Part shown: positions 1-62,129 of the stretch, in pieces
How the letters are laid out: each line of letters opens with the position of its first letter
How positions within the stretch are numbered: position 1 is the stretch's first letter
NCBI GenBank assembly: GCA_964535465.1
Contig: CAZHUY010000001.1
Location: 1 to 62,129, forward strand
Length of the DNA: 62,129 bases
Direction: 5' to 3'
Source of the DNA: an uncultured Myxococcales bacterium
GTDB lineage: Bacteria; Myxococcota_A; Polyangia; Fen-1088
Notes under the pieces: model-generated
Seen by the model: the letters and a program-made list of their open reading frames with translations, nothing else
Database searches by the model: none
Told to the model about the DNA's origin: nothing
Made by a program: the position numbers and the translations under genes

Positions 1-1
1 G

Positions 2-1564
2 CAGGGTCCAAGGCTCGGGGGCCGCGGGATCCATCACCAGTTGCAGCTCGGCCGGAGTCACGCAGGCGCCGTCGGTCCAGCCACACAAGGCCAGCGCGGA
101 CCGGCGCACGGCCGGATGCGCGCACAGATCCGCTTGCGCGGGCGACGAAGCGTACGCGACGTCCAGGGCAGCCTCTCCCGGTCGCGCGCGTTCTTCCGCC
201 TCAGCCAGCTCCGCCAGCGTGTCGGTCATGGGCTGACCAAGGGCAGCGGCGAAGCGGCCCCAAGTCGCGCCGGCCGGGGCATGCAACCCCAACAGCCAAT
301 CCGTACCCGCCGCGGCTCGTGCGGGCTCGCGCGCCGGGGACAAAAAGAGCTCGAAGCTGGCGGGCAGTCCCTGCTCGGGCAGGAGCCGCTCCAACGCCTC
401 AGGATCGAGATCGATCTCGTGCCTTCCATGTGCCGCGGCCTGGGCCAGAGCGTCCGCTAGAAAAGCCAGGACATCGAGGTCGGGCGTCTGCCCGGATTTC
501 TCATCGGCCTTCTCCGCCAGGGCGCTGCCGAATCCCCCCGTGGCCAGCTCGGCCACGTCGAAAGCACCGGCGCCAAACAGCTCGACGAAGGTGTCCAACT
601 GCTCGGCCAGTCCGGCATCGCACAGTCGCTCAGCCGTCGGCCCCACCAGGGCCTCCTGCAATCGAAACAGCAACGGAGAGCAGGCCACCGCCCGTTCCGC
701 CGCCGCACGCGAGAGCCGTAGCGGATGGCGCGGACGATGCCTTAGGATCCCGGTCAGGTCGCTGCTCGAACGGCTGGCGCCGGGAAGATCGGCCAGCCGT
801 GACCGCGCATCGGTCACCGATTCGGCGGCGTCCAGGGCCAAACCTTGGCGAATGGGATCGACCAGGGGGGCGAGCACGTCTGGCAGAGCGGCAAGCCGCT
901 TGGTCATCCAGGTCGCACACGGCGGCCCCACCAGAGGCGGACAGAGATCGTGGGTCAGCACCCCGCGATCGACGAGGACCAAGAGCAGCTCGTCCGCCGA
1001 CTCCTCATCACCGGCGATGTCCAGCATGGCTTGCCCGAGCCGCGGCCACGGACACCACTGCCAAGCATGCTCGATGACGGTCGCGAGGACATCGTCGATC
1101 TCGCCGAAACGAACCTCCAAGCCGTCGCGCTCCAGCGCCAGCCACACCGCCTGCTCGCCCGCCGCCAACAGAGAAGGCACCACGCGCAGGCGCACGTGCG
1201 GCCGAAGTTCGGGCCACTCGAGCAGCTCGCGGCCAAGCGCGGCCACGCGCTCCCAAGTTGGGGCCAGTGCCGCCTCGACGAGGCCGGTTTCCATGCGGGT
1301 GCGCGCGCCCCATTGTCCCATGGCTACCCCTGCCAGCAGCCCCGCCGGGGTGGGACGAAAGGCCGCGCGACGGGCGTAGCGAGACAACGAGGCCGACGCG
1401 TCCGTCTGTCCGCGTTCCAGCGCCGCGGCCAGATCCGGGCTGGCCAATTGGATCGCGGCCGATCCCAAGGGATGCCGTTGCAGGGCCGCCGCCGCCCGGG
1501 GCAGCTCGCGCACGGGCAAGAGCGGCGCGCGCACGAGGAAGCGTGAGAGCAGGTGCAAAGCCAT
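2..1564 (-). CDS. LanB-type lantibiotic dehydratase family protein, N-terminal 521 codons only (continues beyond left edge)
   Basis: Open minus-strand frame from the ATG at 1564 to the window edge. All tta/cta/tca triplets on the + strand were checked and none falls in this frame. It is missing from the ORF track only because no stop lies in the window. The product MALHLLSRFLVRAPLLPVRELP... and ...SRYARRAAFRPTPAGLLAGVAMG... carries the N-terminal signature motifs of Lant_dehydr_N proteins. Confidence 0.7.
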   Translation of the reverse strand, partial: MALHLLSRFLVRAPLLPVRELPRAAAALQRHPLGSAAIQLASPDLAAALERGQTDASASLSRYARRAAFRPTPAGLLAGVAMGQWGARTRMETGLVEAALAPTWERVAALGRELLEWPELRPHVRLRVVPSLLAAGEQAVWLALERDGLEVRFGEIDDVLATVIEHAWQWCPWPRLGQAMLDIAGDEESADELLLVLVDRGVLTHDLCPPLVGPPCATWMTKRLAALPDVLAPLVDPIRQGLALDAAESVTDARSRLADLPGASRSSSDLTGILRHRPRHPLRLSRAAAERAVACSPLLFRLQEALVGPTAERLCDAGLAEQLDTFVELFGAGAFDVAELATGGFGSALAEKADEKSGQTPDLDVLAFLADALAQAAAHGRHEIDLDPEALERLLPEQGLPASFELFLSPAREPARAAAGTDWLLGLHAPAGATWGRFAAALGQPMTDTLAELAEAEERARPGEAALDVAYASSPAQADLCAHPAVRRSALALCGWTDGACVTPAELQLVMDPAAPEPWTL

Positions 1565-1571
1565 CGCGGTC

Positions 1572-2789
1572 TCAGGCCAAGATGTGATCGAGCAGGCGGC
1601 ACAGGGCAGCCAGTCGTACGCCACCGCGACCGGCTCCGCAGGGCTCGGGCTCGGGGATCTGCATGCGTGGCAGGCAGTCCTCGGGGGTGCCGGTGCGCTT
1701 CTTCAAGATGGCGCACGCCACGGTGTGGGCATCGAAGCGCGGCTTGGGCAGCTCGAGACCTTCGGCCGCCAGCGTGTTGCCGGGGAAATGCCCCCAGGTC
1801 ACCACCACGTCGCTCGGGCGCAGGAAGGCCTGCCATCTGGCCGCGAAGGAGTCCCAGGTTTCGCCGGAAAGCAGAGCGGTACTGCCGATGCGAATGTGGA
1901 AAGGCGTCGTGGGTGCCAAGGGATGGCGGGGGGCGATGACCGCCTCGAAGACCTCGCCGGTACTGGGCCGTCGGGCCAGCCAGTGCACGATCTCGGCCGC
2001 ATGGCGCACGGGCGCGTGGCGCGGCCAGGTGTTGGCCTCGCCATGAACGCACAGGATGTCGGTCTGGCGCTCGCGCAGAGTCGGCGGGATGGGACTGCGC
2101 GCCGGCCGGTTGTTACGCCGTGAATGCAGGCGATGGCGACTGCCCGGACTGGCGGCCACGTAGCGCAATTGCGATTCGACCATGGCGTGAAAGGGTCGCA
2201 GCATCGATTGAAAACGCTCGCGATCCCCTTCCAGGGCTCCCAGCACATGGGCCAGAGCCTCGATCGTGGCCGTGCAATGGAAGGCCGGCTCGCGCCGGAT
2301 GGGGTTGTAGGCGCTGGCCACGGCCGGCGTGAAACGCAGCTGCGGCAGTTGCATGAGCGCTGGATTGGCCTTGAGCAAGCGCTGCGCCTGTCCCCAAGTA
2401 CCGTCCACCAGAATCAAGGTCATGGGCGTGCCGGGAGGAACGGACTCCACGTCGCGCGCGTTGGGTCCGGGATAGATGACGTGCGCCTGCCCGCTGGCCA
2501 GCACGGCCTGCACCACCTGATCCTCGGAGAAATCGATCCCGACGCGCACGACGGCGTTGGGGAGGCACAGACGGGCGATGCGCACCGTCCCCACGCCCAC
2601 GTCGCGCTCGCGCGGGTGCTGCAGGATGATCACCCGCGTGCGGGTTTGCAGAGGCACGATGTGCGCGCAATAGCAGACGCTGACCGGACGCCAACAACGC
2701 GGGCACAGCTCGCGGGGCGCGGGTTCTTGCGCGGGGGTGACCAGGGCCTTGGGGGAAACGGACGGCGGCACGGGCAAGCCATAGTACAC
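1572..2789 (-). CDS. DTW-domain protein (tRNA acp-transferase fold) with ~200-aa C-terminal degenerate DnaQ-like extension
   Basis: 405-aa ORF. The N-terminal half has the DTW family signatures CPRCWRPVSVCYC, ILQHPRE and LILVDGTWGQA. The C-terminal half (ILCVHGEANTW ... VVVTWGHFPGN ... GGVRLAALCRLL) follows exonuclease-like motif order with the catalytic residues replaced (by eye). The stop at 1572-1574 is 7 nt upstream of the LanB ATG. Confidence 0.75.
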   Translation of the reverse strand: MYYGLPVPPSVSPKALVTPAQEPAPRELCPRCWRPVSVCYCAHIVPLQTRTRVIILQHPRERDVGVGTVRIARLCLPNAVVRVGIDFSEDQVVQAVLASGQAHVIYPGPNARDVESVPPGTPMTLILVDGTWGQAQRLLKANPALMQLPQLRFTPAVASAYNPIRREPAFHCTATIEALAHVLGALEGDRERFQSMLRPFHAMVESQLRYVAASPGSRHRLHSRRNNRPARSPIPPTLRERQTDILCVHGEANTWPRHAPVRHAAEIVHWLARRPSTGEVFEAVIAPRHPLAPTTPFHIRIGSTALLSGETWDSFAARWQAFLRPSDVVVTWGHFPGNTLAAEGLELPKPRFDAHTVACAILKKRTGTPEDCLPRMQIPEPEPCGAGRGGVRLAALCRLLDHILA

Positions 2790-2826
2790 GCCATGCGCGG
2801 CCGCCAGAACCCATTACAATGAAGGT

Positions 2827-3630
2827 GTGGTGAATTCGCTCTGCTGGTTTGTCGGTGCGCTGCTGGCCTCGTCCACCAGCGCGGCTCAATCGAAAGTCAC
2901 GACCTACGCGACGCCCGCGGCGGCGGTGCAGGCGCTCCTGGCCAGTCGTCCGCGCATGGTGGCGTTCGGCGAGTACCACCAACAGAAGAAGACAGCCAAG
3001 ATCCCCTCGGCGCTCAAGCGCTTCACCAGCGATATCCTCCCGGTGCTGGTCACGCATGGCGCGAGCGATCTGGTTGCCGAGACATGGATCACCACCGGAT
3101 CGTGCGGCGAGGAGGAGAAGAAGGCGGTGCTGCAAGTCAACGAGTCCACGCGCCGGCCGGCGCAGACCGAGGATGAGCTGGTCACCATGCTCCGCCGAAG
3201 CAAGGACGGCGGACTGCAACCCCGCATCCTGCAGATCACCTGCCAGGACTATCGGGCCATGATGGGGAATGGGGGCATGGACTACGATCGCCTGCTGCGC
3301 GTCACCCGCGATCAGTTGGAGACGCAGATACGCGCGGCCCTGGGCCGCCCCGAGAGCCACATGGTGGTCAGCTACGGCGGCGCACTGCACAACGATCGCG
3401 AGCCCTCAGCCGAACTATCGCCCTACGCCTTCGGCCCGGCCATTGCCCTCGCGGTCGGCGATCGTTATCTGGAGATCGATCTGTACGTGCCCGAATACAT
3501 CGCCAAGGACAAATCCATCCAAGCCCAGCCCTGGTACCGGCAGTACCGCGCGGCTTACCGGCCTGGTCACACCACCGTGGTCAGACGGGGACCGAATTCG
3601 TACGCGCTCATCTTCCCGCGCCGGAGGTAG
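2827..3630 (+). CDS. Secreted hypothetical protein, possible Tiki/ChaN/TraB-like fold
   Basis: 267-aa ORF with a GTG start and a signal-like N-terminus LCWFVGALLASSTSAAQS. The spacing FGEYHQQ ... LVAETW ... YGGALHND resembles the GxxH...E...H pattern of the Tiki/ChaN superfamily (by eye only). The start is uncertain because it lies only 37 bp from the divergent DTW gene. Confidence 0.55.
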   Translation: MVNSLCWFVGALLASSTSAAQSKVTTYATPAAAVQALLASRPRMVAFGEYHQQKKTAKIPSALKRFTSDILPVLVTHGASDLVAETWITTGSCGEEEKKAVLQVNESTRRPAQTEDELVTMLRRSKDGGLQPRILQITCQDYRAMMGNGGMDYDRLLRVTRDQLETQIRAALGRPESHMVVSYGGALHNDREPSAELSPYAFGPAIALAVGDRYLEIDLYVPEYIAKDKSIQAQPWYRQYRAAYRPGHTTVVRRGPNSYALIFPRRR

Positions 3631-5010
3631 TTAGCCGGGTCGGCGCAGGACCGCCGCGAAGAAGCCATCGGTGCCATGGCGGTGCGGGAAGACCTTGAGG
3701 AACGTGCCGTCGCCCAGGCGCCCTGCCCTCTCCTTGCCCCAGACGTCCTTCAACGGCATCAGGACGAAATCGGGACGTTCGGCCAGGAAACGCTCGACCA
3801 CGCCCTCGTTCTCCTGCCTCATGATGGTGCAGGTCGCATAAATCAAGCGACCGCCGGGCGCGACCAGGGGCGCGTAGGTCACCATCAGCGAGAGCTGCTG
3901 CGCGGGAAAGCTGTCGATGGTCTTGGCATCCAGACGCCAGCGCGCCTCGGGGTTGCGGCGCAAGGTCCCCATGCCCGAGCAGGGCGCGTCGACCAGCACG
4001 CGATCCCAACCGCCCAGCCTGGCCTCGCTGGGCCACTCGCTCCCCCGCACCTCGCGCGCCGCCACGTTGGACAGGCCCGCACGTCGCGCCCGCCGTCGCA
4101 GCTCTTCCAGTTTCTTCCCATTGGAATCGAGCGCCAGGATGCGGCCCTGCCCGTCGAGCAGCGCCGCCAGCGCCAGGGTCTTGCCCCCCGCGCCCGCGCA
4201 CGCGTCCACCACGCGGCCGCGCGGCGGCGGGGCCACGGTCTCAGCCACCAACTGACTGCCCTCGTCCATCACCTCGAACATGCCCTCGCGAAAGGCCGAC
4301 AACCCAAAGGCATTGACCCGGGTTTCGAAGACCAAACCCATGGGCGACAGCTCGGTGGGACTTGCCACCACGCCCTCTTCTTTCAAGCGCGCGATCAGCT
4401 CTTCGCGCGAGGCCTTGACCCCATTGGCCCGCACGGTCATCGGTGCCCGCTCATTCATGGCCGCGGTCAGGGCCAGCGCTTCCTCCTCGCCCAGATCATT
4501 CACCAGACGTTCGAGCATCCAGGTGGGGAACGACACACGCACGGCCTGCCGATCCAGGCCGGTGGTCTTGCCCAACCCTGCCTCCTCGTCGGTCGCCTTG
4601 CCCAGATCCACGTCCTTGCGCAGGATGCGGCGAACCTCGGCCTTGACCGCCTCGGCCGGCAAACCTTGTCGCAGCTCATAGACGATCAGCTTCAGCTCTT
4701 GCCGGGCCGAGGGCGAGAGCGCGTCCTGGGGGCCACGTCCCTGGGCCGCGGCGACCAACTCATCGACCACCGCCTGCAGCCGTCTCTCCCAGCGCACCAG
4801 ACCATAGACGGTTTCGGAGATCAGCCGTCGATCGCCGCTGCCCAACTGCCGATTGGCGCGAAATGTGGACGCCAGAATGTCGGTCAAGAATCCCCATTCC
4901 GAGGCGGCCTCGGCCACGATCTGCAGGGTCAGGGCACGCGCCTGGCCTGTCAGACGACGCACCGGCGTGCTGACCTGGACGGGATGATCGGAATCGTGGG
5001 AGTGGCTCAC
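3631..5010 (-). CDS. rsmB: 16S rRNA (cytosine-C5)-methyltransferase RsmB/Sun family
   Basis: 459-aa ORF with a NusB-like N-terminus followed by SAM methyltransferase motifs VVDACAGAGGKTLALAAL, DRVLVDAPCSGMGTLRRNPEARW and IYATCTIMRQENE. Confidence 0.9.
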   Translation of the reverse strand: MSHSHDSDHPVQVSTPVRRLTGQARALTLQIVAEAASEWGFLTDILASTFRANRQLGSGDRRLISETVYGLVRWERRLQAVVDELVAAAQGRGPQDALSPSARQELKLIVYELRQGLPAEAVKAEVRRILRKDVDLGKATDEEAGLGKTTGLDRQAVRVSFPTWMLERLVNDLGEEEALALTAAMNERAPMTVRANGVKASREELIARLKEEGVVASPTELSPMGLVFETRVNAFGLSAFREGMFEVMDEGSQLVAETVAPPPRGRVVDACAGAGGKTLALAALLDGQGRILALDSNGKKLEELRRRARRAGLSNVAAREVRGSEWPSEARLGGWDRVLVDAPCSGMGTLRRNPEARWRLDAKTIDSFPAQQLSLMVTYAPLVAPGGRLIYATCTIMRQENEGVVERFLAERPDFVLMPLKDVWGKERAGRLGDGTFLKVFPHRHGTDGFFAAVLRRPG

Positions 5011-5061
5011 GGGGCCACCTTATAGTGGGTGCCTGGGCGTGGGGCAACCCGCTGCTTCGAA

Positions 5062-5436
5062 TCAGCCCAGCTTGGCCTTGATGGTGCGCAACAGGGCCTC
5101 GAAGTTGACCGGCTTCTGAAAAACCGCGTCCAACCCCATCTCGCGGGTGCTGGTGGACACCGTCAGGGAATCGCCGAGCGAGCTCAAGAGGAGAACCGGT
5201 GCGGTGTTCCCCGCCAATTTCAATTCCTTGACCAGGCCGGTGCCCGAGTCGATCTCCTCCATCATCAGGTCCACGATGATCAGGTCTGGTCCGCTGGCCT
5301 TGAACTTCTTCAGGCCCTCCTCAGCCGAGAGCGCCGTCTCGGCGAGGTAACCGGCCTTGTTCAGGCGGAGGCGCAGGGCCTCTAGAATGTCCCCATCATC
5401 GTCCACGCACAGGATCAGGTACTTTCCGTCTTTCAT
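5062..5436 (-). CDS. Receiver-only (CheY-like) response regulator
   Basis: 124-aa ORF with ILCVDDDGDILE ... DLIIVDLMM ... PVLLLSS receiver motifs and no output domain. Its ATG lies 3 nt after the hoxW stop. Confidence 0.85.
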   Translation of the reverse strand: MKDGKYLILCVDDDGDILEALRLRLNKAGYLAETALSAEEGLKKFKASGPDLIIVDLMMEEIDSGTGLVKELKLAGNTAPVLLLSSLGDSLTVSTSTREMGLDAVFQKPVNFEALLRTIKAKLG

Positions 5437-5439
5437 GGC

Positions 5440-5952
5440 CTAGGCCTCTGGCTGGGGATCGCAGCCGCAGCGGCGATCGACATCATACTCCCTCGTATAC
5501 TCATCGAACCGGCGTTCCTTGAGCGCGTGTCTGGCGAAGGTCAGTGCGCTGGCGAGATTGGCCTGCGCGGCCTCGGACAGCGTCTCGCACATCTCGCCGA
5601 AGGCATAACCGCGAATCCCCAAGGTGAAGGCCCGGGTCTTCGCACCGAACATCTGCTGCGCCAGCGCCAACACCTGCCCCGGGGTGGCGCTGTGACTCGA
5701 AAAGCTCATCTCTCGGGCCGGCTCGACCCGGCTGAAGCGAAAGGGAGCAGGCCCCTTCATGTCGGCGTCGACGAAGATGACCACCTCATACCCGGCCAAG
5801 GTCGCGGAATCCTCGACGGAGAGTTGGTAGTCGGATTCGTAAACCACGCCCTCTACGCCCGCGTCCTCCAGGGCCGAAACCAACCTTGGTCCCAGGCCAT
5901 CGTCACCGCGGCCGAGATTGCCGTAACCATAGAAAAGGATCGGCCTGGTCAT
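5440..5952 (-). CDS. hoxW: Hydrogenase maturation (C-terminal processing) protease
   Basis: 170-aa ORF with GYGNLGRGDDGLGPRLV and FVDA motifs of HycI/HoxW endopeptidases. Its start overlaps the hoxH stop (ATGA at 5949-5952). Confidence 0.85.
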   Translation of the reverse strand: MTRPILFYGYGNLGRGDDGLGPRLVSALEDAGVEGVVYESDYQLSVEDSATLAGYEVVIFVDADMKGPAPFRFSRVEPAREMSFSSHSATPGQVLALAQQMFGAKTRAFTLGIRGYAFGEMCETLSEAAQANLASALTFARHALKERRFDEYTREYDVDRRCGCDPQPEA

Positions 5953-7382
5953 CCGCGACTCATCTCATGAAGGATCTGGCCCTGGTGGTCAACCAGGGTC
6001 ACATCCAGCGCCATCTGTCCCAAAGCATGCGTCGCGCATGACAGGCACGGATCGTAGGCGCGAATCGCCACCTCGATGTGATTCAAGAGCCCTTCGGTGA
6101 TCTCCTTGCCCGTAAGATGGTCCTGCGCCACCTTGGCCACCGCGCGGTTCATGGGCTCGTTGTTGTTGGTGGTGGAGACGATCAGGTTGGCCATCACGAC
6201 CTGATCGTTCTTGTCCACCTTGTAATGATGGAAGAGCGTCCCGCGCGGCGCCTCGATGAGGCCCACGCCCTCCTCGCGACGCTCGCCCTTGGTCACCAGG
6301 TCCGCGCCCTGCAGATCCTTGTCGTTGAGCAGCTCCTGGATCTTCTCGATGGCATGCAGCAGCTCGATCATGCGCGCCCAGTGGTAGGCCATGGTGATGT
6401 TGTTGGGCTTGCCCCCGGTGACCGCGCGAAATTCCCGGCGGGCGGCCTCGGCCAGCGGGGTATCGATGAAGTCCGCGGTGTTCAAACGCGCCAGCGGCCC
6501 CACCCGGTACCAGCCGTCCTTGGGTCCTATCTTGCGGATGAAGGGGAACTTCATGTACGACCAGTCGCGCACCTCTTCGGCGATGAACTCGACGTATTTC
6601 TGGTAGTCGATCTGGTCGAAGATGGTTGCGCCCTGGCTGTCCACGGCGCGCAGGTTGCCGTGGTAAAGGTCCATGGCGCCGTCCTCGCGCACCAGCGAGA
6701 GGTGATTCGAATCGAAGGAGCCGAAGGGCGCCAGCTCCTGCAGGTGACTCGTGGTGTAGTCGCGCGCGATGTGCACCGCCGACTTGGCCCACGTCATCTG
6801 CTGGTCGAGCTCCTTCAGGAAAGCATCGCGCTCTTCCAGACTGAGGTTCTTGTTCACCCCGCCGGGGATGGCGCCGGTGCCGTGGATCTTCTTGCCCGCG
6901 GTGGCCTTGATGATCTCCTGCCCGTACTTGCGCATCATCACCGCCTGGACGGCCAGGTCCGGGTACTTGCCGGCCACGCCGATCACGTTGCGAATCGCCA
7001 CCGGCGCATCGAAGCCGAACAGCAGATCGGGCGACGCCAGGTGGAAGAAGTGCAAGGCGTGCGACTGGTACATCTGCCCGTAGTGCATCAGGCGCCGTAC
7101 CTTCTCCGCCGTGGGGGTCAGGCGTGTCGCGCCCACGATCACATCCATGGCCTTGGCCGCAGCCAGGTGATGGCTGACCGGGCAGATGCCACACAAGCGC
7201 TGGACCAGCACCGGTATCTCCCAGAATAGACGACCTTGTATGAACCGCTCGAAGCCGCGGAACTCGACAATGTGCAAGCGCGCCTGCACGACTCTGCCGC
7301 TCTCGTCGAGCAAGATGGTGACCTTCCCGTGTCCCTCGACGCGGGTAACCGGCTCGATGACAACTCGTTTCACGACGCTCAC
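5949..7382 (-). CDS. hoxH: [NiFe]-hydrogenase large subunit, NAD-linked bidirectional type
   Basis: 477-aa ORF with the N-terminal RVEGHGKV and RLCGICPVSH motif and the C-terminal DPCLSCATH Ni-Fe ligand motif. A ~24-aa tail follows, of the kind removed by HoxW. Confidence 0.95.
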   Translation of the reverse strand: MSVVKRVVIEPVTRVEGHGKVTILLDESGRVVQARLHIVEFRGFERFIQGRLFWEIPVLVQRLCGICPVSHHLAAAKAMDVIVGATRLTPTAEKVRRLMHYGQMYQSHALHFFHLASPDLLFGFDAPVAIRNVIGVAGKYPDLAVQAVMMRKYGQEIIKATAGKKIHGTGAIPGGVNKNLSLEERDAFLKELDQQMTWAKSAVHIARDYTTSHLQELAPFGSFDSNHLSLVREDGAMDLYHGNLRAVDSQGATIFDQIDYQKYVEFIAEEVRDWSYMKFPFIRKIGPKDGWYRVGPLARLNTADFIDTPLAEAARREFRAVTGGKPNNITMAYHWARMIELLHAIEKIQELLNDKDLQGADLVTKGERREEGVGLIEAPRGTLFHHYKVDKNDQVVMANLIVSTTNNNEPMNRAVAKVAQDHLTGKEITEGLLNHIEVAIRAYDPCLSCATHALGQMALDVTLVDHQGQILHEMSRG

Positions 7383-7403
7383 GTCACACTCCTTGGCAGA
7401 AGG

Positions 7404-7952
7404 TCAGTCGTACTTGATCAGCCCATAAGGCAGCTTCACCGGCTTGCTGGTCAGCAGAGCCACCAGCGCCTCCCACAATGTGTCCGCCGAGGGCGGGCAT
7501 CCCGGCAGAGAGTAGTCGACCTTCACCACTTCATGGCAGGGATAGACCTTGTCGAGGAGCAGGGGCAGCTCCGGATCGTTGGGAATCTTGCGGCTCGGAT
7601 TGTAGACGGTGGGACCGTCGAGATAGGCCTCGTGCAGGCACTCGCGCACCGGGATCCAATTGCGCATACCCGGCAATCCGCCCATGGTCGCGCATTCCCC
7701 GACGACCACCAGAGTGTCGCAGTTTTTGCGGAAGCTCTGCAAGACGTGCACGTTCTCCTCGTTACAGCAACCACCCTCAATCAAACCAACCGCACAACGG
7801 TCAGTGAACTGTTTGATGTCGTTGATGGGGGATTTGTCGAAGTCCACCAGCTCAACCAGCTTCAAAATGCGCTCATCGATGTCCAGCAGCGACATGTGAC
7901 ATCCGAAACAACCGGCCAGGGAGACCGTGGCCACCTTGGGTTTGCCGCTCAT
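7404..7952 (-). CDS. hoxY: [NiFe]-hydrogenase small subunit (HoxY type)
   Basis: 182-aa ORF starting MSGKPKVATVSLAGCFGCHMSLLD, with further Cys clusters typical of the short group-3 small subunits. Its start overlaps the hoxU stop (ATGA). Confidence 0.9.
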   Translation of the reverse strand: MSGKPKVATVSLAGCFGCHMSLLDIDERILKLVELVDFDKSPINDIKQFTDRCAVGLIEGGCCNEENVHVLQSFRKNCDTLVVVGECATMGGLPGMRNWIPVRECLHEAYLDGPTVYNPSRKIPNDPELPLLLDKVYPCHEVVKVDYSLPGCPPSADTLWEALVALLTSKPVKLPYGLIKYD

Positions 7953-8680
7953 CGGGCCCCTCCTGTCTCGCTGTTCTTGCCGTGCTTTTCAATCTCGGAT
8001 CCGATGGGCTCCTTGTCGAAGGCTCGCTGGCCCACGGGCGTCGCGAAGCCCACGCGCTTCTTCATCAGGGCCCCGACGGGACAGATCGCACTCGCCATGT
8101 CCGTGACCGCGGCGTCGGTGCCCGCCAGCCCCGCGGCAGAATTCGCGGCCACCCGCTTGTGGGCCCCGCGCCCCCCGAACCCATACACATGCTTGCCGTC
8201 CAGCTCCTGCGAGGCGCGCACGCAGCGCGCGCACAGAATGCAGCGGTTGCGATCCAGGAAGATGTCGGGATGGCTGGCGTCCACCTCACGCAGCGGGAAG
8301 AAGTAGGGATACCGTGGGGCCAGCATGCCTAGGCGATACCCCATGGCCTGCAGCTCGCAGTTGCCGCTTTTCTCGCAGGTTGGGCACAGGTGGTTTCCCT
8401 CCACGAACAACATCTCGATCAGCTCACGTCGCATGCGGTGCAGAGTGTCCGTGTCATTCTCGATGACCATGCCCTCCGCGATGGGTTGTATGCATGCGGC
8501 TTGGGGACGTCCGTTGACCAACACGGTACAGACTCGACAACTACCCCAGGGGGAGAGGCCGCGCTTGGCGCACAGGTGGGGGATGTAGATTCCGGCCAAC
8601 GCCGCTGCCTGGAGGATGGTTTGTCCCGCCTGCCCCTGCACCTCGACGCCGTCGATGGTGATGGTGATGGTGCCACTCAT
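7949..8680 (-). CDS. hoxU: Diaphorase iron-sulfur subunit HoxU (NuoG-like N-terminal module)
   Basis: Start chosen at MSGTITITIDG (8680), 10 nt after the hoxF stop. The 42-aa N-terminal extension in the track would overlap hoxF. The product has a 2Fe-2S motif CAKRGLSPWGSCRVC...C and 4Fe-4S motifs CPTCEKSGNCELQ and CILCARCVRA. Confidence 0.9.
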   Translation of the reverse strand: MSGTITITIDGVEVQGQAGQTILQAAALAGIYIPHLCAKRGLSPWGSCRVCTVLVNGRPQAACIQPIAEGMVIENDTDTLHRMRRELIEMLFVEGNHLCPTCEKSGNCELQAMGYRLGMLAPRYPYFFPLREVDASHPDIFLDRNRCILCARCVRASQELDGKHVYGFGGRGAHKRVAANSAAGLAGTDAAVTDMASAICPVGALMKKRVGFATPVGQRAFDKEPIGSEIEKHGKNSETGGAR

Positions 8681-8690
8681 GATGTCCCTC

Positions 8691-10517
8691 TCACTTCCCG
8701 AAGTGAACGGACCGGCGTTGCGCCAGGGTTTCCGCCTGTGCCACAGCCGCGGACCCGTCGAAGGTGGGCAGCAGATCCGCCGCGGCTGGCTTGACCCGAC
8801 GTTCATACTCCGACCGGAAGGATCGCAGAGTGGTCAACACCGGCTGCGGTGAAGTCTGCCCCAAACCACACCGACTGGTCGCCTTGATGGTTTCGGCCAG
8901 CCCTTGCAGATACGCAAGGTCCTCGGGGCTGGCCTGGCCGCCAATCACCTTGCCCAGTCGTTCGTGCAATAGACGATTTCCCACGCGGCACGGGGTGCAA
9001 TAGCCGCAGCTCTCCTCGCAGAAGAACTCCATGAAGGCCTCGGCCACGCGTAGCACGTCCCGCCTGTGGTCGAAGACCATGATCGCGCCGCCCGTCGCCA
9101 AATCATCGAAACGCAAGCTTCGGCCGAAATCGCCAGGCGCGATCATCTGGCCCGAGGCGCCCCCCACCTGAACCGCCGCGGTCTCATGCGCGCCCACCAT
9201 GGACAGGAGCTCGTTCACCTTCACGCCAAAGGGCAATTCGTAAATGCCGGGGCGGTCGCAGTCGCCCGAGACGCTGTACAGCTTGGTGCCGGTGCTGTCG
9301 TTGGTGCCGATCGAGCTGAACCAACCCGGACCGTTTTCCAGGATGCGGGCCACGCAACAGAAGGTCTCGACGTTGTTGATGACCGTGGGCCGCCCCAGAT
9401 AGCCTGATTGAGCCGGAAAGGGTGGGCGGTTCTTGGGATCGCCGCGCTTGCCCTCGCACGAGCTGAGCAACGCCGTCTCTTCCCCGCAGATGTACGCCCC
9501 CGCCCCCATCTGGATGCGGATATCGAAATCGAACCCCTGTTTCCCCTGGATGCTTCGCCCCAATAGTCCCACCTCACGCCGCTCGTCGAGGATCTTCTCC
9601 AAGAAGGGCAAGAGATAGACATACTCGCCCCGCAGGTACACGATGCCCTCGGCCGCCCCCACCCCGTAGCCGGCGATGGTCATGCCCTCGAAGACCAAAT
9701 CCGCCGCCTCGGTCAGTATCACTCTGTCCTTGAAGGTGCCGGGCTCGCCCTCATCGGCGTTGCACACGATGGTCTTCTTCTCGCCGGCGGCGGCGCGAGC
9801 GAATTCCCACTTCATTCCGGTCGGGAACCCGGCACCGCCGCGCCCCCGCAGGCGTGAGACCTTGATGCTCTTGATGACCTCGGCCGGACTCTCGGCCAGG
9901 GCCTTGCGCAGGGCCGCGCCGCGCGCCAGCGGCGCGAAGACCACCGGTCCACGCTCGCGCAGGTTGTTCCTGACCATCGAGCGCACCAACGGATGGCTGT
10001 TGTTGCCATCGCCCAGGGTCAGGTTGAGGTGCTCGAGGTTGCCGGTCTTGCGCAGATCCGCGACAAGCTCGCGGGCACCATCGCCGGACAGACTCGTGAT
10101 GACACGATCATTGATGAGCGCGGCCGGAGCCTGATCGCTCATCCCTATGCATGGCGTGTGCTCGAGCGTGAACATGCCGTCCGCCGTGGTCTGGCCGAAA
10201 TCGATGCCCAGCTCTTGGCGCAAGGCCCGTCCCACGCGTTCGGCGCCATGCATTCGATCGATGATGTCGTTGCACAGGCGGATCACGAACTTGCCCCGAG
10301 GCCGGCTGGTGAGGAACGCGTAGAACGAGAGCGTGCTCTCCACCTCGACGCGAGGCACGCGCAAGGTCTGTGCGATGACGTCGACCGCCGAACCCAAGAC
10401 ACCGCCCAGGCGCTGATGCACTTCGAGCAGGATGTCCATCAAGCGGGTCCGCTCGTTGGCGAAGCGTCCGCAGATCCCTCGGATGACATCGTCCTGATTC
10501 TCAGCCATGTCGTTCAT
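8691..10517 (-). CDS. hoxF: Diaphorase NAD(P)H/FMN subunit HoxF (NuoE-like + NuoF-like fusion)
   Basis: GRGGAGFPTGMKWEF (NuoF FMN/NADH site), CGEETALL and CGYCTPCRVG (4Fe-4S), preceded by a NuoE-like thioredoxin-fold module. Start is taken at MNDMAENQ (10517); the ATG at 10508 is equally possible and the track start 10586 looks like an extension. Confidence 0.9.
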   Translation of the reverse strand: MNDMAENQDDVIRGICGRFANERTRLMDILLEVHQRLGGVLGSAVDVIAQTLRVPRVEVESTLSFYAFLTSRPRGKFVIRLCNDIIDRMHGAERVGRALRQELGIDFGQTTADGMFTLEHTPCIGMSDQAPAALINDRVITSLSGDGARELVADLRKTGNLEHLNLTLGDGNNSHPLVRSMVRNNLRERGPVVFAPLARGAALRKALAESPAEVIKSIKVSRLRGRGGAGFPTGMKWEFARAAAGEKKTIVCNADEGEPGTFKDRVILTEAADLVFEGMTIAGYGVGAAEGIVYLRGEYVYLLPFLEKILDERREVGLLGRSIQGKQGFDFDIRIQMGAGAYICGEETALLSSCEGKRGDPKNRPPFPAQSGYLGRPTVINNVETFCCVARILENGPGWFSSIGTNDSTGTKLYSVSGDCDRPGIYELPFGVKVNELLSMVGAHETAAVQVGGASGQMIAPGDFGRSLRFDDLATGGAIMVFDHRRDVLRVAEAFMEFFCEESCGYCTPCRVGNRLLHERLGKVIGGQASPEDLAYLQGLAETIKATSRCGLGQTSPQPVLTTLRSFRSEYERRVKPAAADLLPTFDGSAAVAQAETLAQRRSVHFGK

Positions 10518-10587
10518 CCTCTTCCGCAGACACAACTCCGAGCCGCCTCGCCACGAAAGCTCAAGCCCACCCCGACCAGAATCCACC

Positions 10588-10618
10588 TATATAGAAGTTC
10601 GCTCGCCATTTCAAGCAA
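10588..10618 (-). promoter_or_regulatory. Candidate sigma70-type promoter for the hox operon
   Basis: On the minus strand, TTGCTTGAAA (10609-10618) lies ~15-19 nt from TATATA (10588-10593), about 70 nt upstream of the hoxF start in the only AT-richer patch of the hoxF/cutA divergent spacer. Confidence 0.3.
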
Positions 10619-10669
10619 GGGAACACTGCGCGTGATGCTTCTGTCTCTCTCTCCATCCTCGCCTACAAT

Positions 10670-11029
10670 GTGGGCATGTCGAACGCCGCAGATCCCAGCC
10701 CCGCTGATTTCGTCCTGGTGTTGACGACTGCCCCCGACAGTGAAACCGCCGGACGCATCGCGCGCGCCTTGGTGGAGGAAGGGCTGGTGGCCTGCGTGAA
10801 CATCGTTCCCGGGCTACGCTCTGTCTACCGCTGGGAGGGCAAGCTGTGCGACGACTCCGAGGTCCTCTGTCTCTGCAAAACGCGAGCAGCGTTGTTCCCG
10901 GCCGTGCGCGAGCGCATTTCATCCCTGCATCCGTATTCCGTCCCCGAAATCATCGCAGTTCCGCTAACGCAAGGGAGCGCCCCTTACCTCGAATGGGTGG
11001 CCCAATCCACAATCGGGCGACCAGGCTAG
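10670..11029 (+). CDS. cutA: Divalent-cation tolerance protein CutA
   Basis: 119-aa ORF. FVLVLTTAPDSETAGRIARALVEEGLVACVNIVPGLRSVYRWEGK...HPYSVPEIIAVP is a typical CutA1 sequence. The start may be the ATG at 10676. Confidence 0.85.
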   Translation: MGMSNAADPSPADFVLVLTTAPDSETAGRIARALVEEGLVACVNIVPGLRSVYRWEGKLCDDSEVLCLCKTRAALFPAVRERISSLHPYSVPEIIAVPLTQGSAPYLEWVAQSTIGRPG

Positions 11030-11787
11030 AGGACGAAAGGCAGGACCGCTCTCCGCGACCGTGGATAGTCGGGGAAAGTCGCACGGTACCAGGCGCGATG
11101 CTTGAGGGCCCGAGGCACCAGGTTGGCCGCACTCCACAGCACGAAGACCAGTCCGGGCCACGACATCGTAGCCAGCGCCCAACCTGACCACTCGATCAAT
11201 TCGCCCAGGTAGTTGGGACACGAAACCAGGCGAAACAGGGGCCCGCGCGGCACACCATAGCGGCCGGCTGATTCTCGACGTACCCGGCGCAATTCGCGAT
11301 CGGCCGAGACGTGGATGCAGAAGCCGAGCACGAAGAGCACCGTCCCGACGATGAAGAATCCGCTGGTCAGCCACTCGATGGATCGCGGCTGTGAAAGCGA
11401 GAACAACCAGCGACCATTCATCCCGCCGTTGACCACGTTGAATAACGCGCCCGACATCATGATCAGCGCCGGCATGGGCCGACTGCTCGAGGGCAGCAGA
11501 AAGGAGAAGATGAACGTCCTATAAATGTAGTGCCCGAGCCACAGACACAGAAAGACGATGGCGACGACGTTGTCGCGGCGATCGCCCAGATAGAACATGA
11601 TGACCATCAGCGCGGGCGAAGGCAGCTCCATCAGGATCCACGCCAGCCGCGCCCGCACGGTCGGCCCCCAACCGGGCCGCCCATGACGGCCATAGGGGGC
11701 TGGTCGCAAGAGCAGATAGGGAAACACGGCCACCGCCACCGCGATCCAGGCCACCATCAACCAGGTGAACAGACGCGCCTCGTTCAT
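11026..11787 (-). CDS. 3-oxo-5-alpha-steroid 4-dehydrogenase (steroid 5-alpha-reductase) family membrane protein
   Basis: Start at MNEARLF (11787), overlapping the upstream SDR stop (ATGA). Polytopic membrane protein with the C-terminal family motif GPLFRLVSCPNYLGELIEWSGWAL. Confidence 0.8.
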   Translation of the reverse strand: MNEARLFTWLMVAWIAVAVAVFPYLLLRPAPYGRHGRPGWGPTVRARLAWILMELPSPALMVIMFYLGDRRDNVVAIVFLCLWLGHYIYRTFIFSFLLPSSSRPMPALIMMSGALFNVVNGGMNGRWLFSLSQPRSIEWLTSGFFIVGTVLFVLGFCIHVSADRELRRVRRESAGRYGVPRGPLFRLVSCPNYLGELIEWSGWALATMSWPGLVFVLWSAANLVPRALKHRAWYRATFPDYPRSRRAVLPFVL

Positions 11788-12797
11788 GGCAGCCGACCGT
11801 TCTGCTTGAACCACCCATAGGTGTCGCGCAGGGTCTCTTCCAGGGGCCGCGGGCTGTGTCCCAGTTCGCTCTGGGCCCGGGCGCCGCTGATGTTTCGATG
11901 GTTGCGCAACACGCGTAGCGAATCCGAGGTGAAGAGCGGACGCCGACGCATGACCCGCGCCCAGGCGACCGCAAAGGGCGCGGCCGCCCGAGCCAAGCCC
12001 ATGGGCACCACCCAGCGCGGGATCCTCGCCCCCGAAACCTCGCCCCACAGTCGCGCCAGATCGACCAGCGACAGCCAGTGGCCCGACAGCAAGTAGTGCT
12101 CGCCCGTGCGACCGAGACGCTCGGCCTGCAACGCCGACTTGACCACGTCGCGCACGTCAACCCAGTTGAAACCAGCGCCGCTGATCAGGGCCAGGAGGCG
12201 ACCTCGGTGCAGATCCAGCAGGACTTGCCCCATGGCCGAAGGCTGGAAGTCGTTCGGCCCGAGCGCGGCGGTGGGATTCACGATCACCGCGTCCAAGCCG
12301 CGCGCCACCCCCTCCGCGACCACGCGCTCGCCCTCGGCCTTGGTCCGGTCGTAAATGAGATTCGCCGGCTGGTCCTCGGTCAACGAACGCTGCTCATCGA
12401 TGGTGCCGCCGACCGGGTCAGAGGCAAAGGCGTGAATCGAGCTGAAGTGCACCAGGCGTCCGACCCGGTTGGCCAGACAAGCCTCGACCACGTTACGGGT
12501 GCCGTTCACGTTCACCCCCTGGACCCTGGGGGCCGAATCCCAGCCCACGGAGATGCATGCGGCCAGGTGATACACGACCGAGGCACCTTCCAGGGCGCGC
12601 TGGCAAGCCTGGGCGTCGGTGATGTCGCAACGGACGGTGTCGACAGGCAGACCTTCGATGCTCGCGGTGTGCTGGCGCACCACGGCGCGCACCGACCGGC
12701 CTTGGTCCAAGAGACTGCGCACCAGGTTGGCGCCGATGTGGCCGGCGGCACCGGTGACCACGACCAGTCCATCGTGAGCATCTGGGGGAACGGGCAT
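11784..12797 (-). CDS. NAD-dependent epimerase/dehydratase (extended SDR, 3beta-HSD/DFR-like)
   Basis: 337-aa ORF with the Rossmann motif VVVTGAAGHIGANLVRSLL and a YxxxK region (YDRTKAEGE). Confidence 0.85.
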   Translation of the reverse strand: MPVPPDAHDGLVVVTGAAGHIGANLVRSLLDQGRSVRAVVRQHTASIEGLPVDTVRCDITDAQACQRALEGASVVYHLAACISVGWDSAPRVQGVNVNGTRNVVEACLANRVGRLVHFSSIHAFASDPVGGTIDEQRSLTEDQPANLIYDRTKAEGERVVAEGVARGLDAVIVNPTAALGPNDFQPSAMGQVLLDLHRGRLLALISGAGFNWVDVRDVVKSALQAERLGRTGEHYLLSGHWLSLVDLARLWGEVSGARIPRWVVPMGLARAAAPFAVAWARVMRRRPLFTSDSLRVLRNHRNISGARAQSELGHSPRPLEETLRDTYGWFKQNGRLP

Positions 12798-12981
12798 GCG
12801 GCCAGCTTATCCCATCACGCTCGCGAATAGCCTTGCCACCCTTCTCCTCGAGAGCAGGGTCTTTTGCCTGCCGCGCCATCACCTCCACCGGCCTCCAGGA
12901 CGCCTTCATGGGGTCCAGGAGAATGAGTTGCGTTTCACAAAGCGCTGGTATAGTTGCCCACCCTCAAACCGAAGCCCTACC

Positions 12982-13662
12982 ATGACCAATCGGATCATCG
13001 TCATACCCGCCTACAACGAGGAACGCACCGTGGCTGAAGTCGTCTCGGCGGCGGTGAAGGTCGCGGATCACGTGGTGGTGGTCGACGACGGCTCGCGAGA
13101 CCAAACCGCGGCGCTGGCGCGCCAGGCGGGGGCGATTGTGGTTCGTCACGCCATCAACCGTGGGGTGGGCGCGGCCTTGGCCACCGGGATTGCCGCGGCG
13201 AATCGCCTGAACCCGGATGCCGTGGTGACCATGGATGCCGATGGTCAACATCGCACCGAGGACGCCGCCCGGGTTTTCGAACGCCTCGCCCAGGGCGACG
13301 TGGATCTCGTCCTTGGCTCGCGCCTGAAGAGGGGTGGCGAATCCGGCAACATGCCCTTTTACCGCGTGCTCTTCAATTCCATAGGCAACCTGCTCACCTA
13401 CTTGCTCTTCGGCGTGTGGGTCACCGACAGCCAGAGCGGTTTGCGCGGACTCTCGAAGAAGGCCGCCAGCACCATCGATCTGCGCACCAACGGCATGGAA
13501 GCCCTCTCCGAGTTCATCAAGGAAATCAAAGACCGACACTGGCGCTTCGCCGAGATCCCCATCAAAGCCATCTACACCGACTACTCGCTCTCCAAGGGGC
13601 AGAACTTCTTCGTCGGGATCAAGACGGCCATCAAACTCATCTTCAGACGATTCGTCGGATAG
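12982..13662 (+). CDS. Family-2 glycosyltransferase (polyprenyl-phosphate sugar transferase-like)
   Basis: Start at MTNRIIVIPAYNEE (ATG 12982). VVVVDDGSRD and MDADGQH are motifs of DPM1/GtrB-like GT2 enzymes. Confidence 0.85.
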   Translation: MTNRIIVIPAYNEERTVAEVVSAAVKVADHVVVVDDGSRDQTAALARQAGAIVVRHAINRGVGAALATGIAAANRLNPDAVVTMDADGQHRTEDAARVFERLAQGDVDLVLGSRLKRGGESGNMPFYRVLFNSIGNLLTYLLFGVWVTDSQSGLRGLSKKAASTIDLRTNGMEALSEFIKEIKDRHWRFAEIPIKAIYTDYSLSKGQNFFVGIKTAIKLIFRRFVG

Positions 13663-13665
13663 ATC

Positions 13666-14034
13666 ATGCACGCCATTCAAATCGTTCTGGTCTGCTTCGC
13701 GGCCTTCGCGATGTCGCGCGTTTTCATCCGCTTCCGTCGCGGCGGAACGCGTCTGTCGAACCTGGGCCTGTGGTTTCTCTTCTGGGTCTTGGTTGTCATC
13801 GCGTCCTTGCGCCCGGAAACCACGGACCTGCTCGCCCGCTGGATGGGCGTGGGCCGAGGGGTCGACACCGCGATGTACCTCGGTTTTCTCGTGATCTTCT
13901 ATTTGGTGTTCCGCGCGTTCGCGAAACTCGAGGATCTCGACCGCCAACTCACGCGGGTGGTGCGGGCCAACGCCCTCAAGGATGCCGAGGCCCAACTGAC
14001 ACCGTCCGATTCCGGCAAGCCGTCCGCGCCGTGA
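13666..14034 (+). CDS. Small membrane protein (DUF2304-like GT2 partner)
   Basis: 122-aa ORF starting 4 nt after the GT2 stop. It has 3-4 hydrophobic helices, and its size and position are typical of the small membrane proteins paired with GtrB-like GT2 genes. Confidence 0.65.
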   Translation: MHAIQIVLVCFAAFAMSRVFIRFRRGGTRLSNLGLWFLFWVLVVIASLRPETTDLLARWMGVGRGVDTAMYLGFLVIFYLVFRAFAKLEDLDRQLTRVVRANALKDAEAQLTPSDSGKPSAP

Positions 14035-14067
14035 AAGCTCGCACCGCTGCGGTGGTAAGCTTCCGGC

Positions 14068-15096
14068 ATGAGAGCCTGGGTTCTGACCTCGCCCGCTGAG
14101 GTTTCCAGCCGACCGCTGGTCCTGCGCGAGCTGCCCTCGCCTACCTTGCTGGCCCACGAGGTGCGCTTGAGGGTCTCCGCGTGCGGCATCTGTCGCACCG
14201 ACTTGCATGTGGTCGAAGGCGAGTTGCCGGTGCGCCGCTCGCCGGTGATCCCGGGGCACCAGGTCGTCGGTCGGGTGGTCGAGTTGGGCCCTGGCGTGAC
14301 CACACTGCAGGTCGGCCAGCGCGTGGGTGTGGCCTGGCTGCACCGCACCTGCGGGGTCTGCCGCTTCTGCCGCAGCGGACGCGAGAACCTGTGCGAGAGG
14401 TCGGAGTTCACCGGCTGGACGGTAGACGGTGGTTTCGCCACCGAGATCAAGGCGCCCGCCTCTTTCGTCTACCCCTTGCCCGGCGACCTCTCCGATTTGG
14501 CCGCCGCGCCGCTGCTGTGCGCGGGGATCATCGGTTTTCGCAGCCTGAAGCTCACCGGATTGACATCGTGGGCCGGCGCGCGCCTGGGCCTTTACGGATT
14601 CGGCGCCGCGGGCCACATCGCCATCCAAATCGCGCGCCACCGCGGTGCCGAGGTCTACGTGTGCACGCGCGATCGTGAGCGCCACCAGGCGTTGGCCGCG
14701 GAGTTGGGAGCGACTTGGGTCGGCGGCACGGTCGACGCGCCCCCGAAACCGCTGGACGCCGCCATCATCTTCGCCCCGGCCGGCGAGATCGTGCCCGCCG
14801 CGCTGTCGGCGTTGGATCCTGGCGGCACCCTGGTCTTGGGTGGCATCCACATGTCCCCCATCCCGACCTTCCCCTACCAGCTCATCTATCGCGAGCGCGG
14901 CGTGCGCTCGGTGGCCAACAACACCCGCGAGGACGGCCGCGAGTTCCTGGCCGAGGCTGCCGCTTGCCAGGTGCGCACTCACATACAGACCTTTTCGCTT
15001 GAACAAGCCCACGACGCTCTCATCGCTCTCAAACACGACGCCATCCGTGGCGCGGGCGTCCTGCAGAATTCCTCCATGTCGGCCGCTTCGTTGTAG
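14068..15096 (+). CDS. Zinc-dependent alcohol dehydrogenase family protein
   Basis: 342-aa ORF with [15 protein letters not shown] and the structural-zinc Cys cluster [15 protein letters not shown], followed by a GxGxxG Rossmann motif (LYGFGAAGH). Confidence 0.85.
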
Positions 15097-15107
15097 GATT
15101 CGCGGCG

Positions 15108-17237
15108 GTGTCACCTTCTTCGCCCAACGACCCACCCGAGGCTACGCGTTTCCCTCTCCGCTTTGGGCCGCGCTACGTCCTGCTCAAGGAACTTGGACGC
15201 GGCGGCATGGGTCGCGTGTTCATGGCGCTGACCGGTCAGGCGGGCGTCGAACGGGTGTGCGCGCTCAAGATCCTGCGCAGCTTCCAGGCCGGTCGCAACG
15301 CCGAGGAAATGACCCAGCGGTTTCTCGACGAAGCCAAGGTGGTCACCAAGCTCTCGCACGAGAACTTGGTCTACGTCTTCGACTTCGGCGTGCAGGACCG
15401 CCAGGGCTACCTGGCCATGGAGTACGTGCAGGGCAAGACCTTCACCGAGGCCTGGAACCGCTGCGCGGTCAAGCACACCGGCTTTCCCACAGGCGTGGCC
15501 ATCTATTTGATCGGCGAGCTGGTGGCGGCCTTGGGCTACGCGCACCGCCTGGACAATCTGAACCTCGTCCATCGCGACATCTCGCCGTCCAACCTGATGC
15601 TGACCTACACGGGCGGGGTGAAGCTGATCGACTTCGGCTTGGCCAAGTGGAACGACAAGGTGGCGCAAACCGCCGCCGGGACCAACTGGGGCAAGATCAG
15701 CTACATGTCGCCCGAGCAGTACCTGGGCAAGCCCATCGACCATCGCAGCGATCTCTTCTCGGCCGGCATCATCCTGTGGGAGCTGCTGACCGGGCGGCAG
15801 CTCTACCCGTCGACGCAGACTCGCCAACCCACGCAGCGAATCCCGGCGCCCTCCACGCTGAACGAGGCCATCTCACCCCGTCTGGACGAGGTCATGGCGC
15901 GCGCACTGGCCATCAATCCCGCTGAACGTTTCGCCACCGGCGAGGAGATGAGCGCCGCCCTGTTTGCCGAGATGCCGCGCGACGCGGGTGGCAAGCTGGC
16001 GGCCTCGGCCTTCGTCACCCATCTGTTCGATGTCGAGCAGCGCAGCGAGACGGCCGAGCAACGCGAATTGGTCCAGCGCGCGGCGAGCCTGGGCGATCGC
16101 ATCGCGCCGCTCGAGCTCAGCGACAGCGACGTCTGCAATGTCGATCCCATGGTGGGCAAGGTCCTGGGCGAGCGTTACCACGTGCGCCGACGCATCGGCG
16201 AAGGCTCCATGGGTCGCGTGTACGAAGGCCACCACACCGGCATCGGGAAACGCGTGGCCATCAAGATCCCCCGGCGCGCCGAACGACGCAAGTCCGAGCT
16301 GGTCAGGCGCTTCCAGCGCGAGGCCCTGGCGCCTTCGCAAATTGGCCATCCCAACGTGGTGGACGTGACCGATTGCGGGACCACAGACGAGGGCGATTTT
16401 TTCTTCGTCATGGAATTCGTGGACGGTGTCGACCTGGAGGCGCTGGTTCGCCGCGATGGTCCCCTCACCGTCGAACGCGCCTTGGTGGTGGGCATCCAGG
16501 TGTGCCGCGCGCTCGAGGCTGCGCACCGGGCCGGCATCATTCACCGTGATCTGAAGCCGTCGAACGTCATGCTGGTGCGCCCCTCCGACGAGCAAGGCGA
16601 TCTGGTCAAGGTGCTGGATTTCGGTGTGGCCAAGTTCCTGCGAGACGAAGAGGGCCCCAACCTGACCGTGCCAGACGCCGCGGTGGGCACGCCGCGCTTC
16701 ATGGCGCCCGAACAAATCCGCGGCAGCGGCGTGGTACATTTCCGCGCCGACCTGTACGCCGTGGGCGGCCTCCTGTACTTCATGTTCAGCGGTGGCCACT
16801 CGCCCATCGAGGGCAGCAACGTACAAAGCGTGTGGCGACGCAAGCTGACCGAGGATCCCACGCCCCTGCGCCAGCACCGCTCCGATCTGGGCGAGGATCT
16901 CGAAGCCCTGATCATGAGCTGCCTGGCGCGCGATGTGACCCAACGGCCCGACTCGGCCGAGGATCTGAAGAAGCGCCTGCTGGCCGCTCTGGAGGAAACC
17001 CGGGCCATCGCCAGCAGCATGATGGGATTCAAGATCCCCTCGGCCACCGCTCCGCTGCGCGAGCCGCGTGCCCGAGACCGCAGCCTGTGGTGGAAAGCCA
17101 GCCTCATCGTCTCCGCCACGGCCCTGACGGCGTGGATTGCCGCTCGCCCCTTCCTCATGCAACCACCCGTGCACGCTCCCTTGCTCGCGCAACCGGCGAG
17201 CTCGCCGCCGCCGGGCCAGGATGCCGGCAAGCTCTGA
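15108..17237 (+). CDS. Ser/Thr protein kinase with two complete Hanks-type kinase domains and a C-terminal TM segment
   Basis: 709-aa ORF. Domain 1 has GRGGMGRV, ALKIL, HRDISPSN, DFG and SPE. Domain 2 has GEGSMGRV, VAIKI, HRDLKPSN, DFG and APE. A TM helix WWKASLIVSATALTAWIAA follows. Confidence 0.85.
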   Translation: MSPSSPNDPPEATRFPLRFGPRYVLLKELGRGGMGRVFMALTGQAGVERVCALKILRSFQAGRNAEEMTQRFLDEAKVVTKLSHENLVYVFDFGVQDRQGYLAMEYVQGKTFTEAWNRCAVKHTGFPTGVAIYLIGELVAALGYAHRLDNLNLVHRDISPSNLMLTYTGGVKLIDFGLAKWNDKVAQTAAGTNWGKISYMSPEQYLGKPIDHRSDLFSAGIILWELLTGRQLYPSTQTRQPTQRIPAPSTLNEAISPRLDEVMARALAINPAERFATGEEMSAALFAEMPRDAGGKLAASAFVTHLFDVEQRSETAEQRELVQRAASLGDRIAPLELSDSDVCNVDPMVGKVLGERYHVRRRIGEGSMGRVYEGHHTGIGKRVAIKIPRRAERRKSELVRRFQREALAPSQIGHPNVVDVTDCGTTDEGDFFFVMEFVDGVDLEALVRRDGPLTVERALVVGIQVCRALEAAHRAGIIHRDLKPSNVMLVRPSDEQGDLVKVLDFGVAKFLRDEEGPNLTVPDAAVGTPRFMAPEQIRGSGVVHFRADLYAVGGLLYFMFSGGHSPIEGSNVQSVWRRKLTEDPTPLRQHRSDLGEDLEALIMSCLARDVTQRPDSAEDLKKRLLAALEETRAIASSMMGFKIPSATAPLREPRARDRSLWWKASLIVSATALTAWIAARPFLMQPPVHAPLLAQPASSPPPGQDAGKL

Positions 17238-17239
17238 CC

Positions 17240-19141
17240 TCAGTAATTGAACTGCACGCGGTGGGGACGGTTGGCCTGGACCTCGCGATCGAAGGCCCAG
17301 ATGCGATTCTGAGGAATCACGAACACCCCGATGGAATGCCGGCCGGGCTCGACCCTCAGATCGCTGGCGGGACACAGCTCGCCCGAATCCTTGCCATCGA
17401 TGAAGATGGGGTACTTGTTCTCGGACAGGCAGGTGACGATCACCGGAACGGAGCCTCCATCCAAACGAGGCGCGATGAACATCTCGCGCTCCCACAAGGC
17501 GCCCTTGCCGGTGTCCACCACATCCCTCAACATACGATAGCCGGGCATCGTCACCACCAGGCGATGCGAGCCGGGGCTGGTGATGACGGTCACGGGCGTC
17601 CTGTCTCTTAGCACCCCATCAACCCAGACGGTGGCTCCGGCGGGCGTGGTCTTCACCACCAGGTGGCCCGCGGGCAAGGTGGGGGCCTCGGGAGGCTTGG
17701 CCATCTGGCGTGCCTGCGCCTGTCTCTGCATCTCGGCCGCAAGCTCCGCGTTGCGACGCGCGCTCTCTTTTCGAGTGGCGGACCATTCCCGATAGAAGAG
17801 GGCCCCCGCCGCGATGGCCACCAGGGTCAGCCCTATGAGGGGGATGAGGGCCAAACGTGCCATCCGACGTGCCAACTCGCTGCGCACCCAAACCGGAATG
17901 CGAATGCGCCGACGACGCCGCCGCTTGACCTTGCCGTCCTTGCTGACAACGACTTGTTCCTGCTCTTCGTCGTCCTCGTCGTAGACGACGCCCACGTCGG
18001 GATCGTCGGCCGAAATCTCGGAGAGCCGAGCAGCAAACGCCTCGCCCTCATCTTGCGCGGGCTCCGCCGCACCAGCCTCGAGCGAGAAGGGAACCAGCGG
18101 GGCTTCGCTGGCGACGCGCGCGCGGATCGCGTGGGGCCGCTCATCTTGAGTCGGGGCATCGTCCAAAATGAACGGGACTATCGCCTCGCCGACCACCTCC
18201 TCTCCCCGCCGCGGGGCGACCGTGACGGGCGGAGATTGATCGAGCGCGCTCGTCGGAGAGGGCGCCGTGGCGGGTTCCCTCACCGACTCGACAGGAGCGA
18301 AGGGGGCCTGGCCGACGTGGCCGGTTTGCTCCGCCAGCATGGCCGCCGAGATGTGGCGGGCCACCTCCGCCGCGGACTTGGGGCGCTGGCTGACGTCGTG
18401 GGAGAGCAGGCGCACCATGAGGGTGTGCAACCAAGACGGCAGGCTCGGCAGGATGGCCGGTCCCGCCGCCATCTTGTCCGCCAAGGCGGCCATGGTCGAC
18501 GCCAGGAAGGGAGGCTGCCCCCCATGGAGGAAATGGATCAGGGCGCCGAGCGAGTAGAGATCCGAGGCCGGCTCGGCCCCACCACCCGCCAGTTGCTCAG
18601 GCGCGGCGAAGAGCCAACGGGAGACGAAGGCATCGCCCCGCGGGCGCACCACTTCGGCCAGGCCGCAGTCCAGCAGCAGCACCTCGCCATCGGGCGTGAC
18701 CAGCACGTTTCCCGGACTCAGGTGACCGTGCAGCCGCGGGGCTTGGCTTCGCCCATGCAAGGCCGCCAACCTCTCGGACAGTTTGCGGGCAAGCACAGCC
18801 ACCAGACGAGGATCCATCTCGCCCTTGGGCACGGCCTGCTGTCGCAACTGCACCAGGTTCACCCCGACCTTGAATTCGTGAACCGCATAGATGGGCCCAG
18901 GGGCTTCGCCAAGTTCGACAACCCGAACGCACCCCGCCTGGTCCAGACCCGCCAGTTGGCGAGCGGCCTCCACGAAACGGGTGGCCAGAGGTCCCGCCTG
19001 ATCCCGCAGTAAGGTGATGACGAAGCGTCGATCATCCCCCTTGGCATCGGACAAACGCGCCCGATAGGTTTCGGTTGTCGGGCTCTGACCCAGCAGAGCA
19101 TCGGTGCAGAACCGCCCCAGGCGCAACGGCTTTCCCTTCAT
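17240..19141 (-). CDS. Pseudokinase-like membrane protein with C-terminal PEGA domain
   Basis: 633-aa ORF with a kinase-like fold whose catalytic motifs are lost: no VAIK Lys (FVITLLR), HRD replaced by HGH, and DFG replaced by DCG. An acidic/basic linker and a TM helix follow, then PEGA-like VVKTTPAGATVWVDG...TPVTV...GSHRLVVTMPGY. Confidence 0.75.
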   Translation of the reverse strand: MKGKPLRLGRFCTDALLGQSPTTETYRARLSDAKGDDRRFVITLLRDQAGPLATRFVEAARQLAGLDQAGCVRVVELGEAPGPIYAVHEFKVGVNLVQLRQQAVPKGEMDPRLVAVLARKLSERLAALHGRSQAPRLHGHLSPGNVLVTPDGEVLLLDCGLAEVVRPRGDAFVSRWLFAAPEQLAGGGAEPASDLYSLGALIHFLHGGQPPFLASTMAALADKMAAGPAILPSLPSWLHTLMVRLLSHDVSQRPKSAAEVARHISAAMLAEQTGHVGQAPFAPVESVREPATAPSPTSALDQSPPVTVAPRRGEEVVGEAIVPFILDDAPTQDERPHAIRARVASEAPLVPFSLEAGAAEPAQDEGEAFAARLSEISADDPDVGVVYDEDDEEQEQVVVSKDGKVKRRRRRRIRIPVWVRSELARRMARLALIPLIGLTLVAIAAGALFYREWSATRKESARRNAELAAEMQRQAQARQMAKPPEAPTLPAGHLVVKTTPAGATVWVDGVLRDRTPVTVITSPGSHRLVVTMPGYRMLRDVVDTGKGALWEREMFIAPRLDGGSVPVIVTCLSENKYPIFIDGKDSGELCPASDLRVEPGRHSIGVFVIPQNRIWAFDREVQANRPHRVQFNY

Positions 19142-19142
19142 G

Positions 19143-19610
19143 TCAGCCGCGCTTCTCCCACTGGCGTTTCACCTCGTAGGCCACCACCCCAGCCGAGGTG
19201 GAGATGTTGAGCGAGCGCACATGCGGATCGACCATGGGGATGCGCAAGGTGCGCTCCGCATAGCGATCCAGGATGTCTTGTGGCAGGCCCACGCTTTCAC
19301 GTCCAAACACCACCACGACATCGTCAGGAAACGCCACGTCCCACAGTGTCCGCTTGGCCGAAGCGGTGAAAAAGAAGGGCGCCCCCAGGCGCGGTAGCTC
19401 GGGCTCGATGGCTTGCCAACTCGGCCACAGGCGCAGGCGCACGCGTGGCCAATAGTCCAAACCCGCACGCTTGAGGTGACGATCCTCCAGGGTGAAGCCG
19501 AGCGGTTCGACCAGATGCAGATCCGCCCCCACCGCCAAGGAAGTACGGCCAATGTTGCCGGTATTCCAGTGAATTTCGGGTTCTACCAGGACGATGTGGA
19601 GCGAGGGCAC
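19143..19610 (-). CDS. trmL: tRNA (cytidine/uridine-2'-O)-methyltransferase TrmL (SpoU family)
   Basis: 155-aa ORF. IVLVEPEIHWNTGNIGRTSLAVGADLHLVEP...GLDYW...LNISTSAGVVAYE are SPOUT knot motifs. Confidence 0.85.
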   Translation of the reverse strand: MPSLHIVLVEPEIHWNTGNIGRTSLAVGADLHLVEPLGFTLEDRHLKRAGLDYWPRVRLRLWPSWQAIEPELPRLGAPFFFTASAKRTLWDVAFPDDVVVVFGRESVGLPQDILDRYAERTLRIPMVDPHVRSLNISTSAGVVAYEVKRQWEKRG

Positions 19611-19668
19611 GGCGCCTCAGTGTAGCCCGTACCCTCGCCCGGCGGCCAGAAACAGCCGTGATGGCCGA

Positions 19669-20127
19669 CTAGCCAGCCGGCGTGCCGGCGGCGGCGGCGT
19701 ACTTCGCCACCATGCGGCTGACGCGCGGGATGGCCGCCTCGGTGTGCTTCTTGGCGGCGGGCCGCAGCTTCTCGTAGGCGGCCTTGACCACCTGGTTCTT
19801 GGCCTTCTGGGCGCGCTGGTCGGTGATGCCCAACAGCGCCTCGGCCGCCTCGCTGGCGCGCGCATTCATGTAGGCGGACACCGGCTCGTTCTTGGCCAGC
19901 GCGGCCTGGTACATCGGATCCAGGCGATCGGCGAAATCCTCCAGCAGGGCGTCGATCACCTCGGGAACGAATCCTGGTTTGACCGCCTTGACCACGGCGT
20001 AGGCCGCCTTGATGGGGATGCCCATCAGGCCCTTGGAGGAAACCTCCTCGTCGATGATGCGTTCGCAATCCGCGATCACCTGTTTGCGAGTCGCGGGTGC
20101 ACTGAGAATGTCTTTGAGTGTGCTCAT
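19669..20127 (-). CDS. Conserved hypothetical protein
   Basis: Start taken at MSTLKDIL (20127). 152-aa helical protein with coding-like composition and no recognisable motif. Confidence 0.55.
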   Translation of the reverse strand: MSTLKDILSAPATRKQVIADCERIIDEEVSSKGLMGIPIKAAYAVVKAVKPGFVPEVIDALLEDFADRLDPMYQAALAKNEPVSAYMNARASEAAEALLGITDQRAQKAKNQVVKAAYEKLRPAAKKHTEAAIPRVSRMVAKYAAAAGTPAG

Positions 20128-20166
20128 GCCGGGCACTTTACCGCGAGCCAGGCTTTCGTGGTACCC

Positions 20167-21417
20167 ATGCATGCCGTGAGTTCGTCATCCCCTCCCCTGC
20201 GCCCGGCCGCCACCCTGACGGTGCTCACCGGCCTCAACGCCTTCAACTATCTGGATCGGTTCATTACCGCGCCGATTCTGCCGCTCATCATCGCGGATCT
20301 GGCCATCTCCGACGCCCAGGCGGGCTCGCTGCAGACCGTGTTCATCCTCGTTTACTCGATGGTCTGCCCGCTGTCAGGCTGGCTGGGAGACCGATGGAAG
20401 CGCCTGCACCTGGCGGCCGCGGGCGTGGCCGTGTGGAGCCTGGCCACCTTTGCCTCCGGCCTGGCAGCAAGTTTTGCGTGGTTGGCTCTGGCCCGCGCCA
20501 TGGTGGGGATCGGGGAGGCCAGCTACACGGTGATCACCCCGTCGCTGCTCTCCGACCTCTATCCCGCCTCGCGCCGGGCCCGCGCCCTGTCGATCTTCTA
20601 CGCCGCCATGCCGGTGGGCATCGCGCTTGGCTACGTGCTGGGCGGCCAGATCGCGTCTCGCTTCGGTTGGCGACCGGCCTTCTTCGTCGCGGGCGGCCCG
20701 GGCTTTGTGTTGGCCGTGTGCCTGCTGTTCCTGCGTGAACCGGCGCGCGGACGATTGGACGCCCAGCCAGGGGCCCAAAGCACCTCATGGCGTCAGGTGC
20801 TGATGTCCTTGCGCCAGCGACCCAGCTTCCTTTTCAACGTGGCCGCCCAGACCATCATGACATTCAGCATGGGGGGCCTGGGCGCCTGGATGCCCACCTA
20901 TTTCGTACGCGAGCGCGGCCTGGGCGTGGCCGCGGCCGGGACCATCTTTGGGGGCCTGCTGCTCGCGGCCGGCTTCCTGGGCACCATCGTGGGCGGCCAA
21001 CTCGGTGACCGGCTCTCCCGTCGGTTTCCCGCCGCGCACTTCAGCTTCTCGGCCTGCGCCCTCATCGCCTCGGCGCCCTTCACGGTGGGCTCCATCCTCT
21101 TGCCCCAGCCCGGATGGTTCTGGCCCGCCATGTTCGTCACGCTGCTGCTGGCCTTCCTCAACACGGGGCCGCTCAACGCCGCCCTGGTCAACGTGCTGCC
21201 CCCCGATCTGCGCAGCCGTGGTGTCGGCCTGCACACCATCACGATTCACCTCCTGGGCGACGCGCTTTCGCCGTTCCTCATCGGTCTGGTTTCCGACCGC
21301 ATCGGGTTGCGCATGCCGGTCCTCATCACCGGACTCCTGCTGCCCCTGGCCGGCATGGTCCTGCTGCTAGGCCGACGCTCCCTGGCAGCTGACCTGAACG
21401 CCCGAGCGCCGGGCTAG
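20167..21417 (+). CDS. MFS transporter (Spinster-like)
   Basis: Start at MHAVSS (ATG 20167). 12-TM-like pattern with the MFS signature GWLGDRWKR between TM2 and TM3. Confidence 0.85.
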   Translation: MHAVSSSSPPLRPAATLTVLTGLNAFNYLDRFITAPILPLIIADLAISDAQAGSLQTVFILVYSMVCPLSGWLGDRWKRLHLAAAGVAVWSLATFASGLAASFAWLALARAMVGIGEASYTVITPSLLSDLYPASRRARALSIFYAAMPVGIALGYVLGGQIASRFGWRPAFFVAGGPGFVLAVCLLFLREPARGRLDAQPGAQSTSWRQVLMSLRQRPSFLFNVAAQTIMTFSMGGLGAWMPTYFVRERGLGVAAAGTIFGGLLLAAGFLGTIVGGQLGDRLSRRFPAAHFSFSACALIASAPFTVGSILLPQPGWFWPAMFVTLLLAFLNTGPLNAALVNVLPPDLRSRGVGLHTITIHLLGDALSPFLIGLVSDRIGLRMPVLITGLLLPLAGMVLLLGRRSLAADLNARAPG

Positions 21418-21562
21418 AAGCCCCCGAGCCCTGGCGAGCGATGGGACCGGGCCGCAGGGCGTGACGAGGGCAGGTCCTGCGCAACCGAGGAGCAACGCAG
21501 CGGTCGGACCCTGGAGCTGGAAATACCCAGCCGCCGGTATTTGAGGTATAAACCCGCCCCAC

Positions 21563-22594
21563 ATGAGCGACGTGAGCGACGAAAGGATAGATGCGCCCGC
21601 CAGCCCCGCGGCTCCTGCCAGGCCCGGCTTCTTCAGCCGCCTGGGCCAGTTGCTGTGGATGAAGACGCGCGTAGCCGAGGCGCGAGCCAAGACCTTTGAC
21701 GCCTCCAAGCCGGGATACTCTTGGTATCAGGTGGCACGCCAGTTCTGCGACGACGTCGTGGTTCTGGAAGACAACCGACGCGAGGGCGGCGCGATTCCCC
21801 TGCTCGATTGCGCGGCGGCCGGGTTGCTGATTCGCTCCTATCTCGAACGCGAAGGCATGCCGGCCGGTTCGGCCTTGCTGACCGATGCCGACTGGGAAAA
21901 CGCACAGAAGATCCCCGCCATCTCCGAGGCGCTCGGCGCCCTCTCGCCATCCCAAGTCTCGACTCTGAAGAGCGTGCTGAGCTCCGAGCGCGACGCCGCC
22001 TTGGTGCGCGTGGCCCAGGAGGATCAGTCCACCCTCGTCCCCGCCATTCACCGGATGGTCACGCGTCTGATCGCCCCGCTGGACGTGGAAGCCAATCGCC
22101 TGCGCTTTGCCTTGCTGATGCGCCGCTTGCGGGTCGGCGTGGCCGCCGCGGTGGTGCTGGTCCTGCTCGGCCTGGCCGCCAACAAGGTCGGCGCGAAGTT
22201 TGCCAAGCCCAACCTGGCGTTGGGCCGCCCCGTCACCACCAGCAGCAATTTCCCCGGCATTCCGGCAGGGGGAGCCGCGCTGGTGGATGGGGATCGCGAG
22301 AACATGGGCTTTCACACCAACGCGGGCCCGCAGCAGTGGGCCATGATCGACCTCGGGGCGGTGGTGAAGTTCGACAAGATAGTCGTTTACAACCGAGCCG
22401 ACGGTCAGCACCAGCGTGCCATACCCATGCGCATCGAGGTCAGCAACGACGCCAAGACCTTCACGCTCCTGCGTGAGCGCAAGGAGATCTTCGAGAACCT
22501 GACCCTCAAGGACCTGAAGGCCGAGGCGCGCTACGTTCGGCTCCTCAACACTCCGCCCAATTACTTCCACCTCTCGGAGGTGGAGATCTTCTAG
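21563..22594 (+). CDS. Membrane protein with C-terminal F5/8 type C (discoidin) domain
   Basis: 343-aa ORF with a central TM (VGVAAAVVLVLLGLAA). The C-terminal LGRPVTTSSNF...VDGDRENMGFHT...WAMIDLG...FDKIVVYNR...YVRLL...FHLSEVEIF is typical of discoidin domains. Confidence 0.7.
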   Translation: MSDVSDERIDAPASPAAPARPGFFSRLGQLLWMKTRVAEARAKTFDASKPGYSWYQVARQFCDDVVVLEDNRREGGAIPLLDCAAAGLLIRSYLEREGMPAGSALLTDADWENAQKIPAISEALGALSPSQVSTLKSVLSSERDAALVRVAQEDQSTLVPAIHRMVTRLIAPLDVEANRLRFALLMRRLRVGVAAAVVLVLLGLAANKVGAKFAKPNLALGRPVTTSSNFPGIPAGGAALVDGDRENMGFHTNAGPQQWAMIDLGAVVKFDKIVVYNRADGQHQRAIPMRIEVSNDAKTFTLLRERKEIFENLTLKDLKAEARYVRLLNTPPNYFHLSEVEIF

Positions 22595-23961
22595 CGCCCG
22601 GCCACCGTCAGGTGCGAAACCCGCAGCGACGGGCTTTGCACCGAGCTGCGCGTGTCGGGGTCGTCCCCCACGGCGTCGATTCCTCGCCACAGCTGGTCGA
22701 AGTTGATGGAAATGGTGATCTCGCTGACCGGGTGAATGCGCGACCCTTTCTCGATCCAGAAGCCGCTCGCCCCCTGCGACCAGTCGCCCGTGACGGCGTT
22801 GAAGCCAAACCCCATCATGTTGGACACGTAGAGCCCTTGTTCGAGGTTCTCGAGCTCCGCCGCCGGAGTCTTGCCCGCCATCAAGATGAAGTTCGATGTG
22901 CTCACGTGCGGCCCGCCGCCCAAGGCGCGCCCTGCCGAACCGGTCGAGCCGCGCCCCAGCTTGCGGCCCGCGTAGCTATCGCACAGAAAGGTTCGCAGGA
23001 CCCCCTCGGACACGACCACGTTGGGCCTTGACGCCAGACCTTCGCCGTCGAAGGGACGAGACCCAGGGGCACGCCGCACGAGCGGGTGATCCATGATGGT
23101 CACCAAGGGTGAAGCCACCAACGTGCCTTCGCGCGAGGCCAGGTAGCTGTTCCGTCGCCACACCGCCCCGCCAGAAGTCACCGAAGCCAGGTGCCCCAGC
23201 AGGGACCGAGCGGCCTCGGGAGAGAACACCGCGGGCACTTGGCACGTGGCGACCTTGCGCGAGCCCAGCTTGGCCGTCGTCCGTCGTGCCGCCTCCAGAC
23301 CGACCGCCTCGGGATCGAGCAGTCCCGAGCGGAAACGCGACGCCGTCCAATAACTCCCGTTGCGCTTCTTGCCTTCGGCATCGTCACATAGGGGCGCGAC
23401 CATCAGGAACAAGCTGGTTCCTCGGGTTCCGCCCGAAAACCCGGCCGAGCTGGCAAAGGCCGAGGCACCCATCACCCGACTCACGCTGGCACCATCCGAA
23501 TTCGTCACACGCCTGTCGGCGTTCAGGGCCGCGCGCTCCCCAGTCCTGGCCATTTCCAGGGCGCTGACCACGTCGAACGAGAGCGCATCTTCGTCCCACA
23601 AGTCGAGATCGGGGATCTCGCGCGCCATCAGATGTGGTTCGGGCAGGTCGGCCAGGACATCGGGTTCAGCCAGAGCGCACAACGCCACCGTCTCCTGGGC
23701 GAATTGGCGCATGCCCGCTTCGGAGAAGTCCGACGTATAGGATGTGGCCACGCGATGGTCGCGCAGAACCCTCAGGCCGAGCCCGCGGCTCCCTGCCTCC
23801 TTGACCAACTCCGGCTCGCCCAAACGCACCTTGACCTCCAGCTCGCTGCCGTCACGGACCAGCACCTCGGCCCCCTCCGCGCCGGCCGCCAGGGCGAAGG
23901 CCAGCATCTTCTCCGCCCACTGCTGACAGCGCGAGGCATCGGGCACGGTCGCGGCGCTCAC
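22591..23961 (-). CDS. pmbA: Metalloprotease partner PmbA (TldE)
   Basis: TldD/PmbA-family sequence without HExxxH. The GTG start at 23961 overlaps the tldD stop (GTGA). The longer track ORF (to 24054) would overlap tldD by about 100 nt. Confidence 0.85.
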   Translation of the reverse strand: MSAATVPDASRCQQWAEKMLAFALAAGAEGAEVLVRDGSELEVKVRLGEPELVKEAGSRGLGLRVLRDHRVATSYTSDFSEAGMRQFAQETVALCALAEPDVLADLPEPHLMAREIPDLDLWDEDALSFDVVSALEMARTGERAALNADRRVTNSDGASVSRVMGASAFASSAGFSGGTRGTSLFLMVAPLCDDAEGKKRNGSYWTASRFRSGLLDPEAVGLEAARRTTAKLGSRKVATCQVPAVFSPEAARSLLGHLASVTSGGAVWRRNSYLASREGTLVASPLVTIMDHPLVRRAPGSRPFDGEGLASRPNVVVSEGVLRTFLCDSYAGRKLGRGSTGSAGRALGGGPHVSTSNFILMAGKTPAAELENLEQGLYVSNMMGFGFNAVTGDWSQGASGFWIEKGSRIHPVSEITISINFDQLWRGIDAVGDDPDTRSSVQSPSLRVSHLTVAGR

Positions 23962-25409
23962 GTGCGTGTGCCTCCCACGGTGATGCGGGCGATCTTGAGG
24001 GTCGGGGTGCCCACACCCACGGGCACCGATTGGCCATCCTTGCCACAGGTCCAAGTCCCGTCGGATTGCCGAAAATCGTGCCCCACCATGGTCACCTGCC
24101 GCAACACCTCGGGACCATTGCCGATCAGATTCACGCCCCGCAAGGGCGCGGTCAACCGGCCGTCCTCTATCAGGTAGCTCTCGGTCAGCGAGAAAACGAA
24201 ATCACCGTTCGAGATGTTCACCTGGCCACCGGAAAAATTCTTGGCGTAGACACCCCGTTTCACCGAGCGAATGATGTCTTCGGGCGCGTCCTGCCCCCCC
24301 AGCAACAAGGTGTTGGTCATGCGGGGCAAGGGCTGACAGCGATAGCTCTCTCGCCGGCCGTTGCCGCTGGCCTGAAGGTGAAAGTGCCGGGCCGAGATGC
24401 GGTCATGCAGGTACCCGCGCAAGATTCCCTTATCGATGAGCAGGTTGCGCTGTCCCGCATGCCCCTCGTCGTCCACGTTGATGGATCCGCGCGCGTGCCC
24501 CACCGTGGCGTCGTCCACCACGCTGCAAAGGGGAGAGGCCACCTGTTGCCCGATTTGGTCCGTGTAGTTGGAGGTCCGCTTCCTGTTGAAATCTGCCTCG
24601 AGCCCGTGCCCAACCGCTTCGTGGAGCAGGATCCCCGATTCCCCCGGACCGAGCACGACCTCCATGGGTCCAGCCGGCGCCTCTTGAGCATGCAGCATGG
24701 CGAGCGCCAGACGGGCAGCCTCGCGTCCATGGTCCTCGGGCGCATGTCCATGCATGGCGAAGAGCTCCAGGCCTCGACGAAGCGCGGTCGCGGAACGGCC
24801 GGCCTGTCGCCGACCATTCTCCTCAGCCACTGCCTGGACCGAAAGACGCACCATGGGCTGAACGTCCCTGGCCACCATTCCGTCGGAGGTGAAGATGAGG
24901 ATCTCGCGCCACTCGTCGGCCAGCGCCGCCTCGACCCTCACGATGCGAGGATCATGGGCGCGAGCCGCCCCATCCGCCCGGCGAAGCAGGGCCACCTTCT
25001 CCTCTCCCGAACGCAGGAGCGACGATTCGAGCACCGGGTAGGCGTCTCCCACCGCCAACTCGTTCAACCCTAGCGCAGCCGTCGCGCCTCCGCTCTTCGC
25101 TATCTGACCAGCGGTCCGCGCGGCCTGCAGCATGCGCGTCGACGACAGCTCTTCCGTGTACGCATAGCCCGTGGCATCTCCGCACAGCACCCGCACTCCC
25201 AGGCCCACGGTCGTCACCCGCCCGACCCGGCGCACCTTCCCCTCCTCTAAGACAAAATCGGATCCGATACGAGACTCGAAGTATAGGTCAGCGTAATCTC
25301 CCCCTGCCCCCAAGGCCTCTCCCAGCAGACGTTCAGCCGTTGCCGCATCAATCCCGTCCAGGAGGGACCTGGAGAGTCCTGGACGCAACAGATCGGGCCG
25401 TTCCGTCAC
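23958..25409 (-). CDS. tldD: Metalloprotease TldD
   Basis: 483-aa ORF with GDYADLYFE near the N-terminus and the [12 protein letters not shown] zinc motif. Confidence 0.9.
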
Positions 25410-25915
25410 TCAGGCGTGTCCAGACCCAAGGCCTCGCCGTTGCGGTGTCGGATCTTGACCAGACCTCGAACCTCGACCTGACGAATGCGCTCACGGGTCA
25501 AATTGAGAATGGCTCCCACTTCTTCGAGAGTGATACCACCCCGATCGGCCACGTCCAGAGAACAGGTCTCGGGCATCTCCCACACCTCGAGATGTGGGAA
25601 GTTCAGCTTGATGGCCCCGCTGTCCGGATTCACATCCAGGTACAGGTGGTGTTCGCAGCTCACGAACGGGCACGGGCGCTCCATGTTCTGACATTCCGCC
25701 CGCGTCCTCGGCCGCTCCACCTCTTCGGGATAGACCAGCTCTTGCGCCAAACGCTTTTCGTCACGGGTCAAGCGCTTGGGCGCGATGGTCTTCGAGCGGT
25801 AACGGCCGTCTCGTGAAGGGACGACCTTTCGGCGGATCTTGGCGACCTCTGGCTGCGGTTGATCTGTCACAAACTCGTCTTCCTGCTCCTCTAGTTCAAC
25901 TCTCTCATCGGCCAT
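25406..25915 (-). CDS. Small acidic DNA-binding protein with sigma-70 region-4-like HTH and Cys/His cluster
   Basis: Start at MADERVE (25915). [16 protein letters not shown] is followed by [28 protein letters not shown] (region-4-type HTH). Its stop overlaps the tldD GTG start. Confidence 0.65.
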
Positions 25916-25949
25916 GGGATCCTCCCTCGCGCGTCGTTCGGGGCTCGCG

Positions 25950-26549
25950 CTAATACAAATGACTGCCGCCCCCAACAGCAGTCCCCGCGGCTGTTGTGGC
26001 AGCCTGCGAAGAGAAACTCTCTTCCAAACCGGAAATGCGTCGGACCAACTCGCCGGCGGCTTGCTTCGCGGCTTCGATATCTCGCTCGATCTGCTGCCGC
26101 CGCTCCACGCTCAAGCTCGGCCCTTTGACCTCTCGCTCGAAACCGGCGATGAGATCGCGAAGCCCTTTGCTGACGCCTTCGATCTCCTCTTTGAAGCGAG
26201 CGAATGAGCGCTGGATGTCCTCGATGGTCAGGTTGCTGGCCATCATGGCCTTGACCTGATTCACACGGCGAACCACCTCGGCCGGATACAGGCCGCGTGA
26301 ACCACAGTGCTTGCCCTTGCTGCCCACGCGAATCGAGCGCGGCAGCAACCCCAACTGCACGTACTTGCGCAGAGTGGCCTCCGAGAAGCGGACCCCGCGC
26401 GAGGCGAAAACATCGATGATCTCGCGAGAGGTCATGCCCTTCACGAACTGCGCCTCGATGGCGACCAGCTCGTCCTCGTCGAGCAATCCCGAGGCGGACA
26501 CAGCTCCCTTCTGAGCTTCAGCGCCTGCCGTGTTGGGATTCCGCTTCAT
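25950..26549 (-). CDS. MerR-like HTH DNA-binding protein with C-terminal coiled coil
   Basis: 199-aa [35 protein letters not shown]...[17 protein letters not shown] resembles a MerR-type HTH plus wing. The remainder is helical and charged. Confidence 0.6.
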
Positions 26550-26551
26550 TG

Positions 26552-26587
26552 GTAGCGCGACAATAATCTATTCAGTAGATTCGCTAC
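26552..26587. promoter_or_regulatory. AT-rich imperfect palindrome upstream of the MerR-like gene (candidate operator/promoter)
   Basis: GTAGCG-N7-AATCTA-TTCAG-TAGATT-CGCTAC lies 3-38 nt upstream of the start at 26549. An adjacent TATATT (minus strand, 26588-26593) is -10-like. This is the most AT-rich spot in the neighbourhood. Confidence 0.35.
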
Positions 26588-26781
26588 AATATAGAAAAGC
26601 ACTAAGCCTTTGTTCAGGTGCCCCTCTCCTCACTCCTGCTCGGTTCGACCGCGTCTCAGAGGGCGAACCTGTTCTCCGCCTCGCTCTCGACGAGTGTTGG
26701 GCGCGCTCTCAGACGGAGGACGAGAGGCTGAACCGGTTCAACCAGAACCGTCAGCACGCGGGAACGAGGACTCGGTCGGGG

Positions 26782-27621
26782 CTACTGCCTGGCGACGAGC
26801 GACTGGTTGCCCATGTACTTCCAGCGCTTCTTCCACCAACGCCGCGGTCCCTTGTCCAGACAGCCAAACGCTCGGTCATGGGATGGGCAGAAGACACGCA
26901 CGTGCATGTGATCGTCATGCGGCTGGCTGTCGCTGGGTTGTCTCAAGATCTCTCGAGCACGCGCCAGCAAAGCCGGATTGGCCCCTGCGCGCTCGGCCTC
27001 CTGCAGACACAGGTCGGCCAGAGGCTTGCTCATGAAAATCCACTGAACCTCGATGTCCGGTTGGGAAAGCAGGGCGGCCAGGAGAGACCAATTCCGCCGC
27101 TCGTCGAAACGAGCCTCCGGCAGAGGTTCCCGGATTCGCCGCCCGGCACCTCCGGGCGCCCACCCTGCAACCCGCCCGTCCGCAGCGAAGCGCAACATGG
27201 TGGGCAAATCGACGAGCGGGCGGTCGTCCGCTCCGGTTGCATAGTAGAAGATGTCCACATCACGACCGCTCTCATGGGAGCGATGGAGACTCGTGCGGCC
27301 TCCCCGCCGCAAAGAGAGATCTCCCACATAGGCCGCGCCTCCGGGCGCGGTCTGCTGCACCTTCGCGAAGGACCTGGTCAGGCCGACCACCAGCTCTTCG
27401 ATGGCGAAGTTGCGCCCTCGTTTGCGCCAGTCCGAGTGAATGAGATAGCCGTCCCCTTGTTCAGGCAAGGCTATCGCCCCGATCAAGGCCCCACGGGAGT
27501 GGGTGCCGATCGAGACGCTCTCCGGCCCAGCGTGGGCAAAGAATCCCACGCACCCCGAAGCCGTGACGAGCAGGGCCGACGCCCAGGCGAAGAAGCTAAC
27601 GCTGGTGCCGCCTGGGTCCAC
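26782..27621 (-). CDS. mepA: Penicillin-insensitive murein endopeptidase (peptidase M74)
   Basis: 279-aa ORF with a signal peptide and the family motifs LHRSHESGRDVDI and QPHDDHMHVRV (zinc ligands). Confidence 0.8.
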   Translation of the reverse strand: MDPGGTSVSFFAWASALLVTASGCVGFFAHAGPESVSIGTHSRGALIGAIALPEQGDGYLIHSDWRKRGRNFAIEELVVGLTRSFAKVQQTAPGGAAYVGDLSLRRGGRTSLHRSHESGRDVDIFYYATGADDRPLVDLPTMLRFAADGRVAGWAPGGAGRRIREPLPEARFDERRNWSLLAALLSQPDIEVQWIFMSKPLADLCLQEAERAGANPALLARAREILRQPSDSQPHDDHMHVRVFCPSHDRAFGCLDKGPRRWWKKRWKYMGNQSLVARQ

Positions 27622-27631
27622 GGCGGGCGTA

Positions 27632-28009
27632 CTAGCCGTACGCCTTCTCTATCCGCTCTTGGTCTTCCTTGCAGCGGATGCAGAGGGTGGTCTCAAGCCG
27701 CGCTTCCAGGCGTTTGGGAGAGATGGGCTCACCGCATTGCTCGCAGAGTCCGAACGTGCCGTCCTCGATGCGCTCAAGCGCGTGATCGATCTTCTGCAAA
27801 AAGACCTTCTCGCGTCCTCGCAGCCTGAACGTGAATGACTGAAGGTATTCCGACGACGCAAGATCCATTTCGTCGGGCAGATCGTCGGATTCCAACGTCA
27901 TGTCCTCGCTCAGGGTCCGCTGCGCGTTGCGAAGTATGTCCTTCTTTCGCGTCAGCAGAATCTCGCGAAAACGCTTGAGGTCTCGTTTCTTTAGTCCTGT
28001 CCCTTCCAT
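27632..28009 (-). CDS. dksA: RNA polymerase-binding DksA/TraR family zinc-finger protein
   Basis: 125-aa ORF with a coiled-coil region carrying acidic tip residues and a C4 finger CEQCGEPISPKRLEARLETTLCIRC. Confidence 0.85.
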   Translation of the reverse strand: MEGTGLKKRDLKRFREILLTRKKDILRNAQRTLSEDMTLESDDLPDEMDLASSEYLQSFTFRLRGREKVFLQKIDHALERIEDGTFGLCEQCGEPISPKRLEARLETTLCIRCKEDQERIEKAYG

Positions 28010-28103
28010 GAAGCCCCTTGACTCAAGTTATCTCGATGGCGGTCACGTACTCTACCTCGTAAACCGATCATGTCTCGGAAAACATACGGATGAACCCGCA
28101 TCC

Positions 28104-28133
28104 TTGACAGGGTGCCCAGAAACTGCGTAAATG
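28104..28133 (+). promoter_or_regulatory. Candidate sigma70-type promoter for the RHH gene
   Basis: TTGACA (28104-28109), an 18-nt spacer, then TAAATG (28128-28133), about 45 nt upstream of the ATG at 28176 in the lower-GC dksA/RHH divergent spacer. Confidence 0.3.
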
Positions 28134-28175
28134 CAAAAATTCTCCAGGGCGACTTAAGCCACAACGGGGTGCTTT

Positions 28176-28379
28176 ATGGCAGGTTCGGACAAGAGGAAAC
28201 AAAGTCTCTATTTTCCAGAAGAGATGCTCAAGGAGATCCAAGAAGAAGCAACACGGCAAGACCGTTCGCTTTCTTGGATCGTTCAGAAGGCATGGAAGAT
28301 CTCCCGCAAGGAGATCATGAAGTATCCGTCTGTTAACGAGTTTCCAGGCGAAGAAGACGAACGCGGCGCCAGCGAGTGA
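28176..28379 (+). CDS. Ribbon-helix-helix (CopG/Arc-like) small protein
   Basis: 67-aa ORF in a lower-GC patch. KQSLYFPEEMLKEIQEEATRQDRSLSWIVQKAWKI fits a beta-strand plus two helices as in RHH proteins. Confidence 0.55.
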   Translation: MAGSDKRKQSLYFPEEMLKEIQEEATRQDRSLSWIVQKAWKISRKEIMKYPSVNEFPGEEDERGASE

Positions 28380-28460
28380 GGCTGGACTCTCACACCTCGC
28401 TCGGAATCCTGAAGGCCGGCTTCGGTCAGCGCCCAGGGGACAAGTTTTCTCTCGCGTCAG

Positions 28461-29804
28461 ATGTCTGAATTTCTGCTTGTTGCTGATCAGGTTGCGCCTG
28501 TTGCCGACAGTGAGGTGGCAGGGGGGGTGGCAGCCTTGGCATTCGCGCTCTCCGCGGCCAAGCACCGGGTCACGGTGTTGTCGCTTGCCGCCCCGGAGGT
28601 CGTCACCGCGCTTCCTGGCATGGCGCGTCGTCTGCGCACGGTGAAAACGCGCATCGATGGCGCCGAGGCGGAGTTCTCGCTCTATGAAGGACGATCCGCT
28701 GTCAGCCAATGCTCGCTGTACATTCTCGGAGCGCAGTCGGCGAACCGTGGCCAACGGGCCTCGCTGCTCAGCGCCGCCGCAAGCTCCTTGATTCACGATC
28801 AGATCTGCTGGCCGGATGTGGTTCTGGGGTGGGGCGAAAGCTCGGCTCTCGCGCTGGCCTGCGCACCGAGCGCGACCGCGGCCCTGATTCTGCCGGAAGG
28901 GAAGTGGGCTCAAGCGCTGTCCAGTGAGGAACGCAACGAGCTCGACCCCGGCAACTCCGCCGTGGCCGCCTCCGGCGGAACCCTGGTTGGACTGGGATCC
29001 ATAGAGGCTGACGTGGTGCTCTTGCCCTGTCCCTCAGCCGCCGAGGCTTTTCGTAAGGCGAGCGATTTGGCCAGCATTCGAGCCTCGGATCAACCTGTGG
29101 CCGCGCTCCGTCTTGGATGTGACGAGTTGCCATACGACCCGGCCGTGGATCCCGTTCTGGCTGCCAGGTACTCCGCGACGTCTCTGACCGGAAAGCAGGA
29201 ATGCCGACGGGCGCTCCTCAGGCGGGCTTCGCTGTCGGTGGGCCCCAAGACTCTCTTGCTGGCGACGGGGCCGCTGGATCCCGCGCGAGGAGGACGCGAG
29301 ATTCTGGAGACCATCGCGCGCATCGAGCACACCGACGTGGCGGTGGTGTTTCCTGCTGGTGGGGATCGGGCCCTGGTCGACCAAGCCAATGTGCTGGCCA
29401 TGGGTTCCCCCGGCAAGATCAGGGTGTTTTCGGATTCCGGGTCGGAGGCTGAAAGACAGATTCTGGCCGCGGCCGACGCCGTCCTGCTTGCTGACGCCGG
29501 CGACCTCACCGGTCGTTCGGCTGGGCGCGCGCTTCGCTACGGCACTCTGCCTCTCGCGCCCGATGCAGCGGCCAACGGCGACTACTTGGTCGACTACGAC
29601 CAGGCCTCGCAGACCGGCTGTGCCCTACTCTACTCTCCCGATGATCCCTGGGGCGGATTGGGGGCCATCCAGCGGGCCATCGGCCTGCGCGCCAACTCGG
29701 AGATTTGGCAAGCGCTGCTCGCCTCGTTGCTGGGTGCAGCGCCGCGCTGGTCGACCACAGCCGCCTTCATCGAGACGATGTGCCTCAAGCCGGGCGCGGC
29801 CTGA
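28461..29804 (+). CDS. Glycogen/starch-synthase-like (GT5-fold) protein with degenerate catalytic motifs
   Basis: 447-aa ORF colinear with GlgA. KTGGL is replaced by SEVAGGV, the HAHDWH region reads LGWGES, and the E-x7-E/PCGL region reads ADAGDLTGRSAGRALRYGTLPL (by-eye alignment). Confidence 0.6.
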   Translation: MSEFLLVADQVAPVADSEVAGGVAALAFALSAAKHRVTVLSLAAPEVVTALPGMARRLRTVKTRIDGAEAEFSLYEGRSAVSQCSLYILGAQSANRGQRASLLSAAASSLIHDQICWPDVVLGWGESSALALACAPSATAALILPEGKWAQALSSEERNELDPGNSAVAASGGTLVGLGSIEADVVLLPCPSAAEAFRKASDLASIRASDQPVAALRLGCDELPYDPAVDPVLAARYSATSLTGKQECRRALLRRASLSVGPKTLLLATGPLDPARGGREILETIARIEHTDVAVVFPAGGDRALVDQANVLAMGSPGKIRVFSDSGSEAERQILAAADAVLLADAGDLTGRSAGRALRYGTLPLAPDAAANGDYLVDYDQASQTGCALLYSPDDPWGGLGAIQRAIGLRANSEIWQALLASLLGAAPRWSTTAAFIETMCLKPGAA

Positions 29805-29847
29805 GGGCGTGTCCTGATGGCCCGGTGGTCGGGTGTGAGGCGAGGCG

Positions 29848-30936
29848 CTACCCGTGCCTGTGCACGATGCGAACGCCAAGCTGCTCACCGAGCGTCACCA
29901 CCTCTCCCGTAGCCCAAAGCTGGTCACCCACCCGCAGACTGACGCCGTCGCCGGGCCGGGGACCAAGCTTGAGCGATCCTTCTCTGGCAAGTCTGACCAG
30001 CTCGTCCGAACGCAAACTGATGCGTCCCAGTTCTGCGACAGCTTCCACCGTGGTGCGAGACGGGTCCGAGGTCTCGGGCGAGGCAGGCGCGGCTGGCTTC
30101 CAACCCGGGTTCTGATTCCGAAACGCCGCTGTCTCCTCTTCCATCGGCGACCAAGAACCCTCCACAACCAGTCTGCTGTCTGGTTCGAGACGCGCGGAGA
30201 CACGGGACCGCCCAACCAGAAGTCTCACAGGCCATGCGGCCCCGGGGACGAGGCCAGGAGTCCCATCGAACACCAGCGCATCGCCCGGCACGGCGGCAGC
30301 CAGGTCCGCGGCTGGCACCTCGGTTCGGCCCAGCTCCAACACGCCCTCTGCCCCTGTGTCGTCGGACGGGATGGCCGCCGGATCGAGGTCGATCCCATCA
30401 GCCACCATGGCCAGGGGCCCGAGAAGAAGCGCACGGCCGTCTATCTCCGCTGCACCTTGAATCGTCCCCTCTATCAGGACCTGCCTGCCCTGCACACAGG
30501 GCTGCCCCTCCCCCGGGGCCACGGTCGCCCAACCCGCCAAGCCCAAGGAGCGCAAAGCGGCGAGCACCAGCGCCGCCATCATGCCCTTCTCGGCCAAGCC
30601 GAGCGGCCGAACCAGCCAAGGGGTCGCGTCGCCCAGAACGGCCCGAATCAGCCCACGGCAGACGTTCAAGGACACGCCTAGCCAAGCCTGCTCGCTTGAC
30701 CTCGAGAGTCGGAACCACGCCAAATCCTCGACCTGCTCCCGGTCCAACTCATCAACCAAGGCGATCCTGTCGGGCTGCAACCGAAGGTCACCGATTCTCT
30801 TGATCGAGATCACCGCTGGGCAGGGAAGACGCGCCCAGACGCGAGCCAGGACCAAGGCCGCCTCACCCGACAGGCGGGACGCCGATAGCCCTCCCTCGGG
30901 CGCGGAACTCTGCGACCTATCATCTGCCGCGGTCAT
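29848..30936 (-). CDS. SctQ/YscQ (FliM/FliN)-like protein with two SpoA domains
   Basis: 362-aa ORF. The C-terminal GRISLRSDELVRLAREGSLKLGPRPGDGVSLRVGDQLWATGEVVTLGEQLGVRIV is a typical SpoA/FliN C-terminal domain. A second SpoA-like segment is LELGRTEVPAADLAAAVPGDALVFDG...PVRLLVGRSRV. Confidence 0.6.
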   Translation of the reverse strand: MTAADDRSQSSAPEGGLSASRLSGEAALVLARVWARLPCPAVISIKRIGDLRLQPDRIALVDELDREQVEDLAWFRLSRSSEQAWLGVSLNVCRGLIRAVLGDATPWLVRPLGLAEKGMMAALVLAALRSLGLAGWATVAPGEGQPCVQGRQVLIEGTIQGAAEIDGRALLLGPLAMVADGIDLDPAAIPSDDTGAEGVLELGRTEVPAADLAAAVPGDALVFDGTPGLVPGAAWPVRLLVGRSRVSARLEPDSRLVVEGSWSPMEEETAAFRNQNPGWKPAAPASPETSDPSRTTVEAVAELGRISLRSDELVRLAREGSLKLGPRPGDGVSLRVGDQLWATGEVVTLGEQLGVRIVHRHG

Positions 30937-31073
30937 CGTAACCCTTGCCTAGGCTTGAGAAGCGACCGCCACCACGACCCTGCGCGGCTATCGCGGGATC
31001 GCGGGGAAGACTGGTCGATTTTCCCAATCGGCGACTCTGGACATCACCACGCGTATCAGCCATTCTCTTCCTC

Positions 31074-31436
31074 ATGGGGACGGAGGGGGCGGGGGCAGTC
31101 AAACGTATACTTCAACCAAACGGCTCTGGGGAAAGCAAAGACGTGAAACCTTCAGACGATGAATTAGGGTTTCTCTCTTGCCAGCAGATCGTTGACTACT
31201 GCCTGGATTTTCTGAGCGGCTCTCTGCCCGACCCCGAGCGCAGGCTTTTCTCTTCACACCTGCGCAATTGTTCGGATTGCATGAAGTTCTTCGAGACCTA
31301 CCGTAGAACCCCCGATCTTTCGCGTGAGGCTATGGCCCTGCGTATGCCCGAACGAGTCAGGACCGCTGTTCGTGATTTCCTGCGCGAGCGCTACGAGCAG
31401 AGCGCCGCCTCGAGCGAGAACTCGGCCAAAGGGTAG
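31074..31436 (+). CDS. ZAS-type (zf-HC2) putative anti-sigma factor domain protein, no TM
   Basis: CQQIVDYCLDFLSGSLPDPERRLFSSHLRNCSDCMKFFETY contains the H-x3-C-x2-C motif. The start is uncertain (ATG 31074 or GTG 31143). No sigma factor gene is adjacent. Confidence 0.55.
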   Translation: MGTEGAGAVKRILQPNGSGESKDVKPSDDELGFLSCQQIVDYCLDFLSGSLPDPERRLFSSHLRNCSDCMKFFETYRRTPDLSREAMALRMPERVRTAVRDFLRERYEQSAASSENSAKG

Positions 31437-31483
31437 CCCCGCCCGCTTGACAGGAAGCGCGATGGGGGCAAGATGACCGCAGC

Positions 31484-32425
31484 ATGCCCGTCGGCCAGGT
31501 TTGTCCTCGTTGTGAAGCCATCACCGGCCTCGACGCGACCAGGTGCCCGGCTTGCCAGACACCGATCGTCGAGGCAGGTGCTCGTGAGCCCTCGCCCGGC
31601 CGTGCCCAACCCGATCTCCGAGCGGAGGAATCCATGTCAAGCAAACCGTGCCCATCCTGCGGCAACCTGGTTCCCATTGGCGACCGTTTCTGCGGTCAAT
31701 GCGGAAACCGTATGGATGTGCCTGCACCCGCGCCTTCCGGCGGGGCGGGCAAGACCATGTTCTTTTCGGGAGTTCAGGTTGCCGGACTGGCCAAGCTCGT
31801 GGTGGTCAAGGCCAACAGCGCGGACGGTTTGGCCTACGAATTAGGCGGGACCGAGCACGTCGTGGGCCGGAGCGAAGGCGCCATCTTGTTCCCCGATGAC
31901 CCCATGGTGTCTCCCCACCACGCCAACTTTTTTTACCGCGACACCAAGCTCTATGTGCGCGACGAAGGATCGATCAACGGCGTGTTCGTGCGCATTCATG
32001 CCCCTTCCCGCCTGGAGTCCGGCGCCCTCTTCCTCATCGGCGAACAGCTCTTGCAGGTCGAAGCCCTGCCCCCTGACTTTGGCCCACAGCCAGACTCCGA
32101 AGGCACCTACTTCTATGCCAGCCCCAAGCGCGCCTCGAGGATGCGCATCATCCAGCGTCTACGTGGCGGTGAGATTGGCATCATCGTACGAGCTCGAGGC
32201 GAGAGCATCACGCTCGGTCGCGAGGGCAATGACCTGAACTTCCCCGACGACCCCTTCATCTCTGGCCGTCACGCCGAGGTCAGCATCGGGCCCGACGGCA
32301 TCTTCTCGGTGACGGACCTGGGCTCGAAGAACGGAACGTTCGTGCGCGCCACGGAGGAGATGGCTCTCGAACACGGAGACTACGTGTTCCTCGGTCAGCA
32401 ACTCCTGCGGGTTGAGATTTCGTAG
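31484..32425 (+). CDS. Zinc-ribbon + double FHA domain protein
   Basis: 313-aa ORF with two CxxC...CxxC ribbons (CPRCEA...CPAC; CPSCGN...CGQCG) and two FHA domains (VGRSEG...SPHHANF...INGVFV; LGREGN...SGRHAEV...KNGTFV). Confidence 0.85.
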   Translation: MPVGQVCPRCEAITGLDATRCPACQTPIVEAGAREPSPGRAQPDLRAEESMSSKPCPSCGNLVPIGDRFCGQCGNRMDVPAPAPSGGAGKTMFFSGVQVAGLAKLVVVKANSADGLAYELGGTEHVVGRSEGAILFPDDPMVSPHHANFFYRDTKLYVRDEGSINGVFVRIHAPSRLESGALFLIGEQLLQVEALPPDFGPQPDSEGTYFYASPKRASRMRIIQRLRGGEIGIIVRARGESITLGREGNDLNFPDDPFISGRHAEVSIGPDGIFSVTDLGSKNGTFVRATEEMALEHGDYVFLGQQLLRVEIS

Positions 32426-32496
32426 ACCGAAAATGGGATGGGCTGTGAAAGAGACTAGATTAACCTCTCATCATACGAATGCGCGGAGGATAGCCC

Positions 32497-33762
32497 GTGA
32501 TCATCTGTAGTCGCTGCGGCAAGGAAAACCAAGACCAGTTCAAGTACTGCCTCGGCTGTGGTCTGAAATTGGCGGCGGCTCCAGCGCCCGCTCCCGCCGA
32601 GCCAGCCAGGGCGACCTCGACAGCCCAGCCACCGGCCCCTGCCGCAAGAGCGTTCAGTCCGGCGCCCACCCCGGCTGCTGGTAGAACGTCGGTACCGCCG
32701 GGACCTGCCGGCGCGTCGGCGGTCCCCGTCGCGGTTCAACAAGCAGAACCGTCGCGACCACGCCCAGTGACCTCGCCGCAGGATCTTGCCACAGCGGCCA
32801 CCAGGTTATCATCGGCCCCGACCGCCTGGCGTCCGGGGGGAGCATCGACGCCGAGCGGGGGTTCGGTCCAGCCCGCCGTTGCGCAGCCCGCGCCACAAGT
32901 GGCCCCCGTCTCTCATCCGGAACCCAGTGCGCCCACGAGTGCCCATGGGGCCATCTCCTCGCCGGCTCCGACGGCCGGTCCTGTCATCTGTCCGCGCTGC
33001 GGAAAGACGGTCGCCACTGGTTTTGCCTTCTGCGGTGCCTGCGGACATCGGCTGAAAGTCGCCGCAGGGGCGGTGGTCGAGGCGGCCATCCAGCAAGCCG
33101 CGCATGTGGCCCCTGAGCCAAGGATCGCGGTGCGTGGCCAGTTGACCCTCATCCGGCCTGACGGCAGCGAAGGTGGCGTCCATGTCCTGCAACAGGGCGA
33201 AACCCTGATCGGCCGAGGCCAGGGACATCTGTTCGACGCCGACCCTTACCTTTCGCCGCGCCACTGCGAATTCGCTCTCACCCAGCAGGGTCTGCAGGTG
33301 CGCGATCTGCACAGCCTCAACGGCGTGTTCGTGAAACTGGCGCAGGAAGAGCAACTGCAGTCGGGCGACACCTTCCGCATCGGGCAGGAGTTGCTGCGCT
33401 TCGACGTCATCAACCCGCCAGCTCCGCTGGAAGACGGTACCGAAATCATCGGCACGCCCAACCCGGGCTATTGGGGCCGCCTTTCGGTGATCGTCGGTCG
33501 GGACATGGACGGTCCGGCCTTCCCCTTGTTCGACGAGACCGTGGTGCTGGGGCGCGAACGGGGCGACATTCTCTTCCCCGAGGATGGGTACGTTTCCGGC
33601 ACCCACGCCCAGATTACGCTACGCGATGGCCGCGTCTTCCTGAACGACTTGGGCTCGTCCAACGGGACGTTCTTGCGCATTCGCGAGAACCGGCACGTGA
33701 CCAGCGGCAGCTTGCTGCTGATGGGCCAGCAGCTGTTCCGGGTGGCCTACCAGACGGCATAA
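32497..33762 (+). CDS. Zinc-ribbon + double FHA domain protein (paralogue of the preceding gene)
   Basis: 421-aa ORF with CSRCGK...CLGCG, a Pro/Ala-rich linker, CPRCGK...CGACG and two FHA domains (IGRGQG...SPRHCEF...LNGVFV; LGRERG...SGTHAQI...SNGTFL). Confidence 0.85.
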   Translation: MIICSRCGKENQDQFKYCLGCGLKLAAAPAPAPAEPARATSTAQPPAPAARAFSPAPTPAAGRTSVPPGPAGASAVPVAVQQAEPSRPRPVTSPQDLATAATRLSSAPTAWRPGGASTPSGGSVQPAVAQPAPQVAPVSHPEPSAPTSAHGAISSPAPTAGPVICPRCGKTVATGFAFCGACGHRLKVAAGAVVEAAIQQAAHVAPEPRIAVRGQLTLIRPDGSEGGVHVLQQGETLIGRGQGHLFDADPYLSPRHCEFALTQQGLQVRDLHSLNGVFVKLAQEEQLQSGDTFRIGQELLRFDVINPPAPLEDGTEIIGTPNPGYWGRLSVIVGRDMDGPAFPLFDETVVLGRERGDILFPEDGYVSGTHAQITLRDGRVFLNDLGSSNGTFLRIRENRHVTSGSLLLMGQQLFRVAYQTA

Positions 33763-33820
33763 ACGCGAGGGGGCGCCCAACGGGCGAGGAACCCTCGTAC
33801 CAAGAGATGGCGGTCATGAG

Positions 33821-33845
33821 CATCTCCCCCGGAGAGGGGGAGATG
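33821..33845. terminator. Perfect 10-bp GC-rich hairpin between convergent genes (bidirectional terminator candidate)
   Basis: CATCTCCCCC-GGAGA-GGGGGAGATG lies between the FHA gene stop (33762) and the IPT lipoprotein stop (33868). There is no clear U-tract. Confidence 0.5.
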
Positions 33846-33867
33846 TCGAAGCCGCCTACCGCGCCCC

Positions 33868-34257
33868 CTACCTGGTCGGCTTCTTGTTGAAGAAGGCCTT
33901 CCGGGTGTCGTCGCTCTGCTTGGGCTCGACGTAGCGGAAACCGTTGGGAATCTTGAAACGGTCGCCGTTATCGAAGTCCAGGATCACGTCGACTGGCCCT
34001 TTGTCTCCGCTGGGCGTCACGACGTTGATCTTTGTCTTCGACGAGATGACGACTTGCTCGGCCACGCGCCCGCCGAAGGACACACGAACCTGTGTCTTGC
34101 CCGGCTGCAACCCGTTGCAGAGGATGTTGACCGCATCGCCACCCGCGGTGATCCCTTGATTGGGCTCCACGCGATCAATGCGGAGCTTGTTGTCCTCACA
34201 GGCTGCCAAGAAGAACAGAATTCCTGCGGTCAGAGACAGCCCCAAGACGCGTTTCAT
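33868..34257 (-). CDS. IPT/TIG-domain lipoprotein
   Basis: Start at MKRVLG (34257), preceded by a GGAGGAG RBS. Lipobox LFFLAAC. The IPT-like fold is RIDRVEPNQGITAGGDAVNILCNGL...VRVSFGGRVAEQVVISSKTKINVVTPSG. Confidence 0.7.
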   Translation of the reverse strand: MKRVLGLSLTAGILFFLAACEDNKLRIDRVEPNQGITAGGDAVNILCNGLQPGKTQVRVSFGGRVAEQVVISSKTKINVVTPSGDKGPVDVILDFDNGDRFKIPNGFRYVEPKQSDDTRKAFFNKKPTR

Positions 34258-34432
34258 GTTGGCTCCTCCTAGAAGTGAAGGCACCTTAGCCCGGTCGCCG
34301 TTTGCGGTCAACGAGGAGTCTGCAGCCCCCTATAGGAAAAAGCCGGGAGCCCGGCCCCTGCCCTCCCCCCGAGCCCTGCTCAGCGCAGGGAGTGCAGTGT
34401 TGCGGCCAGGCCATCCGCGTCGAAAGGACGAC

Positions 34433-34912
34433 TTACTTCCCCTTGTGTTTCGCCATGAACTCGTCCATGGCGCTCTTCACCTCATCGCGCGACAGTTTCT
34501 TCTTCTGGGTCGCGAAGGACCAGAGGTGCCCAAAGGGATCGACGACCATCCCCAAGCGATCGCCCCAGAAAGCGTCTTCCATTGGCATGCGCACCGTGGC
34601 GCCTGCTCCGACCGCACGGTTGAAGAGGGCGTCGCTGTTCTCGCAATAGACCATGAGGCTGACCGGCGTGCCGCCGAGCGACTGCGGCCCCTTACCTCCC
34701 CTCTCGGGCATCTCGTCGGCGAGCATGAGGACCGAGTCGCCAATCTTGATCTCCGCATGCATCAGCCGCCCGTCGGGTCCAGGGATGCGGTACAGCTCTT
34801 GCGCGCCCAGAGCCTTGACGTACCAGTCGATGGCCTTGCCGGCATCCTTGATGACCAGATACGGGGTGACGCTGTGATAGCCCTCGGGTATCGGTTTGAC
34901 TTTTTCAGACAC
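34433..34912 (-). CDS. VOC (glyoxalase/PhnB-like) family protein
   Basis: 159-aa ORF. GYHSVTPYLVIKDAGKAIDWYVKALGAQE...HAEIKIGDSVLMLAD...FWGDRLGMVVDPFGHLW is typical of PhnB-like VOC proteins. Confidence 0.85.
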   Translation of the reverse strand: MSEKVKPIPEGYHSVTPYLVIKDAGKAIDWYVKALGAQELYRIPGPDGRLMHAEIKIGDSVLMLADEMPERGGKGPQSLGGTPVSLMVYCENSDALFNRAVGAGATVRMPMEDAFWGDRLGMVVDPFGHLWSFATQKKKLSRDEVKSAMDEFMAKHKGK

Positions 34913-34975
34913 GTGTATCGCCTCCTCCTGGTTGCCCGTTCGGGTGGATGATCCGAGCCAGCAAAAGGTTTCGGG

Positions 34976-37900
34976 ATGGCGGCGCCTCTCGCGATGAGGT
35001 GGGGTAAGAATACATGTTCACCTGAGCGTCTTTCCGTGGACACCCGATCAGCACTGCGCGCACTTCACACCCGCCTGGCCGAGGCAGGCGCGGGAAACGC
35101 CGTGGAAATCTACGGTGCCGCCGGCGCGCTGGGGCCGGCCCTGGCCGCGCACCTGGCGGGCGGCGCCACGCTGCTCTATCTGGTAGCGCAAGACGACCAG
35201 GTGCATGCGCGCGCGGCTGACCTGGCGTTCTTTCTGCCGACCAAGAAGGCCAGCGACGATCCGCTGCACCCCCCGCCGGTTCTGGACCTTCCTGCGCCAG
35301 AGGTTTCGCCGCACGCCGAGATGCAGCCTGATCGCCGCACCACCATGCGCCGAATGGCCGTTCTATACCGGCTGGGCCATGGCCATGCGCCGATGGTCCT
35401 GGTGGTCTCCGCGGCCGCGGCCTTTCGCCGGGTGATGGTGCCACGCGACTTCGGGTCGTTGTGCCGAACCATCACGGTACGCACCACCTTGGACCGGCAG
35501 GGCCTAATCGCCGACCTGCAGCGCGCGGGCTACGGTCGCACGCAGGTCGTCGAGGATCCCGGAACCTTCGCGGTGCGCGGAGCGATCCTCGACCTCTATC
35601 CCTCGGCCTATCGGCACCCCGTGCGCATCGAGTTGTTCGGCGACGAGGTGGAAGGGCTACGCCTGTTCGATGCGGCGTCGCAACGCACCCTGCGGCCCAT
35701 CGAGCAGGTGGAGATCCACCCCGTGCGCGAGACCGTGTTGACCGAAGGCGCGGACGTGCGCACGCGCTTGCTGGCGGCGGCGGATCAGGCCGTCTATCCA
35801 TCGAGCAAGACGCGGTACTTGCTGGAGCAGATCGAGCGAGGCGAGGACTTCTTCGGAAGCGACGCCCTTGCGCCGCTGTTCCACGCGCGCATGGGATCGC
35901 TCTTCGATTACCTGGCACCCGATGCGCGGGTGGTTGTGGAGGATCCGCCGGCCATCCTGGAGGAGGTGCGCCGCAACTTCTCGCGCCTGCGCGAAAGTGC
36001 GCACCACCGTCGCACCGAGCACCGCCTGGCCTTGGATCCGGAGGAATTCCTGCTGGACGAAGAGCAGGCCCAAGCCGTGCTGAACGGGCGACCGCGCGTC
36101 GAGGTTCGCACGCTCGAGCTGAGCACCGGCCCCACGCCCGAATCGGCCGAGCCCCGCATCCGTTTCGAGGCCGAGCCCAACACCGGGTTGCGCGCCGAGC
36201 TGGTGCACAAAGGTGGCGAGGAGGATCTGGGGCACGCCCTGTGCGAGCGGCTGCGCCACTGGCTGGATCTGCGCACGCGCGTGTGCCTCGTCGCGACCTC
36301 GCGCACCCACGCGGATCGCCTGGCAGGGGTTCTGCAGGCCTTTGGTCTGCAGCCCGAGGCGCCCGTGGAACACAGCGCGCGCGACTGCCTCGCGCTGCTG
36401 ACCGGCGGGAAGACCGGCCCATCATTGCAGATCTTGATCGGGCCGCTGACGCGAGGGTTCCGTGTGCCCGATGTGCGTCTGGTCCTGCTGGCCGAGGAGG
36501 AGATCTTCGGCGCGCGCGCCCACCGCCCTGCCCCGACACCCGCCACGACGCCCATGCTGGCGGACCTGGCGCAGATCGCGGAAGGCGATCTGGTGGTCCA
36601 CGACGAGCAAGGCGTGGGTCGTTACCGGGGCCTGAAGAAGCTGACCCTGCGGGGCGTAGCCCAGGACTTCCTACACCTGGAATACGTGGGCGGCGCCATC
36701 TACGTCCCCGTGTACCGCATCGGGGTCGTGCACCGTTTCGCGGGCGGCAGCGCCGAGACGGTGCCGCTCGACAAGCTGGGGGGGGCCACCTGGGTAGAGA
36801 AGCGGCGACGGGTTTCCGCCGAAGCGCGCAAACTGGCCGAGGAGTTGCTGCAGCTCTATGCCCAACGACGGGCCCTGCCCGGCCATGCCTTCCCGCCGCC
36901 CGACGTGGTCTTCCGCGAGTTCGAGGAGACCTTCCCCTTCGAGGAGACCCCGGATCAGGACAAGGCGATCCAATCGGTGTTGGCCGACATGCAGGGCGAG
37001 GCGCCCATGGACCGCCTGGTGTGCGGCGACGTGGGCTACGGCAAGACCGAGGTGGCCCTGCGCGCCTCGCTGCTGGCGGCCCTGGGGGGCAAGCAGGTGG
37101 CGGTGCTGGCGCCCACCACGGTGCTGGTCGAGCAACACCTGGCCACCTTCTCGGAGCGGCTGCGCGACTTCCCGGTGCGCGTGGCCTCGCTCTCGCGCTT
37201 CCGCGCCAGGCGCGAGCAGCAGGCCACCGTAGTGGACCTGGCCGAGGGCAAGCTGGACCTCGTCATCGGCACGCACCGCCTGCTCTCGCGCGATGTCCAC
37301 TTCAAGAACCTGGGGCTGCTGATCATCGACGAAGAGCAGCGTTTCGGGGTGGCGCACAAGGAGCGGCTGAAGGAGATGCGCTCGCAGGTGGATGTGTTGA
37401 CCCTGACCGCCACGCCTATCCCTCGCACCCTCCAGATGGCCATGAGCGGGCTGCGCGAGATCTCGATCATCGCCACGCCCCCCGCCGATCGCCTGGCCAT
37501 CCGCACCTTCGTGTGCGGCTTCGATCCCGAGCTGCTGCGCGACGCGATCCACAAGGAGCTGGCGCGCGGCGGGCAGGTCTTCTTCGTACACAACCGGGTC
37601 GAGGATCTCGCCGACTGGGCAAGCCAGGTGGCCGCCCTGGCCCCGCAAGCCAAGGTGGGCATGGCCCATGGCCAGATGACCGAGGGTAAGCTGGAGCAGG
37701 TGATGATCGACTTCGTCGACGGTCGTTACGACATCCTGTGCTGCACGACCATCATCGAGTCCGGCTTGGACATCCCGCGCGCCAACACCATGATCGTGAA
37801 CCAGGCGCAGAACTTCGGGCTGGCCCAGCTCTACCAACTGCGCGGCCGCATCGGGCGTTCCAAGGAGCGCGCCTTCTGCTACCTGGTGATTCCCTCCGAG

Positions 37901-38575
37901 GCCGCGGTGTCGGCGGAGGCGCGCCAGCGCCTGGAGGTGCTGCAACGGTTCACCGAGCTGGGCGCCGGCTTTCAAGTGGCGACCCATGATCTCGAGATCC
38001 GCGGCGCGGGCGAGATGCTGGGCGATCGCCAGTCCGGCATGCTGGCCGCCGTGGGCTTCGACACCTACGCACGCATCCTGGAGGAGGCGGTGGCCGAGCT
38101 GCGCGGACAACCCATCCGTCACGAAACCGATCCGGAGATCGCGGTGGACGTGCCCGCCTTCCTACCCGAGGAGTACATTCCCGACACCGGGCAGCGCCTG
38201 GATTTCTACCGCCGACTGGCCCAGGCCCGCGACCAAACCGAGGTAGCCGCCACCTTGGGCGAGCTGGAGGACCGCTACGGCCCGCTGCCCGAGGAGGCGC
38301 GCCTGCTGGGGGAGGTGATGGTGGACAAGACCTTGGTCCGCCGCACCGGGGCCCGGGCCTATGAGCTGACGGCGAGCCGTCTGGTCCTGACCGCGAGCAT
38401 GGACGCGCGCCTGGATCCCGCCAAGGTCATGCGCCTGGTGCAACGCCGCCAGCACCCCTGGAAGCTGTCGCCCGACATGCGCCTGTCGTACAGCTTCGAC
38501 GATCAAGAGAAACGCGACCACATGGCCGCCGCTCGCAAGCGCCTGCAGGAGGTTCTGACCTGCCTGGTGGGTTGA
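34976..38575 (+). CDS. mfd: Transcription-repair coupling factor
   Basis: 1199-aa ORF with a UvrB-homology N-terminus, an RNAP-interaction region, helicase motifs GDVGYGKTEVALRA, DEEQRFGV and TATPIPRT, and a TRCF C-terminal domain. The exact start is uncertain. Confidence 0.95.
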   Translation: MAAPLAMRWGKNTCSPERLSVDTRSALRALHTRLAEAGAGNAVEIYGAAGALGPALAAHLAGGATLLYLVAQDDQVHARAADLAFFLPTKKASDDPLHPPPVLDLPAPEVSPHAEMQPDRRTTMRRMAVLYRLGHGHAPMVLVVSAAAAFRRVMVPRDFGSLCRTITVRTTLDRQGLIADLQRAGYGRTQVVEDPGTFAVRGAILDLYPSAYRHPVRIELFGDEVEGLRLFDAASQRTLRPIEQVEIHPVRETVLTEGADVRTRLLAAADQAVYPSSKTRYLLEQIERGEDFFGSDALAPLFHARMGSLFDYLAPDARVVVEDPPAILEEVRRNFSRLRESAHHRRTEHRLALDPEEFLLDEEQAQAVLNGRPRVEVRTLELSTGPTPESAEPRIRFEAEPNTGLRAELVHKGGEEDLGHALCERLRHWLDLRTRVCLVATSRTHADRLAGVLQAFGLQPEAPVEHSARDCLALLTGGKTGPSLQILIGPLTRGFRVPDVRLVLLAEEEIFGARAHRPAPTPATTPMLADLAQIAEGDLVVHDEQGVGRYRGLKKLTLRGVAQDFLHLEYVGGAIYVPVYRIGVVHRFAGGSAETVPLDKLGGATWVEKRRRVSAEARKLAEELLQLYAQRRALPGHAFPPPDVVFREFEETFPFEETPDQDKAIQSVLADMQGEAPMDRLVCGDVGYGKTEVALRASLLAALGGKQVAVLAPTTVLVEQHLATFSERLRDFPVRVASLSRFRARREQQATVVDLAEGKLDLVIGTHRLLSRDVHFKNLGLLIIDEEQRFGVAHKERLKEMRSQVDVLTLTATPIPRTLQMAMSGLREISIIATPPADRLAIRTFVCGFDPELLRDAIHKELARGGQVFFVHNRVEDLADWASQVAALAPQAKVGMAHGQMTEGKLEQVMIDFVDGRYDILCCTTIIESGLDIPRANTMIVNQAQNFGLAQLYQLRGRIGRSKERAFCYLVIPSEAAVSAEARQRLEVLQRFTELGAGFQVATHDLEIRGAGEMLGDRQSGMLAAVGFDTYARILEEAVAELRGQPIRHETDPEIAVDVPAFLPEEYIPDTGQRLDFYRRLAQARDQTEVAATLGELEDRYGPLPEEARLLGEVMVDKTLVRRTGARAYELTASRLVLTASMDARLDPAKVMRLVQRRQHPWKLSPDMRLSYSFDDQEKRDHMAAARKRLQEVLTCLVG

Positions 38576-38618
38576 GCTGAGGCTTGCGGTCTCGGCGCGC
38601 CTGTGCCATGCAAGCAGC

Positions 38619-39563
38619 ATGCATCACCGAGCTTACTTGCTGGCTTCGCTGGCCTTGTGCGCCTGCAAGCCCGCACCCGGCCCGGCCCAGGCCTCCGGCC
38701 GCTCGGGCCCGGTGTTGGCTCGGGTGGACGACACCGAGATCACGGCCAGCGATCTGCAGGATGTGCTCAACCGCTACGCCCACTCCCCCTTCGTGGCCGC
38801 GCGCTATTCCACGCCCGAGAAGAAGAAGGAGCTGCTAGAGGCCTTGGTCCGCCATGAGCTGCTGGCGCGCGAGGCCCTGCGACGTGGCTATGACCGCGAT
38901 CCCGACGTCCAGCGCATCGCCAAGAAGCAGATGGTCGCGCAGTTCGAGAAGCGCGAGATCAACGACAAGCTGCGCCCCGAGGACGTTCTCGCCGCTGACA
39001 TCGAAAGGTACTACCGCGAGCACCAGGGCGATTTCGTCCGACCGGAAGAGGTGCGCGTCAGCCAGATCCTGGTGCGCGACGAAGCCGCGGCCCGCAAGCT
39101 GGCGGCCGAGGCCAAGACCCGCAACAGCGTCGAGGCCTTTCGTACCTTGGCCGAGCGCGAATCGCAGGACCAGGATTCCAGAGCGCGCGGCGGCGACCTG
39201 ATGTTTTTCGACCGCAAAACCACGCGTCTGCCCAAGCCGGTGGTCGAGGCGGCCTTTGCCCTGACCAAGCGGGGCGATGTCGCGGGTCCCGTTGCGTCTG
39301 ACATGGGATTTCACATCCTCCGCCTGAACGAGCGCCGTCCCGAAGTCGCGCGCACCCTGGCCGAGGCCAGAGCGGACATCCAGCGCAAGCTGGTCGAGCA
39401 AATGCGCAGCAAACGCAAACGCGAGCTGGTCGAGGAGACGCGCAAGACCATTCGCGTGGAGATCTACGAAGACGAATTGGCCAAGCTGGCCGCACCCCCG
39501 ACGCTCGACGCCGGACGCCCCGACGGACTCGTGCCCCGCACCCCAACCCCAGGAACGCCATGA
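38619..39563 (+). CDS. Parvulin-type peptidyl-prolyl isomerase lipoprotein (PrsA/SurA-like)
   Basis: 314-aa ORF with lipobox LALCAC and parvulin domain EVRVSQILV...GGDLMFFDR...GFHILRL. Confidence 0.8.
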   Translation: MHHRAYLLASLALCACKPAPGPAQASGRSGPVLARVDDTEITASDLQDVLNRYAHSPFVAARYSTPEKKKELLEALVRHELLAREALRRGYDRDPDVQRIAKKQMVAQFEKREINDKLRPEDVLAADIERYYREHQGDFVRPEEVRVSQILVRDEAAARKLAAEAKTRNSVEAFRTLAERESQDQDSRARGGDLMFFDRKTTRLPKPVVEAAFALTKRGDVAGPVASDMGFHILRLNERRPEVARTLAEARADIQRKLVEQMRSKRKRELVEETRKTIRVEIYEDELAKLAAPPTLDAGRPDGLVPRTPTPGTP

Positions 39564-40519
39564 AAACCGCCCATCTCTTGCTTGCCGGACTCGCGCTGCT
39601 CTTGCCCTTGTCGACGCAGGCCCGCGTGGTCGAAAAGATCGCCGCGGTGGTGGGAGGCGAGATCATCCTGCAAAGCGAGGTGGAAGAGCGGGCCGCGCCC
39701 CTGATGGCCGACATCGCCGCCATCAACAACCCCAGCCAGCGGGCGGCCCGGGCCGCGGCCCTGCGCCGCCAGGTGCTGGACCGCATGGTGGACGAGCAGT
39801 TGCTGATGATCGAGGCCAACGAGCTGAAGGTGTCGGTCAGCAGCGAGGAGGTCGACCGGTCCATCGATCAGATCAAGAAGGACTACGGCCTGAGCGACGC
39901 CCAACTGCGCGATGAACTGCGCAAACAGGGCATGAGCATGGGGGCCTACCGCCAGAACACCAAGCGCGAGATCCTCAAGTACCGGGTCATCAACATCGCG
40001 GTGGGCGGCAAGGTCAGCGTCAGCGACGCCGATGTGCAGAGCTATTACGAGCGGCACATGCAAGAGGCCAACATCCAGGTGCGGGCCAGCCACATCTTCC
40101 TGGCCATCCCCGAGAACGCCGACGCCGCCACGGCCCAGGAGCGCGAGAAGCAAGCCAAGAAGCTGCTCGAGCGCGCGCAGACCGGCGAGGACTTCGGCAA
40201 GCTGGCACGCGAGCACTCCGAAGACGCGGCCACCCGCACGGAGGGCGGCGACCTGGGCTGGTTTGGCAAAGACATCTTCCCCAAGCCCATCGAAGAGCTG
40301 GTCTTCTCCATGAAGGAGGGCGAGGTGCGCGGCCCGGTGCGTGCCGACCGCGGCTTCCACATCATCAAGCTGGAGGGCCGACGCGCACAGGCCGCCAAGC
40401 CCTTGGCCGAGGTGCGTGACCAGATCCGCGGTCAGCTCCGTCAGCGCGAGATGGAACGGCAGACCAAGAACTACCTGGGCGAGTTGCGACGCAAGACGCT
40501 GGTCGACATCCGCATGTAG
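39560..40519 (+). CDS. SurA-like periplasmic chaperone/parvulin PPIase
   Basis: 319-aa ORF whose start overlaps the previous stop (ATGA). It has a signal peptide, a SurA N-domain (VVEKIAAVVGGEIILQSEVE) and a parvulin domain (VRASHIFL...GGDLGWFGK...GFHIIKL). Confidence 0.8.
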   Translation: MKTAHLLLAGLALLLPLSTQARVVEKIAAVVGGEIILQSEVEERAAPLMADIAAINNPSQRAARAAALRRQVLDRMVDEQLLMIEANELKVSVSSEEVDRSIDQIKKDYGLSDAQLRDELRKQGMSMGAYRQNTKREILKYRVINIAVGGKVSVSDADVQSYYERHMQEANIQVRASHIFLAIPENADAATAQEREKQAKKLLERAQTGEDFGKLAREHSEDAATRTEGGDLGWFGKDIFPKPIEELVFSMKEGEVRGPVRADRGFHIIKLEGRRAQAAKPLAEVRDQIRGQLRQREMERQTKNYLGELRRKTLVDIRM

Positions 40520-40893
40520 GCGCGGTCCATGCCGGTCCGGTAGCGCTTCCGCGCCGCACGCCCGAGCGCCAGCAGACCGAACAAAGCCAAGGTCATGACG
40601 ACGGGAGAGGAGGAGACGCAGCCCCTAGCCATGGCGCACCCCCGAGCTCTCGCTCTCGGAGTTGGCGGAACCAGCCCCGCCTGCACTTGACTGGGTGTCG
40701 CTGCTCCCTGTATCGCTGCTGCCCGTCGAAGAGAGACCCAGCCCGGACCTTTCTTGATCTTGTGACGCTGGCAGACATAAGAAAGTCTGCCGACAATGTC
40801 TCGAAGACAAGCGGGCGTTGGGTGCGTAGCGTGACCGATAGCACTGAAACTTCTCGGTGACGCGGCCAATCCTATAGTAGATACGGCCCGCCC

Positions 40894-41469
40894 ATGGCAC
40901 GCACGTTGTACCTGGTTCGCCACGCAATGACCGCGTGGAACGCCGAAAAGCGCTGGCAAGGCCAGACCGACATTCCGCTTTGCGAAGAGGGCCGCACCCA
41001 GGCCCTCGCCCTGGTGGAGCGCCTGCGCGGACTTGGCCTGGTGAGCGTTCACACCAGCGATCTGAGTCGAGCACACGAAACCGCCGAGATCGTGGCCCGT
41101 GCCCTGAACCTGCCCTTGTTGAGCCATCGCGATCTGCGCGAACGCGCCTTCGGCCCCTTCGAGGGCAGGACCGCCGCCGAATGCGCCGCCCTGGGCGACA
41201 TCTGGCAGCGCTACGTGGCTGACCGCTGCTTTCCCCCTGGCGCGGAACCCGACGAAGACGTCGTCGCGCGCATGTTCCGCGTGGTGGAGGGTGTCGCCGC
41301 GGCCTTGCCCGATGACCACAGCACGGCCCTGGTGGTCTCGCACGGCTCGTCCATCCGCTCCCTCCTGGGCTACATGGTCGGCCAAGCCTTCCCATCGCTG
41401 CCCAACGGGGGGCTCTATCGCCTCACCCTGGCCCCCGGTCAGCGCCCCGTGTGCGAACCCATCGCCTAA
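40894..41469 (+). CDS. Histidine phosphatase (phosphoglycerate mutase-like) family protein
   Basis: 191-aa ORF with the LYLVRHAMTAWN catalytic RH motif, ...SDLSRAHETA... and ...VVSHGSSIR. Confidence 0.85.
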   Translation: MARTLYLVRHAMTAWNAEKRWQGQTDIPLCEEGRTQALALVERLRGLGLVSVHTSDLSRAHETAEIVARALNLPLLSHRDLRERAFGPFEGRTAAECAALGDIWQRYVADRCFPPGAEPDEDVVARMFRVVEGVAAALPDDHSTALVVSHGSSIRSLLGYMVGQAFPSLPNGGLYRLTLAPGQRPVCEPIA

Positions 41470-41476
41470 AGTCACC

Positions 41477-42331
41477 ATGCTTCTCCGGCGCCACACCTTC
41501 GCTCTCTGCCTCGGGCTCACGTTCTTCGCCGCGAGCTCCTTCGCGCAGCCGGCGCAGGACACGCCCGTGGCGGAGTCGGGCACCCCGCGCGTGGTCTTCA
41601 GCGGCGACTCGAAGTGGAATCGGGTGATCGTCGCTGACGAAGGAGACCTGCGCTCGCTGTACTTCGGCAATCTCGACGACGCCACCCAAAGCACCATCTC
41701 GCTGCGCGATCCGCAAGTGGTGCCCATGGAATACATCCGCCACGCGGCCAGCGCGTTGGCGTTCGCCCCCCGCCGCCGCAATCTGCTGGTGGTCGGGCTG
41801 GGCGGCGGCACCTTCCCCATGCTGGCGCGCCGAGCGTTCCCCACGATGCGCGTCGAGGTGGTCGAGCTGGACCCCTTGGTGCGCAAGGTGGCACGCGACT
41901 ACTTCGGGGTGGTCGAGGACGCCAGACTGCGCGTCCACATCGCCGACGGTGCCGCGTTCATGAAGCGCGCCGGCCGACGCTGGGATGTGATCCTGCTCGA
42001 TGCCTACGGCGCCAACAGCATCCCCGAGCCGCTCGCGACGGACGGGTTCTTCGCCAACGTGGCCCGCCGTCTGGCGCCGGGCGGGCTGGTGATCGCGAAC
42101 GTGGCCGATGCGGAATCGTCCCAGCGCGAGCGCGACATCATCCGCCGCATGGCCAAGCGGTTCCGGGTTTGCGTGCAGCAGCGCACACCCCACTCCGACA
42201 ACATCATCGTCGTGTTGGGGGCCGCGCTGCCCAAGGACCTGGGGGCCGCGCTGGCCGCCCTCGACGCGGAGGCACGCCTGCCCTTCCCCGTAGCCCCGAT
42301 GGCCTCGCGCTACCGCGCGTGCAACGAATAG
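41477..42331 (+). CDS. Secreted spermidine-synthase-like methyltransferase-fold protein
   Basis: Start at MLLRRHTFALCLGL (ATG 41477) with a signal peptide. It has LLVVGLGGGTFP and VILLDAY motifs and ...GGLVIANV. Confidence 0.75.
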   Translation: MLLRRHTFALCLGLTFFAASSFAQPAQDTPVAESGTPRVVFSGDSKWNRVIVADEGDLRSLYFGNLDDATQSTISLRDPQVVPMEYIRHAASALAFAPRRRNLLVVGLGGGTFPMLARRAFPTMRVEVVELDPLVRKVARDYFGVVEDARLRVHIADGAAFMKRAGRRWDVILLDAYGANSIPEPLATDGFFANVARRLAPGGLVIANVADAESSQRERDIIRRMAKRFRVCVQQRTPHSDNIIVVLGAALPKDLGAALAALDAEARLPFPVAPMASRYRACNE

Positions 42332-42384
42332 CACCCGGCGATCAAGTCCGTCGCAAGCCGCCGGCCTTCACCGGGCTCGATGCT

Positions 42385-43593
42385 CTAGGGACTGCAGCTT
42401 CCGCTCCAGGCTATGGAAGCCTTCTGGCAGACGTAGGCCGAGCCCGTGCCATTGCCACACTGCAGGCCTCTGTCACAGGAGGTCCTGCTGCAGTCTGCCC
42501 CCAGCTTGACCCTGGCCACACAGATTCCACTCGAGCAATCGGCGTGCGTGCCACACTCGGTGAAGTCGGCGCACGTCTCCCCGGCAGCCTTGAGAGCCAC
42601 GCAGGTTTGGCTTTCGCGGTCGCAGCGCAGGCCGTCGGACTCGTCGCAAAAGGCATAGGGGCTCTTACCTCCACTGGTCGTCCACTTGCAGCTCGTGTAA
42701 TCGTCGCAGGTGACCGCGCAGCCATCACCGGCCTTGCCTCGGGGCGGAACCATGCATTTTTTGTTCAGGCATATCCCGGGCTCGCTCTCGCATTGGTCCA
42801 CGGAGTCGCAGGGCTCGCCAGCCGCGCGTGTCCCCTTGGTGGTCCTGGCCAGAACCGCATACGACGGCTGGTCGCAACTGTCCTGTAGCTGCGTCAGTAT
42901 GGTTTGGATCACGGTCCGGTCGATCACCGCCGAACCATCGTCGAGGGACTTCACGTAACCCAGCTCGCCGGCTTCGCAGGCCGCGCGTTGTGGGGTCGGG
43001 AAGCCGTTCTGGGCGCAACACGCCGCCAGCCGAGAACAGTAGGGAGCCGCGTAGGCGGTGACGTATTCCTGGGCGGCGGCCGAGAGAGCATCGGTGCGCG
43101 CGTCCGGCGAGCCCCGATCAGGCGATGAGGAATCCGAACGAGGACGTTCGAGGGAAGCATCCAGGGAGACGGCGGCATCTCGCCCTGAAACGTCCGACTC
43201 CTTGCCTCCACTGCCGCCCAAAACCGACGATCCGCCCGAACCTGCCCCGGCATCCGGGGCCTTGTTGCCGGCCGGCCCGGAGGTACCGCCCGACGAGCCC
43301 CCGGGAACGGTACTGCCCGCCAAGGCGCCACCAGAACCTGAACGACCGGCAGAGCCCGTCACCTCACCGGCGCTGGCTCCGCCAGCATTCGACGATCCGC
43401 CACGGCCCGCATCCCCGCCTGACGAGCCGCGCGACTCAGTCCCCGACGCCCCCGCCGAGCCCACGCCCGCGGCATCATGGCCGGTCTCGGTGAGCGGCGT
43501 GGAGCTGGAGCAAGCCGCCAGCGCCGCCACAAGCAGGAGGGATCCTCCCCATCGAGACACGAAGGCCAAGTGGTTTGTCGTCATGCGCGTCAT
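42385..43593 (-). CDS. Cys-rich lipoprotein with Gly/Ser-rich linker
   Basis: 402-aa ORF with lipobox LVAALAAC and a ~150-aa G/S/A low-complexity linker. The C-terminal ~230 aa contain about 30 Cys in repeated C-x-C patterns. Confidence 0.65.
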   Translation of the reverse strand: MTRMTTNHLAFVSRWGGSLLLVAALAACSSSTPLTETGHDAAGVGSAGASGTESRGSSGGDAGRGGSSNAGGASAGEVTGSAGRSGSGGALAGSTVPGGSSGGTSGPAGNKAPDAGAGSGGSSVLGGSGGKESDVSGRDAAVSLDASLERPRSDSSSPDRGSPDARTDALSAAAQEYVTAYAAPYCSRLAACCAQNGFPTPQRAACEAGELGYVKSLDDGSAVIDRTVIQTILTQLQDSCDQPSYAVLARTTKGTRAAGEPCDSVDQCESEPGICLNKKCMVPPRGKAGDGCAVTCDDYTSCKWTTSGGKSPYAFCDESDGLRCDRESQTCVALKAAGETCADFTECGTHADCSSGICVARVKLGADCSRTSCDRGLQCGNGTGSAYVCQKASIAWSGSCSP

Positions 43594-43649
43594 CGTAACA
43601 CCTCGCCATATTCGCCATAGCGATCCGGATCACAGCCGCTTTCCCGTCT

Positions 43650-45851
43650 TCACTCAATGTAGAGGTCGGCCGAGGCGGAGGCGGGACTGGTGTTGCTCGT
43701 GTCGGTACCGCCACCGGTGACCAGCACCCATCCGTTGCTGAGGCGGGTGGCGGTGTGGTGGAAGCGCACGGTGCTCATGAGCGAGCTGACGTTGGTGAAG
43801 CTGCCAGCCTCGTAGATATCGGCGTCCGCGCGAACCCCGGAGGCATTGCGACCACCCACGATGAGGACCTTGCTCTCGCTGAGTGGCGTGGCGGTGTGAA
43901 ACATGCGCGCCGTGGTCATGTTGCCGGTGGTGTCGGTGAAGGTCTTGCTGTTTGGATCGAAGAGCGCCGCGGTCGCGACCTGGCCCACACGCATGGCCCC
44001 CCCACCCGTGACCAACACCTGCCCGCCTGGCATGAGGGTCGCGGTGGCGAATGTCCGCAGATCGTAATCGACAGCGCTGAACATGGGGATGGTGCCGCTG
44101 GCGATCTCCGCTCCGGGGTTGTCGGCGACGGCGACGTTGGCGCCCCCCACCACCAGAATGCGATCGTCGTTGAGCAACGTGACGGTGGGCCCATAGGGTC
44201 GGGGCACAAGCATGCCCAGACCCGTGTTGAAGGCCTCGGTGCTGGGATTGAACGACTCCACCGTGGACAGCTCCGAGGTGAACGAGTCGGAGGTGGAATA
44301 GCCGCCTACGAAGTAAACACGACCATCCTTCAGCCGCGTGGCGGCGTGGCCAGCCCGGGCCGAGCTCATGGCGGCGGAGACCGCGGTAAAACGGTTGGTG
44401 GTCGGGTCATAGATCTCTGCGCTGTCCACCACGGTGTCGGGATCCGACATGCCGCCCACCAAGAGCACGCGGCCGTCGATCATGAGCGTGGCAGTGTGCA
44501 GTTGCCGCCCCACGGTCATCGAACCCGTGGTGGCCGTGAATTTGCCCGTGCCCGGGTCATAGATCTCGGCCGTGGCCAAAGAGGCTCCCGTGCTCGAAGT
44601 GTTGCCGCCCGCGATCAGGACCTTCTGGTTGTTGAGCAGGGTCGCGGTGTGATCGCGTCGACCTACCGACATCGAGCCGGTCGGGATGAATCCCTCCAAG
44701 GTCACGGTGGCGGTCTTGGTCTCCTTGTCGCCGGCCTGGTTGCTCACGGTGAGGGAGTAGACGGTGGTGGCCGCGGTGGGAATGACGCTGACCCCGATGG
44801 TGCTGGTGACCTCGCCGACCCCATGGTCGATGGTGCCGGTGCCGTCGGCGAAGACGGAGGTCAGGGTCGTCGCGTTTCCCGAAATCACGTGGAGGGGATT
44901 GGCGACGAAACTGGTGATGGTGGGCAAGGGCACGACCTTCACGCTGGCGTCCAGGGTGACCATTTCCCCCTGGGAATTGGTCACCGTCAGAGTGAAGGTC
45001 TTGTCGCTCGACAAGGCTCCCGTGGGGGCGCCGACCCCGCTTTCGATCACTCCCACACCACCGCTGACGCTTCCGGTGCCGCCGGTGAAGACGGCGGTCA
45101 AGGTCGCCTGGCTCCCTCGGCTGATGATGGAGGGCTCCGCCGTGAAGCTGACGATCTTCGGTGACTCGACCACGAGTCTGGTGTCCGCCGGGAGATCGAT
45201 ACGGGGAAGATCCGGGCTCGCGAGATCGACGCCAGGAAGATCCGGGCTCGCGAGATCAAGGCGGAGATCGACACGGACATCGGCGCGCGCATCGGGGCCG
45301 CCATCCGGGCCTGGGACGACCGCGCCCGTGTCGGCTTTCGATGTCGAGGTGTCCAGATGCGCTCCGTCCGGGTTCACCCGGCTGTCGGGCGGGGCCAAAC
45401 CATCCCAGAGTTGCGAGTCGTTGGCGATGAAGGTGTCGGCCGATCCCCCTGCGTCCGCGGTGGGAGAGAGGCCTTCGCTGTCGATAGCATCGCGGGTCTC
45501 CGCGCTGCTCCCGATCCTCGGGGTGTCGCCCACGTCCTGATCCCGCGCAAGACCATCGCTCGGGCCATCGCCGCTTTTGACCGAGCCGTCGCTCGAGGTT
45601 CCCGCGTCCCCGCCGCAGGAGAGATCACCGATGGCACAGCAGATGCCGGGGTTGAATTTGGTCTCGCAGCGATGGTCTTTCGGACACTGGCTGTCCTTTT
45701 CGCAAACCAGCTTGTGCACGTCGACCTTGGGGCTCTGGCCGAAGCACCCCGCCAGGGACAAGGCCCCGAGCCATCCGCACATCAGCAACAGGGCAGGTCG
45801 GGAAGAAAGGTGACCCACGGACATCCGGCGTTTGGTGAGGGGGCGACTCAT
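43650..45851 (-). CDS. Kelch-repeat beta-propeller lipoprotein with tandem Ig-like domains
   Basis: Start at MSRPLTKRR (45851), overlapping the upstream stop (TAATG). Lipobox LSLAGC, a disordered acidic region, then two ~85-aa Ig-like repeats (ATLTAVFTGGTGSV..., TTLTSVFADGTGTI...). At least 6 Kelch-like blades follow (HTATLL.NG.VL..GG pattern). Confidence 0.8.
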   Translation of the reverse strand: MSRPLTKRRMSVGHLSSRPALLLMCGWLGALSLAGCFGQSPKVDVHKLVCEKDSQCPKDHRCETKFNPGICCAIGDLSCGGDAGTSSDGSVKSGDGPSDGLARDQDVGDTPRIGSSAETRDAIDSEGLSPTADAGGSADTFIANDSQLWDGLAPPDSRVNPDGAHLDTSTSKADTGAVVPGPDGGPDARADVRVDLRLDLASPDLPGVDLASPDLPRIDLPADTRLVVESPKIVSFTAEPSIISRGSQATLTAVFTGGTGSVSGGVGVIESGVGAPTGALSSDKTFTLTVTNSQGEMVTLDASVKVVPLPTITSFVANPLHVISGNATTLTSVFADGTGTIDHGVGEVTSTIGVSVIPTAATTVYSLTVSNQAGDKETKTATVTLEGFIPTGSMSVGRRDHTATLLNNQKVLIAGGNTSSTGASLATAEIYDPGTGKFTATTGSMTVGRQLHTATLMIDGRVLLVGGMSDPDTVVDSAEIYDPTTNRFTAVSAAMSSARAGHAATRLKDGRVYFVGGYSTSDSFTSELSTVESFNPSTEAFNTGLGMLVPRPYGPTVTLLNDDRILVVGGANVAVADNPGAEIASGTIPMFSAVDYDLRTFATATLMPGGQVLVTGGGAMRVGQVATAALFDPNSKTFTDTTGNMTTARMFHTATPLSESKVLIVGGRNASGVRADADIYEAGSFTNVSSLMSTVRFHHTATRLSNGWVLVTGGGTDTSNTSPASASADLYIE

Positions 45852-46666
45852 TAGAAGGCTCCGTGCAGGGTCAAACCCGCGCTGCGGGAATCGACGGTTG
45901 GTAGAAAGGTGAGGCTTGCCTCCGCGCGTGCAGCCCGCCACCCCAGGAGGTAGAGCGTCGCGCCCGTGGCCACCGCCGCGGCGCCCACGCCGTAGCAAAT
46001 CCAGCCCGCCGTCTCATAGGTCGAACGCCGCGACTCGGTGTCCCGGTCATACCGATTGTCCGAGAGATCGTCGCGCATCTGCTGCGCCAGATCTTGCGTC
46101 TTTAGGGCCAGCAAGACACCGGTGACCACGGAAGCGACCCCCACGGAGGCCGCCACGATGCCGGTGATGCGCAGGGAGCGGCCAGCCGTCGATTCCGCCT
46201 TGGGCGCGGGAGTCGCGGTCGCGGCGATCTCGGGCAATGGCGCTTCGGTCACCGTGGGCGGTGGTGGAGGAGGAGCGATGGGGGGCTCGAGCCTGGGAGG
46301 AGGTGAGGCCACAACCTGGGGCGCGCCGCCACAGTCCAGGATCTGCTTCTCCACGTCCTCGCGCTCGCGCTGCGAGATACCGACCGCCTTGCGCAGGTAT
46401 TCGCGAAAACGATCCACCGCCTCGTCGCAGCGGCGATTCTGTTGGTAGCATCGGCCTTGGTTGTAGATGTACGTCGAGTTGTTGGTCTCGACCAGCAGGT
46501 CGGCCAGGATCTCGATGCCCTTCTTCACGTCTCCCATCGCGCAGGATTTCTTGGCCGCCTTCTCCCGCGAGAGCTTGTTCTTGCCGGCGGCCGCCGCGGG
46601 GACAGTCCACCCCATGACCGCCACACCGAAGAGCAACAAAGCCAGTGTTCGATTTCCGCAGTGCAT
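45851..46666 (-). CDS. Secreted TPR-like/proline-rich protein with C-terminal membrane anchor segment
   Basis: 271-aa ORF with a signal peptide, a helical Cys-containing N-domain, a PPPRLEPPIAPPPPPP linker and a hydrophobic helix. The C-terminus ends in ...LTLHGAF (terminal aromatic residue). Confidence 0.65.
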   Translation of the reverse strand: MHCGNRTLALLLFGVAVMGWTVPAAAAGKNKLSREKAAKKSCAMGDVKKGIEILADLLVETNNSTYIYNQGRCYQQNRRCDEAVDRFREYLRKAVGISQREREDVEKQILDCGGAPQVVASPPPRLEPPIAPPPPPPTVTEAPLPEIAATATPAPKAESTAGRSLRITGIVAASVGVASVVTGVLLALKTQDLAQQMRDDLSDNRYDRDTESRRSTYETAGWICYGVGAAAVATGATLYLLGWRAARAEASLTFLPTVDSRSAGLTLHGAF

Positions 46667-46781
46667 GAGCTCACCTTCCTACGAGGTCGCGGTCATCGCA
46701 ACGCATTTTGTCGAATTAACCAAGAAGCTCTTGATTCGTTCGAGCAGAAGCTCTCCCGCGCCCTGGAGATCGGGGCGATCA

Positions 46782-46811
46782 CCCCCCCGTTTGCTCCGCC
46801 GCGACGGGGGG
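46782..46811 (-). terminator. GC-rich hairpin downstream of ldh (terminator candidate)
   Basis: CCCCCCCG-N15-CGGGGGG lies 14-43 nt past the ldh stop (46825). There is no U-tract. Confidence 0.3.
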
Positions 46812-46824
46812 CGCCCACCGCTGG

Positions 46825-47769
46825 TCAGATCCCCAGCTCCGCGATGCTGCCCTTGATGGCCGTGGCCGAACGGGTGAGCTGCTCGCGTTCCTCGTCGGAG
46901 AGCTGCAATTCCAGCACGCGCGCGATACCGCGGCGATTGATGACGCTGGGCAGGCTCAAGCACACGTCGGAGATCCCGTATTGACCGGTGAGCAGGCTGG
47001 TGGTGGACAGGACCGTGCTCTGGTCGCGCACGATGGCCTCGACGATGCGGAGCAGACCGGCGGCGACAGCGTAGTAGGTCGCGCCCTTACGTTCGATGAT
47101 TTGATAGGCGGCGTCCCGGGTCTTGCGGAAGATCTCCTGCATGGCGCTGCTCTCGTGCACAGCCCACCCCTCGCCGTGCACGTCGGCCAGGCGGACGCCG
47201 GCGATGTTGGCCAGCGACCACACCGGCACCTCGCTGTCGCCGTGCTCGCCGATGATGTGCGCGTGCAGGCTGCGCGCGTCCACGCCGAAGTGGCTGGCCA
47301 GCAAGGTGCGGAAACGCGCGGTATCCAGGATGGTTCCCGAGCCGAAGACGCGCCGTCGGCTGAGACCGGAGATCTTGTAGGCCGCGTAGGTGAGCAGATC
47401 GACGGGGTTGGTGGCCACAAGGATGATGCCCTCCTGATTCACCGCCGCGACCTGGGAGACGACGCTGCGAAACACGGCCACGTTGCGCTTGAGCAGGGCC
47501 ATGCGGTTCTCGCCGGGCTTCTGGCTGGCCCCGGCCGAGATCATGGTGACCAGGGCGCCCTTGCAGTCCTCGTAGCCGCCCGCCCAGACGCGCGTGGGAT
47601 TGCTGAAGGGCACGGCGTGCTCCAGATCCATGGCCTGGCCCTCGGCGCGCGCGTGGTCGGCGTCGATGAGGACGATCTCGCGAGCGAGCCCGCTCAGCAT
47701 GAGCGAATACGCGAAGGTCGCGCCGACGTTACCGGCGCCCACGACAGCGATGCGAACCGGTTCGTTCAT
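46825..47769 (-). CDS. ldh: L-lactate dehydrogenase
   Basis: 314-aa ORF with VGAGNVGATFAYSL, GASQKPGENR (Gln at the substrate-specificity position, LDH-type), NPVDLLT and IGEHGDSEVPVWS. Confidence 0.9.
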   Translation of the reverse strand: MNEPVRIAVVGAGNVGATFAYSLMLSGLAREIVLIDADHARAEGQAMDLEHAVPFSNPTRVWAGGYEDCKGALVTMISAGASQKPGENRMALLKRNVAVFRSVVSQVAAVNQEGIILVATNPVDLLTYAAYKISGLSRRRVFGSGTILDTARFRTLLASHFGVDARSLHAHIIGEHGDSEVPVWSLANIAGVRLADVHGEGWAVHESSAMQEIFRKTRDAAYQIIERKGATYYAVAAGLLRIVEAIVRDQSTVLSTTSLLTGQYGISDVCLSLPSVINRRGIARVLELQLSDEEREQLTRSATAIKGSIAELGI

Positions 47770-47956
47770 GGTTCAAAGTCTACCGGCTGGAGTGCCGACG
47801 GGCCGCCCCCTTTATCGTCGGCCACAGGACTCACGTGACAGTCCCCCTATCGCATATTCAGAAATGTGGGTGAAAGCGATTCCCTCGCCCCTTGGCCGGC
47901 ATCAGAGAATTCGACGTAGCGCCCCGCGCGCTCCGGTCTGGCTTGGCGCGAGGTCG

Positions 47957-48174
47957 GGCCTTCTAGGTGATAACCCGCGCGCTCCGGCGCGGCGGGTCCT
48001 GTCGCTGCAGGACTCCTCCCCGCAGCTTCCTCCGGGCGATTCGCTTCGCAAAGTGGTGCAAGCGCACATCCCGGAGTGCGCCTGCAGCACAGGCGGCACG
48101 CGCCCTCCGCGAAGCTGCGGGTCCCCTCCTTCCGCGCCACCCGCCACACCTACGCCCGCTGGACTTCAGCGCAG
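47957..48174 (+). repeat. Structured intergenic repeat, copy A (~218 bp)
   Basis: Aligns along its length with 48829-48884 + 49021-49174 and with 49276-49494. Shared blocks are GGCCTTC..GTG.CGACCCGCGC.CTCCGGCG.GGCGGGT.CTGTCGCTGCAGGA and CAGCTTCCTCCGGGCGA.TCG.TTCGCAAAGTGGTG...CATCCCGGAGTGCGCCTGCAGCACAGGC.GCACGCGCCCTCCG.GAAGCT...GTCCCCTCCTTCCGCGCCACCC. Confidence 0.8.
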
Positions 48175-48296
48175 GCAGGGGATCCGCAAATGGGTCCCTG
48201 CGAGCTTCCCGTGCAAGGTGATTGCGATCACCGCGACCGCCTGTTACCCCTGCTCCGCCATTTCCGGAGGACGGGAAGGTGCTACGGTGGACGTTG

Positions 48297-48752
48297 ATGA
48301 CACGGGCAAAGACAACGCCATGGATTCTGTGGCTCACCCTTGCCGCCGCAGGCGTGGGCTGCACCTCCGCTACGACCACTGGTGGCGATTGCCACGCCCT
48401 TGGTCGGCCGAGTGACGTGAAAACCGCGCCGGGCGCTTACGACGGGTACGAGGTCATCAAAGACTGCCCCGCGTCGGAGGCCCAATTCGCAGTTCGCGGT
48501 CTTGCCAAAATGAGCGATGGCCGCATGACCGCGCAACAGGTGTGCTGGGCCATCGAAATCCCCGGCACGATCCATGGCTGCGGGGTTACGTACGACGCGT
48601 GCACCACCGAAGGCACAACCGAAGGCGCAATCATGAGCGTGTCCGACTGGCGCGCCGTGGACTCGATCATCGAGCAACTCGGCCGCCTGCTCAGGGATGA
48701 CAACTCGTACCGGGAGATCGCCATCCACGTGGGAGCGCCACCCTGCGAATAG
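48297..48752 (+). CDS. Orphan Cys-containing lipoprotein
   Basis: Start at MTRAKTTPWILWLTLAAAGVGC (ATG 48297; lipobox AGVGC). 151 aa with no recognisable domain. It is flanked by repeat copies A and B. Confidence 0.5.
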   Translation: MTRAKTTPWILWLTLAAAGVGCTSATTTGGDCHALGRPSDVKTAPGAYDGYEVIKDCPASEAQFAVRGLAKMSDGRMTAQQVCWAIEIPGTIHGCGVTYDACTTEGTTEGAIMSVSDWRAVDSIIEQLGRLLRDDNSYREIAIHVGAPPCE

Positions 48753-48828
48753 CTGCCCGCCGGATCGAGCCGACAACGTCCCTGACCCACGTGCTCCGGC
48801 ATTGTGGCTCCTGTCAGCTTCAAGGTTA

Positions 48829-49206
48829 GGCCTTCAACGTGGCGACCCGCGCGCTCCGGCGTGGCGGGTGCTGTCGCTGCAGGAGATGATCGAAATGGAA
48901 ACCCTGGAAGGGTTTCCAAACCCTTCGGCTCCCCACCTGCCTCCCCTCCCACGCTCGCTGCGCTCGGCCTCGCGCGATGGTACGTCGCCAGCAAAGCCGG
49001 CGAGCTCCCCACGCGTTCCTCAGCTTCCTCCGGGCGATTCGTTTCGCAAAGTGGTGAAACCGCACATCCCGGAGTGCGCCTGCAGCACAGGCAGCACGCG
49101 CCCTCCGCGAAGCTACAGGTCCCCTCCTTCCGCGCCACCCCCCACCCCTACGCCCGCTGGCCTTCAGTGCAGACCCGAGCCTCTCCCGCCAGCATGTCTC
49201 TGGCAC
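48829..49206 (+). repeat. Structured intergenic repeat, copy B, interrupted by a ~135-bp insertion (48885-49020)
   Basis: The 5' block 48829-48884 and 3' block 49021-49206 match copies A and C. The intervening sequence is absent from A and C and contains a perfect hairpin GGAAACCC-TGGAA-GGGTTTCC (48897-48917). Confidence 0.8.
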
Positions 49207-49275
49207 TTTCTGAGTCGGCCCCCGGCCCACAAACAGGTCTCTGGCTCTCTCTGAGTCGGCCCTCGGCCCACGCGC

Positions 49276-49543
49276 GGCCTTCCTCGTGGCGACCCGCGCC
49301 CTCCGGCGTGGCGGGTCCTGTCGCTGCAGGACCCCTCCCCGCAGCTTCCTCCGGGCGACTCGTTTCGCAAAGTGGTGAAACCGTACATCCCGGAGTGCGC
49401 CTGCAGCACAGGCGGCACGCGCCCTCCGTGAAGCTGCGGGTCCCCTCCTTCCGCGCCACCCCCCACGCCTACGCCCGCTAGACTTCAGCGCAGACAGACC
49501 CGGGCTTCGCCCGCCAACATGTCCGCCGACATGTCTCTGGCAC
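49276..49543 (+). repeat. Structured intergenic repeat, copy C (~268 bp)
   Basis: Uninterrupted copy in the same orientation. It shares an extra 3' tail (..CAGAC..CCCGCCA.CATGTC...ATGTCTCTGGCAC) with copy B only. Confidence 0.8.
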
Positions 49544-49576
49544 CCACCCCAGCGAGAACAACTATCACCCGGGTTC

Positions 49577-49939
49577 TACTGGCAGGCTGTCGAACTCGAA
49601 AGCCCAAGGGCACCTATGTTCACAAAGACCGGAGATCCCTCTCGGCAGCTCACACACGCTATCCGGCAAATCCAGGACTGGCGGGCATGGGTTGCATCGA
49701 ATCAAGCCTATGCCTCGAGAACGAGGCGTGACAATGGCCTCGGCTTGCAGGACATCTCTCCGAATCTCCCTGGCCTCATCCTCATTGGAAGGAGGCAGGC
49801 AACCGATCCCGGCACAAATACGCTCCGACGGCAAATGATGGCTGACCTTCGAATTGAGATCCGCACCTTCGACTCCCTCCTTGATCAGGAGCAGGCAGTT
49901 CCCATCTACGTGCGCTTTGGCGACCGGGCCTGGGGCTAG
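49577..49939 (+). pseudogene. C-terminal remnant of a DUF4263/Shedu-type PD-(D/E)xK nuclease
   Basis: The in-frame translation is YWQAVELESPRAPMFTKTGDPSRQLTHAIRQIQDWRAWV...LPGLILIGRRQ...LRIEIRTFDSLLDQ. It resembles the catalytic-core-to-C-terminus part of Shedu SduA-like nucleases, with E-L-E-S where E-x-K is expected (by eye). There is no N-terminal half, and the sequence upstream runs straight into repeat copy C. Confidence 0.4.
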
Positions 49940-50960
49940 TCTTCCCGACTTCGGGTAGTTGGAAACCTGGAACAGTCCGAGCTTTGGACAGGCATCTCTG
50001 GATTCCGGACCGGCCTTGCCTGGATGACCGCCTTATCGGTTGGGTCAAAGACGCGTTTGTTCCGCTCCGAGGATCATCTCAGGCGCCACCAAATCCGTCT
50101 CGTTCTCATACAGATGTCCTTCCTGCCACTGACGGCAGCGAGGCGCTTAGCGGGTGGCGGGGCGATTCCTCGGGGGCGGAAGGAGCTGCTCCTCGGGCCG
50201 TCTGCGGGCCGAGGATGCCAAGCGACGATCGAGTCCATCATGGACGGGCGCACGCGGAACCTTGAAGCTCTCCCGGGCCCTCGGCGCCCGGCCTGAGATG
50301 GACGTCCCCCGAGGAACGACCCGACGACCGCGCGCCTCGCGTCCGCTTTCGATGACGTCCCTTCCTCGCGGTCCCACCACGCGGCTCGCCTCTCCCCTAA
50401 CTTCGCCCTCGTCCCTGCAGGGATCCCACAGCATCGCGTGTTGTTCCCTCCCCTGACATCGACCTCGCCTACTCATCGCCTTGCGACCCCTTCCCCGCTC
50501 GCACGAGGTGCCCACCCTGGCGGCGTGACCACGAGGTCTGGGCCGCCGCCCAAGCCGCGGGCCGGTTCCTGGTCACCCAAGACCTCGACTTCTCGGCTGT
50601 CTGGTGGTTGCTACCCCGACGTAGGTGCGAGTCTTGCGACCGCCGACCTGATGGTCGTCGCGGATGTGCAGCAAGAACGCGCGATCGTCCTGCACAGGGG
50701 AGCCGCCTCGGCGAAAATGCGATCCCGCAGGTAGGGGCTGATCCCGCCCTCGGTGACGACGTCCACGCGACGACCCCAAAGACCAAGATACCTCTAGCAC
50801 CTGGCCCAGCGTGAGGGACAAGCCGGCCCATCCGCAACATAGGTGACCTTTTCTGACAAAAGTCGGCGTCTAGAGACAAGAGGGATATCCACGTAAGAAC
50901 CACGGGGGCCAAGAGAGCTCTCGTGTCTCCCGTCCCCGCTCACGATCTGGAGGTTCACCC

Positions 50961-52367
50961 ATGAGAAAGATGCTCTTGGCCACCCTGTGCGTCGGTCTTC
51001 CCGCGCTGGTCGCGTCCTGTTCGAACGACTCAGGCGACGGTCAGGGGTCAACGGGTGGCGACTCCTCCGCCAGCTCGAGCTCGAGCTCCAGCCAGGGCGG
51101 CTCGTCGGCCAAGTCCAGCAGCTCGAGCAGCAAGTCCAGCGGCGGCAGCACGGCTGCCAGCAGCAGCAGCGCCAGCGGGGGCAGCTCGGCAAGTGCGGGC
51201 AGCAGCGGCGGCGCGAGTACGGCGACCAGCAGCTCCAGCAGCAGCGCCGGCGGCGGCAAGGCGGGCGCGGGTGGCGGCGGCTCGGGCGGCAAAGGCGGGA
51301 CCGGGGGGGCGGCCACCAGCGGCGGCGGCTCGGGCGGCAAGGGCGGCGGCGGCACTTCGACCGGCACCGGCGGCACGGCGAGCGGCGGCCACACAGGGAG
51401 CGCGGGGAGCGGCGGCGGCGGCACGGCCTCCACAGGCGGCGGCCTGGCCATCGGCAACCCTCCGGTGCCGAGCAAAGGCTGCGGCAATGCCGATGGCGTG
51501 AAGACGCTGACGACCGGCGGCTCGTCGGTCAATGGCGCTCCCGCCACGTCGACCCGACTCAAGGGCGTGACCAGCGGCGGCAAGACCCGCGCCGTCATCA
51601 TCGACATCCCGGAAAACTACGATGCGACCAAGCCCTACCGCCTGGTCTTCTCCTGGCGCCAGATGGGCGGCTCGGACACCGGCAACGCCACGGGCCTGCA
51701 CCCCGCGGGCGATGGGCCCAACTTCGACGCCAAGAGCTACGCGTACTTCGGGCTCCGTCGCGAATCGCTCAACGCCAACCAGCCCACCATCTTCGTGGCG
51801 CCCGACACCGATCCGGTTGGCGGGAACTGGAACTGGGAAAAGGACAGCCCCTACTTCGACGACCTGCTCAAGCTGGTCAGCGAGAACCTGTGCATCGACG
51901 AGAGCCGGGTCTTCGCCACCGGCTTCAGCTTCGGCGCGATGATGAGCTATGCGCTGTCGGTGGGGCGTGCGACCAAGCTGCGCGCGGTGGTCACCATGGC
52001 GCCGGCCAATTACAACTTCACTCAGCCGACCAACAACCATGTCCCCCTCGCGTACATGAGCGTGACCGGCATGAGCGACGGCACCTGCCCGTGGGGCGAC
52101 GACTCGCGCGGCGGGAGGGCCTGCGTGGTTCAGCACGCCAAGGACAACGGCTGCACGCTTCCCTCCCCCATCCCGACCGAGGCCAAGGGCAGCAGGAAGT
52201 ACACCTGCTACGACTTCGAGAAGTGCAAGGAGGGCTATCCCGTCAAGGTGTGCACCTTCGACGGCGGGCACACCCCATCGAGCATCAATGACGGGACCTC
52301 GACCGGGGATGACGGCCTCAAGGCCTTCGTTCCGCCCATCGCCTGGAAGTTCATGGCGCAGTTCTAA
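50961..52367 (+). CDS. Secreted esterase lipoprotein (PHB-depolymerase/feruloyl-esterase, CE1-like) with long Gly/Ser linker
   Basis: 468-aa ORF preceded by a GGAGG RBS, with lipobox LVASC and a ~150-aa S/G-rich linker. The catalytic domain has a GFSFGAMM nucleophile elbow and paired Cys. Confidence 0.8.
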   Translation: MRKMLLATLCVGLPALVASCSNDSGDGQGSTGGDSSASSSSSSSQGGSSAKSSSSSSKSSGGSTAASSSSASGGSSASAGSSGGASTATSSSSSSAGGGKAGAGGGGSGGKGGTGGAATSGGGSGGKGGGGTSTGTGGTASGGHTGSAGSGGGGTASTGGGLAIGNPPVPSKGCGNADGVKTLTTGGSSVNGAPATSTRLKGVTSGGKTRAVIIDIPENYDATKPYRLVFSWRQMGGSDTGNATGLHPAGDGPNFDAKSYAYFGLRRESLNANQPTIFVAPDTDPVGGNWNWEKDSPYFDDLLKLVSENLCIDESRVFATGFSFGAMMSYALSVGRATKLRAVVTMAPANYNFTQPTNNHVPLAYMSVTGMSDGTCPWGDDSRGGRACVVQHAKDNGCTLPSPIPTEAKGSRKYTCYDFEKCKEGYPVKVCTFDGGHTPSSINDGTSTGDDGLKAFVPPIAWKFMAQF

Positions 52368-52388
52368 TCGAGCTCGCCCTTCAGCCGG

Positions 52389-54557
52389 TCAGTAGAAGTA
52401 CAGCTCCGCGCCGGGATCCGTCTGATTGGTGTATCCGCCCACCACCAGCACCTTGCGGTTGGGCAGCGCGGTTGCCGTGTGCCCAACGCGCGTGAACGCC
52501 ATGTTGCCCGAGGCCGTGAAGACCCGGCTGGTGGGGTTGTAGATCTCGCTGCTGGCGAGGTCTTCGACCCCGTTGACCTTCTGCCCCCCGATGACGAGCA
52601 CCGTTCCGTCCGCCAACACGACGGACGCTGCTTGAGACCTCGGGACGGTCATGTCAGAGGTGGCCACGGAGGTCTGGCTGTCGGGGTCGTACACCTCCGC
52701 GCTCTTGACGATGACCAGCGTCTGGTCAAGCCCTCCGGCGAGGAGCACGCTGTTGTTGGGCAGCAGCGCGATGGCTGAGTAGTTCCGTGTGGCGTTCATC
52801 GCCCCCAGCGGGGGAAAGCTCTGGCTCGCCGGATCGTAGGAGTAAACGGTCTTGCCGCCGTTTCCGCCCAGGATCAGGAATTTCGGAGGCGTGGTCGGTA
52901 CGGAAAGCATGGTGTGGTCCAAGAACCCCTGGGTGATTCTGGTGCCGATCGCCGCGAAAGTTCCCGTATCGGGGTCATAGAGCTCGCCGTCGTCATACCG
53001 GTTGACACCACCCTGGCCGCCGGTGACGAGCACCGTTCCGTCCGCCAACAAGAGAGCCGCGTGATGGGCCCGCGCCTTGATCATCCGGCCCGTGGCCACG
53101 AACTTTCCCGTGGTCGGGTCATAAAGCTCGGCCGTCGATTGCGAATCGCCGCTCGCGGGCTCGCCGCCACAGATCAGCACCTTGCCGTTCGCCAGAAGGG
53201 TGGCCGTGTGATTGACCCGTGGCCCCGTCATCGGGCCAGTCGCCACGAAGGTCTGCGTCGCCGGTTCGTATAGCTCCGCGTGCCCGTCGGTATCATTCAT
53301 CCCGCCGGCGATGAGCACCTTGCCATTGGGCAGCAGGGTGGCCGTGTGCCCACCACCCATCCACTTGAGCATGCGCACGCTGGCAAAATGCCCTGGCCCG
53401 ACCGCGACGACCGTGACGGTGGCCGTCTTCGCGGTCCCCGCCGGATTGGTGACGGTCAAGGTGTAGGTTTTCGCGCTGGTCAGGGCGCCCGTGCTGAACG
53501 GGGTGCCGCTGGTGACGTTGCCAATGCTCTGATCGATGCTTCCTGTTCCATTCTCGAAATTCGCCGTCAGGGTGGTGCTGGAACCACTGGCGATCGGGGT
53601 CAGGGCAGCCTGGAACGACGAGATGGTCGGCAAGGGAACCACCGTGACCTTGGCCGTGGCGGTCTTGGTCTCTCCCAAGGCGTTGGTCACCGTCAGGGTG
53701 TAGGTCGTGGTCTCCAAGGGGTTGCACGTGACAACCGCCTCACTGCTCACCGTTCCAACACCCTGGTCAACCGTGGCATCGCCGCCACTGAATACGGCGC
53801 TGAGGGTGATGTTCGATCCCGCGCTGATGATCTCGGGCATGGCGACGAAGCCGGTGATGGTCGGAGACGCGACCACGGTCACCCTCGCCTGTCTTGTCAG
53901 CTTGGCACCCGCGGCGTTCTCCGCCGTGAGGGTATAGACCGTGGTCTCGGCGGGCGTGACCGTGATCGAGGTGCGATCCGTCACCACCCCGACGCCCTGA
54001 TCGATGGTGAGCCGGATGGCCCCGGTTACGGCCCAAGTGAGGGTGCTGCTCTTCCCCTCGCCGATGGACTCGGGTGTGGCGGAGAAGCTGCTGATCGAAG
54101 GATGCGAAATGGTCAGCGTGGTGCCCCCGGTACCCGCGCCGCCGGTCCCTGACTGACCAGCCGTCCCGCTGCTCGCGGGGGTTCCGGCACTGGCGTCCGT
54201 GCCGGCATCCCTGGCACCGCCTCCACCTCCCGAGCCTCCGCCCGCCCCTCCGACACCGCCGGTCCCGCTGATCGGGGCATCCCTGTCTTGGGCGACAAGA
54301 ACGTCTTCCCCTCGTCCGGCATCCGCCGCCGCAAGGGAATCGACCGGGCCAGCCTCGGGGTTTTCCGGCCTGGCGGTCTCGCCCGCGCCAACATCAACGT
54401 CCACGTTTTCACTGGCGGCATCGAGGACAGCGGCGTCGGGCAAAGCCGTGCTTCCGCCCAGCGCCCCATCTCCCGCACCGGTATCATTGGACTTCGCGTT
54501 GTAGCCACAGGCCGTGGCGAGGGAGCACAAGACAACTAGTAAAGTACGACGGTGCAT
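52389..54557 (-). CDS. Kelch-repeat beta-propeller lipoprotein with three Ig-like domains (paralogue of 43650-45851)
   Basis: 722-aa ORF with lipobox SLATAC, a G/A/D-rich region and three ~85-aa Ig-like repeats (SSTLTWAVTG..., NITLSAVFSGGDATV..., STTLTANFENGTGSI...). Kelch blades follow (HTATLLPNGKVLIAGG etc.). Confidence 0.8.
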   Translation of the reverse strand: MHRRTLLVVLCSLATACGYNAKSNDTGAGDGALGGSTALPDAAVLDAASENVDVDVGAGETARPENPEAGPVDSLAAADAGRGEDVLVAQDRDAPISGTGGVGGAGGGSGGGGGARDAGTDASAGTPASSGTAGQSGTGGAGTGGTTLTISHPSISSFSATPESIGEGKSSTLTWAVTGAIRLTIDQGVGVVTDRTSITVTPAETTVYTLTAENAAGAKLTRQARVTVVASPTITGFVAMPEIISAGSNITLSAVFSGGDATVDQGVGTVSSEAVVTCNPLETTTYTLTVTNALGETKTATAKVTVVPLPTISSFQAALTPIASGSSTTLTANFENGTGSIDQSIGNVTSGTPFSTGALTSAKTYTLTVTNPAGTAKTATVTVVAVGPGHFASVRMLKWMGGGHTATLLPNGKVLIAGGMNDTDGHAELYEPATQTFVATGPMTGPRVNHTATLLANGKVLICGGEPASGDSQSTAELYDPTTGKFVATGRMIKARAHHAALLLADGTVLVTGGQGGVNRYDDGELYDPDTGTFAAIGTRITQGFLDHTMLSVPTTPPKFLILGGNGGKTVYSYDPASQSFPPLGAMNATRNYSAIALLPNNSVLLAGGLDQTLVIVKSAEVYDPDSQTSVATSDMTVPRSQAASVVLADGTVLVIGGQKVNGVEDLASSEIYNPTSRVFTASGNMAFTRVGHTATALPNRKVLVVGGYTNQTDPGAELYFY

Positions 54558-54703
54558 GGGAAGCCTCCATGAACGGTGTCTCCAGCGGGCGGATTCACCG
54601 CATCGGCATGTTACATCGGCGGATCTGTATTGCTAACGTTGAGCTTCTTCGCGGGCCGCGAAGATCTTCGGGTCGCTGATTTGATCAGATGTTCCGGGGG
54701 TAA

Positions 54704-54735
54704 GGCCGTGGCCGTGGCCGTGGCCGTGGCCGTGG
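54704..54735. repeat. (GGCCGT)5 hexanucleotide microsatellite, left arm of a long hairpin
   Basis: Five perfect GGCCGT units plus GG. CGTGGCCGTGG pairs with CCACGGCCACG at 54760-54770 (11-bp stem, ~24-nt loop). It lies between the HIT stop and the Kelch gene start. Confidence 0.85.
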
Positions 54736-54780
54736 ACGCGGACGGTTGGAAGTGTCCGGCCACGGCCACGACCACGTCTA

Positions 54781-54816
54781 CGATCAGGTCTACCTCTGCG
54801 ATCAGGTCTACTTCTG
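54781..54816. repeat. Tandem 18-bp direct repeat
   Basis: CGATCAGGTCTACCTCTG followed by CGATCAGGTCTACTTCTG (1 mismatch), immediately after the hairpin and 50 nt downstream of the HIT stop. Confidence 0.85.
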
Positions 54817-54866
54817 AGACGGTCCGGCTTTCGGATGCAGGACCGCGCTGTGGTTCATTCCTCTGC

Positions 54867-55211
54867 CTACCCCGGAGGCCAGCCCAGCACCCGCCCCGCC
54901 AGCACGTGCAGGTGGATGTGGTGCACGGTTTGGCCGGCGTCGGGTCCGGCGTTCATGACCACGCGGAAGCCGCCGTTGGCCTGGCCCGATTCCTTGGCCA
55001 GGCGCGCGCCCGCCAGCATCAGCTTGCCCAAAAGGTCGGCGTCGCCTGCCTGGGCCTCGGCCAGGCTGGCCACGTGGCGCAGGGGGATCACCAGTTGATG
55101 GAAGGGTGCTTGCGGGTTGATGTCCCGAAACGCCAAGACATCGTCGTCGCGATAGGTGATGGCGGCGGGAATCTTGCCGTCGCGGATCTTGCAGAACAGG
55201 CAGTCGCTCAT
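54867..55211 (-). CDS. HIT-family (HinT-like) nucleotide hydrolase
   Basis: Start at MSDCLFCKI (55211), preceded by an AAGGAG RBS. The histidine triad is TVHHIHLHVL. Confidence 0.9.
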   Translation of the reverse strand: MSDCLFCKIRDGKIPAAITYRDDDVLAFRDINPQAPFHQLVIPLRHVASLAEAQAGDADLLGKLMLAGARLAKESGQANGGFRVVMNAGPDAGQTVHHIHLHVLAGRVLGWPPG

Positions 55212-55221
55212 CGGGGTCTCC

Positions 55222-56454
55222 TTAGTGTAAATACGACTTGATGGCGTCGTACCAGATCTGCGCCATGACCGAGTAACCGGCGTCCTTGGGGTGCAGCTCA
55301 TCGTTCATGAGCGCGGTCTTGTAGTTGGAGTTGGCGGTGAAGGCCGCGTACATGTCGACCATCTTGAGGTTCTTGCCCGCGCTGATGCGTGACTGGACCT
55401 CGGTCGCGATACCATCGTTGTAGGTTCGCACGCGGCCGTTGGTGGTGTCGTTGGTGGTGGGGACCAACTTGGCCACCACGATCAACGCCTTGGGCGCCTG
55501 CTCGATGATCTTGTCCAATAGCTCACCCATGCGTTTGGGGGCGTTGGAGAGATCCAGGTTGATGTTCACGTCGTTGGTGCCGATCATCAGCAGGATGATG
55601 TGGGGCGAGTTGGTCTTCATGGTGTTGTCGACCAAGTCGTAGATGCCGTCTCGGCCGCCGCCGTCCTTGATGGTCCACCCCGAGTGGCCTTCGTGGCTCT
55701 GGGGGAATGATATGGTCTGGCCATTGACCGTGACGGTTCCCGGGCCGTTCTTTGAGTTCCCCACGAAGGTGATGCCCTTGCTGTCGTTCAGGGCGAGCTT
55801 GAACAGCGGAACGCGATAACCGCCACCCGATGATCCTATGCCGTCAGTGATGGAATCGCCAAAGGGCATGAGCTTGCAGGCCGAGCCGTCGGTGGGACAA
55901 AAGCCGCTGGCCGTGCTGCTGTCGGGATTCGAGCTTTGGGCATCAGGGGCGCCATCGACGCCGGCGTCCGGGCCGGGTGAGGTTCCGGTAGAGGCGGTGC
56001 CGCCCACGCCGCCCTGCGAGTTGCCGCCGGTGGAGCCCCCCGTGACGGTCCCTCCAGTTCCGCCGGTGGAGCCCCCCGTGACGGTCCCTCCAGTTCCGCC
56101 GGTGGCCGTGCCGCCCGTGCCGCCGGTACCGCCGCACTTACAGCCCCCGGTGACGTAAGTGGAAGAGCTGCTGCTCTTTCCGGCCGTGCCGCCCGTACCG
56201 CCGGTGCTGCTCGAGGTCTGTCGGCCGCCCGAACCCGCGCGACTGCTGGACGAGCCGCCCTGACTGGACTGAGAGCCTCCCGCACCAGCGCCACCGCTGC
56301 TGCTCCCGCTCTGGCCCGCGCCGCTCTTCCCGGCGCCGCCGCCTTCGCCCGAACCGCTGTCACAACCGAACAGGCCCAAGCAGGCCAGGGACACGACCAG
56401 GGCACTCACCCGAAGCACGCAAACGCTTGGTTTCGATGAAGGGCTGTTGGACAT
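55222..56454 (-). CDS. Secreted SGNH/GDSL hydrolase lipoprotein with Gly/Ser/Thr linker
   Basis: Start at MSNSPSS (56454), preceded by an AGGAG RBS. Lipobox GLFGC. The SGNH blocks are MPFGDSITDG, HEGHSGW, MIGTNDV and DELHP. Confidence 0.8.
   Translation of the reverse strand: MSNSPSSKPSVCVLRVSALVVSLACLGLFGCDSGSGEGGGAGKSGAGQSGSSSGGAGAGGSQSSQGGSSSSRAGSGGRQTSSSTGGTGGTAGKSSSSSTYVTGGCKCGGTGGTGGTATGGTGGTVTGGSTGGTGGTVTGGSTGGNSQGGVGGTASTGTSPGPDAGVDGAPDAQSSNPDSSTASGFCPTDGSACKLMPFGDSITDGIGSSGGGYRVPLFKLALNDSKGITFVGNSKNGPGTVTVNGQTISFPQSHEGHSGWTIKDGGGRDGIYDLVDNTMKTNSPHIILLMIGTNDVNINLDLSNAPKRMGELLDKIIEQAPKALIVVAKLVPTTNDTTNGRVRTYNDGIATEVQSRISAGKNLKMVDMYAAFTANSNYKTALMNDELHPKDAGYSVMAQIWYDAIKSYLH
56024..56105. 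repeat. Perfect 36-bp tandem repeat (2.3 units) inside the SGNH hydrolase linker
   Basis: CCGCCGGTGGAGCCCCCCGTGACGGTCCCTCCAGTT occurs at 56024-56059 and 56060-56095, with a partial third unit. It encodes the repeated GGTGGTVTGGST. Confidence 0.9.
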
Positions 56455-56476
56455 CTCTATCTCCTTTAAGGCTCGT

Positions 56477-56980
56477 TCAAGGCCCGGCCCGCATGCACTG
56501 TTTGTAGGGCACACGGCCGGGCAGCGCGGGGATCTCTTTGCATTCTTCGCCGCGCGGGCAATCGGGATCTTCTTCGCAGGCGGTCGAGATGGCGTACCAG
56601 CCGGCCGCGCCGATGACGGCGGCCGCGCCCACCGCGGTGGTGATGATGCCGAGGTTGGCGGTTCCATCCTGGTCCCGACGCGCGCCCACCGCCCAGGTCG
56701 TGCCCCCTCCCGCCAGCAGGGCCGCCCCCACCCCGGCGAGGATCTTCGGGCCGGTGTAGCCCCGCGCGCACCCGCCCGCCAGGCACACGACGATTCCAAT
56801 GGCCACGAGAGCCCTGGGGGCGAAACGCGAGCCAGCTTGTCGGGGTGACCGCACGGACAGACGATCGCCCATCTCGCGCGTCTCGTCCACTGACCTGGCT
56901 CGGGTATTTGCCCGAGCCAGTCCGAAGTCGTATTTTGGAGCCTCGCCCTCTTCGCGGTTCGCGTCAGACACTCGGCTCAT
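56477..56980 (-). CDS. Hypothetical membrane/lipoprotein with Gly-rich helices and C-terminal Cys motif
   Basis: Start taken at MSRVSD (56980); MGDRLSV is an alternative. It has hydrophobic segments ALVAIGIVVCLAGGC and GIITTAVGAAAVIGAAGWYAI and ends CEEDPDCPRGEECK...CM. Its stop lies 22 nt upstream of the SGNH start. Confidence 0.5.
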   Translation of the reverse strand: MSRVSDANREEGEAPKYDFGLARANTRARSVDETREMGDRLSVRSPRQAGSRFAPRALVAIGIVVCLAGGCARGYTGPKILAGVGAALLAGGGTTWAVGARRDQDGTANLGIITTAVGAAAVIGAAGWYAISTACEEDPDCPRGEECKEIPALPGRVPYKQCMRAGP

Positions 56981-57038
56981 TTGATGTCCGTCGGGCTTGA
57001 TTCCCGACCCAGCCTGTCGTAATTCCGTCCAACTTCCC

Positions 57039-58028
57039 ATGCCCGAGATGAACATCATCCAGGCCGTGAACGACTGCCTTCGGGTCGAGATGCGGCGAGA
57101 TAAACGCGTCGTGGTTCTGGGCGAGGACGTGGGGCGCTTTGGCGGCGTCTTCCGCGCGACCGTGGGGCTGCGCGAAGAATTCGGCCCCGAACGCTGCATG
57201 GACACGCCGCTGGCGGAAAACGGCATCGTGGGTTGCGCCATCGGCATGGCGCTCTACGGGCTGCGGCCGGTGGCGGAGATCCAGTTCGCCGACTACGTCT
57301 ACCCGGCCTACGACCAGATCGTGAACGAGCTGGCCAAGATGCGCTACCGCTCGGGCGGCGAGTACAGCTCGCCGGTGGTGGTGCGCATGCCGGCCGGCGG
57401 CGGCATCAAGGGCGGGCACTACCATTCGCAATCGCCCGAGACGGTGTTCATCCACACGCCGGGCCTCAAGGTCGTCTATCCCTCGAATCCGGCGGACACC
57501 AAGGGCCTGCTGGCCTCGGCCATCCGCGGCGAGGATCCGGTCATCTTCATGGAGCCCAAGCGCTACTACCGCGCGGCCAAGGGCGAGGTCCCCGAGGGCG
57601 AGTATCTGGTGCCCTTGGGCAAGGCGGCGGTGCTGCAAGAGGCGGCGGGACGCTCGGCGCGCTCGGTGACCCTGCTGGCTTGGGGCGCGATGGTGCACAC
57701 CTCGATGGAGGCGGCGGAGAAGGCGGTGGGCATGGGCTACGACGTGGAGGTCATCGACCTGCGCACCCTGCTGCCCTTCGACATCGAGACCATTCTGGCG
57801 TCGGTGAAGAAGACCGGCCGGGTGATCGTGGTGCACGAGGCGCCACGCACCTGCGGCTTCGGCGCCGAGCTGGCCGCCAGCATTCAAGAGCGCGCCCTGC
57901 TGAGCCTGGAGGCGCCCATCCTGCGCGTGACCGGCTTCGACACTCCGTTCCCCTACACCCTGGAAATGGAATACCTGCCCAACGTCGGTCGCATCCTGGA
58001 CGCGATCGAGCGCATCACCACCGGCTAG
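57039..58028 (+). CDS. 2-oxoacid (branched-chain/pyruvate-type) dehydrogenase E1 beta subunit
   Basis: Start at MPEMNIIQAVN. VVVLGEDVGRFGGVFRAT, DTPLAENGIVG and EIQFADYVYPAYDQI are typical of E1 beta. Confidence 0.9.
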   Translation: MPEMNIIQAVNDCLRVEMRRDKRVVVLGEDVGRFGGVFRATVGLREEFGPERCMDTPLAENGIVGCAIGMALYGLRPVAEIQFADYVYPAYDQIVNELAKMRYRSGGEYSSPVVVRMPAGGGIKGGHYHSQSPETVFIHTPGLKVVYPSNPADTKGLLASAIRGEDPVIFMEPKRYYRAAKGEVPEGEYLVPLGKAAVLQEAAGRSARSVTLLAWGAMVHTSMEAAEKAVGMGYDVEVIDLRTLLPFDIETILASVKKTGRVIVVHEAPRTCGFGAELAASIQERALLSLEAPILRVTGFDTPFPYTLEMEYLPNVGRILDAIERITTG

Positions 58029-58042
58029 CCACGAGGAGATCC

Positions 58043-59242
58043 ATGGCCTACGAGTTCAAGCTGCCCGACATCGGCGAGGGAATGGCAGAGGGCGAAATCG
58101 TCCGCTGGCTGGTCAAGGAGGGCGACGTCCTCAAGCAGGATCAGCCCATGGTGGAGATCATGACCGACAAGGCCACGGTGGAGATCGCCACCCCGCGCGC
58201 CGGCACCGTGCGCACCCGCTGCTTTGCCGAGGGCCAGCGCTGCCCGGTGGGCGAGGTGCTGGTGGTCATCGACGAGGCCAACGATGAGGCGCCCACGCCC
58301 AAGCCGATGGCGGTGACGCCGCCGCCGGTGTCGCGCCCCGCGCCCGCGCCGCTGCCGCCCCCCGTGGCCAAGCCCGAGACGGTGTTGGCCACGCCCGCCG
58401 TGCGCAAACTGGCGCGCGAGATGGACGTGGACCTGACCCGCATCACCGGCACGGGCCATGGCGGTCAAATCACCGGCGAAGACGTGCGCGCCGCCAAGGT
58501 GGCCACCGGCTTGGTGGCTCCGGCCCCGCGCCCCACGGTCAGCGGCGACGTGCGCATCCCCTTCAAGGGCGTGCGCCGCAAGATCGCCGAGCACATGCTG
58601 CGCAGCCAGCGCGAGGTGGCCTCGTTCACCTACGTCGAGGAGGTGGACGCCACCGAGCTGGTCGAGCTGCGCAGCAAGGCCGAGGTCCGCGTGGCCAGCC
58701 ACGGCATCAAGCTGACCTACCTGCCCTTCTTCATTCGGGCGGTGGTGGACGCGCTCAAGAAACAGCCGCAGCTCAACGCCTACCTCGACGAAAAGGCGGG
58801 CGAGATCGTGCAGCGACGTGAGATCCACATCGGCGTGGCCGCGCAGACCCCCGAAGGTCTCATGGTCCCGACCATTCGCAACGCCGACAAGAAGTCGCTG
58901 TTGGAACTGGCCCGCGACGTCGAACGCATCGCCACCGCGGCCCGCACTGGCAAGATCTCGCCCGACGATCTGACCGATTCCACGTTCACCATCACCAGCC
59001 TGGGCACCCTGGGCGGTATCGTGGCGACCCCGATGATCAACTACCCCGAGGTGGCCATCCTGGCGGCCCACAAGATCACCAAACGGCCGGTGGTGGAGGA
59101 CGACAAGATCGTCATCCGCGAGATGATGAACCTCTCGCTCTCGGTGGATCACCGCATGGTCGACGGCTACGACGCCGCCAAGTTCGTGGCCGAGGTGAAG
59201 GCCTCGCTCGAAACCCCGGGGCTGCTCTTCCTCGAGGCCTAG
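58043..59242 (+). CDS. Dihydrolipoamide acyltransferase E2
   Basis: Start at MAYEFKLPDIGEG, preceded by a GAGGAG RBS. It has a lipoyl-Lys motif (IMTDKATVEI), a PSBD (ATPAVRKLAREMDVDL) and a catalytic DHRMVDG. Confidence 0.9.
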   Translation: MAYEFKLPDIGEGMAEGEIVRWLVKEGDVLKQDQPMVEIMTDKATVEIATPRAGTVRTRCFAEGQRCPVGEVLVVIDEANDEAPTPKPMAVTPPPVSRPAPAPLPPPVAKPETVLATPAVRKLAREMDVDLTRITGTGHGGQITGEDVRAAKVATGLVAPAPRPTVSGDVRIPFKGVRRKIAEHMLRSQREVASFTYVEEVDATELVELRSKAEVRVASHGIKLTYLPFFIRAVVDALKKQPQLNAYLDEKAGEIVQRREIHIGVAAQTPEGLMVPTIRNADKKSLLELARDVERIATAARTGKISPDDLTDSTFTITSLGTLGGIVATPMINYPEVAILAAHKITKRPVVEDDKIVIREMMNLSLSVDHRMVDGYDAAKFVAEVKASLETPGLLFLEA

Positions 59243-59246
59243 GCGC

Positions 59247-60365
59247 ATGGCTGAAAAGCCGACCAGCAAGATTCGTTCGGGCCAGATCACGGGCACCATC
59301 ATCGAAGCCTTCAGCGAGGCGGACGAGGCGCGCGCCACCGGCCTGGTGCGCATCCTGGACGAGACGGGCCACGCCAAAGGGAGCATCCCCGATCTGTCAC
59401 CCGCCGAGCTGATTCGCATGTTCGAGGGCATGGTGCAAAGCCGCCTGCTCGACGAGACCATCGGCAAGCTGCAGAGGACGAGCCGCGTGGGCCCCTGGTA
59501 CGGGACGCGGGGGCAGGAGGCAGGCGTCATCGCGGGGGCGCAGGCGCTGGGCCAGCAGGACTATTTCGTGCCCGGCCGTCGCGAGTCCTACGCGGCCCTC
59601 ACCCGCGGCCTGCCGCTGCGCGCCTTCCTGGCGCATGCCCTGGGCAACACCCACGACGTGGCGCATGGCCGCCAGGCGCCTGGGTTGCTGGGCTCGCGGA
59701 GCTGTCACCTTCTCAGCGTGTCGTCCAGCGTGGCCTCGCACCTGCCGCACGCCACCGGGTTGGCCTTCGCCGCTCGGGCCCGCGGGGACAAGGCCGCGGT
59801 GCTGGCCTTTCTGAGCGAGGACGCCACCAGCCAGGATGACTTCCAGTCGGCCCTGAATTTCGCGGCGGTGTGGAAGGCGCCGGTGGTCTTCGTCTGCCAG
59901 AACGGAGGCGAAGCCCCAGAGCTGACCGCCGCGCGCACGGTGGCCATGAAGGGGCTGGCCTTTGGCGTGCCTTCCGTGCGTGTGGACGGCAACGACGTAC
60001 TGGCGCTCTATTCGGTGATCAAGGGCGCGCTCGATCTGGCGCGGACCGGCCGCGGTCCCACTTTCATCGAAGCGGTCACCTGCCCGGTGGCCGAGCACCA
60101 GGAGGAATCCGCGAAGCTCGCGGCTCAGGATCCGATTCGTCGTTTCGGCGCCTGGCTGGAGGCGCGCAAGCTCCTGGATGGTGCGGCCCAGAAGGCGACG
60201 CACGCACGGCTGCACAAGGAGCTGCAGGATGCGCTCGACGCCGAGGAGCCGGCGGGCACCCCCTCGTCCCCCTCGATGTTCGACGATGTCCTGGCCGAAC
60301 CGAGCTGGCTGCTGGAAGAGCAGCGCGCCGAGTTCCTGCGCTCGCGCAAGCGCCGGGCTGGCTGA
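59247..60365 (+). CDS. 2-oxoacid dehydrogenase E1 alpha-like subunit with atypical ThDP motif
   Basis: 372-aa ORF colinear with E1 alpha (GTRGQEAG..., ...HLPHATGLAFAAR...). The GDG-x(24-27)-NN ThDP/Mg motif reads SED...QNGG (59814-59909). Confidence 0.75.
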   Translation: MAEKPTSKIRSGQITGTIIEAFSEADEARATGLVRILDETGHAKGSIPDLSPAELIRMFEGMVQSRLLDETIGKLQRTSRVGPWYGTRGQEAGVIAGAQALGQQDYFVPGRRESYAALTRGLPLRAFLAHALGNTHDVAHGRQAPGLLGSRSCHLLSVSSSVASHLPHATGLAFAARARGDKAAVLAFLSEDATSQDDFQSALNFAAVWKAPVVFVCQNGGEAPELTAARTVAMKGLAFGVPSVRVDGNDVLALYSVIKGALDLARTGRGPTFIEAVTCPVAEHQEESAKLAAQDPIRRFGAWLEARKLLDGAAQKATHARLHKELQDALDAEEPAGTPSSPSMFDDVLAEPSWLLEEQRAEFLRSRKRRAG

Positions 60366-60410
60366 ACGCGCCGCCGACGCGGTTCCGTGTTCTAATCGAT
60401 CCCGTCGACG

Positions 60411-61607
60411 ATGAACGAGCGCGCGGATCCTCCACCACGCCCCTCCACGGGCCACCCGTTCCACGTGCGCAGCCTCGACGGCGTGCGTGGGCTGGCCATC
60501 CTGATGGTCATCGCGTACCACGCCGTGAGCACCACCCGCTATCCCGATGCCACCCTGGGCTGGGCGCGGTTCCTGCTCCTGTCCGGCTGGGCCGGGGTGG
60601 ATCTCTTCTTCGCCCTGAGTGGCTTTCTCATCACCTCTTTGCTCTTGCGCGAGGAAGGGCGCGAGCGTCTGGCCGGTCGACCCGCGCGCTTTTCCATGCC
60701 CCGCTTCTACCTGCGCCGCATCTTCCGCATCTTGCCCGCCTTCTACGTGGTGCTGGCCCTCAACGCGCTGGTGTTGTCGCGCTTCGCGCCCTCGGCGGAT
60801 CTGCGCGCCATCGAACACTCGCGCTTCGGCTTGTGGCCGTACGGAACTTTCTGGGCCAACTACCTCTTGGCCTACGGTTCGCGATGGTGGGGCCATGCCT
60901 TCGTCCCGGGCGGCGATGCCTACGCGGTCACCTGGTCGTTGTGCGTGGAAGAGCACTTCTACCTGCTGTGGCCCTTGTTTCTCTTCCTGTGCAAAGGCCT
61001 GCGCGGGCGCGTGGCCGTTTCCCTGGCGGTATGCTTGCTTCTGCCCATTGCTCGCCACCTGGCCATCGCGTTCGCCTGGGACCGTCCCCTCGCGGTGCAC
61101 TTCGCCTCGCACTACCGACTGGACAGCATCCTGTGGGGCGGGCTGGCCGCCCTGATGGCCTCCCGCCTCACCTGGAAGGATAGGACGCGACGCCTGGCCC
61201 TGGGCGTCGGCCTGACCATCATCGTGACGCTGGTGGTGACCGACACCATGTCGGTGCGGCCCATCGGCACGTCCCTGGGCTTCTCGCTGGGATTCTCCTC
61301 GCTGGCCATCACCGGCTCCCTCCTGCTTCTCGAGCTTACGCGCAAGCCGGGGACCTGGTTGGCGCGCATGTTCGAGTTGCGTCCCTTGATGTCCGTGGGC
61401 CGGGTCTCGTATGGCATGTATCTCCTGCACCTGCCGGTGATGGACCTGGCCATGCGCATTCTGTTCGCGGTGCCGCGCAAGCCAACCCTACCCAACCTGG
61501 CCCTGGCCATCGTGTTCTTCTGGGCGGCGACCTTCATGGCGGCGCTGCTGCTCTACCACCTGGTGGAGAAGCGCTTTCTTGCGCTCAAGGATCGCTGGTT
61601 CCGCTGA
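60411..61607 (+). CDS. Acyltransferase family 3 (OafA/YrhL-like) membrane protein
   Basis: 398-aa ORF with LDGVRGLAILMVIAYHA near the N-terminus and about 10 TM helices. W-S-L-x-V-E-E-x-F-Y is present (WSLCVEEHFYLLWP). Confidence 0.85.
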   Translation: MNERADPPPRPSTGHPFHVRSLDGVRGLAILMVIAYHAVSTTRYPDATLGWARFLLLSGWAGVDLFFALSGFLITSLLLREEGRERLAGRPARFSMPRFYLRRIFRILPAFYVVLALNALVLSRFAPSADLRAIEHSRFGLWPYGTFWANYLLAYGSRWWGHAFVPGGDAYAVTWSLCVEEHFYLLWPLFLFLCKGLRGRVAVSLAVCLLLPIARHLAIAFAWDRPLAVHFASHYRLDSILWGGLAALMASRLTWKDRTRRLALGVGLTIIVTLVVTDTMSVRPIGTSLGFSLGFSSLAITGSLLLLELTRKPGTWLARMFELRPLMSVGRVSYGMYLLHLPVMDLAMRILFAVPRKPTLPNLALAIVFFWAATFMAALLLYHLVEKRFLALKDRWFR

Positions 61608-61651
61608 AACGCCAAGGTGCCCGCCGCCGTCGGGACTGCTATAAACGCGGC

Positions 61652-62128
61652 ATGGAAACTCTGCGGGTCGAAGCGCTGGTCATCGGGTCCGGTCCGGGCG
61701 GCTACGTGGCCGGAATCCGACTGGGCCAACTGGGAAAGAAAACCCTGGTCGTGGAACGCGATCGGGCCGGCGGGGTGTGCCTCAACGTGGGCTGCATCCC
61801 CTCCAAGGCCCTCATCAACGCTGCCAAGCTGTACGAAAAGGCGACCCACGGCGCGGCCATGGGCATCATGGTGGACAACCCACGCATCGATGTGCCCAAG
61901 CTGATGGCGTTCAAGGACGGCGTGGTCAGCAAGCTGACCAACGGCGTGCGCCAGCTGCTCAAGGTCAACGGCTGCGACTGGCGGAGTGGCCAGGCCAAGC
62001 TGGTGGGACACGGCAAGGTCGAGGTGACGGGCCTGGGCCCCGACGGGGGCAAAACCACCATGGTCGAGGCCGACCACGTCGTCATCGCTACGGGCAGCCG
62101 CCCCATCGCCATTCCGGGTTTCGCCTTC
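61652..62128 (+). CDS. lpdA: Dihydrolipoyl dehydrogenase E3, N-terminal 159 codons (runs off right edge)
   Basis: ATG at 61652 with the frame open to the window end, so it is not in the ORF track. VIGSGPGGYVAGIRLGQLG (FAD motif) and GGVCLNVGCIPSKAL (redox disulfide). Confidence 0.9.
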   Translation, partial: METLRVEALVIGSGPGGYVAGIRLGQLGKKTLVVERDRAGGVCLNVGCIPSKALINAAKLYEKATHGAAMGIMVDNPRIDVPKLMAFKDGVVSKLTNGVRQLLKVNGCDWRSGQAKLVGHGKVEVTGLGPDGGKTTMVEADHVVIATGSRPIAIPGFAF

Positions 62129-62129
62129 G

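Follow-up and report, generated by a model that had tools for sequence, protein, structure and literature searches.

The open frame at the left edge of the window (the whole stretch of 62,129 nucleotides analysed here) is, with good confidence, the 5′ part of a full-length gene for a LanB-type dehydratase, a competent-looking enzyme that is kept by selection as an orphan whose substrate is most likely unlinked or non-canonical. The gene stands alone among housekeeping genes, as followed by synteny to ~10 kb, and is not the start of a peptide-antibiotic cluster. The features on which the analysis rests are as follows.

1–1564, minus strand: LanB-type Ser/Thr dehydratase cut by the edge, 5′ 54% of the gene (codons 1–521 of 971), corresponding to the glutamylation domain (Lant_dehydr_N); from the open frame, Pfam, the structure model and contig L079
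254–256, minus strand: codon of R437 (in WGRF), equivalent to NisB R464 by HMMER alignment to NisB 4wd9
1346–1378, minus strand: motif Y63-ARR66-AAF-R70-P-T72-P73, equivalent to NisB Y80, R83, R87 and T89 (glutamylation active site) by profile alignment to NisB 4wd9
1572–2789, minus strand: DTW-domain protein with C-terminal extension, 405 aa (Pfam PF03942), its stop 7 nt before the LanB ATG
1575–2084, minus strand: C-terminal extension of that protein (residues ~236–405), DnaQ/DEDDh 3′-5′ exonuclease fold by model and Foldseek
2166–2714, minus strand: DTW domain (tRNA/rRNA aminocarboxypropyl-transferase family) with DGTW motif, PF03942 at E 8.5e-46, residues 26–208
2827–3630, divergent from the DTW gene: 267-aa signal-peptide protein of no family
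5062–5436: response-regulator gene

An edge-truncated frame encodes the N-terminal domain of a LanB

Translation of positions 2–1564 on the minus strand gave 521 codons and no stop up to the edge, as the first-pass annotation had claimed from the letters alone, and the product has the N-terminus MALHLLSRFLVRAPLLPV and the internal stretch SRYARRAAFRPTPAGLLAGVAMG, both the same as in that earlier reading. Each of the five alternative frames across this interval contains 1–10 stops. GC per codon position is 0.78/0.54/0.79 and similar in neighbouring genes, in agreement with the G/C-rich third positions noted before; the in-phase antisense frame carries the mirror image of this signature, so that composition alone has no power to pick the strand and homology decides. 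Orthologues align from residue 1 with the ATG at 1564 as start, and the independent gene call on L079 has the identical start; 7 nt separate this ATG from the TGA that ends the next gene upstream on the same strand. Given the homology on the minus strand and the start shared with orthologues, the plus-strand ORFs at 41–1546 are shadows of the gene, as had been proposed. Its reported absence from the ORF list is real and arises because the ORF lister omits any ORF running off an end.

Pfam PF04738 (Lant_dehydr_N), the profile search suggested by the first-pass annotation, matched the 521-aa fragment significantly (E 1.3e-35; 123 bits, cutoff 28) over profile positions 3–494 of 649. A large protein collection yielded 56 homologues, the best at E 1e-193 and 76% identity, and with these two results the frame is far from a chance ORF. 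Those homologues with a taxon name come nearly all from Polyangia/Myxococcales MAGs, and the full-length ones are ~850–900 aa long with PF04738 and PF14028; database labels among them often read “thiopeptide-type bacteriocin biosynthesis protein”. NCBIfam had zero models for the fragment or its neighbours, no equivalog being matched, and PADLOC gave no match for the LanB, the DTW protein or the 267-aa protein.

A profile built from 21 family members (alignment A1) matched MadB (9g04, PMC12241602) at E 7e-37, MibB at 1e-36 and NisB at 3e-20 in the PDB. The AlphaFold model of the 521-residue fragment (pLDDT 83, pTM 0.81) returned significant Foldseek matches to LanB-type enzymes only (MadB, MibB, NisB, TbtB and GodF), with TMq 0.65–0.71 to MadB, MibB and NisB and 0.52–0.53 to the split enzymes TbtB and GodF. 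Pfam, profile, NisB alignment and Foldseek thus agree with the original assignment of the fragment as the N-terminal part of a LanB-type tRNA-dependent dehydratase.

The complete gene carries the elimination domain and the catalytic residues

An exact-protein lookup of the response-regulator gene of the window led to the remainder of the gene, on the 10,025-bp Logan contig L079 (short-read data, SRR8925774); the same lookup with the DTW gene (GTG start) gave no match. L079 matches window positions 1–6573 at 99.97% identity over 6,573 bp with 2 mismatches, which places it in the same population as the window, and the two LanB sequences are the same at all 521 residues. The contig reaches 3,452 bp past the left window edge and holds LanB intact, with 971 aa, PF04738 and PF14028 (precomputed Pfam) and a stop 1.35 kb past the edge. 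The prediction that the rest of the enzyme lies beyond the edge therefore held, the 450 further residues being those seen on L079. In the intact orthologue L010 (982 aa), the N-domain scores E 7e-60 and the C-domain E 7e-36. The elimination domain PF14028 lies outside the window and is present on the same polypeptide in both L079 and L010.

The motif of Y63, R66, R70 and T72 is nearly invariant among the 21 clade members of A1. The R437 column is invariant in the same alignment, and its NisB counterpart R464 reportedly acts in glutamylation, after the 2015 work of Ortega et al. Beyond the window, R762, R805 and H936 of the L079 protein correspond to NisB R786, R826 and H961, which are the NisB elimination residues (PMC4979651). 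Y80 and H961 are essential in NisB, and R83, R87 and T89 are important (PMC4341554). The comparison covered NisB Y80, R83, R87, T89, R464, R786, R826 and H961. Judged by these residues, the LanB of this window looks catalytically competent.

The window shows the N-terminal domain only, and LanBs have their N-terminal motifs in common with peptide aminoacyl-tRNA ligases (PEARLs); a PEARL or small LanB would ligate an amino acid from aminoacyl-tRNA to a peptide C-terminus without elimination. The full gene, however, carries Lant_dehydr_C together with the equivalents of NisB R786, R826 and H961, and the fragment model is nearer to full-length LanBs than to the split enzymes, so that this reading is extremely improbable. 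The first-pass annotation had proposed the elimination domain as the feature separating a true LanB from a PEARL. With Lant_dehydr_C and R762/R805/H936 on one polypeptide, the protein is a full LanB, and a PEARL identity is refuted.

LanB lies in a housekeeping neighbourhood

LanB enzymes normally cluster with LanC, LanA and LanT. A LanB gene running off the end of the window could accordingly be the edge of a conventional RiPP cluster, of the class I lanthipeptide or thiopeptide type, with its partners just left of the window, and the first-pass annotation had indeed placed the start of a RiPP locus at the left border, with the precursor and partner enzymes directly beyond it. Neither claim was sustained. 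On L079, the LanB stop lies 1.35 kb beyond the edge, and the remaining 2.1 kb of the contig hold a convergent thioredoxin gene (120 aa), separated from LanB by 2 nt, an 84-aa ORF on the thioredoxin strand and then an S1 RNA-binding gene. In syntenic relatives, the ~10 kb past the N-terminal LanB call hold the remaining part of LanB, thioredoxin, a 225-aa unannotated protein, PadR, S1, TPR and DUF1877 proteins, and a DNA ligase or DUF2156 protein. Loci of the L002 and L012 types are free of RiPP genes over ~10 kb downstream, and the same non-RiPP synteny is found in ~11 genomes. Precursor and partner genes are thus absent from 3.45 kb viewed directly and from ~10 kb by synteny. The earlier reading had been tied to further RiPP-type genes within ~20 kb to the left, and none appeared over the ~10 kb covered by synteny. 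That the window ends at a conventional RiPP cluster is therefore highly unlikely.

On the window side, the genes next to LanB are, in order, the DTW gene, the 267-aa protein, RsmB, the response regulator, a gene resembling hydrogenase maturation proteases and the Hox hydrogenase genes HoxHYUF, and the remaining 50 kb are core chromosome, with a glycosyltransferase, kinases, SpoU, MFS, TldD/PmbA, Mfd, SurA, MDH, Kelch proteins and an E1 dehydrogenase. Neither a LanC nor an exporter, a protease or a recognisable precursor is encoded in the 62-kb window, and it contains zero tRNA genes and zero Rfam families; promoter and terminator scans of it were uninformative. Flanks were annotated by Pfam, directly for 3.45 kb left of the edge and beyond that by synteny with 57–66% identical orthologues. 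In precomputed Pfam annotation, no LanC, ABC/peptidase exporter or protease was found within ±10 kb in L002. An ABC transporter or subtilisin-type protease (LanT/LanP) was likewise absent near LanB from the window-side flank, L002 and L079, and the annotated flanks of these three hold no YcaO, cyclodehydratase, [4+2] enzyme or second SpaB_C protein of a thiopeptide set. A class I precursor should be a short ORF with an FNLD-type leader and a core rich in Ser, Thr and Cys; a crude motif scan over the window, L079 and seven syntenic loci, which misses non-canonical precursors, found no small ORF whose leader fits F(N/D)L(N/D).

In PMC7268733, class I lanthipeptide clusters are recognised by a LanC within about 7 genes of LanB, and none lies within ~7 genes among the annotated genes of the window side, L079 and L002 ±10 kb; by this test, the locus is not a class I lanthipeptide cluster. 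The unannotated flank proteins of 267, 225 and 84 aa may include an unrecognised cyclase or precursor.

A Myxococcota LanB clade in several contexts is under purifying selection

A family-alignment scan of GTDB representative genomes collected 69 LanB loci, the best match being 66% identical. They carry the MAG labels Myxococcales, Polyangia, Haliangiales, Myxococcota, Deltaproteobacteria or broader Proteobacteria, and across these 69 loci the clade is found only in Myxococcota/Polyangia-type MAGs. Its chromosomal contexts are stable and fall into at least three distinct synteny groups, none of them of RiPP type.

The close subclade comprises 12 loci with LanBs 57–66% identical. Its gene order is RsmB, a 274-aa gene, the DTW fusion and LanB in 11 of the 12 loci, L013 being without the DTW gene, and thioredoxin is directly downstream of LanB in 10 of the 12. 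After thioredoxin come the 225-aa unannotated protein, PadR, the 84-aa ORF and S1, to which several loci add a stand-alone LPG_synthase_C/DUF2156 gene. More distant LanB members (36–49% identical) have contexts equally unlike RiPP clusters. In ~30 loci the order is glycogen phosphorylase, a 208-aa protein with a signal peptide and the conserved C-terminus DPTRPP...RPPEASPY, LanB, M23 peptidase, GH6 and His-phosphatase, and in another context LanB stands between Band_7 and an S9 peptidase. No partner is conserved clade-wide among the LanB contexts compared. Searches by tblastn and HMM found neither a counterpart of the 208-aa family in the window or the close subclade nor any relation of it to the DTW extension.

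Seven intact LanB orthologues (971–982 aa) gave dN/dS values of 0.18–0.26. A dN/dS of ~0.2 together with intactness indicates that selection maintains LanB, which is thus no relic.

Several metagenome gene calls divide LanB homologues into two ORFs. These split calls may be assembly frameshifts, the LanB of the short-read contig L079 being intact.

Absent partner genes and divided homologues are what one would expect if a lanthipeptide cluster had been lost and LanB were its decaying remnant, without present function. Against this stand the intact gene in seven genomes with its dN/dS of ~0.2, the catalytic residues kept across 21 sequences and the possible frameshift origin of the split calls, which make a remnant very improbable. 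A pseudogene or relic was accordingly rejected on the basis of dN/dS and intact orthologues.

The upstream gene is a rare DTW fusion

The gene directly upstream of LanB encodes a DTW protein, with the motif stretch LILVDGTWGQA, fused to a C-terminal extension, and has a dN/dS of 0.13–0.21. The extension was modelled at pLDDT 85–97, and Foldseek matched it with probability 1.0 to exonucleases of the DEDDh fold (ERI2, E 9e-7; Pol III epsilon, TM 0.69–0.75; RNase T; ISG20). It is rare, forming 12 clusters in a collection of 5.8 billion proteins, either DTW-fused or alone. Where the DEDDh family has DxE, FD and HxxxxD, the extension has the conserved motifs HGE, WGHFP and GRGGxR. In a provisional mapping by motif and secondary structure, the extension keeps, of the His and four acidic residues that DEDDh enzymes have in Exo I–III, the Exo I Glu alone. 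The catalytic acidic residues thus provisionally appear to be replaced, and the extension is probably a non-catalytic module binding nucleic-acid 3′ ends.

The DTW fusion is the sole tightly linked gene of LanB and lies inside the window, its pairing with LanB being confined to one subclade. LanB and the DTW/pseudo-exonuclease could form a functional tRNA-centred module, in which the fusion modifies, selects or hands over the tRNA of LanB, or LanB takes part in tRNA-linked housekeeping. Consistent with this, the two genes share a strand with a 7-nt gap, DTW immediately precedes LanB in 11 of the 12 subclade loci, and the fold of the extension binds nucleic-acid ends; five loci of another synteny group have a stand-alone DTW gene on the opposite strand ~4–9 kb from the LanB start, and several relatives have a gene of the DUF2156 aminoacyl-tRNA-transferase family ~3 kb away. 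However, more than 50 LanB clade loci are without DTW within 10 kb, and L013 retains LanB without it. Distant DTW genes with the extension (L077 and L078) and a stand-alone extension (L076) are away from LanB. The gap between DTW and LanB varies from 7 to 776 nt, with an ORF for a proline-rich membrane protein between them in L010, and adjacency may be inherited gene order, the subclade genomes being closely related. A tRNA-centred module is thus unlikely. Because the pairing is confined to one subclade, distant fusions are unlinked and L010 has the insertion, the conserved DTW-LanB module was downgraded. A literature search returned nothing relevant on a link between DTW proteins and lanthipeptides or on orphan myxobacterial LanBs.

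Proposed function and implications

Returning to an orphan LanB retained by selection, its activity can be proposed by analogy with NisB, MibB and MadB, from which both the chemistry and the use of tRNA are inferred. The N-terminal domain would move glutamate from Glu-tRNA(Glu) onto the Ser/Thr side chains of a bound peptide, and the C-terminal domain, outside the window, would eliminate glutamate to give dehydroalanine or dehydrobutyrine. The product would be a dehydrated peptide, with or without lanthionine bridges. LanB closes a short DTW-LanB unit within the housekeeping neighbourhood. As a cyclase, exporter, protease and recognisable precursor are all missing from its vicinity, the substrate most likely either comes from a gene elsewhere in the genome or is of a non-canonical kind, whether peptide or protein.

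Two conserved proteins of the LanB neighbourhoods are candidate substrates in the broader, improbable proposal set out below. In the close subclade this is the 84-aa protein, which has an invariant EETVPVQSCIERTLLHEVLRRQSAE tail (alignment A2), and in the larger subclade it is the 208-aa secreted protein with the RPPEASPY C-terminus.

A broader proposal is that the vertically inherited Polyangia LanB clade is no bacteriocin enzyme at all, and installs dehydro-amino acids in a chromosomal non-canonical substrate, maybe together with the DTW/pseudo-exonuclease, as a housekeeping-type tRNA-dependent protein dehydration. We regard this as distinctly unlikely. The LanB described here adds a member to a known enzyme family, and its setting, orphan and vertically inherited, is unusual.

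When a LanB gene is met at a contig edge, a mining pipeline, like a reader, would take it that a cluster follows, an assumption corrected here. For the window this means in practice that its left edge conceals no biosynthetically rich region directly beyond it. A sizeable Myxococcota-only clade of full-length LanBs is kept by selection without a linked cyclase, precursor or exporter, and since class I clusters are recognised by a LanC within 7 genes, LanC-anchored mining would miss such loci (PMC7268733). From unlinked precursors, these orphan LanBs could produce linear dehydropeptides, or their substrates could be of an unusual kind.

Comparison with known systems

This LanB shares with NisB, MibB and MadB the two-domain architecture (PF04738 and PF14028), a comparable size (971 aa against 993–1115), the fold (TMq 0.65–0.71) and the residues of glutamylation and elimination. 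It differs from these solved enzymes in sequence, with identities of only ~14–22%, and in setting, having a conserved housekeeping neighbourhood and no adjacent LanC, LanA, LanT or LanP. Its clade, moreover, is found only in Myxococcota/Polyangia MAGs, and the fragment matches no NCBIfam equivalog.

With TbtB of thiopeptide biosynthesis and GodF of goadsporin biosynthesis it shares the fold of the glutamylation domain (E 3e-11 and 1e-7, respectively) and, by analogy, probably the tRNA-dependent chemistry, whereas both domains are on one polypeptide here and the structural match is weaker (TMq 0.52–0.53). Unlike in those pathways, no YcaO, cyclodehydratase or [4+2] enzyme lies near this LanB in the annotated flanks. 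The N-terminal domain family and, presumably, the use of aminoacyl-tRNA are common to this LanB and the PEARLs, but PEARLs are without an elimination domain, which this protein has together with its catalytic residues.

The DTW gene resembles the TapT/YfiP-type tRNA acp3U transferases in its full-length DTW match (E 8.5e-46) and the DGTW motif, and differs from them in the rare extension of ~170 residues with the DEDDh fold and degenerate catalytic motifs. Typical DTW family members, including those of other Polyangia loci, are stand-alone proteins of ~215 aa, whereas the DTW protein of the window is a fusion.

tRNA-linked genes flanking LanB

The gene adjoining the LanB dehydratase gene encodes a two-part protein:

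window 1572-2789, minus strand: DTW-domain protein (tRNA acp-transferase family) with a C-terminal extension of about 170 aa

This C-terminal part adopts a DnaQ/DEDDh exonuclease fold, the catalytic motifs of which look degenerate (HGE, WGHFP and GRGGxR), and it is rare, being found in only 12 clusters of a collection of 5.8 billion proteins. In the syntenic genome L010, a proline-rich ORF resembling a membrane protein is inserted between the DTW gene and LanB (L010:9224-10001; the ORF lies within 8984-9976, plus strand), indicating that the DTW-LanB pair is separable.

A further gene linked to tRNA was found in relatives, as exemplified by locus L012:

L012:16143-17075, minus strand: stand-alone LPG_synthase_C/DUF2156 protein (E 6e-43), of an aminoacyl-tRNA-dependent transferase family

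This gene is kept in the syntenic relatives L012, L008, L011, L013 and L063, in which it lies about 1.7-4.8 kb 3′ of the LanB stop codon (3.2 kb in L012), and its position thus brings three tRNA-linked enzymes, DTW, LanB and DUF2156, within roughly 8-10 kb in those relatives. A separate synteny group (L031, L035, L053, L057 and L067) carries a stand-alone DTW gene downstream of LanB, on the opposite strand and about 4 to 9 kb past the start of LanB; its product of about 215 aa is 33 % identical to the DTW protein of the window. The group provides a second case in which DTW and this LanB clade co-localise.

Conserved proteins near LanB

Three conserved proteins are encoded close to LanB, one of them beyond the left edge of the window on L079, the Logan contig that extends it, and one at locus L006 of the larger synteny group:

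L079:8373-8627, minus strand: conserved 84-aa protein, encoded about 1.8-2.05 kb beyond the left window edge
L006:9343-9942, plus strand: 208-aa signal-peptide protein, directly upstream of LanB on the same strand
window 2827-3630, plus strand: 267-aa protein, its N-terminal segment resembling a signal peptide

The 84-aa protein, which matched no Pfam family, was found in 10 loci of the close subclade as well as in L047 and L079, its gene lying on the strand opposite LanB and upstream of PadR or thioredoxin. In its alignment (A2) the N-terminus varies and a C-terminal segment, EETVPVQSCIERTLLHEVLRRQSAE, is invariant, with conserved T, S, C, T and S residues; a role as LanB substrate is only speculative. 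The 208-aa protein, likewise assigned to no Pfam family, is encoded in L006 and in some 30 further loci, among them L060, L061 and L028, and ends in a conserved DPTRPP...RPPEASPY tail; the window holds no counterpart. The 267-aa gene is oriented divergently to the DTW-LanB unit, the two start codons being separated by about 40 bp, and its product, which gave no Pfam, NCBIfam or PADLOC match, is conserved at 62-65 % in five syntenic loci, while a sixth, L063, retains only a 43-residue remnant.

Split LanB gene calls

The LanB orthologues in the metagenome gene calls of L001, L002 and L003 are each divided into one ORF for the N-domain and another for the C-domain (685+220, 548+186 and 717+279 aa). 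A single intact gene of 971-982 aa is present in the short-read contig and in several GTDB MAGs, and the splits may be assembly frameshifts.

Other genes of the window

A complete hydrogenase operon and several further genes were annotated in the window:

5062-5436: single-domain response regulator
5440-5952: putative maturation protease
5440-10586, minus strand: bidirectional NAD-linked [NiFe] hydrogenase operon of the HoxFUYH type
22591-25409, minus strand: adjoining TldD/PmbA-family metallopeptidase genes
29848-30948, minus strand: FliN-C-terminal-domain protein
31451-32425 and 32494-33762, plus strand: two tandem genes, each encoding a zinc ribbon and a C-terminal FHA domain
43650-46013 and 52389-54632, minus strand: two large Kelch-repeat beta-propeller proteins

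The hydrogenase operon encodes Nuo51/2Fe-2S, Fer2/NADH-G, small and large subunits. Across 29848-33762, the FliN-C-terminal-domain gene is followed by the zinc ribbon/FHA tandem. Two ORFs compete at 50874-52367, one of 498 aa on the plus strand, which has no Pfam match, versus one of 192 aa on the minus strand. The TldD/PmbA genes are 21 kb away from LanB, and no sign that they are linked to it was seen; such a pair acts in microcin B17 processing in E. coli and is also a common housekeeping pair.

Follow-up and report, generated by a model that had tools for sequence, protein, structure and literature searches.

The locus lies on the minus strand at the beginning of the window, by which we mean the whole stretch of 62,129 nucleotides that was analysed, from an uncultured Myxococcales bacterium. 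An open reading frame at positions 1572..2789 (minus strand) starts with a GTG codon at 2789, stops with a TGA codon at 1574–1572 and encodes a two-domain protein of 405 amino acids, in which a DTW domain is joined to an exonuclease-like domain. The stop codon is followed by a spacer of 7 nucleotides (1565..1571, minus strand) and then by the start codon of a LanB-type dehydratase gene at 1564, the next ATG on the minus strand beyond the DTW stop. This arrangement, a 405-residue frame with a DTW domain ending 7 nucleotides from the LanB ATG, had been noted from the sequence alone, and the frame coordinates and Pfam analysis confirmed it. All of the strings quoted in that original prediction were located in the protein as well: CPRCWRPVSVCYC corresponds to residues 29–41, ILQHPRE to 55–61, LILVDGTWGQA to 125–135, ILCVHGEAN to 245–253, VVVTWGHFPGN to 328–338 and GGVRLAALCRLL to 389–400. 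The LanB-type gene (1..1564, minus strand) is represented by its N-terminal 521 codons, which match Lant_dehydr_N (E = 1.3e-35) and run off the start of the window. Scans for sigma-70 promoters and terminators around the DTW gene, which say little at the ~67% G+C of this Myxococcota genome, showed no promoter-like site and no terminator between the two genes. A PADLOC scan for a role in defence systems gave no match, and neither the DTW protein, the LanB fragment nor the reading frame upstream matched any NCBIfam model.

Residues 26–208 (2166..2714, minus strand) form the DTW domain (Pfam PF03942), a TapT-like SAM-dependent aminocarboxypropyl transferase. The match spans profile positions 1–195 of 195 with E = 8.5e-46 and 156.6 bits against a cut-off of 33.7, and is far above chance level. 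E. coli TapT (9kyt), which is 22–23% identical to the protein, was the sole meaningful match among PDB sequences (phmmer, E = 3.5e-12). TapT structures 9kz5, 9kyt and 9kza were the best PDB matches of the full-length model in Foldseek searches (E = 1.7e-8), with target-normalised TM scores of 0.64–0.72 over all three and 0.70–0.72 for 9kz5 and 9kyt; the model matches the overall SPOUT-like alpha/beta fold of the TapT crystal structures.

The residues on which TapT relies for zinc and SAM are retained. A zinc-finger motif, C29-x2-C32-x6-C39-x-C41 (2667..2705, minus strand), aligns with TapT C31/C34/C41/C43, the zinc ligands of the crystal structure (PMC12630136); among 32 homologues, C41 hardly varies. 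D129-G-T-W132 (2394..2405, minus strand) represents the D/E-x-T/S-W motif of the TDD superfamily; all four of its residues are invariant in the 32 family members, and D129 and W132 align with TapT D137 and W140, whose mutation abolishes SAM binding and activity (PMC12630136). The phmmer alignment also pairs TapT P111 with P107. It places TapT T182 opposite T173, although by eye T175-x-E177 is a better fit to TapT T182-x-E184; P107, T175 and E177 are invariant in the 32 homologues. The basic Patch2 of TapT is retained in part, R137 and K140 lying where TapT has K145 and R148. Patch1 of E. coli TapT (R16/R19/R24/R27) is essential for activity and tRNA binding (PMC12630136), and no counterpart of it was found in residues 1–28 of the fusion protein.

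The DTW domain is followed by a basic linker, residues 209–243 (2061..2165, minus strand; RYVAASPGSRHRLHSRRNNRPARSPIPPTLRERQT), with a net charge of +8, where the family median is +7, and a pI of ~12. The structural model leaves some of the linker disordered, with pLDDT values below 50 for residues 215–225. The remainder of the protein, residues 244–405 (1575..2060, minus strand), is a degenerate 3'-5' exonuclease domain of the DnaQ-like (DEDD, RNase H fold) type. This had been suggested by eye, together with a check of the C-terminal half by structure prediction, and both the model and the profiles bore it out. The AF2 model of residues 209–405 has a mean pLDDT of 90.9 and a pTM of 0.84, and its topology, b1-b2-b3-a-b4-a-b5-a, follows the RNase H-like order. 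Foldseek searches of the PDB with this half returned 72 matches at E <= 0.001, and the best 50 of the 72 are nearly all DEDD exonucleases; the matches include ERI2 (7n8v, E = 2.6e-7), Pol III epsilon (2ido, target-normalised TM 0.75) and RNase T. From sequence alone, a profile of the C-terminal family matched the exonuclease domain of PolC (2p1j, E = 0.0044), and Pfam RNase_T gave a weak match in 4 of 33 members. An hhalign comparison of the family with Pol III epsilon yielded a partial alignment of low probability (23%, E = 8.8e-4), which was used just for the register of Exo II and strand 5, where the HMMER alignment to 2p1j independently gives the same register.

The catalytic centre of this domain has been largely lost. 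The family carries motifs of its own (GEANAW, E-x-V-H-W, D-x4-W-G, D-x-R and G-R-x-G-x-R), and these were set against the exonuclease motifs by motif order and secondary structure, rather than superposition, for Exo I and Exo III. In place of the D-x-E of Exo I the protein has H249-G-E251, position 249 being H, Q, L, V, A or Y across the family; E251, at the position of the Exo I Glu, is nearly invariant and is apparently the sole catalytic residue of five to be retained. The Exo II Asp (D103 of epsilon) corresponds to P336 in both the HMMER (2p1j) and hhalign (epsilon) alignments, in a column without a conserved acid. The last helix starts with G387-R-G-G-x-R392, the GRxGxR motif, and contains no conserved His or Asp, so that the Exo III His/Tyr and Asp have, in this register, very likely been lost as well. 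With apparently one of five catalytic residues retained, the C-terminal domain should be incapable of two-metal hydrolysis, in line with the original view of a degenerate, probably binding-only module. The dead nuclease domain does keep an invariant set of its own (N253, W255, W270, R274, E279, D327, W332, G333 and G387), which could mean a function more specific than generic RNA binding.

The fusion turned out to be an established architecture. In 2014 Burroughs and Aravind reported that DTW proteins in delta-proteobacteria and planctomycetes occur as fusions with a 3'-5' exonuclease domain that is inactive; they predicted that the inactive domain binds RNA and that the DTW domain acts as an RNase (PMC4275035). 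The protein belongs to this described subfamily, and the idea that the fusion was undescribed does not hold (PMC4275035). Searches returned 468 homologues at E <= 0.001; among the best 120 of the 468, which are 49–88% identical, most cover ~87–100% of the query and a few are fragments. The RNase prediction for DTW has since been superseded by acp transfer. Relatives bear the labels Myxococcales, Polyangia or Planctomycetes, and each of the 80 retrieved species genomes, almost all labelled Myxococcota, has both domains; the fusion is common in Polyangia. The C-terminal domain family comprises 377 clusters at 50% identity, and full-length members carry the domain at about residues 200–390; for the fusion family, species genomes contain 552 or more matching stretches. 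Stand-alone C-terminal domains were considered and rejected: the short entries are cut gene calls that start at an internal Met in the last helix of the DTW domain.

The neighbours of the fusion gene vary widely. When reading frames were clustered, each neighbour family was limited to 13 of the 80 loci or fewer, and the idea of a further conserved partner besides LanB was rejected on these grounds. An association of tRNA genes with DTWD2 genes was reported in 2014 (PMC4275035). It does not hold for the fusion subfamily, as there is no tRNA gene beside the fusion gene in the window and a single tRNA-Met in 45 loci.

No database record matched the window protein exactly, and LanB beyond the window edge was judged from the loci of relatives. 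The orthologue in L001 and L081 has 982 amino acids and contains both Lant_dehydr_N and Lant_dehydr_C (Lant_dehydr_C/thiopep_ocin). No LanC, cyclase, YcaO, transporter or visible precursor was found among the called genes and Pfam matches of five related loci (L081, L082, L085, L087 and L088), and no convincing reading frame for a precursor peptide was found downstream of LanB in L081. In the related loci examined LanB thus stands as an orphan, unaccompanied by further RiPP genes, and the DTW gene can accordingly not be assigned to any recognisable RiPP locus. Of the two genes, this LanB, which is conserved as a stand-alone gene in Polyangia, arguably poses the greater puzzle.

The original prediction held that the DTW and LanB genes were almost certainly one transcript and raised the hypothesis that the DTW protein was a dedicated accessory of the LanB pathway. 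A survey of gene neighbourhoods showed the pairing in one clade and in none of the loci surveyed outside it. LanB adjoins the DTW gene in four of the 80 fusion loci (L001–L004); the remaining 76 have no LanB within 10 kb, as judged with a tblastn query sensitive enough to detect a 42%-identical LanB (E = 1e-95). Viewed from LanB, the DTW gene lies upstream in 17 of 22 loci with close orthologues (62–65% identity), and the fusion gene is near none of the 58 orthologues at <= 49% identity, 36 of which are preceded by sufficient sequence for the position before LanB to be assessed. Adjacency is confined to a clade in which the DTW proteins are at least 67% and the LanB proteins at least 55% identical. 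Both sides of the survey speak against a dedicated LanB accessory.

Within the clade, the spacing between the two genes is usually very tight, at −4, −4, 4, 7 or 11 nucleotides (a 4-nucleotide overlap in L082 and L087, 4 nucleotides in L085 and 7 in the window). A non-coding spacer of ~0.8 kb separates them in L001, L105 and L108, the pair is split in L093 (= L109), and the DTW gene is truncated in L107. The neighbour upstream of the persisting pair varies, being a 267-amino-acid protein, a TPR protein or a pseudouridine synthase, and a genuine operon would be expected to persist in this way, tightly spaced despite upstream change. We conclude that the genes are probably co-transcribed within the clade; the junctions of −4 to 11 nucleotides in several relatives make this plausible. 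The region downstream is also largely syntenic in the clade (thioredoxin, an S1-domain gene, LPG_synthase_C, DUF1877 and DNA ligase), and because of this the adjacency is explained by shared descent.

It is conceivable that the clade carries a functional two-gene operon, in which the fusion protein prepares, marks or holds the Glu-tRNAGlu consumed by the orphan LanB. If true, this would be the first tRNA-handling accessory for a LanB-type enzyme, here one acting outside any classical RiPP cluster. LanB and TapT enzymes both act with tRNA, the two genes are co-oriented and lie very close together or overlap, and the pair has been retained over 67–88% DTW identity and 55–65% LanB identity despite its changing upstream neighbour. 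We nevertheless regard such a pair as very improbable. The adjacency is absent from the loci surveyed outside the clade, some pairs within it are split, truncated or widely spaced, and the synteny from thioredoxin to DNA ligase accounts for the adjacency by shared descent. Moreover, the LanB-adjacent DTW copies keep every family-invariant residue, with no specialisation seen, and to our knowledge acp3U47 of E. coli has not been reported in tRNAGlu.

Two further alternatives, both of them very unlikely in our judgement, concern the activity of the protein itself. The C-terminal domain might be active in a non-canonical way, for example in one-metal or metal-independent trimming of tRNA 3' ends, or in another reaction that uses E251, N253, D327 and D353. 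The near invariance of E251 at the Exo I Glu position would fit such an activity, as would the dense invariant polar and aromatic residues maintained over 35–88% identity, which exceed those of many purely structural appendages. However, the Asp residues of Exo I and Exo II are absent or variable, as very likely are the His and Asp of Exo III, and in the DEDD mechanism both metal ions require catalytic carboxylates. D353, in the hhalign register, corresponds to epsilon D129, which we take to be a structural rather than a catalytic Asp. Burroughs and Aravind also independently called the exonuclease domain inactive (PMC4275035). Alternatively, the acceptor of the DTW domain may not be U47 of tRNA at all, being instead another tRNA position, rRNA, a peptide or a small molecule. 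The identity to E. coli TapT is low, there is no NCBIfam equivalog match, and the nearby genes in the lineage include enzymes of rRNA or RNA modification (RsmB and the pseudouridine synthase). Targets also differ across the TDD superfamily, which includes enzymes for U47, U20, U20a and 18S rRNA, with DTWD1 and DTWD2 acting at positions 20 and 20a and Tsr3 on rRNA (PMC6895100; PMC4275035). On the other hand, the bacterial tRNA U47 enzyme is the nearest relative with a solved structure, whether compared by sequence or by fold, and the zinc finger and part of Patch2 are retained. As for a peptide acceptor, we know of no precedent for DTW domains; the earlier suggestion that the acp group is transferred to the peptide found no supporting evidence.

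We therefore favour, as the probable explanation, a housekeeping TapT-like tRNA acp3U transferase with an RNA-binding appendage, beside which LanB lies by lineage-specific synteny. The intact TapT-type DTW domain most likely transfers the 3-amino-3-carboxypropyl group from S-adenosylmethionine to a tRNA uridine (acp3U). This uridine would, by analogy with E. coli TapT, probably be U47 in the variable loop, both the substrate and the modified position being extrapolated from a distant homologue. The strongly basic linker of 35 residues joins this domain to a DEDD fold that should be incapable of two-metal hydrolysis, and we infer that the linker and the dead nuclease domain together most likely constitute an RNA-binding module that holds the tRNA; this module may stand in for the N-terminal arginine patch of TapT. 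The adjacency to LanB would be synteny inherited in one Polyangia clade, the two genes being probably co-transcribed and, we infer, functionally independent. Little is gained from the proposed DTW–LanB association, given that the architecture is known and the adjacency looks like inherited synteny. The fusion family does offer a natural test of tRNA recognition by TapT-type enzymes, as the arginine patch has seemingly been replaced.

The locus can be compared with several known systems. Class I lanthipeptide, thiopeptide and PEARL loci have a LanB-type tRNA-dependent enzyme at their core, and a full-length LanB is present here too; in contrast to them, the related DTW–LanB loci are without LanC, cyclase, YcaO, transporter or visible precursor. 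The C-terminal domain has in common with the DEDDh exonucleases (Pol III epsilon, RNase T, ERI2/3'hExo and PolC) the fold, the strand order and the placement of motifs, but these enzymes keep five catalytic residues, four of which seem to be missing from the fusion protein. E. coli TapT (YfiP/TuaA, tRNA-uridine47 aminocarboxypropyltransferase; 9kyt, 9kz5 and 9kza) shares the DTW domain, the CxxC...CxC zinc finger, the D-x-T-W motif, the adenine-stacking Pro, the T-x-E motif and the fold. TapT, however, is a single domain with an N-terminal arginine patch, whereas the fusion protein lacks the patch and has instead a basic linker and a C-terminal dead exonuclease domain of 160 residues. With the DTWD2-family fusions described in 2014, for which no LanB neighbour was reported, the protein shares an identical architecture, and the taxa are likewise delta-proteobacteria (now Myxococcota) and planctomycetes.

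The open reading frame (ORF) at 2789-1572 on the minus strand of the window encodes 405 amino acids, from a GTG start to a TGA stop at 1574-1572; its original coordinates and description proved correct, and all the peptide strings quoted from it were found in place. Pfam DTW matched residues 26-208 over the full profile (E=8.5e-46), confirming a DTW domain in the first half. A 7-nt spacer (1565-1571, minus) separates the stop codon from the ATG at 1564 of the downstream ORF, which continues past the window start. The identity proposed for this ORF, LanB, was upheld by a Pfam Lant_dehydr_N match on the fragment (1-1564, minus; E=1.3e-35).

Only E. coli TapT, the tRNA-uridine47 aminocarboxypropyltransferase, gave a meaningful sequence match among solved structures (9kyt, E=3.5e-12). 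TapT crystal structures were also the best Foldseek matches of a full-length AlphaFold model (TM 0.64-0.72, target-normalised), which is best read as two confidently predicted domains of uncertain relative orientation (mean pLDDT 86.4, pTM 0.50). In TapT, C31, C34, C41 and C43 form the zinc finger, and mutants of the SAM-binding residues P111, D137 (of the D/E-x-T/S-W motif), W140 and T182 lose all or much of their activity (PMC12630136). The cysteines align with C29, C32, C39 and C41 of the window protein, and P111, D137 and W140 with P107, D129 and W132, while TapT T182-x-E184 corresponds to T175-x-E177, which is invariant in the family. Across 32 aligned family members, P107, D129, W132, T175 and E177 were invariant and C41 nearly so. 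Because the SAM and zinc residues of TapT are retained, the DTW domain looks, by sequence, catalytically competent.

The C-terminal half has no Pfam or NCBIfam match. A model of residues 209-405, built from a 32-sequence alignment, was confident (pLDDT 90.9, pTM 0.84) and had the strand and helix order b1-b2-b3-a-b4-a-b5-a, as in RNase H-like exonucleases. Foldseek returned 72 PDB matches at E<=0.001, and the best 50 were almost all DEDD 3'-5' exonucleases, not an unrelated domain; the matches listed included ERI2, DNA Pol III epsilon (TM <=0.75, target-normalised), 3'hExo, RNase T, the PolC and DinG exonuclease domains, TREX1 and TREX2. The sequence searches point to this fold too: a profile of 33 C-terminal domains matched the PolC exonuclease domain 2p1j (E=0.0044), with Cas2-DEDDh and epsilon ranked just beneath, and Pfam RNase_T matched 4 of the 33 members weakly.

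The catalytic residues have largely gone. The Exo I D-x-E motif, assigned from its location where strand 1 ends, reads H249-G-E251; residue 249 varies freely across the family and only the Glu, E251, is kept. Both hhalign to epsilon (sequence confirmed against 1j53) and HMMER to 2p1j placed the Exo II Asp at P336, where the family alignment shows no conserved acid. The last helix, at the expected place of Exo III, starts G387-R-G-G-x-R392 and holds no conserved His or Asp in the family alignments. The nearly invariant D353 aligns with epsilon D129 in strand 5, a residue outside the catalytic five. On this mapping, in which loss at Exo III is very likely, one of the five DEDDh residues survives, and two-metal hydrolysis is therefore not expected. 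Together, the model, its structural matches, the profile matches and this residue loss support the original reading of a degenerate, binding-only exonuclease-like domain.

The supposed novelty of the fusion did not hold, however. A DTW domain joined to an inactive 3'-5' exonuclease domain, suggested to bind RNA, was described in delta-proteobacteria and planctomycetes by Burroughs and Aravind in 2014 (PMC4275035), and DTW chemistry was later settled as acp (3-amino-3-carboxypropyl) transfer, not RNA cleavage (PMC6895100, PMC7026641). The architecture itself is thus already known, and the gene is a further member of a family that is computationally described and experimentally untouched. A search with the window protein found 468 homologues, the best 120 at 49-88% identity and most spanning about 87-100% of the query. 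Scanning one genome per species gave at least 552 matching stretches; both domains were present in all of the best 80 loci, nearly all labelled Myxococcales, Polyangia or Polyangiaceae, with a few other labels. Searched alone against 1.84 billion representatives, the C-terminal domain matched 377 clusters, whose full-length members are 350-430 residues long with the exonuclease-like domain at about residues 200-390. Candidate stand-alone forms begin at an internal Met in the last helix of the DTW domain and so represent cut gene calls; the inactive nuclease module hence occurs almost exclusively within the DTW fusion.

The original prediction had also tied the fusion gene to LanB chemistry, a link that the survey of adjacency did not support: the arrangement is largely kept in one Polyangia clade but is absent from the more distant loci surveyed. 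Among the best 80 DTW loci, LanB lay downstream in only four (L001-L004), which are also the four with a DTW protein >=68% identical to that of the window, and tblastn with the window LanB fragment detected no LanB within 10 kb in the other 76. This query was sensitive enough, since it still detected LanB sharing 42% identity (E=1e-95). When the flanking ORFs were clustered, each neighbour family reached 13 of the 80 loci at most; a SWIM-SNF2 helicase, an NDK and a methyltransferase-like small ORF were among those that recurred in a few.

Seen from LanB, the pattern was similar. Full-length LanB (982 residues in L001 and in the homologous locus L081, 11301-14249) carries Lant_dehydr_N and Lant_dehydr_C/thiopep_ocin, and its many Polyangia orthologues, which span 99% of the length at 43-57% identity, lie in unrelated gene contexts. 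Metagenome loci whose LanB is 62-65% identical to that of the window numbered 22, and in 17 of them the DTW gene was just 5' of LanB. One more (L107, 2951-4038) retains just the last 77 DTW codons, preceded by ORFs without a Pfam match; two identical loci (L093 and L109) lack the gene, and two were too short to judge. In L093/L109 (about 3570-5990), homology to L091 begins exactly at the LanB start, and the upstream 2.4 kb or so holds one short ORF of 71 residues (thresholds >=70 aa, GC3 >=0.78). The pair was present in L087 (LanB 55% identical) and absent in the look-up P0311 (57%). At LanB identities of 49% or less, the fusion gene was found at none of 58 loci, 36 of which extended far enough upstream for the position before LanB to be judged. 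One such LanB (L129, 5920-9150; 45% identical) lies 2.1 kb from an unrelated DTW gene on the opposite strand (11253-11930, minus; 225 aa, Pfam DTW E=1e-37), with three ORFs between; its product is 32% identical to the window DTW domain, has no exonuclease-like domain and, as a single case, is probably there by coincidence.

Tight junctions would fit a functional pair of the fusion and LanB: the genes are 7 nt apart in the window, 4 nt in L085 and about 11 nt in L002, and they overlap by 4 nt in both L082 and L087. So would the persistence of the pair while its upstream neighbour changes; the distribution, however, makes this reading very unlikely. The gap is 82 nt in L081, and about 0.8 kb of non-coding DNA, with no convincing ORF, separates the genes in L001 (11216-11991), L105 (1483-2289) and L108. 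Downstream, L081, L085 and L087 share a syntenic flank of thioredoxin (missing in L085), S1-domain protein, LPG_synthase_C, DUF1877 and DNA ligase genes. The simplest account is that the arrangement arose once and was then inherited, with occasional disruption. The 6-10 kb around LanB in L081, L082, L085, L087 and L088 held no LanC, cyclase, YcaO or transporter gene and no obvious precursor, which leaves no recognisable RiPP cluster that could include the DTW gene. LanB is an orphan, stand-alone full-length dehydratase (also in L088, 8001-11066); a 'LanB only' gene has been listed in Haliangium ochraceum (Marsh et al., 2010; PMC3091789).

Several other neighbours were observed. In another Polyangia clade, the gene of a SWIM-SNF2 helicase of roughly 1000 residues immediately follows the fusion gene in the same orientation (L012 11149-14154, L038 11312-14269 and about seven more loci). 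At eight loci in other clades, a same-strand ORF of 226-248 codons stops about 6 nt upstream of the fusion gene (L041 9312-9992, L029 9297-9995, L048 9294-9995 and five further loci); its sole recognised feature is a weak SAM-methyltransferase motif near the C-terminus, and the ORF is a possible second partner in RNA modification. In the window, a divergent 267-aa ORF with a hydrophobic N-terminus (2827-3630, plus) starts 37 nt from the DTW start; Pfam, NCBIfam and PADLOC all returned nothing for it. This ORF is kept near the DTW gene at 57-65% identity: in L001-L003, L085 and L086 it is the immediate upstream neighbour, and in L082 and L087 it stands beyond a pseudouridine synthase gene. Beyond it lies a Hox-type NAD-linked [NiFe] hydrogenase operon (5440-10586, minus) encoding the large (5949-7382, NiFeSe_Hases), small (7404-7952, Oxidored_q6), 2Fe-2S/4Fe-4S (7949-8806) and NuoF-like FMN (8691-10586) subunits, and a 170-aa ORF without a Pfam match (5440-5952) that may be a maturation protease.

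We propose that the DTW domain would bind SAM and pass its acp group on to a tRNA uridine at N3; U47 is assumed by default, since among relatives of known function the closest is the bacterial enzyme for that position. Action of this domain on a different substrate seems very unlikely, and we give equally little credence to catalysis of a non-canonical kind by the C-terminal domain. For tRNA modification by the fusion, the means of gripping the substrate would differ from that of TapT, which needs two basic patches for tRNA binding and is inactivated by mutation of its N-terminal Patch1 (R16/R19/R24/R27; PMC12630136). Residues 1-28 of the window protein contain no counterpart of Patch1 in their sequence. 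The linker and the dead nuclease domain, perhaps through its vestigial nucleotide-binding cleft, would supply the missing grip; many Arg and Trp residues are invariant in that domain. In place of an N-terminal Patch1 the window protein has, after the DTW domain, a basic linker of 35 residues (net charge +8, family median +7; pI about 12) that leads into the dead nuclease domain.
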